A program made the translations under genes and the position numbers. The notes beneath the pieces are model-generated. The model worked only from the letters and a program-made list of their open reading frames with translations. It made no database searches and was not told the DNA's origin. This document shows positions 1 to 64,000 of a stretch of DNA of 64,000 nt, piece by piece. The stretch is from Macrostomum lignano (lineage: Eukaryota), in the NCBI GenBank assembly GCA_002269645.1, contig NIVC01000719.1:398243-462242 (forward strand), read 5' to 3'. Numbering within the stretch: position 1 is the first letter of the stretch; each line of letters begins with the position of its first letter.

Positions 1-583
1 TTGGGTGAATATAGTGGCTTGAATTGGGTGAATATAGTGGCTTGAATTGGGTGAATGTAGTGGCTTGAATTGGGTGAATGTAGTGGCTTGAATTGGGTGA
101 ATGTAGTGGCTTGAATTGGGTGAATGTAGTGGCTTGAATTGGGTGAATGAGGGGCTTGAATTGGGTGAATGTAGTGGCTTGAATTGGGTGAATGTAGTGG
201 CTTGAATTGGGTGAATGTAGTGGCTTGAATTGGGTGAATGTAGTGGCTTGAATTGGGTGAATGTAGTGGCTTGAATTGGGTGAATGTAGTGGCTTGAATT
301 GGGTGAATGAGGGGCTTGAATTGGGTGAATATAGTGGCTTGAATTAAGTGAATATAGTGGCTTGAATTGGGTGAATGTAGTGGCTTGAATTGGGTGAATG
401 AGGGGCTTGAATTGGGTGAATGTAGTGGCTTGAATTGGGTGAATGTAGTGGCTTGAATTGGGTGAATGAGGGGCTTGAATTGGGTGAATATAGTGGCTTA
501 AATTGGGTGAATGTAGTGGCTTGAATTGGGTGAATATAGTGGCTTGAATTGGGTGAATGTAGTGGCTTGAATTGGGTGAATGT
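1..583. repeat. 23-bp intronic minisatellite TTGGGTGAATGTAGTGGCTTGAA
   Basis: Direct tandem periodicity. Confidence 0.95.
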
Positions 584-630
584 GGTGTAGTGGTGGCTCG
601 GATTGCGCATCCAAGTACATCACAACTCAC

Positions 631-919
631 TTCAGGCAGCGGTGGCTGCCTGGGGCCCTCAGTCTGCAGCCTGTGGTACAGATCGCCGCACACAAGCCGC
701 TGATAAGTCTGATTGATAAGTCGACGCCAGTCGCTCATTGGCCGATCGGCTGCGGAGTCCAGCGGCAGCAGCTGTAGAGACACTACGCAGGGCAGGTCCA
801 AAATGTCCGTGGCCTCTACTGGGCAGGGCTCGCTGGTTGGCGGCAGGCCGATTGAAGCGTAGCGCGAAGGCTGCAGCGGCAATGGCACGAACGGTCGATC
901 GGGATCCATGAGGTCGTAC
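631..919 (-). CDS. RNF17: RNF17-like exon, last one inside the window
   Basis: Encodes YDLMDPDRPFVPL...RQPPLPE|gtgagt in a frame not shown in the ORF track; phase 2 matches the upstream exon. Confidence 0.7.
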
Positions 920-3900
920 CTGACTCAGCGGGGGGGTTGGCAGTTTATTCTTAGCGACTGAAGTTTCTAAAAGCCCCAATTAATTAACAGTTCGATCAGG
1001 TAGAACTTTAGCATAGAGATTAGAAGCCAAAATGACCGAATGAACCGGATTTTTTTATAAATGACGCAGGTTGTAGAATGCTGTGCGAAGGATTCAAACT
1101 GCAAAAGGCAGTCGTAAGTACCATGAAATGAACCAGAAGGCCATCTGAAAGACCAGAAGGGACACAAAACGGCCAGAAAGGACCCGGAAAAGGACCAGAA
1201 AGGATAGGGAAAATGACCAGAAAGGAGCCGGAAAGGGACCAGAAAGGATAGGGAAAAGGACCAGAAAGGAGCCGGAAAAGGACCAGAAAGGAGCCGGAAA
1301 GGGACCAGAAAGGATAGGGAAAAGGACCAGAAAGGAGCCGGAAAAGGACCAGAAAGGAGCCGGAAAAGGACCAGAAAGGATAGGGAAAATGACCAGAAAG
1401 GAGCCGGAAAGGGACCAGAAAGGATAGGGAAAAGGACCAGAAAGGAGCCGGAAAAGGACCAGAAAGGAGCCGGAAAGGGACCAGAAAGGATAGGGAAAAG
1501 GACCAGAAAGGAGCCGGAAAAGGACCAGAAAGGATAGGGAAAAGGACCAGAAAGGAGCCGGAAAAGGACCAGAAAGGATAGGGAAAAGGACCAGAAAGGA
1601 GCCGGAAAAGGACCAGAAAGGATAGGGAAAAGGACCAGAAAGGAGCCGGAAAAGGACCAGAAAGGAGCCGGAAAGGGACCAGAAAGGATAGGGAAAAGGA
1701 CCAGAAAGGATAGGGAAAAGGACCAGAAAGGAGCCGGAAAAGGACCAGAAAGGAGCCGGAAAGGGACCAGAAAGGATAGGGAAAAGGACCAGAAAGGAGC
1801 CGGAAAAGGACCAGAAAGGATAGGGAAAAGGACCAGAAAGGAGCCGGAAAAGGACCAGAAAGGATAGGGAAAAGGACCAGAAAGGAGCCGGAAAAGGACC
1901 AGAAAGGAGCCGGAAAGGGACCAGAAAGGATAGGGAAAAGGACCAGAAAGGAGCCGGAAAAGGACCAGAAAGGATAGGGAAAAGGACCAGAAAGGAGCCG
2001 GAAAAGGACCAGAAAGGATAGGGAAAAGGACCAGAAAGGAGCCGGAAAAGGACCAGAAAGGAGCCGGAAAAGGACCAGAAAGGATAGGGAAAAGGACCAG
2101 AAAGGATAGGGAAAAGGACCAGAAAGGAGCCGGAAAAGGACCAGAAAGGATAGGGAAAAGGACCAGAAAGGAGCCGGAAAAGGACCAGAAAGGAGCCGGA
2201 AAGGGACCAGAAAGGATAGGGAAAAGGACCAGAAAGGATAGGGAAAAGGACCAGAAAGGAGCCGGAAAAGGACCAGAAAGGAGCCGGAAAGGGACCAGAA
2301 AGGATAGGGAAAAGGACCAGAAAGGAGCCGGAAAAGGACCAGAAAGGATAGGGAAAAGGACCAGAAAGGAGCCGGAAAAGGACCAGAAAGGATAGGGAAA
2401 AGGACCAGAAAGGAGCCGGAAAAGGACCAGAAAGGAGCCGGAAAAGGACCAGAAAGGATAGGGAAAAGGACCAGAAAGGATAGGGAAAAGGACCAGAAAG
2501 GAGCCGGAAAAGGACCAGAAAGGATAGGGAAAAGGACCAGAAAGGATAGGGAAAAGGACCAGAAAGGAGCCGGAAAAGGACCAGAAAGGAGCCGGAAAGG
2601 GACCAGAAAGGATAGGGAAAAGGACCAGAAAGGAGCCGGAAAAGGACCAGAAAGGATAGGGAAAAGGACCAGAAAGGAGCCGGAAAAGGACCAGAAAGGA
2701 TAGGGAAAAGGACCAGAAAGGAGCCGGAAAAGGACCAGAAAGGAGCCGGAAAGGGACCAGAAAGGATAGGGAAAAGGACCAGAAAGGATAGGGAAAGGGA
2801 CACGAAAGGATAGGGGAAATGATTAGAAGACAGCCCAACGAACAGGAAAAAGGACTCAGAAATAAAAACGATTAAATTACAAAGCCTGACCTGTAGGCCA
2901 TTTTAAACAGTTTCTGGTCCCGATCAAGCCACGGCAGGCCATCAATAAGCTCCTGGCTAATCTCTCGATTGTCTGGCAGCAGAACAATGGACGCAAGCAG
3001 CAGCTCATTGGTGGCCGGACAGAATGCTTTGCGTACAATGTAAACGCGTAGTTTGGCACTGCTAGTCAGCAGGGCGCCGATGGTCTTCTGGTAGGGCCGC
3101 CAGTCGCGGAACGTGTGACTATCGAAGTGCTCGGGATCTGTGGGATACAAATCCCAAAGAGTGATTGGTAGAGCGAATGGCGGAGTAGATTTGATGAGGC
3201 TAATCGACTCGGACAGGTCGCCACCGGTGAGGCCTTCGCAGTCGAACACGGGTCTCATGTTGCCAGTGGGCATCACCTTGGAGTAGCCCGTGTCAATATC
3301 TAGCAGGAAAAACAGGCCCTGCTCTCTGACGTAGTTAAGCACGCGACCGCGGCACCAGACTCCGTCAGACTCGAACACCACCGACCTGCGGTTGCGAAAA
3401 TTTAAACATTTCAGTTCGGCGCTTGAGGAATTGCCGCTGCGGCTGAGGAAATGTGTACACATTATCCAATCTGGGGTGGGTGCCGGTCTCAGGGAATGTA
3501 CATTATCCGATCTGGGGTGGGTGCCGGTCTCAGGGAATGTACATTATCCGGTCTGGGGTGGGTGCAGTCTCAGGGAATGTACATTATCCGATCTGGTGTG
3601 GGCGCCGGCCAGGAGGGAATGTACATTATCCGATCTGGGGTGGGCGCTGGTCAGGAGGGAATATACATTATCCGATCTGGGAGGGGGTGCCGGTCAGGAG
3701 TAATGTACATTATCCGATCTGGGAGGGGTTGCCAGTCAAGAGGGAATGTACATTATCCGATCTGGGGTGGGCGCTGGTCAGGAGGGAATGTACATTATAC
3801 GATCTGGGGTGGGCGCTGGTCAGGAGGGAATGTACATTATACGATCTGGGGTGGGCGCTGGTCAGGAGGGAATGTACATTATCCGATCTGGGGTGGGCGC

Positions 3901-6900
3901 TGGTCAGGCAGGAATGTACATTTTCCGATCTGGGGTGGCGGGATCAAAGTAAAGAAAAGCTTACCGCCTCGCCCAATCTTCAACTAGGACATCGAAATCG
4001 TACTGAGCATAGGACACTGCAGAATAGACAGTGTGCAGCGCATGGCGCAACTCCGTCAGAAGCGCCTCGCTGCGCTCGTCGGATCGCTGCATATAGATTA
4101 CCATTCGCTCATCCGAGCAGTCCAGATGACTCAGCTTAGCTTGGATTGGCTCTCGCAGCGGTCCGACTTGAATATTTGGCCAACGGAATTGGTCGCCCAG
4201 AGGACGAACGGAAGGCAGATCTGACAAAGCATTCTTAGGCAAGGTTGAAGCGTTGTTAGCAACGGCGTTGTCCGCTTCCGCTTCCGGATCTGCTTCTGCT
4301 TCCACTTCCGGTTCTGCGTCTGCTTCTACTTCCGGTTCTGCGTCTGCTTCCGGTTCCGTTTCCTGTTCTGCTTCCACTACCGGTTTGGGTTCTGCCTCCG
4401 CCTCCGCTTCCGGTTCTGCTTCTACTTCCGCTTCCGGTTTCGAATTAGCTGCTTCGGCTGTGACACTTACAAAGCTGGTGGACGTGGAGGCTGAGGAGTC
4501 TTCTGTGGCGGCGGCGGCGGCTGGAGGAGCTGCGGCAGCGGCAGACGGAGGCGACGGGTCGCCAATCACCCAGTCTCCGTCCTCATCAGATGGCTTCAAA
4601 AGGAATTCTTCGTTAAGTTCGAACTCATCGTCCGAATTTGGTTTGTCAGCAATGTTTGGCTGTTGTCGCTGCATCTGCTGCGGTGTCGCATCTTCTTTAG
4701 CAGCGCTGATGTCCTGGGATAGTTAGAGACAGTGAGATGAGAGTTGGTGACAGTGAGATGTGAGTTGGTCACAGTGAGATGTGAGTTGGTCACAGTGAGA
4801 TGTGAGTTGGTCACAGTGAGATGAGAGTTGGTGACAGTGAGATGAGAGTTGGTGACAGTGAGATTAGATTTTGACAGTGAGATGAGAGTTGGTGACAGTG
4901 AGATTAGATTTTGACAGTGAGATGAGAGTTGGTGACAGTGAGATGTGAGTTGGTCACAGTGAGATGAGAGTTGGTGACAGTGAGATAAGAGTTGGTGACA
5001 GTGAGATGAGAGCTGGTGAGAGCAGATTAACATCTGGATTTCATAACGAAAATGACTAAATCAAAAAGGCTTAAGTGGCAAAACCGATAATCGATACTGT
5101 GCAAATTAGTAGCAACTCACACACTGCGGCATCTGTTCGGCTAAATTTGAAGACTTAAGAGCGTCGGCGGTGGCGGCGGCCTCCGCGTCGCGGAGTCGCA
5201 AGTTTTCGTCGCGTTTTTCCGCAAAAGTTTTCTGCAACGCTTCAGCCAGGCGTTGATAAGCGGCCTCGGGCGGCACCGGCTCGACGTGTCGCAGGGCCAC
5301 GCCCTCCAGGCGCAGCATGCTGCTTAGCCGGTTGCACTGGCCATCGCTGTTGCACAGCAACAGGTCGACAGCGGCAAGCCGTTGCTGCGACGCCTCTGCA
5401 TTGGCAGCCGTTGTTGAGGCCTCCTCGCTCATGACTAGAGCGCACATGTGGGCGAAATATTCTCGCCTAGCGAGGTGACTGCGCATCGCCTCGGCGGAGG
5501 TGCGAGTCCAGCGCTGGCCGCCGGCCGGAATAGCGCCGTACAGGCGGCAGGGCACAGCCAGGGGCGGCATAGAGGCCAGTTGATTGTCGGTGATTTCGAA
5601 TATCGCATTGGCTGGCGTGTTGTACTCTTCGCTGCAGTGTGCGTTTGGCGGGGCTGATGGGATTGAGAGTGCTCAAATGGTCTATCTAGGTTCTATAAGG
5701 ATTGAGAGTGCTCAAATTGTCTATCTAGGTTCTATAAGGATTGAGGGTGCTCAAATTGTCTATCTAGGTTCTATAAGGATTGAGGGTGCTCAAATGGTCT
5801 ATCTAGGTTCTATAAGGATTGAGTGTCCTCAAATGGTCTATCTAGGTTCTATAAGGATTGAGGGTGCTCATATGGTCTATCTAGGTTCTATAAGGATTGA
5901 GAGTGCTCAAATTGTCTATCTAGGTTCTATAAGGATTGAGGGTGCTCAAATGGTCTATCTAGGTTCTATAAGGATTGAGGGTGCTCAAATGGTCTATCTA
6001 GGTTCTATAAGGATTGAGGGTGCTCAAATTGTCTATCTAGGTTCTATAAGGATTGAGTGTCCTCAAATGGTCTATCTAGGTTCTATAAGGATTGAGGGTG
6101 CTCATATGGTCTATCTAGGTTCTATAAGGATTGAGGGTGCTCAAATGGTCTATCTAGGTTCTATAAGGATTGAGGGTGCTCAAATGGTCTATCTAGGTTC
6201 TATAAGGATTGAGGGTGCTCAAATGGTCTATCTAGGTTCTATAAGGATTGAGGGTGCTCAAATGGTCTATCTAGGTTCTATAAGGATTGAGGGTGCTCAA
6301 ATGGTCTATCTAGGTTCTATAAGGATTGAGGGTGCTCAGATGGTTTAACTACAGGGATTGAGAGTGCTCAGCTGGTCTATCTTTAGGGACTGAGTGCTCA
6401 GCTGGTCTGTCTACAGGAATTGAGAGTGCTCAAATAATCTATCTATAGGGATTGAGAGTGCTCAAATAATCTATCTATAGGGATTGAGAGTGCTCAGCTG
6501 GTCTATATATAGGGATTGAGAGTGCTCAAATAATCTATCTATAGAGACTGAGAGTGCTCAGCTGGTCTATCTATAGGGACTGAGAGTGCTCAGATATTCT
6601 ATCTATAGGGATTGAGAGTGCTCAAATAATCTATCTATAGGGATTGAGAGTGCTCAGCTGGTCTATCTACAGGAGTTGAGAGTGCTCAAATAATCTATCT
6701 ATAGGGATTGAGAGTGCTCAAATAATCTATCTTTAGAGACTGAGAGTGCTCAGCTGGTCTATCTATAGGGACTGAGAGTGCTCAGATATTCTATCTATAG
6801 GGATTGAGAGTGCTCAAATAATCTATCTATAGGGATTGAGAGTGCTCAGCTGGTCTATCTACAGGAGTTGAGAGTGCTCAAATAATCTATCTATAGGGAT

Positions 6901-9900
6901 TGAGAGTGCTCAAATAATCTATCTATAGAGACTGAGAGTGCTCAGCTGGTCTATCTATAGGGACTGAGAGTGCTCAGATATTCTATCTATAGGGATTGAG
7001 AGTGCTCAAATAATCTATCTATAGGGATTGAGAGTGCTCAAATAATCTATCTATAGGGATTGAGAGTGCTCAGCTGGTCTATCTACAGGAGTTGAGAGTG
7101 CTCAAATAATCTATCTATAGGGATTGAGAGTGCTCAAATAATCTATCTATAGGGATTGAGAGTGCTCAAATAATCTATCTATAGGGATTGAGAGTGCTCA
7201 GCTGGTCTATCTACAGGAGTTGAGAGTGCTCAAATAATCTATCTATAGGGATTGAGAGTGCTCAAATAATCTATCTATAGAGACTGAGAGTGCTCAGCTG
7301 GTCTATCTATAGGGACTGAGAGTGCTCAGATATTCTATCTATAGGGATTGAGAGTGCTCAAATAATCTATCTATAGGGATTGAGAGTGCTCAAATAATCT
7401 ATCTATAGGGATTGAGAGTGCTCAGCTGGTCTATCTACAGGAGTTGAGAGTGCTCAAATAATCTATCTATAGGGATTGAGAGTGCTCATATAATCTATCT
7501 ATAGAGACTGAGAGTGCTCAGCTGGTCTATCTATAGGGACTGAGAGTGCTCAGATAGTCTATCTATAGGGACTAAGTGAAATGAATTCCAGCATCCCTAC
7601 AAGCCCAGGTGAACAGTTGACATACCCGCTATCAATCAGCAGCACTGTGCATGTGTCAGCTGTAGACGATCGCTGAAGCAGCCGACAGCGGTACCACAAT
7701 AGATTAGGCTTCCGAACGCAGGCCAGTACGGTCGGAGGCGCATCCGGTGGCAGCGGTCTCGGCGCTGAGTTATTGTTGCGCGGCGAAAATCTAGCTAATA
7801 AATGATTGAGCTCAGTCGCGGCCGCTCGGCCAATGTCATTCTCAGGCCGGATGTAGAACAGGCCGGGATTAACTATGCTAGTGACTGTACAGGCGGCATG
7901 ATCCAGCTTGCCAGTGAGGACTAGTTTAGCTAGCCAGGGCTCCAGCAGTTGGTAGTTCTCGCTGATTGGCTCAACATCCACTGACGGCGCGGCTGCTGGC
8001 GTGCTCGATCGCGAGTCGGACACATTCGAATCCGACGTCGTCGAATTTGCCGACGCTCTGGCCGCGGCTTTGACGCGACTGCCTCGGGTAGCCGGCTGGG
8101 CTCGCGGCAGCACCGTTACCTCGCCCGTGCTCTCGTTTAAACGGACAAATCGGGACCTGACAGGCACCGGAGCCTCCTTAACTAGCCTGGCCAAGGCGTC
8201 AGCCGGCATGTCCGAGTAGACACCCTCATCGTATAGGCGAACATTTAGGCACACAGGCGTGTTGAGCTCGTACACGCCAACCGGAACTGTGGGCAAGCCG
8301 TCGCTGTTCGGGTCCACCGTACTCGGCGTATCCATGCAGAGAAAGTTGAATACATGGGACTGTTGCAGCATGTCTTTCAGCTGCTTCTGGCGGTACCTGC
8401 GATGGGAATGTAGCTAAGTAATGACTACCTGTGCACTAATTAATGGCAGGCTGCCCCACCTGTATAATACTGACTGGCAGGCTGCCCTACCTGTATAATA
8501 CTGACTGGCAGGCTGCCCTACCTGTATAATACTGACTGGCAGGCTGCCCTACCTGTATAATACTGACTGGCAGGCTGCCCTACCTGTATAATACTGACTG
8601 GCAGGCTGCCCTACCTGTATAATACTGACTGGCAGGCTGCCCCACCTGTATAATACTGACTGGCAGGCTGCCCTACCTGTATAATACTGACTGGCAGGCT
8701 GCCCTACCTGTATAATACTGACTGGTAGGCTGCCCTACCTGTATAATACTGACTGGCAGGCTGCCCCACCTGTATAATACTGACTGGCAGGCTGCCCCAC
8801 CTGTATAATACTGACTGGTAGGCTGCCCAACCTGTATAATACTGACTGGCAGGCTGCCCTACCTGTATAATACTGACTGGCAGGCTGCCCCACCTGTATA
8901 ATACTGACTGGCAGGCTGCCCCACCTGTATAATACTGACTGGTAGGCTGCCCAACCTGTATAATACTGACTGGCAGGCTGCCCTACCTGTATAATACTGA
9001 CTGGCAGGCTGCCCCACCTGTATAATACTGACTGGCAGGCTGCCCCACCTGTATAATACTGACTGGCAGGCTGCCCCACCTTTATAAATGACTGACAGGT
9101 GGGTGGCTGCCCCACCACAACACATTTAGCCCAATCAACAGGCACAGCGAGCAGCCTAACCAGCCTGCCTCACACTGTCGGGTGCATGCATATACTCACT
9201 TCATCCTGGGCGATTGGTCGCCGGCAGACACGCCGTACATTGAGCAACGCCAGCACATGGAGTGAGGCTGATAAAATCGCTTTGTAAGATATTTTATAAA
9301 CTGATTGTCTTTGTGCACCTCTCTGTTGCCATAGTCGGTAAATAGCACGGAGATGCCATCAGGCGAGTAGGACTCAATAACGCCGCGGTACCAGTTGCAA
9401 TCGACGGAATACCTGGCCGCAACAGGCAGGTTGGCTACCGGGTGCTGGACAGTGTAGTCGCCAATTTTATCTTCGTTGCAAAACGACTGCGTGCAAAGGT
9501 AAAACAAAAATTGGTAATGCGAGATTTTCTGTTTTTATTCTGGGACACACACCAGCGGGACACACACTGGCAGTAAACACACCAGCGGGAAACACACCAG
9601 CGGGACACACACCAGCGGGACACACACTGGCAGTAAACACACCAGCGGGAAACACACCAGCGGGACACACACCAGCGGGACACACACCAGCGGGAAACAC
9701 ACCAGCGGGACACACACCAGCGGGAAACACACCAGCGGGACACACACCAGCGGGAAACACACCAGCGGGACACACACCAGCGGGACACACACCAGCGGGA
9801 CACACACCAGCGGGAAACACACCAGCGGGACACACACCAGCGGGACACACACCAGCGGGACACACACCAGCGGGACACACACCAGCGGGACACACACCAG

Positions 9901-12900
9901 CGGGAAACACACCAGCGGGACACACACCAGCGGGACACACACCAGCGGGAAACACACCAGCGGGACACACACCAGCGGGACACACACCAGCGGGACACAC
10001 ACCAGCGGGACACACACCAGCGGGACACACACCAGCGGGACACACACCAGCGGGAAACACACCAGCGGGACACACACCAGCGGGACACACACCAGCGGGA
10101 AACACACCAGCGGGACACACACCAGCGGGACACACACCAGCGGGAAACACACCAGCGGGACACACACCAGCGGGAAACACACCAGCGGGAAACACACCAG
10201 CGGGAAACACACCAGCGGGAAACACACCAGCGGGAAACACCAGCAAAAAGCCTCCTGTTCCCAGTAAAATTAAAACAAGCAAAGGAGAAACGGCTTGCTA
10301 CCCATAGCATTGAGAAAACCGATAGAGCAGACTTACCTGCAGAGCCTGCTGCATCTCCTCAAACACGTCCATATCGGCGCCCTGGTTGCAGCGGAACACG
10401 TAAAACTCGTCGGGCGAATAGAATGCCGAAACGCTGCCAAAGAATCGATAACCCTTGAAAATATTTGACGACCTTAAAAACAGCCTGGGCGCCTCGGTAT
10501 CAACTAAATCGTTGGAAGCCTCCCGATTGTGCAAATAGGGCATAGCATAGCAGGCCAAATTGGCAAACACTAGCAGTTCGCGTACGGACAGAAATCTCAG
10601 ATCGCAATCGTGCAATACTACTCGAATTAGTAGATCAACAAGAGTCTCGCCAGGCTGCTGAGACACAATTCGAACTATAAGATCGCCAGTGAAGCATTTC
10701 TTAACTAGAATCTCCTGCAGTTCGTACACAGCCTCGGTACTCCATTGGTCAGGCTGTTGCTGACTAGTTGGCCCATTATTCATAACTCTGGGCGCTATGT
10801 TATTCAGGCTGATCCGATGAGCAAGAGGTGGAATCTCGCATAGCGCTGGCGGCATAGTCAACAGTTCAGCAATCTGCTTATTGCTGACTGAATTGCCATA
10901 GTCGGGAAAGAACACATCGCACACAGCTGATTCAATATTTAGCTTAGTAACAATAGCTCGGCACCAGTCTGAGGCGCTCTGGAACCGGCTGAGTACCCAA
11001 TCGCCTGATTGCACAGTTTCAGTCTGTACTGCCAACTGAGACTTGGCCGCCTGGCTGCACAACTGTTGAGTTCGTTTTAGCCAGGCCTGCTCAGCGTACC
11101 TCGCTACCCAGATCTCGCGCGGAGACAATAGGAATAGCGGAATAACAGCGTCGCCGGTTGATAGCGGCACAGGCATTGTTGTTGGCGCAGCGGAATCGGC
11201 CTCTTCGGCAACAACAGCCGCTTTAGGCAAAGGATTCGACAACGACTCCTGTTGCACACTCGGCTGCTCCAACAGGCCCGAGTCGCAAAATATACCAGCG
11301 GGAGAATTGGCTAGCAGGTGTTCAATGCCCGGCTCCAGGCTGGCTGGCGGGCAGGCTTGGAGTCGGGCCGGGCTGGCGATGCTAAAGTGCGCCAGATCAA
11401 ACGGCTGCGTGTCGGAGCGGCGGCACAACTGCGGCATTGACGCCGCTGCCGAGGCGCCGGCTGATGAAACTGCAGTGACATTTGGCGGCAGCACACAGAC
11501 AGGCTGGTTGGTGAGGCTGCTCAGCAGCTGCAGCAGCCTGGCATAGTCGAACGGTTTCACCGGGCACCAGCGAGCGATGGCGTCGCTGCCAGCCGAGCGA
11601 AGAGCCTTCAACGACAGTGATAACGGCAGAAGCCAGTCAGCGCAGCGACGCAGCTCGGCCAACAATTGTTCGCTCTGCTGCGCTAGCGGGCGAGCACGCC
11701 GGACTGGCGCAGCCGGCAGACGGCGTCATTTTCGGCGCTAATTAGGCGCGCGTATAGGATAGAGAAATCCGCGCGAACCTCCGACTGCAGACTGCTGGTG
11801 GTCTCGGATTCGAGCCTAGGGAGTTGAGGCAGTGTGAATCGCAATTTTTACAGAACTTAGGACATTATAGTCTGTCACGCCTATGTGATACAAGCTACCC
11901 ACCACCCCAATTCAAGCCGCCACCCACCACCCCTTTTCAAGCCGCCACCCACCACCCCAATTCAAGCCGCCACCCACCACCCCACTTCAAGCCGCCACCC
12001 ACCACCCCACTTCAAGCCGCCACCCACCACCCCACTTCAAGCCGCCACCCACCACCCCACTTCAAGCCGCCACCCCATTTCAAGCCACCACCCACCACCC
12101 CATTTCTAGCCGCCACCCACCACCCCATTTCAAGCCATCACCTACCAATAAAACCAGATGAAAACACCGCTTACAATTAATTAACAATAAATATTCTTAC
12201 CTGGCCGTCTCACTCAGCAGTGTTTGCTCGCTTTCAACCAGCCGATTGGCCAGACTCTCCAGCGAATCGGCGATGCTCAGAAGCCACCTTAGCAGTCGCA
12301 TATTTGCCTGTCCAAATTCGCAGGTAGAATGGTCGGCATGCTCAGACGATTGCTGACAGGCTGAGCAGATCAGGCTGGCGCAGGTGACACAAAAAATGTT
12401 GGCCGGAACGGCGGAAGAATGCGAGACGGCGGAGCTGCAGACGGGATCCTCGGCCGGTTTCAGCAACTGCGTGGTGACAGCCGGTTCAATCTGGTGGCTG
12501 AATCCGAGCTGATTGTGAAACTGTAATGCACACAGATATATTTGAGTTCGATTGTCCTAACCAGTAAAGAGACATTAGTTTACAATTGACAGTGAGCTGG
12601 GTCAGACAGAATGGCTCACTCTGGAGACAGTGAGCTGGGTCAGACAGAATGGCTCACTCTGGAGACAGTGAGCTGGGTCAGACAGATTGGCTCACTCTGG
12701 AGACAGTGAGCTGGGTCAGACAGAATGGCTCACTCTGGAGACAGTGAGCTGGGTCAGACAGATGGGCTCACTCTGGAGACAGTGAGCTGGGTCAGACAGA
12801 TTGGCTCACTCTGGAGACAGTGAGCTGGGTCAGACAGATTGGCTCACTCTGGAGACAGTGAGCTGGGTCAGACAGATTGGCTCACTCTGGAGACAGTGAG

Positions 12901-15900
12901 CTGGGTCAGACAGATTGGCTCACTCTGGAGACAGTGAGCTGGGTCAGACAGATTGGCTCACTCTGGAGACAGTGAGCTGGGTCAGACAGATTGGCTCACT
13001 CTGGAGACAGTGAGCTGGGTCAGACAGATTGGCTCACTCTGGAGACAGTGAGCTGGGTCAGACAGATTGGCTCACTCTGGAGACAGTGAGCTGGGTCAGA
13101 CAGATTGGCTCACTCTGGAGACAGTGAGCTGGGTCAGACAGATTGGCTCACTCTGGAGACAGTGAGCTGGGTCAGACAGATTGGCTCACTCTGGAGACAG
13201 TGAGCTGGGTCAGACAGATTGGCTCACTCTGGAGACAGTGAGCTGGGTCAGACAGATTGGCTCACTCTGGAGACAGTGAGCTGGGTCAGACAGATTGGCT
13301 CACTCTGGAGACAGTGAGCTGGGTCAGACAGATTGGCTCACTCCAATGGTGACATGGAGACAGTTATTAAATAAGCACAAAGGCATCAATAATGCAAATT
13401 TCAAACCTCGCGAAAGCAGCTGTGGCAAAACAAACTGTCGTTACACTCGGCACATTTGACGCTGGATTGCACAGCCTTGCAAGCTGAGCACGCTGACCGA
13501 TCTCTGGCAATTCCTAGAAAGTAGCAACAGTGTTGATTTAGGTGTAGTTTATGTTGGCTAACACAATATATGAGACGCTAAACTTGTTATTTAAAAACCC
13601 AGCAACTCACCAGCCCCAGGAACAGTGAACTCTTTGCTAGCTTCACCCCTGTCCTCGTCACCAGAAGATTTTCTAACATCACTGAAATAGTAGAGACAAA
13701 TTGATTAAAGCGAATGTATTTTACAATTACTTGGCATGTAGTATGAACAGATTGAAACAAACGCAGACTTACGACTTTTGTGTTAGCCTAATAAGCATGT
13801 CGCTATAAAACATTCCAATTAGATTCAAATCCAATGGCAGTACACCAACTGGAATAGTGTTCAACTTGTTCAGCGGCTGATTGTACTTTGTGGCGACCTG
13901 GTTTGAAAAAAGTACAAGTTGAACTTTCTTTTAAAGTAATTTATTCAAAGATTACACTGAGTAGCACTGACTTTCTTAATTTCAGGCATATGTAATCTGT
14001 CTATATACCTACACTTGGGTTTGGCCCCTCATAGATTGAATTAGGGACTAACAAGCTTATAAAACATATAGGTAGAATACTTATTAATTTAAATAGGTAC
14101 CTGGCATCCATCAACTCGGCAAGTCCAACTGTCAGACTTCTGCCTGAGGCTCGATAGCACACACTCCGTGCAGACATTGTGGCCGCATGTCAGCACCATA
14201 GGCAGTCGCATATGCCTGGCACCATTTCTACTAAGAATGCCTGCATATGGTTTTGGTTATATTAATGATTATTACTATATGTAAAATAAGTTTTAACACT
14301 GATTAATTTTTTCTCACAATACCCTAAAGTTGACTTCCACTTTGTGATCTCATTACTTCTTTATCAAAGATTATTGATAGTAGATAGAGTTCCACCATAG
14401 CTACAGATACAGAAATTTATAGATACATTGATTTTGATCTCCAAGTTATAGATATGGATACGATTATGGGAACAGAAATTTCCCAGATTTTTACCATAAT
14501 CCTATAAAGAACCTAGTTTTTGCAACTAAGACAAAAATTATAGTGCATTTATATGCATCATAGATAAAAATGTAGCAAATCCTTTGATAAAATAGTTAAA
14601 AAATATCCCAAATCTATTCTGTGATACAAATATGCTTATAAGTTGAAGGTTACAGTACTAATTGGTTGAAATCCAACTTGTCAACATACATCATACTGTA
14701 CTTTGACATTCAAAATATGCTTATAAGACAAATACTTGGGACTCATAAGCATCTAGCTTTATTATTGGCTTCCTACATGTTAGCTTCTGCTGACTATCCA
14801 TAATGTATATTTTCATATATGAACTTATATTGTGACTCTTTATTGATGCATGAACAACTATATATATGCTGCAATTCACCGAAATTGTTTAATTTTCATT
14901 GACAAGCTATTGACACATTGAACCATTCTGAAAGATAATCCCCTAGTATAACAATAAATTAAAAACCTCTAAGAATCTTGCACAATGCAATAGTAGATAT
15001 AGCAACTTATTTGCAAGTAATTAAAAGTGGTTGTGGGCATAGTTGCAGAGCTATAGGATTTTTATGGTTACAGATACAAATATGGATAAGGGAGGTCTAA
15101 AATCAGGGGGTCTCAACCTTGCACAGATCAGAAGCCCTCCCCTCCCCTTATGCAAAAGACTTCATTGTTAGCATTATCAGGACACCCTTTAGATGTTTAG
15201 CATAGGGTTGGTGGCAGAACTACGTGTACTTTAAGTAGTCTCTATCTTCAAAACTCCTTGGCCATAGAAGGGATTAGAACATTGGGACCTTGCTATTAGA
15301 CTACAACCCAAGCTACCATGCAATTTTCCATCTAGGGCAAGTGCCCTGGAAGGGTGATGTCTGATTCTCTACCCTGTTATTAGTACCTCGGGCCATAGTT
15401 CTATAAAAAGCTATCATTCCCTAGGTAATATCCCAATCAAGTGTGCTTTTCCTGAGCTGATACTGGCATGTTAAAAGAATGTCTAATACACTAGCCCATA
15501 TATCACATTCTAATTCAGGGCTCACTGTCAGTTTCTTGTTTGCAAAATATTTTGTTCTGTTATACTTTATTATTGAAAGCCCTTTAAAATTAGATTAGAT
15601 GGCTTTGTGAATCCAAATTGCACCAACAAAGATTAGAAACTTTTGTATTCCCTAATCAAGATGGCTACATACCAAGATAACCAAAGCTTTAAATATCTAA
15701 ATAGATAATCATAAGCCTAGGTCTATATATTTCACTCATTCCTTATTGGTAGTAATTAAAGAGATAGATGATATAATAGAATTGTATTATATTATAGTCA
15801 ATAATCATGTCAGGCCATAGCCCAGCAGTAGTGCAGCTGCTCTGTTGTGCCAGCAACCTAGGCTTGATTCCAAGTGCAGTCACATTAATTTGGGGCTGAA

Positions 15901-18900
15901 TTGGAATCTTGGCTTGGCTCTGCTTGTGCAATTAATGGCCTTGAGAGCCAACCCCCCCAGGGCACAGTGAAGTGTATATGCCTAACGATAATATAAAGTT
16001 AGGGCCGCTGTACACTCCTGTGTGATTGTGTGCCTGCATATGTATCTGTGCGCTTATGTGTCTGCTCAGGGAAGTCGGCAGAATGGGCAGTAATGCCTCT
16101 TGCCAGTTGTGTGCCTATGTTGCTTAAAGTGCGCCAGGGTGCACACAACCCCCCTGCCTCTAATAAAAAAATATTATAATCATTCTCTTTGGCTTTAGCT
16201 TTTATTGATTATAGCCTGACCTATAGATATTTATCTACTGCTACATAAAGCAATCAGCCTATACATGCGCAACCTCCAAAATTTGGTCGGCTGTGCGACT
16301 TAGTTTTAACAAAAATGCGATGTAGTTTTTGGCCAAAAATGCGACTAACATGTAAAAAAACCCTAAAGCAAAATTACCACAACTTTAGATAAACGGCAGG
16401 AGTAACTATGACTGTCTTATTAAGCCGCAATGCCTCGTCAGCTACTTAGTACTACTACTTGGGTGTTTTTTCGGGTGGGCATTTTTGCGACTTCCTTGGT
16501 TGGCCACCAAATCAGTTGGCCAGATTGGCCGACTGTTGCGCATGTATGAATCAGCCTAGCACAAAAAATACCTTATTTAGATTGCATATTTATTCTATTT
16601 TTTATATAGCATTATCACTAGCAATGGTTTCTTGATAAATTAATGTGAAAGGCCTCTTTCTATTCTTTACTCATATGCAAAAATTTAACTTTCTATGCCA
16701 TTCTAAATTGCATATGTTTCTAAGAAAACATTTTGTTAGAGCCTCTAATTCTACTAATAATTTTATTATCAAAGTGTTATTAATATTTTCTGAAATTGTT
16801 GATTGTGCTATATTTATTTTTTGCTACAAAACTATAGGGTTAATGACTATGCTAAAAATTAAAATGAGACCTGACTTGAGAAATAAGTTAATAATTATAT
16901 AACCATAAGTAAGTTTTTAATTTTCTTAAATATAAAAAAATTGAATATTATTTTTTGTATTTTGTTATTCATAGGCAAAGAGAATTTTAATTAATCTTAT
17001 TTTTATAATTAGCTTTTTAAGTAGTTTATTCATTCATGTGCAATCTCCAAAATTTGGTCAGCTGTGCAACTTTGTTTTAACAAAAATTCAACATAGTTTT
17101 TGGCCAAAAATGCAACATTTGGCCAAAAATGCAACATTTGGGTAAATGGCAGGAGTAACTATGACTGTCTTATTATGGCAAAATGCCTCATAATCTACTT
17201 AGTACTACTTCAGTATTTTTTTGGATGGGATTTTTACCTTGGTTGGCTGCCAAATTGGTCAGCCAGATCAGCTGACTCTTCCAACTGTTGCGCATATAAA
17301 AGTTTATTACTTCAAAATCAATGCCAATGGCAAAAAGAAATTAATTATAAATATTAATTCTTTTGCAAGGAAATAGGCATTATAACATTTAAAATTTAAA
17401 CCAAATTTACAATTTACTAGGCCTACCACCTAATGTTTTATTACATGTGTTAGTCCTTAATGTTATTATTGATATTATATATTATTTATCAAAAATTGTC
17501 TTTTAGTGCATTTAAAAATTAGTAGCACTAATTGTACTACATTTCAAAGTAGAAAGAGTGCTTGCTATTAGCAATTGCTAATTTTTTTCTTTAATTGATT
17601 AGTGACAATACTAATTATTGGTACTAAAAATTTAGCAGTCCTATTAGTCTATCACTGCTTAGCATTAGTGTTCCACTGTAAGGAGGGTCCATGTACCATA
17701 GCTGTAGCCGTAAGCAAAACTATGGCTTACTCCAATTCTCCATATTCCGTAGCCGTAAGGACCCCGAAATTACCATATTCCCATAGTTCCCGTAGCCATA
17801 GCTTTAGTTTTTACAAAAAGTCTAAAAAACAAAGTATTTTAAATCAAGAAGATAACCTAGTGCTTAAACAACTGCAAATTAAATTAGAAAATAAAAGAAA
17901 CACTTGTCTTTGTAAGAATATATTGCGTCTTTTTTAGAGCAACAATACTTAATTGTTATTGAAAGTACTAATGCTAGAGTTTTTCACATTAATAAAATTT
18001 AGAATTTATTAGTGTTTTATTATACTTTTTAGGTATATTTTATAAGTTTCTAGGTTGATAATACATTTTACTAAAAGTATCTTTGTTTTACTCTACCTGT
18101 TTCTAATATTTTTTCAATTTTTAATATTAATATTAATAACTACGGCTATGGGAATCTACAGAATGTGATAGCAACTACTATATTTCCATACTCGTAGCCA
18201 TAAGAGCAGCTAGCTACCGTAGGCGTATCTGTAGCTGCCATAGGCAGTGTTGGGCAAGTTACTCAAAAAAAGTAACTTGCGTTACTGTAACTCAAGTTAC
18301 CACTTTTTCAAAAAGTAACTTACGTTAGCCTAGTAACTTTATACAAAAACCCGGTAACTTTTAAGTTACTTCCGTTACTTACTTCCGTTACCTATGTTAT
18401 TAACAAAATTTTCTGCTTTTTTAACATTGCAAATGCGCTGGAACAGCACAAATGATCGCGAAAGCCAGGAGGAAGAATAAAACAACATTAATTTCAGTAA
18501 CTGTATTAAATTTTAATCTCTTTAGGCCCTTTCCGTAAAAAGAAAAGAAGCTGAAGGTCAGAAACGTTAAAGGCAAAACGCAATTTAATTTTTAATAACA
18601 TTATAAGTTATAATACACAAGGACAACTTAACGTAACTTCAGTTGGCCTTGGTAATACATCGCTCGTAATAAGTACCTGGCTTTACTCCACTCTATAGTC
18701 TGCTTTACTAGTCTTTTTATTTATTTTCAATTATTATCATTAATATTAAATTATTGTGCAGTGCAGTGCAGTGCCAGTGGACTTTAGTGGTGTAGCCAGG
18801 GAGGCCGCCTTAACAATCGTTGGGGCGGCAACTTCACCCCACCTGCAAGACACCCCACCTGGGGGGGGGGGGGTGGGGTTGGGCGTGGCGGGTACCAAAA

Positions 18901-21900
18901 ACCATGAGGCGATTGAGTGCCTGCGGCGCTTAAATGAGTGCCTGCGGCGCTTAAATGAGTGCTTGCGGCGCTAAAATGAGTGCCTGCGGCGCTAAAATGA
19001 GTGCCTGCGGCGCTAAAAGTGGCAATGGCATGAGGCATGGCCAGCCAGGCCAACCCGCCCCCCCCCAATTAAAATTCCTGGCTACGTCGATCACTGAGTG
19101 GATTTGTGGAGACTACAGATGAATTTCTTTCTTTGGTTTTTTGTTTCTAAGAACTAAACAAAATATTTTTATTAACTTAAAAACGAAAAGCAAAAATATT
19201 TTACCGAAAATAACAAAGTAAAAACATGTTTCAAGTATTTCTTTATTAATTACAGCGTAATACCGTATGATATTATTCACTTAGTTTTGAATTTAGGAAT
19301 GAAAAATGCTAAAAATGTGACAACTAGAGTAATAGCTAAGCATATCAGTTTTAAATTTAAATATTGCGATTGTTGCAAAGTAACTGTAACGGACTTCCGA
19401 AATTTGAGTAACTTACCGTTACTCCGTTACCAAAATAGGAAAGTAACTTGCGTAAGGAACGCTTTACGAAAAAGTAACTTGCGTTACCATTTACAAGTTA
19501 CTCGGTAACGGAAGTGCCCAACACTGGCCATAGGCACCTATTTTACCATATTTTAAGCTACGGCTATGGCGGAACATTACTTAACTTAGCATATAATTGG
19601 CATAATCCTAATGCATACCGAGGTCATTAATGCATAGGCCTATGTCTATGATATACAACTTTTCAGCATAGGCCTACTTGCCAAAAAACATAGGGTAAAA
19701 CATCATCAACCGGACAATGAATCTTCAAAACCGGACAAGTTCATCAGCTTCTATTTTACTACCATACTTGACAATAACAAACTTAAAAGCTTAACTTAAC
19801 CACTCGTTTGAAAGAACTTGTAACTATCTGCAAAACGACACATCCATCGTTTGATAGTTTTCTGTAGAAAAAAAGATATTTGTGTTTATCTGATGAAAAA
19901 ATTGTGAAATTTACGTTTTGCGAAGATTTTTGTTTTTCAGCGGCTACTGAAAAAATGTTTATAACTTTACAATCGCGGCTCCGTTTTTTATACCCAATGT
20001 CTCATTTTATTCAGCATAAAATGATCTATTGATTGACATTAAATATGTGACTTAAATTTGCTGGTAACTTTCACATTTAGCCCTGTCCGGTTGATGATGC
20101 AATTCTGTCCATTCGGTTCGGTTTACAGATTCGTGCACCATCAACCGGACAAAGAATCATCAACCGGACGGGTAAAAAATGCAGGCAATAAAAAGTTTTT
20201 AGCTAGTAAAATAAACAGAATATATGTTTTGCTTTCACCTAAATTACAAATCAAAGCAATTTTATAAGTTGTTGTCAAAAAAACAATAACCATTTTGTTT
20301 TACGTATTTGAGCTTTGAACACCGGATTTTCAGACTTTGATTTGTAAATCTCCGGTAAAAATAACAGTCAAATATTTTATTCTCTACTTACAGTAGTAAA
20401 GCAAAGGTTGACGAAATATCAACTATTTTCGGACAATTCAGTGTCAAAAAGTGGCGGACTCCATTGTGTGACTGCGCTAACTCTACGGAATAAATAGGCA
20501 TAGCTTATTTTAACTAGCTACATTACCGCGCTAACTTTAGTACTGCGGCCAGTAACTCTATCTGCATTCGGCGCCAGAGATGTACATGTATTCAGCAGGT
20601 AGATGTGGTAAATGGCTTTGAAAAGCCTAATGGTGCTTGAATAGTTTGGTGCGGGCTAAAGCCAAAACAGAATAATTAAACAAACATGATGGGTGTCCGC
20701 GAGCTTGCCACCCCAAACAGCGCCCCCCTCGGCGCCACTAAAATGTTCGCCGTTACAAAGCAGCGCCAGTGCCTTCTAGTAAGCATGTAAATGTGGCATT
20801 CCATGCCCTTTATCACCCCCAGCGTGGCGCCCCAAGCATGGTGCAGGGCGCACCTACGTACCAAAAGAATCTTATTGGTATAGATTGCCAATAAGCTCCA
20901 TCGTATTTCAAGAACCACTAGGAGTATAAGGAGTCTACTTCTAGCGGTTTTTATAACTTACGACCGAATAAGCTCAATGAAAGCTTCACAAAAAGGCGCA
21001 AAGAAACTGAAACCAATCACAACGAAAAGAATTTTATACAAGCAAGTTAATCTAAGAAAAACACATTTACTTTCTGTTTGATATCTCACATGCAAGAATC
21101 TATAATTGTTTGCTTATAATTAACTACTGTACTCCCATAGGTAAAGTCGAGATATTTATTGGGTTGCGCGCTGGGAAGTCGCGCTTCTAAGGGACGCTAA
21201 AAAGACGCCAAAAGGGCGCTAAAGCGTGTGCTCTAAAAAGCGGGTGTCTTGTGTTCTGGGCTAGCTTCGGGAGCGCTTATTGGGGGGGGGGACGATTCGG
21301 TACGATGTGGCGCTATGAGGGCGCTTTGGTAGGGCGCGGTCGGGGCAAGGCAGCTTTAAGGTCACTAGCTGGGTTGTAGGGCGCTTTGGGAGAGCTTTAC
21401 CCCTTCAAAAGAATCTCCACTTGCCCAGCCCCTGGCTTCGCACCTGCTCTGCTTCTTCCAAACAATACACCGAACTCAAGGGTGGCGGATCCAAAGGAGC
21501 AAGGCTGAGCGGTGGGCTGTTTCCAGAATTTTCCTCAAATTTGCTCATCACAATTTTTTCAGGTGTCTATAAGCTACTGCGGAAAGTGGACGGCCACCCC
21601 ACAGCGGTTGCGCAAATGGTTTTTAGATAAATTGAGGATCTGTAAAATATAGCTCGCGCCTCTGTAAAAATCGAAGGCATTTAGGCAGCCACTAGTCTAG
21701 CTATTTAATAGCTATTGAATAGTCATTAGTAATAGCTAGTATTGATTGCAGTAAGGCAAAATTGAAACCACCAGTATACGCGTGAAGCCGTTTTATTGAC
21801 GCATTCTATATATACCATGCATGCCATTCATCCATGATTATACCGCCACCCCTGTTGGATCTCATCCAGCTAGGGTGGAATCCGGTGGATGAATCAAAGC

Positions 21901-24900
21901 ATTGAGACAAGTAATATAGAGGCCAACTCAATTTTCCAGTTTCAGTTGAATTCGCACATTACTGGCGGCTGACCCCTAAATGGCGACTAATGCTTTGCTT
22001 GCCGACATGTTGCATTCATGAGATAGAGATGGGATGGCTGTTTGTGAAAGTGTGAAAATGGGCAAAATTTGTGAGAATTATGCAATCATAGGCTGAATTG
22101 ACTCTGTCTATATGACACTGTCTACCTCTGTCTCTCTAGTATATGAGAATTATAAGCTTACCCTGTCATTCAGGATGGGTTTTTCTATATTTTGCATTAG
22201 GCAAATTATTCACTCTTTACTTTCTGAATTTTGGATTATAAATAATAAAACAAACAACTCTATTAATGATATCCCAAAGAAAAGGCAGCATATAGCAACA
22301 ACACATGCACTAAAGTGTATTGACCACAAAACAACGGGTTTGTTGTGTATGTACATATACATGTAAATATTCAAGTAAAAGTTTTTCTGCAAATGCATAT
22401 CAAGTCAGCCATAAAATTCCGTACTGAAAAGTTTTCCAGTATAAAATAGACCTTGCATTGTGGAACCCATTTCCACTCTGGGGTGCCAATGTTTGTGTGC
22501 TGCTCAGCTTTTTTGGCGCCACTTCCCCACTTGGCACTCATCCTGTATGCTCATCCTGTGTGCTCATTCTGTGTGCTCATTCTGTGTGCTCATTCTGTGC
22601 GCTCATTCTGTGTGCTCATTCTGTGTGCTCATTCTGTGTGCTCATTCTGTGTGCTCATTCTGTGTGCTCATTCTGTGTGCTCATTCTGTGTGCTCATTCT
22701 GTGTGCACACTCTGTGCGCATTCTGTGTGCTCATTCTGTGTGCTCATTCTGTGCGCTCATTCTGTGTGCTCATTCTGTGTGCTCATTCTGTGTGCTCATT
22801 CTGTGTGCTCATTCTGTGTGCTCATTCTGTGTGCACACTCTGTGCGCATTCTGTGTGCTCATTCTGTGTGCTCATTCTGTGCGCTCATTCTGTGTGCTCA
22901 TTCTGTGCGCTCATTCTGTGCGCTCATTCTGTGTGCTCATTCTATGTGCTCATTCTGTGCGCTCATTCTGTGCGCTCATTCTGTGTGCTCATTCTGTGTG
23001 CACACTCTGTGCGCATTCTGTGTGCTCATTCTGTGTGCTCATTCTGTGCGCTCATTCTGTGTGCTCATTCTGTGCGCTCATTCTGTGTGCTCATTCTGTG
23101 TGCTCATTCTGTGTGCACACTCTGTGCGCATTCTGTGTGCTCATTCTGTGTGCTCATTCTGTGCGCTCATTCTGTGTGCTCATTCTGTGCGCTCATTCTG
23201 TGCGCTCATTCTGTGTGCTCATTCTGTGCGCTCATTCTGTGCGCTCATTCTGTGTGCTCATTCTGTGCGCTCATTCTGTGTGCTCATTCTGTGCGCTCAT
23301 TCTGTGTGCACACTCTGTGCGCATTCTGTGTGCTCATTCTGTGTGCTCATTCTGTGTGCACACTCTGTGCGCATTCTGTGTGCTCATTCTGTGTGCTCAT
23401 TCTGTGCTCAAATGTTAAAACTACACTCATTGAAATAATTTCTCGGCTCCATCTCTGTTCGTCTGTTTCTGTATTTTGACTCATTATCTTTGTCTTGACC
23501 CGTTTCTCCCAGTTTCCCCGCCTCATCCGGTTTCAACTGACTTTATCCCCATGATTTCTTCTAGACTCAATAGGGCCTATCAGATTCGCAAAATAGTTTA
23601 GTCTTTTCCTTCTCTCAGAATTTCGAGACGGATGATCTCAAGGGACGAAAAGGGAACAATAAGGCCCTACTGCCAATGACAAGCACCAGCGTCTTACTAT
23701 TGGCTAGCACTGGGTCGCACATTATACTTGCGACCTATCCACGAGTTTGGATGAACTCCCAATCCCATTTTTAACCTGTTGTGGAAAAAAACAGCTTGCC
23801 ATCGCCATTTTCATAACCCATAATCAACTCTTTTGGTTCTGATAATAAGAAATACCAACTAAAGCGTATATTCAAATTAACTAGGCCTAATTAACAGCTT
23901 GCCAACAATGGCAAAACCACAGCAATCAAAAGGCAAAAAGCCGGATTTGGAATCCGCAGTTCAAAGTGTGCTGCAACGTATTCGGAGTGGGTTAGACGGT
24001 GACTACCGCAATGTTGCCGATTCTTTCGGCGTTTCAAGATCGACACTGTTTGATCGCGTTCGAAAATTAATGAATGGCGAAAAGCCAAGAAAAAGAAATG
24101 ACTGTAAGCGCTACTTTACAGAGGCAGAAGAACGCCTTTTTTCTGACGCCATACAGCAGGCGGCCGTGCAGCAGCTTCCAGTTTCGAGAAAGTTGCTGCT
24201 GCAAATGGCGTCGGATGCTGTCTGCAATTTCGCCAGCAAGGAAGGCAGGAGCGGCTTGCGCCATGTCCAGGCAAGAATATTTATAAATAAATTTTATTGA
24301 AAAGAGCGAGATCTCAAATCTGCTTTTACCCTTACGGTAATAGGACAGCAATAATAGGACCGCTGTCTGACCCAGTTCTCCCGCTGCCTGACCCAGTTCT
24401 CCCGCTGCCTGACCCAGTTCTCCCGCTGCCTGACCCAGTTCTCCCGCTGCCTGACCCAGTTCTCCCGCTGCCTGACCCAGTTCTCCCGCTGCCTGACCCA
24501 GTTCTCCCGCTGCCTGACCCAGTTCTCCCGCTGCCTGACCCAGTTCTCCCGCTGCCTTGCCTAGTTTTCCCGCTGCCTGACCCAGTTCTCCCGCTGCCTG
24601 ACCCAGTTCTCCCGCTGCCTTGCCTAGTTTTCCCGCTGCCTGACCCAGTTCCCCTCCGGTTCCCCTCCGGTTCCCCTCCGGTTCCCCTCCGGTTCCCCTC
24701 CGGTTCCCCTCCGGTTCCCCTCCGGTTCCCCTCCGGTTCCCCTCCGGTTCCCCTCCGGTTCCCCTCCGGTTCCCCTCCGGTTCCCCTCCGGTTCCCCTCC
24801 GGTTCCCCTCCGGTTCCCCTCCGGTTCCCCTCCGGTTCCCCTCCGGTTCCCCTCCGGTTCCCCTCCGGTTCCCCTCCGGTTCCCCTCCGGTTCCCCTCCG

Positions 24901-27900
24901 GTTCCCCTCCGGTTCCCCTCCGGTTCCCCTCCGGTTCCCCTCCGGTTCCCCTCCGGTTCCCCTCCGGTTCCCCTCCGGTTCCCCTCCGGTTCTCCTCCGG
25001 TTCCCCTCCGGTTCCCCTCCGGTTCCCCTCCGGTTCCCCTCCGGTTCCTCTCGTATTGCATTTAGTATTTAGTATTGCAATAATTTTAATAATTTTAGTA
25101 TTGCATTGTATTTGTCCTTTTGAGTTATTATTCATTTTCCTATTCCCAGGCTGACACTGTGACGCGAGGCTGGGTTGACAGCTTTCTTAAAAGACATCCA
25201 GAGCTTGCGTTGCGTATTCCTCAGGCTGTGAATCCTGGTCGGACAGTCGTCACAGAGGTCAGAATCCGCAACTGGTTTGAGGCGCTCGCTGCGTTTGAGA
25301 TGGATGAGCTACTTGACGGAGCGCTGCAGGATCCTGAGAGAATTTTTAACTGTGACGAAATCGCTGTTCCTCAGGGAATAAAGTCGCAAGCCGTTTTAGC
25401 ACCGAAAGGAATGCTTAATGTCGTTCAAAAGGTACATGGCAGTGATCGAAAGTTTACAACCGTTCTAGTCGCTGTTCAATGCGCAGGAAAGCTTCTGCCG
25501 CCTCGATTCGTTTTTCCTGGAAAAATTCAGCAGCGAACAGACCACTTGCCGCCGGACTGCCACTACAGTTTTTCGCCGAACGGCTGGATGACTACCTCTG
25601 GATTCGAGACTTTCATCCGCGAGACGTTTGTTCCATTTCTTGATGAAGAGAAAGTGCGCCGCCCGGTGGTTCTGTTTACGGATCTTCACGAATCTCGACT
25701 ATCTGTTGAGCTGCTGGAATATCTGCGTGAACAGAAGGTGGTTCTCTATGGGCTAGTTCCAAACGCGACGCACGTTATGCAGCCGCTCGACCTTGCCGTT
25801 TTTCGCCCAGTCAAGTGCGGGTGGCGAGAACTTCTTGCTGACAGATCACAGCAGGCTGCATTCGGCGGCAGCATCAGTCGGCAGCAGTTTGTGCACTTAT
25901 TTCGCGACGTGCTTCAACGAAAGGCAAACGCGTGCAACATTGCGGCTGGTTTCCGAAAGAGCGGAATATTTCCAAGAAATCCGGACGCACCACCATACGA
26001 CAAGTTACTAAAGAGAGTCGACATATCAAAAAGCGGTGGTGTCACGCCGAACAACGAGCTATCATCTGGCAACGAGGAGCAGCTGAAAACGACTCCTAAA
26101 GCAGAAAAAACTTGTCAGACTGTTAGTGGATCAGTGGAGCAGTGCTTTGAGCGAGTTTTCGGCACAGAAAAGCTGTTTCAGCTGCAAACTCAGCCGCCTG
26201 TCTCTGCAGAAGATCGAAGGCTTCAGCAACTTTTCTGGCTGCTGTCAGGCAACGTAAGGGCGGACAGGCCATGTGATAACCACATCGCAAGCTCTGGTGA
26301 CACAGTGGAGAGCCTTCTGGGAAGCCTGCCGTCTTCGCCGTCTCCCGGCAGCAGCCCGCCGCCTCGCGACAGCAGCCCGGCGCCTCTCGGCAGCAGCCCG
26401 CCGCCTCGCGACAGCAGCCCGGCGCCTCCCGGCAGCAGCCCGCCGCCTCGCGACAGCAGCCCGGCGCCTCCCAGCAGCAGCCCGGCGCCTCCCGGCAGCA
26501 GCCCGCCGCCTCGCGACAGCAGCCCGGCGCCTCCCGGCAGCAGCCCGCCGCCTCGCGACAGCAGCCCGGCGCCTCCCGGCAGCAGCCCGCCGCCTCGCGA
26601 CAGCAGCCCGCCGCCTCGCGACAGCAGCCTGGCGCCTCCCGGCAGCAGCCCGCCGCCTCGCGACAGCAGCCCGGCGCCTCCCGGCAGCAGCCCGCCGCCT
26701 CGCGACAGCAGCCCGCCGCCTCGCGACAGCAGCCCGCCGCCTCGCGACAGCAGCCCGGCGCCTCCCGGCAGCAGCCCGCCGCCTCGCGACAGCAGCCCGA
26801 CGCCTCCCGGCAGCAGCCCGCCGCCTCGCGACAGCAGCCCGGCGCCTCCCGGCAGCAGCCCGCCGCCTCGCGACAGCAGCCCGCCGCCTCGCGACAGCAG
26901 CCCGGCGCCTCCCGGCAGCAGCCCGGCGCCTCCCGGCAGCAGCCCGCCGCCTCGCGACAGCAGCCCGCCGCCTCGCGACAGCAGCCCGGCGCCTCCCGGC
27001 AGCAGCCCGGCGCCTCCCGGCAGCAGCCCGGCGTCTGACTGTTTCACTGAGGCCACAATCGCAATGTGTGATTCAGATGTGGATTCTGAGCCACCCTCAG
27101 GTAAGAATTTTTATTAAATTTCTTCTGCCTGGCTTTGCTTCGGACATAGACGGGTTTTTATTGGTAGAGCTTCTTACGCTCGTAGCTTTGTCTAATCGCG
27201 TGTATTTAAAGGCTCATAATCCGACTTAACATTCTGTCATGAGAAGGGAACTGCGAGCAGATTCCCCCTGAAATAATCTGCTTACTTTTATTACAAGACT
27301 AGAATTTTAGCAAAGATCTTTTCCCTCAGAGCTGTCCGCGGCTGGGACTCGTGGGTCATTGAGTGCACTCCTGCTTTATTTATGTAATTGACTCACTCGT
27401 ACGTATTATGCCTAAAGACAGCTTCAAACAGCCTTAAAGACTGTCGCAGATTTTTTCGGGCAATGATATTCGTATTGGAGTAAGCAAATCTTAATTAGAG
27501 CTAGATGTTTGCTCTTCCTAATTCAACAGATTCGTTCTGTCCTGTCGAATCTATCTCAGCTGCGGCGGCGGCTGCAGTTTCTTCTTTCGTTCTACCTGTG
27601 AACAGAAAGAGGAAGGCAGCAGAGGAGGCCTCAAGTTCGAAAAGAGGCAAATCGACTTGCCAGGACCTGCCGGACTCCAACCTCACAAGCCTGTCAACGC
27701 TGTCCTTTTTACGCAACAAGGCCAACAACCGGCGAGCACTGGCTGATGCCAAGAAGATGCGTGTAGCGAAACGTCAGCTCAACGCGCAGAAAAAAAATAC
27801 CAAATGGGCAACCCAGCAGAAAAAAATTGCTGAGCGAATGAAAGCCGGTGAATCTGCAAAGCAGGTCTCTCAAAGTGCATACACCGCTAAATTGAAGGCA

Positions 27901-30900
27901 AAAGCAAGTTCCTTGGATTGCATCCTCGGCCAAACAAAATCCTTTGGCGACTGCTTTTTTGAGTCAATCGCTCAGTTGCTGCAGAACGAAGGTTCTGACG
28001 CCGATCATATGCAGCTTCGTCAGCAGTCTTGTGACTACCTGGTTGAAAATCCAGTAATCTGCGGAACGGTCTTGACCGATTTCATCGAAGGCAATGACTT
28101 CGAGAACTACATCAGCAGAATGCGCCGCTCGGGCACGTACGCCGATCACGTCGCAATAATCGGCACTGCCAATTCGCTAGGCCGAGCCATTCATATTTAT
28201 CAACCCGATAAGCCAGCGCCGGTCAAAATTACAGCTGCCAGTGCAAAGCAGATGAAATCGCCACTCAAGATCGCCCACATTCCTGAGCTGCATTATCAAC
28301 CGCTTTTGCCAAATCCAAGTGCTCTGCTAGAGAATTCGACCCCAGTGCCTCTTTGCGCAGGGGACTGGGCCCTTGTCGCCGTGAAGGCCGAATTGCGCAA
28401 CAAAGCCACCTGGAAATTTTTTCCATCCCGCATCGAGCAACTCGACAGCGAACAAGCCGTAGTTTCGGCCTGCGCCATGTCCGTCTCGGAATGGATCGCA
28501 CGGGGGAGACGGCGGCCGTTTGTCTTCCCGGTCGAGGAAGATTTATTCTCCGTTCACGTGAGTGAGCTGGCCCGATTGCCAGAACCGGCTGCCGCAGCAG
28601 GACGAGCACACGGATGGCAATGGACGCTCACTGAGCTCATGGCAGCGAGAAATAAGATAAAAACTGACTAGCTTGTAGTTGACTTTTGGCTAGGCCTAAT
28701 CAGTCCGCTAGCCTTACTTTTCGCTCGACTTTTCTCTCCGCTCCCCTCTTCGTCTTAAGTGCTTAAAATTTGCACATTTTACATCGATTTGCAATTACTG
28801 TATATGATGCTCAGTCAATTTTTGGATCGTTTCATGCTTTGCCTACTACATTAGTAACTGATCTGGTCTTTTATAATAATAACTCGTGTATTTATAGTTC
28901 GTTTTAATGTTTTCTGTATTGCTGCTCGCATTTATCACTGTCCTATCATTTCTGAATCATTAAATTATGTCAACTTCCGTTGCTTTTCGCATAATTGGGT
29001 TAAATATTGTACGAGCAGTAGAGTATTGCTAACTTAATTTTTATTGATTCGAAAGAAATTAGGGGTTAACACCTCACGCACTCGCATACTCTATACACTA
29101 TAAGAGCTATAGTTGTATAGGTCCTAGTCTCCGCTTTGATCGTTATTGCATCGCTCGTGTTTTAATCAATTCGATCAATGTGTTTTGTAATGTAATAAAT
29201 TAGTAAATATAAAACCAAATAAAAGTAAAGAAATGCTTTTTCTCGTCTAATTCAGCTGTTGCTTGCCTTTAATTAACAGTTCCAATTAAATAAGTTTATG
29301 AGCAGAATCTCTTTTGAAAAGAGATTCTTTCGTTGATATCGAGTTAAATGCAGTGCACAGAAAGGAAAGTAGGGCCTATATATCAGTAATATCATTTATC
29401 AGGCGGGGAGGAGAGGGGAGACAAGGGGCAGGAGAGGAGACAAGGGGCAGGAGAGGAGACAAGGGGCAGGAGAGGAGACAAGGGGCAGGAGAGGAGACAA
29501 GGGGCAGGAGAGGAGGGGGGACAGTTTTGAAGGATGAAATTTAATTTAAAAAATTTAGTGATCGTACGAAACAAAAAACATGAAGATATCTGAGAGCACC
29601 AAAATAAGCTGCAGGGCGCTAAAAGGAGCCGCAGGCGCCGAAATAAGCTGCAGGGCGCTAAAAAGAGCCGCAGGCGCCGAAATAAGCTGCAGGGCGCTAA
29701 AAAGAGCCGCAGGGCGCTAAAAAGAGCCGCAGGGCGCTAAAAAGAGCCGCAGGCGCCGAAATAAGCTGCAGGGCGCTAAAAAGAGCCGCAGGGCGCTAAA
29801 AAGAGCCGCAGGGCGCTAAAAAGAGCCGCAGGCGCCGAAATAAGCTGCAGGGCGCTAAAAAGAGCCGCAGGGCGCCGAAATAAGCTGCAGGGCGCTAAAA
29901 AGAGCCGCAGGCGCCGAAATAAGCTGCAGGGCGCTAAAAAGAGCCGCAGGGCGCTAAAATAAGCTGCAGGGCGCCGAAATAAGCTGCAGGGCGCTAAAAA
30001 GAGCCGCAGGCGCCAAAATAAGCTGCAGGGTGCTAAAAAGAGCCGCAGGCGCCAAAAAAAGCTGCAGGGCGCTAAAAAGAGCCGCAGGCGCCGAAATAAG
30101 CTGCAGGGCGCTAAAAAGAGCCGCAGGGCGCCGAAATAAGCTGCAGGGCGCTAAAAAGAGCCGCAGGGCGCCAAAATAGGCTGCAGGGCGCTAAAAAGAG
30201 CCGCAGGGCGCTAAAAAGAGCCGCAGGGCGCTAAAAAGAGCCGCAGGGCGCCAAAATAAGCTGCAGGGCGCCAAAAAGAGCCGCAGGGCGCTAAAAAGAG
30301 CCGCAGGGCGCCAAAATAGGCTGCAGGGCGCTAAAAAGAGCCACAGGGCGCTAAAAAGAGCCGCAGGGCGCCAAAATAAGCTGCAGGGCGCCAAAAAGAG
30401 CCGCAGGGCGTCAAAATGAGTACTATAGGGCGCCTCTATGGCGCTTCTATAAAGTTCCTTCTATGGCGCTCGCGCACAAGGCGCCTCCCAAAGTGGGCCC
30501 CAAAAGGGTTCCCCAAAATAGCGCCTCTTTGTGGCGCCCCCCCCCCAATTCTTAGCCTCATTCTTCCCGAATTAAGCAAATGTCTTGATCCGCCACTGGA
30601 CAGGACATGTAATCGTACAAACAGAATTTTAATCCTGCATGCTAAGCTCTGCAATGCGCAGAGTCCCCAATCGAGAAGCTTGCTTTAATTGCACACCGTA
30701 ATATATAGCCCTACCGCCCCTACACCCTGCTGAGTTTCTAGAAGTTGGAATGGGCGAATGGCTCAGTGCCATCTGAGCGGGATATAATTGACCAAATCGC
30801 TGCCCTCTTTGCATGCTTGCGAAAACGGTTGATTTCCTGGTGTGAATTAAAGTTTGAGCTTAGCTGTAAGGGGCTATCTGTATGCGCGATTCGCACATTG

Positions 30901-33900
30901 ATTGCGCAATGACTATTGTATAGCTTTTGGCTCACTGAATTGGCAGGCGGTTATCGATAACCATTATATAAACAACAGGGTAGAATCAATTTTTGTTGAC
31001 AATATGGTTCAGCGTTTTGCACCTCCTTACGGAGCAGAAAACCGTCGGATTCCCACGTCTCACATCATGCACTCAACCTCGCTGTGGTTATGCTTTTCGC
31101 GGGATAAAAATCGTCTTTCTTCACACCTCACTTTACCCCGATTGAACTTGTCAAAAAAGTCAAAGTTGAACTCTGCACGCTCTTTTTTGTGCGAGTATAT
31201 CAGTCCCCACAGCAACGCTTGTGTAAATACAGAAAAGCATCCAATGCATCCAATGCAGGCTTGCATCATTGAGGCACCGCCTCTTGTAGGCCATTCTGGT
31301 TATCGCTCTTTCTCACTTGTCCTTACCCCTCTCATCATCGACCTGATCAGGACGAAGTAAATAAATACCTAGCAACCGGGTTTTAAGCAAAAAAAGAATT
31401 TTCCACTTAAAATACATATTTAAAAGGCGTCAATGATCAACCAGTTGCATGCAATACATTTTAGAGATGTATAAAAAATCAGTTTGCGGGGAGATAGGGT
31501 TGATTGGCATAAGGTCGAGCAAGGAGACATGCATGCAGGAAAGGGAAGATAGGCAGGCAGAGGGAGAAACGCAAGCTGTCTGCGAGATGGGAAGCAAGAG
31601 CTAACACCCTCTGCTTACTAGGGCTCTTCTGCTCACTACTCCCCCTCTTCTGCTCAGCGCGTTTGGAGCCTGAACCATGGGCTGCTGCGTGGTACCTCGA
31701 AAAAAGTCAAGAGCGTGATTAAGAGGATAAAGACGTGAGAGACGGGAGAGCAAGAAAAATTTCCCCCTCTTCCTGCCTCTGCTCACCGCTCTCCCCCTCC
31801 TGCTCACGCTCCTGCTCACGTGCCGTCCTCTCTATTCCTTCTCTCCTACATGAGCAACGGCCAAACTTGAGTTTCAGTCTCTGGACTAGACTCCCATTCT
31901 CATAGGAGCCATCGGCTTCTGCCAGTTGAGGAGGTCACTTAAGCAAAACCGGAGGGACAAACTGCCTTCGGGCCTTTTCGAATCGGCCCAAATCAATCGA
32001 AAATCCCATCCCCACCCCAACTCCCTCACTATGACAATCAAAGAGCCATTCCAAGTGCGCATCCAATCAGTGAAGACCAGTTTTGAATCGACCGATTTCT
32101 ACTGGATAGTTCATTCCTATTCGTTCTCACGTTTTTGCTCAACCTCAAGTTGAATGAATATCTTGCGGAGTCCTAACTACATTTAAAGCTAGATCAAGAT
32201 AATATAATAGAATATATCAATAAGCTATATCAAAGGTTTAAAGGATAGGCTAGCCTAGCCAGTAGTTATTCAACAAACCTGCTGACGAAAAGAACTAAAA
32301 CTCCTCGAAATTTCCACACTAAAAGCACTGCAGTGGTCCGCATGGCACGGGACCCCCAAAAGGTAAGCGTCTGTATATTCGGAAATGACTAGGTCCATTT
32401 TTTGCATGTTTGAAATACTCAGCTAGGCTATATAATACACCTTAATGCTATTCCTCGTATTTATAAACGTAGGCCCAATCACTAGCCAGCATAAAAAACA
32501 CAGTCTCTTCTCCATCTCTTCTCCCCAGTCCCCATCTCCTCTACGCTGTTTACTCTCCGCTGGTCTCCTCTCCGCTTGTCTCCTCTCCGCTCGTCTCTTC
32601 TCTGCGTCTCCTCTCCGCCGGCCTCCTCTCCGCGTCTCATCTCCGCCGGTCTCCTCTCCACCGGTCTCCTTTCCGCGTCTCATCTCCGCCGGTCTCTTCT
32701 CCGCGTCTCATCTCCGCCGGTCTCCTCTTCGCTCGTCTCTTCTCCGCGTCTCCTCTCCGCTGGTCTCCTCTCTCTCCGCTGGTCTCCTCTCTCTCCGCTA
32801 GTCTCCTCTCTCTCCGATGGTGTCCTCTTTCTCCTCCGGTCTCCTCTTTCTCCGCTGGTCTCCCTTCTCTCCGCTGGTCTCCTCTCTCTCCGCTGGTCTC
32901 CTCTCTCTCCTCCGGTCTTCTCTCCTCCGGTCTTCTCTCCGCCGGTCTCCTCTTTCTCCTTCAGTCTCATCTCTCTCCGCTGGTCTCCCCTCTCTCCGCT
33001 GGTCTCCTCTTTCTCCTTCAGTCTCATCTCTCTCCGCTGGTCTCCTCTCTCTCCGCTGGTCTCCTCTCTCTCCGCTGGTCTCCTCTCTCTCCGCTGGCCT
33101 CCTCTCTCTCCGCTGGCCTCCTCTCTCTCCGCTGGCCTCCTCTCTCTCCGCTGGTCTCCCCTCTCTCTTCGCTGGTCTCCTCTCCGCCGGTCTCCTCTCT
33201 CTCCTCCGGTCTTCTCTCCGCCGGTCTCCTCTCTCTCCGCTGGTCTCCCCTCTCTCCGCTGGTCTCCTCTCTCTCCGCTGGTCTCCTCTTTCTCCTTCAG
33301 TCTCATCTCTCTCCGCTGGTCTCCCCTCTCTCCGCTGGTCTCCTCTTTCTCCTTCAGTCTCATCTCTCTCCGCTGGTCTCCCCTCTCTCCGCTGGTCTCC
33401 TCTTTCTCCTTCAGTCTCATCTCTCTCCGCTGGTCTCCCCTCTCTCCGCTGGTCTCGTCTCTCTCCGCTGGCCTCCTCTCTCTCCGCTGGCCTCCTCTCT
33501 CTCCGCTGGCCTCCTCTCTCTCCGCTGGTCTCCCCTCTCTCTTCGCTGGTCTCCTCTCCGCCGGTCTCCTCTCTCTCCACTGGTCTCCTCTTTCTTCTCC
33601 GGTCTCCTCTCTCTCCGCTGGTCTCCCCTCTCTCCGCTGGTCTCCTCTCTCTCCGCTGGTCTCCTCTTTCTCCTTCAGTCTCATCTCTCTCCGCTGGTCT
33701 CCCCTCTCTCCGCTGGTCTCCTCTTTCTCCTTCAGTCTCATCTCTCTCCGCTGGTCTCCCCTCTCTCCGCTGGTCTCGTCTCTCTCCGCTGGTCTCCTCT
33801 CTCTCCGCTGGCCTCCTCTCTCTCCGCTGGCCTCCTCTCTCTCCGCTGGTCTCCCCTCTCTCTTCGCTGGTCTCCTCTCCGCCGGTCTCCTCTCTCTCCA

Positions 33901-36181
33901 CTGGTCTCCTCTTTCTTCTCCGGTCTCCTCTCTCTCCGCTGGTCTCCTCTCTCTCCGCTGGTCTCCCCTCTCTCCGCTGGTCTCCTCTCTCTCCGCTGGT
34001 GTCCTCTTTCTTCTCCGGTCTCCTCTCTCTTCGCTGGTCTCCCCTCTCTCTTCGCTGGTCTCCTCTCTCTCCGCTGGTGTCCTCTTTCTTCTCCGGTCTC
34101 CTCTCTCTTCGCTGGTCTCCCCTCTCTCTCCACTGGTCTCCCCTCTCTCCGCTGGTCTCCCCTCTCTCCGCTGGTCTCCTCTCTCTCCGCTGGCCTCCTC
34201 TCTCTCCGCTGGTCTCCTCTCTCTCCGCTGGCCTCCTCTCTCTCCGCTGGTCTCCCCTCTCTCTTCGCTGGTCTCCTCTCCGCCGGTCTCCTCTCTCTCC
34301 ACTGGTCTCCTCTTTCTCCTTCAGTCTCATCTCTCTCCGCTGGTCTCCCCTCTCTCCGCTGGTCTCCCCTCTCTCCGCTGGTCTCCCCTCTCTCCGCTGG
34401 TCTCCTCTCTCTCCGCTGGTGTCCTCTTTCTTCTCCGGTCTCCTCTCTCTTCGCTGGTCTCCCCTCTCTCTTCGCTGGTCTCCTCTCTCTTCGCTGGTCT
34501 CCCCTCTCTCTTCGCTGGTCTCCTCTCTCTTTCCGCTGGCCTCCTCTCTCTCTTCGCTGGTCTCCTCTGTCTCCGCTGGCCTCCTCTCTCTCCGCCGGTC
34601 TCCTCTCCGCCTGCCTCCTCTTGCCAGTCTCCTCTCTCTCTCCGCCCGTCTCCCCTCTCTTCGTCCTTTGTTGCTGTTTCGGCAATCTATCAGCGCCTGT
34701 ACACGCGACCTTGAATAAAAATCCTGGCTGCGCGCCCTACCAGACGTTTCTCTTTCCCCGAGTATCCTTGTTCCGAGTCTGCATAGTCTTATACTCGTAA
34801 CATAAGCAACTCAACGAATGATTACACCGTTAAATTATTAATTAACTTTTTTTAAGTCTCATCAGCAAAATGCTGTTTTACCGATCTTTTCTCCCATATG
34901 TACTTCATTTGATCTTACTAGGGCAAACAAATTTTTAAGTAGGGCCGTTCTCGCGATTTGTGATGATATCTGAAATTAATCAGCGAGTTTTATGTGCTAG
35001 TTAGACTACTTCTTCAGTTAGCAGTAGCATATGAAGAGTTTTACGCACAAACAGAAACTGTTTTTATTTTTTTCTCGACATTTTGCACTATGAAAATCAT
35101 ATTTTTAAATTTTTTAACGACAGAAAGAAACCAGATGGGTTTGTTGCCACTCATCGGAAAGTAACGCTCTATAGGAACATTTTTGTAGGTTTCAAGCAAA
35201 AAACTACTTACAATAAAAATGCTGCCACATGTTAAACAGTACTTTGTAAGCAGACATGCAGTGGAGGGATGTAGATTCATAGCCTAACTGTACCTCCTAT
35301 TACAAAATCAAGGCCAAAATTCATTCAAAACCAACAATGCAGAGGTATGTACATCATTTATATTGTTTACCTCCCCGATTTAGCATGCTTGTTTGGCTAA
35401 AAGCATAGTGTATCCTATGCAGTAGAAAAAACGAACTTTGGACAAAATTTTGGGTAACCTACTTTGAAGAACTAAAATAGGCTCTTTTTCTAAGTCAAAT
35501 TAGATGAAACTGCACACAAATATAGTATAGTAATTTATCTTTCTAGCAACATAAGTTGTAAGTATTATGCCTCAAAATAGAAGCTACTAGTACAATTAAA
35601 ACTTTAAAACCGGACATCGAATGCACCGTCCAGTTTGAAGATACACGTACATCATTGTCCGGTTTTGGATTAAAAACGGCAATAATTTATTTTTTTCTGA
35701 ACCAAAATACTTAAGTCAAAACTTTTTTTAAAGCTGAGAAAGTTTTCTACAACTTTGTTTTTCTTGGGCTTTTATATCTGCGAAATATAATTCACAAATT
35801 CAGTTTTATTTTTTAAAACATGACTTTCTTGTCCGGTTGATGATGTTTTACCCTACATAGGCCTAACTACTTTTTAATCAAACTTGCAGTTTCTTAGGCC
35901 TATTTATTAATAAAAAGATTAAACACTATAAATACTTCTAAAAATTTATTCCATCTCATTACATTATAAAGATAATTTAACTTTAAGTAGGCCTAAGGAA
36001 GTGCCTGCAGCTTAGGTCCTATGGCTATGGGCGACGGCATATTCCTATATATGTTGCCTAAGGCTAATGTAATGCCACTGATATAAGGGCAGTAGTACTT
36101 TCATAATATATAGGCCTTGTGTCACAGAAAGTGCAACTTACCAGGAAAATGGAATTTATTTTTGCAGCCAGTGCAATCCAT
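631..36181 (-). CDS. RNF17: RING + 2 B-box + coiled-coil + >=4 extended Tudor protein (qin/kumo/RNF17-like piRNA-pathway factor); 3' end lies beyond the left edge
   Basis: Exons joined with GT-AG sites and matching phases (minus strand): 36181-36142, 14240-14101, 13897-13773, 13681-13611, 13513-13407, 12520-12201, 11815-10337, 9486-9200, 8396-7626, 5631-5121, 4713-3965, 3442-2891, 919-631. The total of 5441 nt is one base short of 1814 codons, matching one apparent frameshift near 11688. The RING/B-box/Tudor order matches Drosophila Qin and vertebrate RNF17; orthology is inferred from architecture only. Confidence 0.85.
1145..2815. repeat. 22-bp intronic minisatellite with two variants, AAAAGGACCAGAAAGGA(TAGGG/GCCGG)
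   Basis: Tandem periodicity; explains the spurious 623-aa and 569-aa ORFs. Confidence 0.95.
2891..3442 (-). CDS. RNF17: RNF17-like exon, Tudor 4
   Basis: Encodes VFESDGVWCRGRV...FLLDIDTG; donor is AG|gtcagg. Confidence 0.85.
3450..3940. repeat. ~42-bp intronic minisatellite
   Basis: Unit GGAGGGAATGTACATTATCCGATCTGGGGTGGGCGCTGGTCA. Confidence 0.9.
3965..4713 (-). CDS. RNF17: RNF17-like exon, acidic EAE/EPE linker and lead-in to Tudor 4
   Basis: Phase-0 acceptor ccag|GAC and donor CG|gtaagc; the frame is open throughout. Confidence 0.8.
4728..5020. repeat. 21-bp intronic minisatellite
   Basis: Unit GTGAGATGAGAGTTGGTGACA. Confidence 0.9.
5121..5631 (-). CDS. RNF17: RNF17-like exon, C-terminal flank of Tudor 3
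   Basis: Encodes MPPLAVPCRLYGAIPAGGQRW, a typical extended-Tudor flank; donor is |gtgagt. Confidence 0.85.
5660..7572. repeat. Compound intronic minisatellite: 39-bp array (to ~6345) followed by a related 32-bp array
   Basis: Both arrays share the core GATTGAG(A/G)GTGCTCA...TCTATCTA. Confidence 0.9.
7626..8396 (-). CDS. RNF17: RNF17-like exon, Tudor 3
   Basis: Encodes VTSIVNPGLFYI...WYRCRLL...VLLIDSG|; phase 2 joins to EEYNTPANAIF. Confidence 0.85.
8446..9085. repeat. 31-bp intronic minisatellite
   Basis: Unit GCTGCCCTACCTGTATAATACTGACTGGCAG. Confidence 0.95.
9200..9486 (-). CDS. RNF17: RNF17-like exon, Tudor 2
   Basis: Encodes AARYSVDCNWYRGVIESYSPDGISVLFTDYGN; donor is AA|gtgagt. Confidence 0.9.
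9541..10240. repeat. 15-bp intronic minisatellite
   Basis: Unit CCAGCGGGA(C/A)ACACA. Confidence 0.95.
10337..11815 (-). CDS. RNF17: RNF17-like exon, coiled coil + Tudor 1 + start of Tudor 2 (apparent frameshift near 11688)
   Basis: Contains GDWVLSRFQSASDWCRAIV...VFFPDYGN and SPDEFYV. The frame set by the upstream exon stops at TAG 11683-11685, while the downstream frame is open from 11725. Confidence 0.85.
11897..12140. repeat. 25-bp intronic minisatellite
   Basis: Unit TTCAAGCCGCCACCCACCACCCCAC. Confidence 0.9.
12201..12520 (-). CDS. RNF17: RNF17-like exon, B-box 2 and start of coiled coil
   Basis: Encodes CSSAVSH...FCVTCASLICSACQQSSEHADH; donor is AG|gtaaga. Confidence 0.85.
12588..13343. 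repeat. 38-bp intronic minisatellite
   Basis: Unit GACAGTGAGCTGGGTCAGACAGATTGGCTCACTCTGGA. Confidence 0.95.
13407..13897 (-). CDS. RNF17: RNF17-like small exons 3-5 (13897-13773, 13681-13611, 13513-13407), including B-box 1
   Basis: Splice phases are consistent. The last exon encodes CSACKAVQSSVKCAECNDSLFCHSCFRE, continuing as FHNQLGFSH in the next exon. Confidence 0.8.
14101..14240 (-). CDS. RNF17: RNF17-like exon 2, RING core
   Basis: Translates as ILSRNGARHMRLPMVLTCGHNVCTECV...WTCRVDGCQ, with cag| acceptor and |gtacct donor. Confidence 0.85.
16260..16548. mobile_element. hAT-type MITE, copy 1
   Basis: 14-bp TIR (T/C)ATACATGCGCAAC; 8-bp TSD AATCAGCC at 16252-16259 and 16549-16556. Confidence 0.75.
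17031..17300. mobile_element. hAT-type MITE, diverged copy 2 of the same family
   Basis: Co-linear similarity to 16260-16548; 8-bp TSD AGTTTATT at 17023-17030 and 17301-17308. Confidence 0.7.
18245..19526. mobile_element. hAT-type non-autonomous element
   Basis: Perfect 12-bp TIR CAGTGTTGGGCA; exact 8-bp TSD GCCATAGG; dense GTAAC/GTTAC subterminal repeats at both ends. Confidence 0.85.
18785..19097. mobile_element. GC-rich hAT-like MITE nested inside 18245-19526
   Basis: Ends TAGTGGTGTAGCCAGG and CCTGGCTACG..CACTGA; flanks GTGGACTT and GTGGATTT (7/8 match); internal ~21-bp tandem repeat at 18912-19016. Confidence 0.5.
22540..23408. repeat. 13-bp minisatellite inside the pogo element
   Basis: Unit TGTGCTCATTCTG. 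Confidence 0.95.
23908..28671 (+). CDS. Pogo-type transposase fused to an OTU-like cysteine protease, 1151 aa, 3 exons
   Basis: join(23908-24270, 25150-27100, 27530-28671) = 3456 nt, fully open. Domains: HTH (ADSFGVSRSTLFDRV), CENP-B-type HTH (RGWVDSFLKRHPEL), DDD triad (NCDE, FTDLHESR, QPLD), P/S-rich repeat, OTU (GDCFF...ELHY) and a C-terminal barrel-like segment (GDWALV...FVFPVEED). Intron 1 is CAG|gcaaga (GC-AG); intron 2 is G|gtaaga...acag|AT. Confidence 0.85.
24360..25047. repeat. 21-bp then 11-bp arrays in transposase intron 1
   Basis: Units CCCGCTGCCTGACCCAGTTCT and GGTTCCCCTCC. Confidence 0.95.
26340..27030 (+). repeat. In-frame 21-bp coding minisatellite (SSPPPRD / SSPAPPG)
   Basis: The unit length is divisible by 3 and the transposase ORF stays open across the array. 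Confidence 0.9.
29415..30412. repeat. 19-bp array (29415-29515) and ~20-bp GC-rich array (29600-30412) inside the pogo element
   Basis: Units AGGAGAGGAGACAAGGGGC and AGGGCGCTAAAAAGAGCCGC plus variants. Confidence 0.9.
32500..34660. repeat. CT-rich complex minisatellite inside the pogo element
   Basis: Units like CTCCGCTGGTCTCCTCTCT with higher-order variants. Confidence 0.9.
36142..36181 (-). CDS. RNF17: RNF17-like exon 1, first CxxC of the RING
   Basis: ATG GAT TGC ACT GGC TGC ... CCT G|gtaagt gives MDCTGCKNKFHFPG. The phase-1 donor joins the phase-1 acceptor at 14240 and completes the RING. Confidence 0.8.
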
Positions 36182-36877
36182 TTTGAAACAAGGAACTGTT
36201 TCAAATACCGGTTTTGATTTAGACTCCCTTTCTTGATGAAACAGCACAAATATTGCAATAAAAAATTGACTTTACACCCGTCTTTTTAAAATGAGAATCA
36301 ACGTTTTTTACAAAAAAATTTAATTAGCAGCTGCACGTTAAGTCTTGTTTTTAAACCGCGTGGGCGCGCTCTAGAAGTTTAAATTTTAACAAATGTCTAA
36401 ACTATTGAAAATAATCTTTGTCGTTTCTTCAGCTGGAAAAGCAGCAATAAAAAATAAAATTAACGATAGAAACTAAATCACTCTTCTTAAATTGAAATAA
36501 TAAATTAGGTACTTTCATCTCGTATTAAATTATTATTAAAAAACTGTAAACGATCTTCAGCTTAACTTCTAACTGCTATAGTTTCATACATAGCTATATT
36601 ATATATGTATATACATGCTAATTGATACAATTTCAGTACTATTGCTAATTTTAAGTGAATCAGAATACTAGGTCCTTTAAAAACTCTATTTTACAATTCT
36701 TCTAAGCCGGAAAATCCTATGGTTTTTATCAACCTCTGTATACATTTTACGTCATTAAAAAAGAAAAATTAAATACTTTTGCTGCAACGGTCATGTCGTA
36801 AGCATTTTTCCGAAAGTTTTCAGATCGAGAAAGAGAAGCTTTAAAATTAAAACACCACGAACTTCGTCGTGCGAACG

Positions 36878-36917
36878 TCCCTGCGGTAGAGCCCGAAAGG
36901 GGGCTCTACCGCAGGGA
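36878..36917. other. Perfect 17-bp stem-loop, function unknown
   Basis: TCCCTGCGGTAGAGCCC-GAAAGG-GGGCTCTACCGCAGGGA. Confidence 0.9.
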
Positions 36918-37497
36918 TCTGATTGGGCCATACTGCCAGGGGCATATAGCCCGAGAGGCCACTATTGGGACCAGAGCTCAAGACTCTGGTGAGAACTAAC
37001 TAACTAAAATAAGTAAAAAGGCACCTCAGCCACTGAAAAGGCTCTTACGCCACTAGTAATGAATTAGGTTCCAGGTTGGGAGTGTACTAATGTACACTAG
37101 GTTCCTAAGCTAGGCTAAGAGAAACTGTGGCCAACAAGCCGAGCAGGCGACACCAGTTGGGCTGCTGAGGGCGGGCCCTACCCCCTACCGTCCGGGGCGT
37201 CGCACCTACTCCAAGCTCAAATCAAAACCTCCCCGGGGCTAGAGAGGGTTGAGTGAACCAATCAGGGAAGCCCGTGCCTTCTCCTGGGTTCGCAGGAAAC
37301 ACCATCCGTACACTATAGTCAACTTTATTCTTTATATACTCGTAGATTATAAATTAATAACCTAGCCTAATTCTGATAGGTATTATTATATTTTCAGAAT
37401 ATGAAAAGATATTCTGAAACAGTTTTATATGTGCATGTAGGCAGAGACCAAGACTAAGGGTGCAACTCCCAGTTGAATTGTAAAACAATCGAAATTT

Positions 37498-48138
<10,641 letters not shown>

Positions 48139-49614
48139 GACGTTACGTGTAATTGACGATGCCTAAAAAGTCTGGCCTATTAAAAATAAGTCGATCGCAT
48201 CCAGTGCATTCCGCATGTGTTGTTGGAATTTATAACACGCACCCGCACACAGAACTTCTCCCCTAAATTAGGAGACAGTTTTTTGAAGTTCGCAGTTCGT
48301 ATGTTTATGAAGAATAAAAGCCAACAGCAGAAGTTTGTCAGGTGTACAGAAAAGAGAAGCAGGGCACAGGTGGGCAGCAACTGTGCCATTATTAATTCTC
48401 ATCACAATGTTTGTCTTCTCCTCTCTTATGTTTTCTACTCGTAGACTACACTGAGTAGACTGTCGCCCCACCCCGAAGTTAGTTTATAGCAAATTTGTAC
48501 GAGTACTCAGAGTCTCTTTGCCCCGAGCCAAATAGAAGTCTGCTGTACTGCAGCGAGTGTGCAGTGCAGAAGAATGCAGAGACGAATGCTATATGGGGGT
48601 GGCGTGTTGCTGAGGTTGCCTCGGCTGGTGCAATCTCATGGAATAAAGCAAATTTGAGAAGTTTATTCAAGTTTAGAAAGCGTTACATGTAAATATTTTG
48701 AGCTGATCTAACACAATTGAGAAAGAAGCGAACTTGAAAGATTGGCTGTTATCAGCTTGTAGGTAGTTTTAGGCATCCAGTGTTTTCTTTGGCAGATTTT
48801 AAGGAAGATTTAATGGTAGATTTAAAGGGCAGATTGAAAGGGTAGGTCTATATGTCAGATTTACTTGTATAGATTTAATGACAACTTTAAACGGTAGATT
48901 TAATGGTAGATTCCATTACATTAGCAGATTTCACGGTCAGGTCATCTTGTTGGCAGGTATTATGTATTTTATTTTCTGAATATAACGAACAAAATGTATT
49001 GCATGAGTAGCAAGTTTCATTGTAAAAGAAAGTTCAAGCTCAAACTTTCAGTTCCCATCAAGGCTGTACACTGTGTACACAAATAATCAGGTTGATTGTG
49101 ACGGCAAAGTTTTAATTAAAATAAAATTAATATAAAGCATAGAATTGGAATATTTAAGAACTAATTCTTGTAGAAACTCAAATTGAATTGCAAAAGCAGC
49201 AAAAATAGAGCACGAACATGTTTAAGTTATTGCATGAATTATGTGCATGTAGTAAGTGTCACAAGAACATGTACATGGTGATATGCATAGCAGTAATATT
49301 TGAAAAAAACGCAAAGTTTAATTCTTTTCAATGTTACTCGTAATGTGGAGCTTTTAACTTTTACGGTTGCAAATAAATTTGTTAACATATTGGTGCACTT
49401 TTAAGCTCCTTAACTCAGATCAGGGCAAACGAACAATTGACAAGGCGCCTTTAAAAAGTTATGCACAAAGCTGCATCAGCTGACAATGGAGCTCAATTGA
49501 GTTGGACAATTAATTTTACCTGAATGTTCTCAAGCGTCATCAATATGAGAAACAATAGTGGCTGTTGTTATTCCTGACAAGTTTTTAGCCATTCACTCTT
49601 TAGATTTTGATTGG

Positions 49615-50042
49615 CAGGCTGGAATCTCACCTGGTCTACTCTGACTGTCAGGCTGGAATCTCACCTGGTCTACTCTGATATTCAAGCTGGAATCTCACCC
49701 GGTCTACTCTGATATTCAAGCTGGAATCTCACCCGGTCTACTCTGATATTCAAGCTGGAATCTCACCCGGTCTACTCTGATATTCAAGCTGGAATCTCAC
49801 CTGGTCTACTCTGATATTCAAGCAGGAATCTCACCTGGTCTACTCTGATATTCAGGCATGAATCTCACCTAGTCTACTCTGATATTCAAGCTGGAATCTC
49901 ACCCGGTCTACTCTGACTGTCAGGGTGGAATCTCACCCGGTCTACTCATATATTCAAGCAGGAATCTCACCCGGTCTACTCTGATATTCAAGCTGGAATC
50001 TCACCCGGTCTACTCTGATATTCAAGCAGGAATCTCACCCAG
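49615..50042. repeat. 34-bp array directly downstream of the channel stop codon
   Basis: Unit GCTGGAATCTCACC(C/T)GGTCTACTCTGATATTCAA. Confidence 0.9.
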
Positions 50043-50048
50043 CAGCAG

Positions 50049-60637
<10,589 letters not shown>

Positions 60638-60769
60638 CTTGAAGCATATCAGTACCGAATTTTTAGTGCTGTGGTTCCGAAATAAATGTTTAAATTGTTG
60701 AAAGGAGTAACTTAGCCCCCAAACAAAGCATCAAATAAAATGTTGAATCTGTGAAAATGGGTGTTTACT

Positions 60770-61620
60770 AAAATGAGCGTTTAAACTCTAAAAAGAGTGT
60801 TTAAACTCTGAAATGAGTATTTAAACTCTAAAATGAGTGTTTAAGCTTGAATGAGTGTTTAAACTCTGAAATGAGTGTTTAAACTCTGAAATGACTGTTT
60901 AAACTCTGAAATGAGTGTTTAAACTCTGAGATGAGTGTTTAAGCTCTGAAATGAGTATTTTAGCTCTAAAATGAGTTTAAACTCTAAAATGAGTTTAAAC
61001 TCTGAAATGAGGTTTAAACTCAAAAATGAGTGTTTAAGCTCTAAAATGAGTGTTTAAGTTCTAAAATGAGTGTTTAAACTCTAAAAAGAGCGTTTAAACT
61101 CTAAAATGAGTGTTTAAGCTCTAAAATGAGTATTTAAGCTCTAAAATGAGTGTTTAAACTCTGAAATGAGTGTTTAAACTCTGAAATGAGCGTTTAAACT
61201 CTGAGATGAGTTTTTCAACTCTAAAATGAGTGTTTAAACTCTGAAATGAGTGTTTAAACTCTGAAATGAGTGGTTTAAACTCTGAAAGACTGTTTAAACT
61301 CTGAAATGACTGTTTAAGCTCTGAAATGAGTATTTTAGCTCTAAAAATGAGGTTTAAACTCTGAAATGAGTGTTTAAACTCAAAAATGAGTTTTTAAGCT
61401 CTAAAATGAGTATTTAAGCTCTAAATGAGTGTTTAAACTCTGAAATGAGTGTTTAAACTCTGAAATGAGCGTTTAAACTCTGAGATGAGTTTTTCAACTC
61501 TAAAATGAGTGTTTAAACTCTGAAATGAGTGTTTAAACTCTGAAATGGGGTTTAAACTCCAAAATGAGTATTTAAACTCTAAAAGTGTTTAAGCTCTGAA
61601 ATGAGTGTTTAATTTCAAGA
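60770..61620. repeat. 20-bp AT-rich minisatellite
   Basis: Unit TTTAAACTCTGAAATGAGTG. Confidence 0.9.
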
Positions 61621-61733
61621 GGAGTGTTTAAGCTCCAAAAATGGGGGCCAACCCTCCATGGCCAGCGCTTGCCTTATAAAGAGGTGACAAAAACTAACAA
61701 TAGCTACAAGTGGCCAAAGTCGAGAGCAATTAC

Positions 61734-61924
61734 CTGGTGGTTCAAGCTGCCTGCCCAGTCCATCTGTTCAGTGGCCGGTGATTGTACTGTTTCGGGTCCA
61801 GCAGCGCTCCAACGATCTCTTCCTATCAATTGAATTGTTAACCGCGCAGGTCGCCTCGACAACAAGCAGCAATGATAAGCGCCTTGCAAAATGAGCAACA
61901 CCAGCAGCGACGCATAGTTGACAT
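61734..61924 (-). CDS. Probable 5' exon of the Cys-loop channel (signal peptide and N-terminal helix), frame-disrupted
   Basis: Fragments ASLLVLLILQ, LLLVVEATCAVNNSIDR and EEIVGALLDPKQYNHRP lie in different frames; phase-0 donor CAG|gtaatt at 61734. Confidence 0.4.
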
Positions 61925-62504
61925 GCGAATAATTTTCGCTCCGCTGCTGACTCGTTGGAGAGACAATATCGATTGAAGGGAATCCTACTGTGCGTGCTCT
62001 GGGAATATAAGTATAAGAGGCTCCGGTCAGCCTTGTACAAGAGACAATGAAGTGCAGTGCCGCTTATGCTTTCAACCATTCAGATTTCTAATGAACTTGT
62101 TTAAGCAGACTGTCTTGGTGGCCTCGTGTGGTCCAATCGGTTCACAGAGGTTGCTTAATAAACACATGGAATGCCCCCCGGACTTAGCAATAGGAAGGAA
62201 TGCTGACTGTTCATTGAGAGCGCAACCCGGGCTTCCCAGTTTTCCCTCCTATAGACTGATATACAGTGGCTCCTTTCAAGGCGACCCAGAACTAGAACTT
62301 GGACTAGCAGGTCTTCAGACAATTTTAGGCTGAAAGTTTTCGACAAGTATTGACACTTTTAGTGATCAGGACTAGATATCTACGCCCCGTAGGCAGGGAA
62401 CAAACAAAGATATAATAATTTTTTTAAAATAAACCACGTAGCTTTTGACCCCCTTAAGACTTGATATTTCAGCAATTCCCACAGTAAGTCTTGACATCTT
62501 GATG

Positions 62505-62965
62505 GAGTTTCGAGCTTGTGATGGAGTTTCGAGCTTGTGGTGGAGTTTCGAGCTTGTGATGAAGTTTCGAGCTTGTGATGGAGTTTCGAGCTTGTGATGA
62601 AGTTCGAGCTTGTGATGAAGTTTCGAGCTTGTGGTGGAGTTTCGAGCTGTGATGAGTTTCGAGCTTGTGATGAAGTTTCGAGCTTGTGATGAAGTTTCGA
62701 GCTTGTGATGAGTTTCGAGCTTGTGATGAAGTTTCGAGCTTGTGATGAAGTTTCGAGCTTGTGATGAAGTTTCAAGCTTGTGATGGATTTCGAGCTTGTG
62801 ATGAAAGTTTCGAGGCTTGTGATGAAGTTTCAAGCTTGTGATGAAGTTTCGAGCTTGTAAATCGTGATGGAAGTTTCGAGCTTGTAAATCGTGATGAAGT
62901 TTCGAGCTTGTGAATCGTGCAGTGAAGTTTCGAGCTTGTGAATCGTGATAAAGTTTCGAGCTTGT
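62505..62965. repeat. 19-bp minisatellite
   Basis: Unit GTTTCGAGCTTGTGATGAA. Confidence 0.9.
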
Positions 62966-63306
62966 GAAGTCCCTCTCGGCTGAAGCGAAAAACCGCAATC
63001 AGCCTACAGTTGTCTAAAATCGATGTGATAGGTAAGAGCTGGTAACTCCAAGTCTGGTTCCTATATGGATGGGAAAAGAACCCGGTCTGACAGCTGTAAC
63101 TAGCTATATGGGATTGCTTTGGAGGGATGTTACGCCATGGAATGCTAAAATCTGCCATCTGGATTGTAACACAGCGTAAGATAAACTAGTAGGACAAATG
63201 ATCATTTTTATTAAAAAATGTTAATACTAATTATTAATGATTAATTGATAATTAATCATCTCTATATTAAAAAAATTCTAACGTATCTTCATGAGTGTTT
63301 GATGTT

Positions 63307-63593
63307 TTAGCTTCTGTGTCTGGTATTCTTCTCTAAACAAACCGAGTTACGAGCTAAAGAACTCTCGGTTTGGGGAGAGCTGGCCTTGAAAACGGGACAG
63401 TCCACAGTCGGGCGGATAGGGTGCGGAGAAGCACGTGACGATCCATTGAATCGGGTTTGTGGCTCTGTGCCATCTGGCCCAGCAATTGTGTTTGCCAGCA
63501 TTGTCTGGCTCTGCAGTTGCCGAGACCGCAACTTTATTGTCACGGTCTGTCTTGTGACTGTTCCCGGCCCTCTACTCTCAGAACCATAACTTA
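63307..63593 (-). CDS. Possible terminal exon of an upstream gene
   Basis: A cag| acceptor, about 95 open codons to TAA, then an AT-rich tail with AATAAA near 63210. No recognisable domain. Confidence 0.3.
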
Positions 63594-64000
63594 CTGTGGT
63601 ACCCTATGACCCCTGACAGTCTGACACTACTGACACTGCAGTAGCTCCCTGACACTACTGACACTGCAGCTATCGATACTAACTCTCCTGACACTACTAC
63701 TAACTGCAGTAACTCCTGACATTACTGACACTTATGTAGCCTCCCTGACACTAACTGACACTTTAGAAACTTTCCTGACACCGGCACTTCATTATTGTGC
63801 CAATTGTGGATTTCCAACGAAGCAGTCGCATATAATGGAAAATTTGCCTGACTGTGGCTCTTATGTTTTAATTAATTGTTTTAATTTTAGCTAAGATAGA
63901 TCATAACAAATTTAATAAACAGCAAACTAAAAACACTTTAGAAACAGTTCTTTTTTAGAAAAAATACGCGAAACAAGCCTATTATTAAGTAGTGTGTCGC

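What the first reader, a model, noticed from the sequence alone, without database searches (positions are those of the whole stretch)
19693..35853. Giant 16-kb pogo-like DNA transposon with perfect TIRs and an intact spliced transposase
Seen in sequence: the only two copies of the 25-bp TIR face each other 16.2 kb apart. Each is flanked by TA and backed by subterminal AACCGGAC motif clusters. They enclose a complete DDD transposase gene, and the whole unit falls inside one intron of the Tudor gene. Established: Tc1/mariner/pogo elements duplicate TA and are usually only about 1-3 kb. Inference: this is a recently inserted, possibly autonomous, cargo-sized pogo family. It stays long (about 11 kb) even after subtracting its satellite arrays.
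Basis: partly seen in the sequence, partly recalled or inferred. Interest (0 to 1): 0.9.

Follow-up and report, generated by a model that had tools for sequence, protein, structure and literature searches.

The report
Oversized pogo transposon with transposase–deubiquitinase fusion
A 16-kb jumping gene of the pogo type sits in the first intron of a flatworm RING–B-box–Tudor gene. Its ends and its transposase gene are intact. It is unusual because the transposase is fused to a ubiquitin-removing protease and because the element is three times longer than any pogo element described, although the extra length is non-coding DNA and repeat arrays rather than cargo genes.

Summary
A perfect 25-bp terminal inverted repeat occurs exactly twice in the window (19693-19717 and 35829-35853). 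The copies face each other, each is flanked by TA, and each is backed by clusters of an AACCGGAC motif found nowhere else in the window. Between them lies one intact gene. I read it as three exons (23908-24270, 25150-27100, 27530-28671) encoding 1151 aa: an HTH region, a DD35D pogo-type DDE_1 transposase, a 33-copy in-frame 7-aa repeat, an OTU cysteine protease with Cys and His intact, and a conserved C-terminal region.

A homologue from another sample (51% identity) is collinear across both splice junctions. Two further DDE_1+OTU fusions exist in public data.

The "cargo" is not genes. 5.3 kb of the element is minisatellite, which is no more than the window's background. About 7 kb is anonymous DNA with no Pfam, Rfam or nested-repeat signal.

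The placement inside an intron is supported by inference: host exon 1 lies at 36181-36142 and exon 2 at 14240-14101.

No second copy or empty site could be retrieved. The claims of a "family", of "recent" insertion and of movement as a 16-kb unit therefore remain untested.

Verdict: a real, probably autonomous pogo-like element and a new variant of a known kind, of moderate interest.

The parts
19691..19692 (.). Left copy of the TA target-site duplication
   Evidence: Sequence. TA is the longest direct repeat that abuts both ends.
19693..19717 (+). Left 25-bp terminal inverted repeat
   Evidence: perfect, one of only two copies in the window.
19693..20181 (+). Left subterminal region. It holds five copies of the (CATC)AACCGGAC(AA) motif: 19708, 19729, 20143 and 20162 on the + strand and 20085 on the - strand. 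These are putative transposase-binding sites.
22537..23406 (.). 13-nt minisatellite, 68 copies, about 500 bp upstream of the transposase ATG
23908..24270 (+). Transposase exon 1 (121 codons): ATG and first HTH. It ends at a GC donor (CAG|GCAAGA).
   Evidence: The homologue L001 is collinear across the junction. A Pfam HTH_Tnp_Tc5 hit appears only on the spliced product and spans aa 75-142.
24271..25149 (+). Intron 1 (GC-AG, 879 bp). 79% of it is two minisatellites: a 21-mer at 24360-24651 and an 11-mer at 24648-25052.
25150..27100 (+). Transposase exon 2. It carries the rest of the Tc5-type HTH and the DDE_1 catalytic core (D190, D299, D335; DD35D). It then carries 33 in-frame copies of a 21-nt repeat (26336-27030) encoding SSPPPRD/SSPAPPG. 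It ends at the donor CAG|GTAAGA in phase 1.
27101..27529 (+). Intron 2 (GT-AG, 429 bp)
   Evidence: The phase matches. L001 is collinear across the junction (FCPVESIS against FSPLESVS).
27530..28671 (+). Transposase exon 3. It carries a basic linker, the OTU cysteine protease domain (Pfam match about 27946-28221; catalytic C913 in GDCFF, H1026 in ELHY) and a conserved C-terminal region of about 100 aa with unknown fold, followed by the stop codon.
29413..30410 (.). A 19-nt array (29413-29515) and a 20/79-nt array (29599-30410), in or after the 3' UTR
30411..32534 (.). Anonymous non-repetitive interior with no recognisable coding or RNA signal
32535..34636 (.). CT-rich minisatellites of 19 nt and related periods, about 100 copies, 82% matches
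   Evidence: It resembles the array at 54351-55244 only at a low-complexity level.
35600..35853 (-). Right subterminal region with three AACCGGAC motifs: 35608 on the + strand, 35657 on the - strand and 35831 on the - strand within the TIR.
35829..35853 (-). Right 25-bp terminal inverted repeat
35854..35855 (.). Right copy of the TA duplication
36142..36181 (-). Host gene coding exon 1 (inferred): caaaATGGATTGCACTGGCTGC...CCTG|gtaagt, encoding MDCTGCKNKFHFP plus 1 nt. It supplies the first CxxC of the RING.
14101..14240 (-). Host gene exon 2: the acceptor cag|GC in phase 1, and the rest of the RING finger (CGHNVCTEC...C....C).
   Evidence: Host intron 1 is therefore 14241-36141 and contains the element.

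Best explanation
The interval 19693-35853 is a single full-length, potentially autonomous cut-and-paste DNA transposon of the pogo superfamily (IS630/Tc1/mariner group). It inserted at a TA dinucleotide, antisense, 288 bp into intron 1 of a RING-B-box-Tudor (Qin/RNF17-like) gene of a Macrostomum flatworm.

Shown:
- the ends: 25-bp perfect TIRs, a TA duplication and repeated CATCAACCGGACAA-type sites confined to the two subterminal regions;
- one intact three-exon gene of 1151 aa with a Tc5/CENP-B-type HTH region, a DD35D DDE_1 catalytic core and an OTU cysteine-protease domain that keeps its catalytic Cys and His.

Inferred:
- The HTH region binds the terminal and subterminal AACCGGAC sites. 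The DDE core excises the element and reinserts it at TA.
- The OTU domain removes ubiquitin (or a ubiquitin-like modifier) from the transposase itself or from host repair or chromatin factors. This would stabilise the transposition machinery, as has been proposed but never tested for the OTU and Ulp1 domains of Ginger1, Helitron and MULE elements.
- The 16-kb length is not gene cargo. One third is minisatellite arrays of the kind that fill this genome's introns, including one array that is translated as a flexible linker. The rest is non-coding DNA. Part of this bulk probably accumulated within the element lineage or in place, rather than being selected payload.
For: Ends:
- TIR uniqueness and perfection and the TA flanks.
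- The motif is confined to the ends, and the two ends share further subterminal repeats.

Gene:
- The gene model is open across two introns with consensus splice sites and matching phases.
- The homologue L001/P0001 is collinear over HTH, DDE, OTU and C-terminus without introns at 51% identity.
- Pfam DDE_1 scores 6e-12 and OTU 9e-11, both above the curated cut-offs. HTH_Tnp_Tc5 is reconstituted across the exon 1/2 junction.
- The catalytic D residues align with invariant columns.
- The OTU domain aligns with human OTUD5 and OTUD3 catalytic domains, including the Cys and His motifs.
- Independent DDE_1+OTU fusions exist: P0071 and P0106.

Interior and flanks:
- No closer TIR, no nested TIR or LTR pair, and no duplicated segment occurs in the interior.
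- No Pfam domain was found in six-frame translations of two of the five non-satellite stretches, 19693-22536 and 30411-32534, which together hold 5.0 kb of the 7.4 kb of non-satellite DNA outside the gene. No Rfam family or tRNA was found.
- The two flanks look alike and unlike the interior. They are AT-rich and have 3.5% tandem repeats on the left flank. CATAGGCCTA lies 15 bp before the left TA and directly after the right TA, and six TAGGCCT(A/T) sites lie within about 540 bp of the reconstructed empty site.
Against: - Only one copy is available, so co-mobilisation of the two ends, the copy number and the age are untested.
- The TA flanks carry no information about whether the ends belong together.
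- The element is three times longer than the documented range for the superfamily (1.2-5.2 kb, PMC7386202).
- A pogo-superfamily element (Passer) loses about 12% activity per added kb (PMC9976928), so a 16-kb unit should move poorly.
- About 7 kb of the interior has no assignable role and could include nested fragments of repeats that cannot be recognised without the rest of the genome.
- Splicing and expression are predicted, not observed.
- OTU activity has not been tested for any transposon.
Confidence: 0.7

Rival explanations
1. The family is ordinary in size and this copy is bloated. A pogo-OTU element of roughly 5-8 kb inserted here and then grew in place through minisatellite birth and expansion, and through nested insertions of other now unrecognisable repeats. 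On this reading 16 kb is a property of this locus, not of a mobile unit.
For: - Tandem arrays make up 32.6% of the element, which is about the window's background. In Macrostomum lignano simple and tandem repeats are 15% of the genome (PMC5730564).
- Several arrays are very homogeneous (99%, 96% and 98% matches), as expected of young arrays.
- The interior has no coding signal.
- Size-dependent loss of activity is known for a pogo-superfamily element (PMC9976928).
Against: - The immediately adjacent host intron (14242-19692) has only 3.5% tandem repeats, so array birth is not uniform at this locus.
- No nested TIR or LTR pair, or duplication, was found in the interior.
- The largest array is already diverged (82% matches), while the TIRs are perfect and the 3.4-kb ORF is intact. 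This fits arrays carried by the element before insertion.
- The related contig L001 also has a minisatellite directly upstream of its ATG.
Confidence: 0.3
2. The two TIRs are ends of two different elements of the same family, each having lost its partner end or never having had one. They enclose host intron DNA plus a transposase gene. The 16-kb interval never moved as a unit.
For: - TA flanks are expected for any end of this family.
- The size is unprecedented for pogo (PMC7386202).
- The left end carries an inward-facing partial TIR copy (16 of 25 nt at 20084-20099). This could be read as the remnant of a short element.
Against: - This reading needs two independent truncations in the correct mutual orientation.
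- No third TIR or stray AACCGGAC motif occurs anywhere in the 15.4 kb between the subterminal regions or in the other 48 kb.
- The partial inner copy lacks the terminal 9 nt, and similar inward-facing sites exist at the right end (35608). It therefore looks like a subterminal binding site.
- The interior differs from the flanks in composition, repeat load and TAGGCCTA content.
Confidence: 0.07
3. It is an assembly chimera. In a repeat-rich neopolyploid genome, collapsed or mis-joined minisatellites may have stitched unrelated segments between two real transposon ends.
For: Macrostomum assemblies are reported as difficult because of repeats and duplicated chromosomes (PMC5730564). Six arrays lie inside the element.
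Against: The gene is coherent across two of the arrays: the splice phases and the reading frame are kept, and it is collinear with L001. Nothing in the window itself signals a join.
Confidence: 0.05

Closest known systems
pogo superfamily transposons (Tigger, pogoR, Passer, Fot, Lemi) of the IS630-Tc1-mariner group
   Same: DDE_1 catalytic domain with a DDD triad (here DD35D), an N-terminal paired HTH of the psq/CENP-B plus Tc5 type, a TA target duplication and short TIRs of 40 bp or less. The nearest named database hits are 'tigger transposable element-derived protein 1-like' at about 30% identity.
   Different: It is 16.2 kb against the 1.2-5.2 kb reported, and the transposase is 1151 aa against 300-977 aa (PMC7386202). 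It has two introns, an in-frame 33-copy minisatellite and a C-terminal OTU protease. The OTU domain is not mentioned in either 2020 survey of pogo diversity. That survey looked only 2 kb either side of the transposase, so elements like this one would have been discarded.
Ginger1 DNA transposons (Bao, Kapitonov and Jurka 2010, PMC2836005)
   Same: A cut-and-paste DDE transposase carrying a C-terminal OTU (or Ulp1) protease, often with 1-4 introns, in invertebrates. In the search with this element's OTU region, five of the 20 hits whose domains I checked were rve-integrase proteins of Ginger1-like build, four of them with a Pfam OTU call.
   Different: Ginger1 uses a Gypsy-type rve integrase with YPYY, zinc-finger and GPY/F motifs, and it measures 2.6-7 kb. 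This element has a DDE_1 pogo core and a TA duplication, so it is an analogous fusion on a different transposase and not a member.
Helitron/Helentron proteins with OTU or VTD deubiquitinase domains; KI-MULEs with Ulp1
   Same: A transposon-encoded ubiquitin or SUMO protease whose role in transposition has been proposed but not tested (PMC2836005, PMC9741609).
   Different: These have rolling-circle RepHel or Mutator transposases, different termini and different target sites.
Uncharacterised DDE_1+OTU proteins P0001 (Logan SRR30276804), P0071 (Logan DRR639055) and P0106 (JGI metagenomes)
   Same: The same architecture. P0001 and its contig L001 are collinear over the whole protein, including the C-terminal region, at 51% identity. 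P0071 and P0106 are 34-36% identical in the DDE core and about 25% in the OTU domain. They share the TDLHxSRL and YGLxPNxTHVMQPLD motifs.
   Different: They are 831-838 aa single ORFs without the repeat linker. No TIRs could be defined for them: the contigs are too short, or all of them come from one locus. An NJ tree groups them with the window protein, but with only 32% bootstrap support.

Membership tests
pogo superfamily (IS630-Tc1-mariner) | DDE_1 (PF03184) RNase-H-like catalytic domain with a D,D,D triad and 29-59 residues between the last two D | tested here: met
   Pfam DDE_1 scores 6.2e-12 at 45.9 bits against a cut-off of 22. D190, D299 and D335 fall in invariant or near-invariant columns of a 10-sequence alignment, with a spacing of 35.
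pogo superfamily (IS630-Tc1-mariner) | N-terminal DNA-binding region with CENP-B_N/psq-type and HTH_Tnp_Tc5 helix-turn-helix motifs | tested here: inconclusive
   HTH_Tnp_Tc5 scores E=6.7e-4 at 20.0 bits, just under the 22.2-bit cut-off, and only on the spliced product. There is no psq hit. The region aligns to homologues that do carry PF03221 and PF05225.
pogo superfamily (IS630-Tc1-mariner) | TA target-site duplication | tested here: met
   TA abuts both TIRs and no longer direct repeat is possible.
pogo superfamily (IS630-Tc1-mariner) | Terminal inverted repeats (type 1, 40 bp or less, in most families) | tested here: met
   A 25-bp perfect TIR.
pogo superfamily (IS630-Tc1-mariner) | Multiple copies at different sites with the same termini, as evidence of mobility | not testable with these tools
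   The host genome is not in any searchable collection. Exact-protein look-ups and the TIR scan found nothing.
Tigger, Passer or pogoR family assignment | Phylogenetic placement among reference transposases | not tested
   No reference set is on hand. DD35D fits Passer and Fot and falls within the Tigger range (PMC7386202). The best named hits are Tigger-like.
OTU deubiquitinases (PF02338) | OTU fold with the catalytic Cys (D-G-x-C-x-F motif) and the C-terminal His (H-Y/F) | tested here: met
   Pfam OTU scores 8.9e-11 at 42.8 bits against a cut-off of 23.3. GDCFF (C913) and ELHY (H1026) align with the Cys and His motifs of OTUD5 (3pfy, E=3.9e-8). Both motifs are kept in P0001 and P0071.
OTU deubiquitinases (PF02338) | Isopeptidase activity on ubiquitin or a ubiquitin-like modifier | not testable with these tools
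   This needs biochemistry. The AlphaFold single-sequence model was unusable (pLDDT 35).
Ginger1 transposons | Gypsy-like rve integrase core with YPYY, H2C2 and GPY/F motifs | tested here: not met
   No rve hit was found. The catalytic core is DDE_1.

The most novel reading that the evidence does not exclude
This element represents an undescribed lineage of pogo transposons that acquired an OTU deubiquitinase once and kept it under selection across distant hosts. In this lineage the protease protects the transposase or the excision-repair step from ubiquitin-dependent host control. The multiple subterminal binding sites allow units of more than 10 kb to be mobilised, which would make it the largest mobile Tc1/mariner/pogo-type element known.
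Probability: 0.2. Interest if true: 0.7.

Novelty: new variant of a known kind. Interest (0 to 1): 0.5.

Why it matters
If the 16-kb unit is mobile, it extends the size range of pogo/Tc1/mariner-type elements about threefold. It would also show that published surveys, which look only 2 kb around the transposase, miss long members.

The fusion of a pogo transposase to an intact OTU protease adds a third independent transposase class carrying this domain, after Ginger1 integrase-type and Helitron RepHel. That strengthens the case that deubiquitination is a recurrent and still untested requirement or advantage for DNA transposition. Because the element appears intact, it offers a simple system in which to test this: one protein, a defined Cys and defined ends.

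The insertion lies 288 bp into the first intron of a Qin/RNF17-like gene, a gene class linked to piRNA-based transposon control in other animals. This may be of local interest for the biology of Macrostomum.

Tried and rejected
- Other copies or an empty site. An exact-protein look-up of the exon-3 ORF and of the Macrostomum Tudor protein P0022 found nothing on record. The 21-nt TIR core gave 0 hits in metagenome contigs. A profile scan of metagenome contigs returned one short unrelated fragment.
- Boundaries of the related DDE_1+OTU gene P0106. Four contigs (L004-L007) proved to be the same locus at 99.9% identity. They gave no boundary information and no TIR.
- TIRs in L001 and L002. The contigs are barely longer than the gene. 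No terminal repeats were found, and the AACCGGAC motif is absent from all the fetched loci.
- Hidden cargo genes. Six-frame Pfam scans of 19693-22536 and 30411-32534 found nothing. The only hit was a sub-threshold VP1-like_C match at E=0.03, which I dismissed. The three shorter non-satellite stretches (23407-23907, 28672-29412, 34637-35853) were not scanned in six frames. The three longest ORFs gave no hit. Rfam and tRNA scans of the whole window were empty.
- A suspected inverted pair of GGCGC-rich segments (about 21.2 kb against 30.5 kb) bracketing the gene. The local alignment scored no better than shuffles. I rejected it.
- Resemblance of the C-terminal ~100 aa to the C-terminus of the Tigger-like P0013, and to chromo or Tudor folds. 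BLASTP gave E=16 and Pfam found nothing at E<=10. I dropped it.
- Structure prediction of OTU plus C-terminus from a single sequence. The mean pLDDT was 35, so I ran no fold search.
- The word-indexed homology search with the OTU exon alone returned nothing, probably because low-complexity words filled the candidate list. The exhaustive HMMER search then found 446 OTU relatives.
- A single origin of the OTU fusion within pogo. The NJ clade was recovered, but with only about 32% bootstrap support, so this is inconclusive.
Full report
**Observation**

The 25-mer GGGTAAAACATCATCAACCGGACAA occurs exactly twice in the 64-kb window, at 19693-19717 (+) and 35829-35853 (-). This holds even when three mismatches are allowed, and no match appears in 100 dinucleotide-preserving shuffles. 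Each copy abuts a TA, so the inverted repeat reads 27/27. TA is also the longest possible direct repeat at the two junctions.

The octamer AACCGGAC occurs eight times against 0.9 expected. Five copies lie within 480 bp of the left end and three within 250 bp of the right end. None lies in the 15.4 kb between them or elsewhere in the window. The two subterminal regions also share CAAAACCGGACAA and AGCTTCTATTTT.

**The gene**

The ORF list shows three pieces on the + strand. I joined them as three exons:
- 23908-24270, ending at CAG|GCAAGA, a GC donor of consensus type;
- 25150-27100, from the acceptor ...TTCCCAG| to the donor CAG|GTAAGA;
- 27530-28671, from the acceptor ...TTCAACAG| to the stop codon.

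The phases match at both junctions. The product is 1151 aa with no internal stop.

Four results support this model:
- Pfam finds DDE_1 in exon 2 (6.2e-12) and OTU in exon 3 (8.9e-11), both above the curated cut-offs.
- An HTH_Tnp_Tc5 match (E=6.7e-4, 20.0 bits, just under the cut-off) appears only on the spliced product and spans the exon 1/2 junction.
- A 3.2-kb contig from an unrelated sequencing run (L001, Logan SRR30276804) encodes a homologue. It is collinear with the whole predicted protein, across both junctions and through to the C-terminus, at 51% identity over the transposase part and 39-47% over the OTU and C-terminal parts. It has no introns.
- The catalytic residues D190, D299 and D335 fall in invariant or near-invariant columns of an alignment with nine pogo/Tigger-like proteins, giving DD35D.

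Between the DDE core and the OTU domain, a 21-nt minisatellite (26336-27030, 33 copies) is read in frame as SSPPPRD/SSPAPPG. L001 has an unrelated proline- and acid-rich linker at this point.

The OTU domain aligns with the catalytic domains of human OTUD5 and OTUD3 (E=3.9e-8 and 2.2e-5). GDCFF lies on the catalytic-Cys motif and ELHY on the His motif. The same motifs are kept in P0001 and P0071. The last ~100 aa are conserved with L001 (47%) but match no Pfam family.

The gene encodes a transposase-deubiquitinase fusion.

**Relatives**

Named relatives of the transposase part are Tigger/pogo-like proteins of insects, Hydra and a mussel, at 27-36% identity.

An exhaustive HMMER search with the OTU and C-terminal part found 446 relatives. 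I checked the domains of 20 of them:
- P0001, P0071 and P0106 are DDE_1+OTU fusions. P0071 also has HTH_psq and HTH_Tnp_Tc5.
- Five are rve-integrase proteins of Ginger1-like build, four of them with a Pfam OTU call (P0085 gave only rve at the cut-off used).
- The rest are cellular multidomain proteins.

P0071 and P0106 are 34-36% identical to the window protein in the DDE core and about 25% in the OTU domain. A neighbour-joining tree puts the four OTU-bearing transposases and a Hydra protein in one clade, but with only about 32% bootstrap support.

OTU or Ulp1 domains fused to transposases are documented for Ginger1, and as accessory domains in Helitrons and MULEs. Their function in transposition is proposed but untested (PMC2836005; PMC9741609). 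Neither of the two 2020 surveys of pogo diversity that I could search mentions an OTU or protease domain.

**The rest of the 16 kb**

The element is 16,161 bp long. That repeat load is not special to the element: arrays cover 38.5% of the rest of the window, and simple and tandem repeats make up 15% of the M. lignano genome (PMC5730564).

Outside the 4.8-kb gene, the non-satellite interior falls into five stretches: 19693-22536, 23407-23907, 28672-29412, 30411-32534 and 34637-35853.
- No Pfam domain was found in six-frame translations of the two largest stretches, 19693-22536 and 30411-32534, which hold 5.0 kb of the 7.4 kb. The three shorter stretches were not scanned this way.
- The whole window has no Rfam family or tRNA.
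- No copy of any interior stretch occurs elsewhere in the window.
- No nested TIR or LTR pair was found.

"Cargo-sized" is therefore true of the length only. I found no cargo.

**Host and setting**

The minus-strand ORFs at 2.8-12.5 kb carry Tudor domains and a B-box. One of them matches a Macrostomum lignano Tudor protein (UniRef A0A1I8F6X1) with long identical stretches, so the window is from that species or a very close relative.

Upstream on the minus strand I found a second B-box exon (13404-13577) and an exon at 14240-14101. The latter starts at an acceptor in phase 1 and encodes the second part of a RING finger but lacks its first CxxC.

The only good candidate for the missing exon is at 36181-36142: caaaATGGATTGCACTGGCTGC...CCTG|GTAAGT. 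It encodes MDCTGCKNKFHFP plus one base, which gives the right phase and supplies the CxxC. In the joined product, RING profiles align from model positions 2-4 onward.

On this reading, host intron 1 is 14241-36141 (21.9 kb, or 5.7 kb without the insertion). The element lies 288 bp from the exon-1 donor, and the transposase gene is antisense to the host gene. The architecture of RING, two B-boxes and several Tudor domains is that of Drosophila Qin and vertebrate RNF17/TDRD4 (from my own knowledge).

**One element or two ends?**

TA flanks cannot decide this, because every end of this family would have them. The following favour a single unit:
- the absence of any third TIR or stray binding motif;
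- the correct mutual orientation of the two ends;
- the transposase gene lying between them with no closer TIR;
- the likeness of the two flanks to each other and not to the interior. The flanks are AT-rich, and the left flank has 3.5% tandem repeats. They also carry a cluster of the palindrome TAGGCCTA, with CATAGGCCTA 15 bp before the left TA and directly after the right TA.

Against a single unit stands only the unprecedented size (1.2-5.2 kb in PMC7386202) and the known fall in activity with length in a pogo-superfamily element (about 12% per kb for Passer, PMC9976928). The size survey extracted only 2 kb on each side of transposase hits, so an element with TIRs 4.2 and 7.2 kb from the gene would have been discarded.

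I put about 0.8 on the interval being one element bounded by these TIRs, and about even odds on whether it moved at roughly this length or grew in place.

**What I could not do**

No other copy, empty site or homeologous locus could be fetched. The related DDE_1+OTU loci gave no termini. Copy number, age, mobility as a 16-kb unit, splicing and OTU activity therefore all remain to be tested. The tests are listed under next steps.

**Verdict**

This is a real and well-formed pogo-superfamily transposon with an intact gene. It is unusual for its length and for a transposase-OTU fusion that I did not find described for this superfamily. It has no gene cargo and is a single observed copy. I class it as a new variant of a known kind, of moderate interest.

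Noticed in passing
window 17418, 19635, 19669, 23882, 28691, 35858, 35895, 35988 (and TAGGCCTT at 36111): The palindromic octamer TAGGCCTA occurs 8 times, always outside the satellites. Six sites, counting the variant at 36111, cluster on the two sides of the transposon insertion point. The two copies inside the element sit 26 bp before the transposase ATG and 20 bp after its stop codon. Its role is unknown; it could be a promoter or terminator motif, or a target-site motif. A literature search for the string gave nothing relevant.
   Followed up: partly
window 1166-13343 (host gene introns) and 24271-25149: Almost every intron of the RING-B-box-Tudor gene is 50-95% filled by its own distinct minisatellite array. 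Examples are 12588-13343, 9542-10244, 8444-9099, 5660-7571 and 3459-3938. Intron 1 of the transposase gene has the same build, with 79% in two arrays. Tandem arrays cover 37% of the window.
   Followed up: partly
window 42311-46831: An intact Ty3/gypsy LTR retrotransposon on the minus strand, with a 1361-aa gag-pol ORF (42562-46647) and 202-bp LTRs that are 100% identical. It is inserted inside a single (CTAA)n microsatellite of about 1.2 kb (41981-42310 and 46831-47685). The apparent 5-bp duplication CTAAC is uninformative within the repeat.
   Followed up: partly
window 26336-27030: A 21-nt minisatellite is translated in frame as 33 copies of SSPPPRD/SSPAPPG within the transposase linker. 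All three forward frames are open across it, and the homologue L001 lacks it. This is a case of a minisatellite tolerated, or used, as coding sequence.
   Followed up: partly
window 37498-38920 and 41569-41976, minus strand: These are ORFs with a weak Mab-21_C match (E=4.5e-4) and with ankyrin repeats, upstream of host exon 1. The two Mab-21-like ORFs overlap in different frames, which suggests an intron or a frameshift. I did not resolve whether they form one gene.
   Followed up: no
window 50049-50585 and 59882-60616, minus strand: These ORFs look like the transmembrane and ligand-binding parts of a Cys-loop ligand-gated ion channel, judged by eye from the translations. They are separated by about 9 kb made up largely of satellites. 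I did not test this against Pfam.
   Followed up: no
L001 1-135: The related pogo-OTU contig from SRR30276804 starts with a 19-20-nt minisatellite (ccgttgcttaa[ct]tacttaa, about 7 copies) directly upstream of its ATG. Its reading frame carries one in-frame stop and one frameshift, so it is a decayed copy or its transcript.
   Followed up: no
L004 7110-15174: Downstream of the metagenomic DDE_1+OTU gene P0176, a 357-bp unit recurs seven times at intervals of 1-1.6 kb with 95-97% identity. Relative to L004, L005 has an extra 498 bp upstream of the gene.
   Followed up: no

What the first reader, a model, noticed from the sequence alone, without database searches (positions are those of the whole stretch)
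23908..28671. Transposase spliced in frame to an OTU protease domain
Seen in sequence: the DDE exon ends TCA G|gtaaga at 27100. The next exon starts acag|AT TCG at 27530 in exactly the phase of the OTU ORF, so the two separate track ORFs make one 1151-aa protein. The OTU Cys (27952-27954, GDCFF) and His (28291-28293, ELHY) are retained, but Phe replaces the usual Asp three residues before the Cys. A barrel-like domain follows. Established: OTU domains are deubiquitinases and have been reported in Ginger and Dada transposons; I do not recall them fused to pogo transposases. Inference: the domain may protect the transpososome from ubiquitin-dependent turnover or edit host chromatin or defence proteins.
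Basis: partly seen in the sequence, partly recalled or inferred. Interest (0 to 1): 0.85.

Follow-up and report, generated by a model that had tools for sequence, protein, structure and literature searches.

The report
Pogo-type transposase fused to OTU protease
A three-exon gene in a repeat-rich eukaryotic region encodes a pogo-type cut-and-paste transposase joined in one protein to an apparently intact OTU deubiquitinase domain, a combination that also occurs as a single uninterrupted reading frame in three distant relatives but that I did not find described in the literature.

Summary
Exons 23908-24270, 25150-27100 and 27530-28671 join in frame into a stop-free 1151-aa product. Both introns have good splice signals (GC-AG and GT-AG). 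Exons are about 50% GC; intron 2 and the flanks are 36-41%.

The N-terminal half is a pogo-superfamily transposase: Pfam DDE_1, with an intact DD35D triad (D190, D299, D335). The C-terminal half holds a confidently modelled OTU fold (OTUD3, TM 0.83). Its Cys913 and His1026 align with the catalytic residues of OTUD5.

The fusion does not rest on predicted splicing alone. Three relatives carry DDE_1 and OTU in one continuous ORF: Logan contig L001, P0070, and P0105 on metagenomic (genomic) DNA. Between the window and L001, synonymous sites are saturated, yet the OTU and the C-terminal tail remain conserved.

Not confirmed:
- The "barrel-like" C-terminal domain (no HMM match, no confident model).
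- Terminal inverted repeats.
- Splicing, enzymatic activity and any biological role.

OTU domains are already known in Ginger1 transposases and in Helitrons. A systematic domain survey of pogo lists none. I class this as a new variant of a known kind, of moderate interest, and not the 0.85 first proposed.

The parts
23908..24270 (+). Exon 1 (121 codons): start codon in good Kozak context (acaATGg) and the N-terminal helix-turn-helix region.
   Evidence: It is colinear with L001 nt 157-~500. Weak HTH_7 and HTH_Tnp_Tc5 hits.
24271..25149 (+). Intron 1, GC-AG (CAG|gcaaga ... cccag|G), phase 0. It consists mostly of two minisatellites: a 21-mer x14 at 24360-24651 and an 11-mer x37 at 24648-25052.
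   Evidence: The Pfam HTH_Tnp_Tc5 match (aa 79-141) and the L001 alignment both run across this junction.
25150..27100 (+). Exon 2: the end of the Tc5/CENP-B-type HTH, the DDE_1 catalytic core, the linker and an in-frame minisatellite.
25447..25839 (+). Pfam DDE_1 match (aa 221-351). Catalytic Asp codons: D190 at 25354-25356, D299 at 25681-25683, D335 at 25789-25791 (DD35D).
   Evidence: 46.6 bits against a cut-off of 22. One search shows the three Asp columns aligned with 23 relatives.
26336..27030 (+). 21-nt minisatellite (about 33 copies) inside the coding exon. It is read as Ser/Pro-rich heptads (SSPPPRD / SSPAPPG) and forms a low-complexity linker of about 231 aa that L001 lacks.
   Evidence: All three frames are open here, so openness within the repeat is not evidence of coding.
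27101..27529 (+). Intron 2, GT-AG (CAG|gtaaga ... ttcctaattcaacag|A), phase 1, 429 nt, 40% GC, non-repetitive.
27530..28671 (+). Exon 3: a basic linker, the OTU domain, a conserved C-terminal tail and the stop codon.
27877..28329 (+). OTU cysteine-protease fold (aa ~888-1038). Cys913 is at 27952-27954, His1026 at 28291-28293, and the conserved Glu1024 lies two residues before the His.
   Evidence: Pfam OTU 42.7 bits against a cut-off of 23.3. AF2 pLDDT 89-98 per 10-residue block (mostly above 95) across this span. Foldseek: OTUD3 (4bou) E 7e-9, TM 0.83; also DUBA and OTUD1. Residue alignment to OTUD5.
28345..28659 (+).
   Evidence: It is 47% identical to the frame-shifted end of L001, with pN 0.40 against pS 0.72. 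It has no Pfam family and no confident model.

Best explanation
The locus is one three-exon gene for a pogo-superfamily DNA transposase. It has N-terminal helix-turn-helix DNA-binding modules and a DDE_1 RNase-H-like core with an intact DD35D triad. Its C-terminal extension carries an OTU-family cysteine isopeptidase and a short conserved tail.

Shown here: the gene structure, the identity of the domains, retention of the catalytic residues, the same domain order in single ORFs of three distant relatives, and sequence constraint on the OTU and the tail.

Inferred: that the two introns are spliced as drawn, that the OTU is an active deubiquitinase (or ubiquitin-like protease), and its role. The most likely role is to act in cis or nearby during transposition. 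It would remove ubiquitin from the transposase or from chromatin and repair factors at the excision or insertion site, stabilising the transpososome or steering repair. The same idea has been proposed for the OTU/Ulp1 domains of Ginger1 and for the deubiquitinases of Helentrons.

Whether this copy is still mobile or has become a stationary host gene is open.
For: - Gene model: 3456 nt with no stops. The splice sites rank first of 1219 in-frame alternatives, and GC content steps at every boundary.
- Domains: DDE_1 and OTU HMM hits above their curated cut-offs. D190, D299 and D335 align with the catalytic Asp columns of relatives.
- OTU fold: pLDDT 89-98 per 10-residue block, matching OTUD3, DUBA and OTUD1. 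Cys913 and His1026 align to the OTUD5 catalytic residues.
- L001: this 3191-bp contig from another sample is colinear with aa 10-1146 and has no introns. Identity is 51% over the transposase, 39% over linker plus OTU, and 47% over the tail. Its 644-aa ORF P0001 contains DDE_1 and OTU together.
- Further relatives: P0070 (HTH_psq, HTH_Tnp_Tc5, DDE_1, OTU) and P0105 (DDE_1, OTU) are single ORFs. P0105 lies on metagenomic, that is genomic, DNA.
- Constraint, window against L001: synonymous differences are saturated (pS 0.72-0.87). Non-synonymous differences are 0.21 in DDE, 0.39 in OTU, 0.40 in the tail and about 0.46 in the linkers.
- Start codons: the ATG at 23908 has a good Kozak context (A at -3, G at +4). 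The internal ATG at 27505 has a poor one (T at -3, T at +4).
- Published precedent: protease domains fused to transposases (PMC2836005; PMC9741609).
Against: - There are no transcript data, so splicing is predicted, not observed.
- Intron 1 uses the rare GC donor and is mostly minisatellite.
- An ATG at 27505, directly after a TAG, could start a separate OTU protein.
- No terminal inverted repeats or target-site duplication were found within about 3 kb on either side. There is no second copy in the window, so mobility is unsupported.
- The residue two positions after the catalytic His, usually Asp or Asn in OTUs, is Gln here and Met in L001. Activity is therefore not assured.
- L001 carries an in-frame stop, a frameshift and a D-to-N change at the second catalytic Asp.
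- The relatives' OTU domains are not each other's nearest neighbours. The transposase tree does not robustly unite them. A single origin of the fusion is therefore unproven.
Confidence: 0.8

Rival explanations
1. This is a domesticated, stationary host gene. A pogo-OTU transposase gene has lost its ends, gained two introns and an in-frame minisatellite, and now serves a host function, for example as a DNA-binding deubiquitinase. This rival concerns the status of the copy. It does not contradict the fusion.
For: No TIRs or TSD were found. The window holds a single copy. Two spliceosomal introns are absent from L001, P0070 and P0105. The 1151-codon ORF is intact. The P0105 locus is the same single locus in three samples, with no TIRs found there either. 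Chimeric domesticated pogo genes are known: CENPB, POGK and POGZ (PMC7386202).
Against: The DD35D triad is fully intact, which is not required of a domesticated DNA-binding protein. Copy number in the source genome could not be examined. Short pogo TIRs (40 bp or less) can escape detection without a second copy for comparison.
Confidence: 0.3
2. These are two separate products. The transposase ends at the TAA at 27115, and the OTU protein is made independently from the ATG at 27505, so the apparent splice is coincidental.
For: Both ORFs are individually bounded by stops (TAA 27115, TAG 27502), and an ATG sits at 27505 in the OTU frame. No RNA evidence is available.
Against: Three relatives have one continuous ORF through this region. 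The ATG at 27505 has a poor start context. The strongest donor in the last 1.1 kb of exon 2 lies 14 nt before the stop, and the first AG after the frame opens has a good pyrimidine tract. Intron 2 has intron-like composition.
Confidence: 0.1
3. The OTU domain is a cis-acting processing protease, as in some RNA-virus polyproteins. It would cut the long product into a transposase and a C-terminal module, and would not act on ubiquitinated substrates.
For: The protein is long, with low-complexity linkers on both sides of the OTU. That OTU-like proteases process viral polyproteins comes from my own knowledge and was not tested here.
Against: Gly-Gly sites in the window protein (for example SKSGG at about aa 417) are not conserved in L001 (by eye). 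The closest structural matches are cellular deubiquitinases.
Confidence: 0.08
4. This is a decaying pseudogene whose frame is open by chance or because the repeats lack stops.
For: The minisatellite part is open in all frames. L001 is clearly damaged.
Against: About 920 non-repeat codons contain no stop. All catalytic residues of both enzymes are kept. Non-synonymous divergence is far below saturated synonymous divergence.
Confidence: 0.04

Closest known systems
pogo superfamily transposons and transposases (Tigger, Passer, pogoR and others; Pfam DDE_1 with HTH_psq, CENP-B_N or HTH_Tnp_Tc5)
   Same: DDE_1 core, a Tc5/CENP-B-type HTH, and a DD35D spacing within the published DD29-56D range (PMC7386202). 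The nearest named relatives are annotated as tigger-derived or uncharacterized proteins of insects, Hydra and a mussel.
   Different: It carries an OTU domain and a conserved tail after the core. At 1151 aa it is longer than the published 300-977 aa range. It has the motif D-L-H-x-x-R after the second Asp, where most relatives have D-[NG]-H-S-S-H. No TIRs or TA duplication were found.
Ginger1 transposases with a C-terminal OTU or Ulp1 domain (Bao, Kapitonov and Jurka 2010; PMC2836005)
   Same: A cut-and-paste DDE transposase with an OTU protease in the same polypeptide, C-terminal to the catalytic core. Some of these genes have 1-4 introns, and they occur in aquatic invertebrates. One OTU hit here, P0043, has this rve+OTU architecture.
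   Different: The Ginger1 catalytic domain is a Gypsy-type integrase (rve, with H2C2 and GPY/F motifs), not DDE_1, so the superfamily is different. The window's OTU is not especially close to the rve-linked OTU of P0043.
Helitron and Helentron proteins with OTU and/or VTD deubiquitinase domains (PMC2836005; PMC9741609)
   Same: A transposon-encoded papain-fold deubiquitinase module. The same proposed rationale applies: protecting transposition proteins from ubiquitin-dependent turnover. The activity of transposon OTUs is reported as untested.
   Different: These are rolling-circle RepHel elements, not DDE cut-and-paste elements.
Cellular OTU deubiquitinases OTUD3, OTUD5/DUBA and OTUD1
   Same: They share the fold (TM 0.76-0.83 on the target) and aligned catalytic Cys and His.
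   Different: Sequence identity is only 15-23%. The window has Phe where they have Asp three residues before the Cys, and Gln where they have Asn or Asp two residues after the His. A Glu two residues before the His is conserved in the window's nearer relatives.

Membership tests
pogo superfamily transposase | DDE_1 catalytic domain recognised by the family HMM | tested here: met
   PF03184, 46.6 bits against a cut-off of 22, E 3.6e-12.
pogo superfamily transposase | Catalytic D-D-D triad with spacing in the family range (DD29-56D) | tested here: met
   D190, D299 and D335 give DD35D, aligned with the Asp columns of 23 relatives. The range comes from PMC7386202.
pogo superfamily transposase | N-terminal CENP-B/Tc5/psq-type helix-turn-helix DNA-binding domain | tested here: inconclusive
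   In the window, HTH_Tnp_Tc5 scores 17.0 bits, below the 22.2 cut-off. The relative P0070 passes for HTH_Tnp_Tc5 and HTH_psq. The region is colinear with L001.
pogo superfamily transposon (mobile element) | Terminal inverted repeats flanked by a TA (or TAA/TAAA) target-site duplication | tested here: not met
   No inverted repeat above chance was found within about 3 kb of the gene. The best pair (21707/30908, 21 nt, 86%) is about what chance gives. Without a second copy, short TIRs cannot be excluded.
pogo superfamily transposon (mobile element) | Multiple copies or evidence of mobility in the host genome | not testable with these tools
   The source genome is not available. The window's proteins are not in the protein collection. 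There is only one copy in the window.
OTU deubiquitinase (Pfam PF02338) | OTU family HMM match | tested here: met
   42.7 bits against a cut-off of 23.3, E 9.8e-11. There were 446 hits at E<=1e-3, and every listed hit I scanned with Pfam carries an OTU domain.
OTU deubiquitinase (Pfam PF02338) | OTU fold | tested here: met
   AF2 pLDDT of 89-98 per 10-residue block over about 150 residues. Foldseek: OTUD3 E 7.4e-9, TM 0.83, rmsd 2.3 Å.
OTU deubiquitinase (Pfam PF02338) | Catalytic Cys and His at the canonical positions | tested here: met
   Cys913 (GDC) and His1026 (HY) align to the OTUD5 Cys and His motifs. Both are conserved in L001, P0070 and P0105.
OTU deubiquitinase (Pfam PF02338) | Third catalytic residue (Asp/Asn/Glu) that orients the His, usually two residues after it | tested here: inconclusive
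   The residue at His+2 is Gln in the window and Met in L001. A Glu at His-2 is conserved in the window, in L001 and in most relatives (consensus ExHY). Whether it substitutes is unknown.
OTU deubiquitinase (Pfam PF02338) | Isopeptidase activity on ubiquitin or a ubiquitin-like modifier | not testable with these tools
   This needs an enzyme assay. PMC9741609 states that transposon OTU domains have not been tested.
Ginger1 transposon | Gypsy-type integrase (rve) catalytic domain with H2C2 and GPY/F motifs | tested here: not met
   Pfam finds DDE_1 and no rve. The locus shares only the OTU accessory-domain idea with Ginger1.

The most novel reading that the evidence does not exclude
Pogo-type transposases carrying an embedded, catalytically intact OTU deubiquitinase would form an undescribed lineage of DNA transposons (or genes derived from them) in invertebrate-like eukaryotes, kept under purifying selection. 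That would make the pogo/Tc1-mariner group one more transposon superfamily, alongside Ginger1, Helitron/Helentron and Mutator (Ulp1), to have captured a ubiquitin or ubiquitin-like protease. Such convergence would argue that ubiquitin-dependent host control of transposition proteins is general, and it would offer a compact cut-and-paste system in which to test this.
Probability: 0.45. Interest if true: 0.6.

Novelty: new variant of a known kind. Interest (0 to 1): 0.45.

Why it matters
Transposon-borne deubiquitinases have been catalogued for more than a decade, but nobody has shown what they do; PMC9741609 says the transposon OTU domains have never been assayed.

A pogo-type element is small and its mechanism is well understood. 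Close cousins such as Passer are active in cell assays (PMC9976928, seen). A pogo transposase with a built-in OTU would therefore be a convenient system for asking whether deubiquitination helps transposition. The test is to mutate one cysteine and measure the protein's stability and its excision and integration.

The finding also adds a case to the argument that different mobile elements have independently acquired ubiquitin-pathway proteases.

For annotation, it shows that an OTU ORF next to a DDE_1 ORF should be checked for splicing before the two are called as separate genes.

Tried and rejected
- **Word-index protein searches.** Exon 3 as query found nothing.
- **Exact look-up.** Neither the 1151-aa product nor the 388-aa OTU ORF is in the collection, so the source genome and its annotation were not recovered.
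- **Collection scans.** The viral scan, the metagenome scan with the window/P0001 alignment and the degenerate DNA pattern for PNATHVMQPLDLAVF found no relatives.
- **TIR and TSD search** on both flanks. Only chance-level matches appeared. An 11-nt direct repeat, CTAGGCCTAAT, lies about 20 nt outside each end of the CDS, but it is not significant (E 2.9).
- **C-terminal tail shared with an OTU-less relative.** By eye the tail resembles the C-terminus of P0013 (pattern D-W/F-x-L-V ... F-x-F-P-x-x-E-D ... G-R). This is not supported: BLASTP found nothing, hhalign gave 1.7% probability against P0013 and 0.08% against P0105, and a joint MAFFT alignment misaligned.
- **Fold of the tail.** Pfam at E<=10 gave nothing meaningful. 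AF2 scored pLDDT 36-78 in context and a mean of 43.7 alone.
- **Single origin of the fusion.** The four OTU-bearing transposases group together in only 16-25% of bootstrap trees. Their OTU domains are not mutual nearest neighbours. The question is unresolved.
- **P0105 as a multi-copy element.** The five cluster members are the same locus (99.9% identity including flanks) seen in different samples. They are not separate copies.
- **An intron donor at the end of the P0070 ORF.** I guessed at one, but the sequence shows none.
- **Organism identification.** Rfam found no families, and no paper cites SRR30276804.
- **Dada transposons with OTU.** Not verifiable in the library.
- **Other copies.** Neither intron 2 nor the flanks has another copy in the window.

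Full report

Yes. The sequence reads ...CCC TCA G|gtaagaattt at 27100/27101 and ...cctaattcaacag|AT TCG TTC at 27529/27530. Joining 23908-24270, 25150-27100 and 27530-28671 gives 3456 nt, which is 1151 codons plus a stop, with no internal stop.

It is a GC-AG intron (CAG|gcaaga ... ttcctattcccag|G, phase 0). It consists almost entirely of two minisatellites, a 21-mer x14 and an 11-mer x37.

I listed every GT/GC donor in the last 1.1 kb of the exon 2 frame and every AG after the OTU frame opens. The relevant stops are TAA at 27115 and TAG at 27502. There are 1219 in-frame pairs, and the proposed pair scores best on both sides: 8 of 9 donor consensus positions, and 11 of 15 pyrimidines before the first available AG.

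Base composition agrees with the model. Exons are 0.50-0.52 GC, intron 2 is 0.40, and the flanks are 0.41 (5') and 0.36 (3'). The start codon at 23908 has A at -3 and G at +4. The internal ATG at 27505 has T at both positions.

**2. What are the parts?**

*Transposase half.*
- Pfam finds DDE_1 (46.6 bits, cut-off 22) and a sub-threshold HTH_Tnp_Tc5 match that spans the exon 1/2 junction.
- Aligned with 23 relatives, the three catalytic Asp columns are occupied by D190, D299 and D335. That is DD35D, inside the DD29-56D range reported for pogo (PMC7386202).
- The nearest named relatives are tigger-like or uncharacterized proteins of wasps, sawflies, mosquitoes, Hydra and a mussel, at 27-36% identity.

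*Protease half.*
- Pfam finds OTU (42.7 bits, cut-off 23.3).
- An AlphaFold2 model built on 55 sequences gives pLDDT of 89-98 per 10-residue block (mostly above 95) for about 150 residues.
- Foldseek places the model on OTUD3 (E 7e-9, TM 0.83, 2.3 Å), DUBA/OTUD5, OTUD1, yeast Otu2 and nairovirus OTUs.
- HMMER aligns GD**C**FF with the OTUD5 motif DGA**C**LF, and EL**H**YQ with NI**H**YN.

*Deviations from the canonical OTU motifs.*
- Phe910 replaces the usual Asp. Among the relatives that position is G, S, N, K, A or Y, so this is ordinary variation.
- The residue two positions after the His is Gln here and Met in L001, not Asp or Asn.
- A Glu two positions before the His is conserved in this protein and in most relatives (consensus ExHY).
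- The Cys-His pair is therefore intact, but the third catalytic residue is uncertain.

*C-terminal tail.* The last 105 or so residues are conserved with L001 (47%). They match no Pfam family and gave no confident model. 'Barrel-like' cannot be confirmed.

**3. Is the fusion more than a predicted splice?**

This was the main question, and relatives answer it.

*L001.* The DDE query found P0001, a 644-aa ORF from a Logan assembly (SRR30276804). It contains both DDE_1 and OTU. Its 3191-bp contig, L001, is colinear with aa 10-1146 of the window product. Identity is 51% over the transposase, 39% over linker plus OTU, and 47% over the tail. It has no intron at either window position. It is damaged by one in-frame stop and one frameshift, and its second catalytic Asp is changed to Asn.

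*Exhaustive search.* A phmmer search of exon 3 against 1.84 billion representatives found only P0001 and P0025 (the tail ORF of L001) as close relatives. I then built a transposase HMM from the DDE hits and ran it over the 150 best OTU hits. It picked out two more fusion proteins, which Pfam confirmed:
- P0070: 838 aa, with HTH_psq, HTH_Tnp_Tc5, DDE_1 and OTU.
- P0105: 831 aa, with DDE_1 and OTU.

Each is a single ORF. P0105 lies on JGI metagenome contigs, that is on genomic DNA. In those relatives no splicing is needed to join the two enzymes.

*Sequence constraint.* Between the window and L001, synonymous differences are saturated (pS 0.72-0.87). Non-synonymous differences are 0.21 (DDE), 0.39 (OTU), 0.40 (tail) and about 0.46 (linkers). 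The OTU and the tail have therefore been kept as protein.

**4. What remains open about the element?**

- *Ends.* I found no terminal inverted repeats or target-site duplication within about 3 kb, no second copy in the window, and no relatives in the viral or metagenome scans.
- *P0105 copies.* The five members of the P0105 cluster are one locus seen in several samples, not several copies. No TIRs were found there either.
- *Status.* The copy may be an autonomous element with short, undetected ends, or a domesticated gene. The two introns, which three relatives lack, and the missing ends lean towards a stationary gene. The intact DD35D triad leans the other way.
- *One capture or several.* The four OTU-bearing transposases and Hydra P0012 share a D-L/K-H-x-x-R motif after the second Asp, where the others have D-[NG]-H-S-S-H. 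In the NJ tree they fall in one clade together with Hydra P0012. Bootstrap support for grouping the four is only 16-25%. Their OTU domains are not each other's nearest neighbours.

**5. How does it most likely work?**

*Shown.* One reading frame carries DNA-binding HTH modules, an apparently competent DDE/D nuclease-transferase core, long low-complexity linkers, an OTU fold with its Cys and His in place, and a conserved tail.

*Inferred.* The transposase part binds and cuts its element's ends. The tethered OTU removes ubiquitin or a ubiquitin-like modifier from the transposase itself or from nearby chromatin and repair proteins. This would stabilise the complex or bias repair.

The same idea was proposed for the OTU and Ulp1 domains of Ginger1 (PMC2836005) and for the deubiquitinases of Helentrons (PMC9741609). 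The latter paper notes that transposon OTU domains have never been assayed.

I put 0.8 on the single-gene fusion, roughly 0.55 on enzymatic activity, and no more than 0.25 on any specific role.

The rivals are a stationary domesticated gene (compatible with the fusion), two separate products, a self-processing protease, and a pseudogene. They are listed with their tests in the Rival explanations section.

**6. Comparison with what is known, and novelty**

OTU domains fused to transposases are established for Ginger1, whose catalytic domain is an rve integrase. They are also established in Helitron proteins. One OTU hit here, P0043, has the Ginger-like rve+OTU layout. OTU is treated as a standard accessory domain in at least one transposon-mining pipeline (PMC5751038).

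The systematic pogo survey screened transposase domains with hmmscan. It reports only DNA-binding and DDE domains, plus KRAB, ZNF and dimerisation domains in domesticated genes. The word 'protease' does not occur in it. No paper in the library combined an OTU domain with Tigger or pogo transposons.

The window gene passes the sequence tests for a pogo-type transposase and for an OTU fold. It fails the test for a demonstrable mobile element, and it is not a Ginger1 element. I class it as a new variant of a known kind. It is rare: 3 of the 150 best OTU hits and 1 of 21 DDE hits have the architecture. But it is not unique to this locus.

**7. Context**

The window is eukaryotic and unusually rich in tandem repeats: 29 arrays cover about 35% of it. 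It also holds an intact Ty3/gypsy pol ORF and two Tudor-domain ORFs.

One 21-nt minisatellite sits inside exon 2. It is read as about 33 Ser/Pro-rich heptads, a linker that L001 lacks.

I could not identify the organism. The best matches to the parts come from molluscs, an echinoderm, cnidarians and insects.

**Verdict**

The functional interpretation is untested and not new as an idea. Interest is moderate.

Noticed in passing
window 1-64000: The window is extremely dense in minisatellites and microsatellites. There are 29 merged arrays with TRF score >=300, with periods from 3 to 169 nt, covering about 35% of the window.
   Followed up: partly
window 26336-27030: A 21-nt minisatellite (about 33 copies, 83% GC) lies inside the coding exon. 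It keeps the frame and adds about 231 aa of SSPPPRD/SSPAPPG heptads between the transposase and the OTU. The relative L001 has a non-repetitive linker there.
   Followed up: partly
window 24271-25149: Intron 1 has a GC donor, and about 690 of its 879 nt are two abutting minisatellites. L001, P0070 and P0105 have no intron at this position. Both window introns therefore look lineage-specific, possibly insertions that became introns.
   Followed up: no
window 23881-23891 and 28690-28700: An 11-nt direct repeat, CTAGGCCTAAT, lies about 17 nt before the start codon and about 19 nt after the stop codon. Two further short direct repeats occur in the flanks: TAATTAACAG at 23888 and 29270, and TAGGGCCTAT at 23571 and 29370. 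Each alone is at chance level (E 2.9-11).
   Followed up: partly
window 42562-46647 (-): An uninterrupted 1361-aa Ty3/gypsy-type pol ORF with aspartyl protease, RT, RNase H, integrase zinc-binding and rve domains. The LTRs were not examined.
   Followed up: no
window 7559-8371 (-) and 10298-11665 (-): Two ORFs (270 and 455 aa) each contain a Tudor domain. They are separated by minisatellites at 8444-9099 and 9542-10244, and may be exons of one multi-Tudor gene.
   Followed up: no
L001 1-125: The relative's contig begins with about 7 tandem copies of an 18-19-nt unit (CCGTTGCTTAAYTACTTAA) directly upstream of its start codon. This hints that it comes from a similarly repeat-rich genome.
   Followed up: no
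L002/L003/L004 (P0105 locus): The alleles of this DDE_1+OTU gene differ at the first catalytic Asp of the transposase across samples. It is N136 in P0105 and D136 in the four other full-length alleles. The 3' flank carries a 357-bp unit that is repeated at least five times in L003.
   Followed up: partly
P0008 and P0017 (relatives of the DDE part): By eye, these OTU-less pogo-like proteins end in Cys/His-rich, PHD-like motifs, and P0013 has a different conserved C-terminal module. This group of transposases seems prone to acquiring C-terminal accessory domains.
   Followed up: no
P0022, P0023, P0027, P0033, P0048, P0052 (OTU relatives): The closest OTU domains outside the family sit in invertebrate multi-domain proteins: tandem OTUs (a mussel protein), kinase plus HEPN plus two OTUs (a brittle-star protein), OTU plus GT4 'conflict-system' glycosyltransferase, and LRR/Roc-COR or caspase plus OTU.
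   Followed up: no
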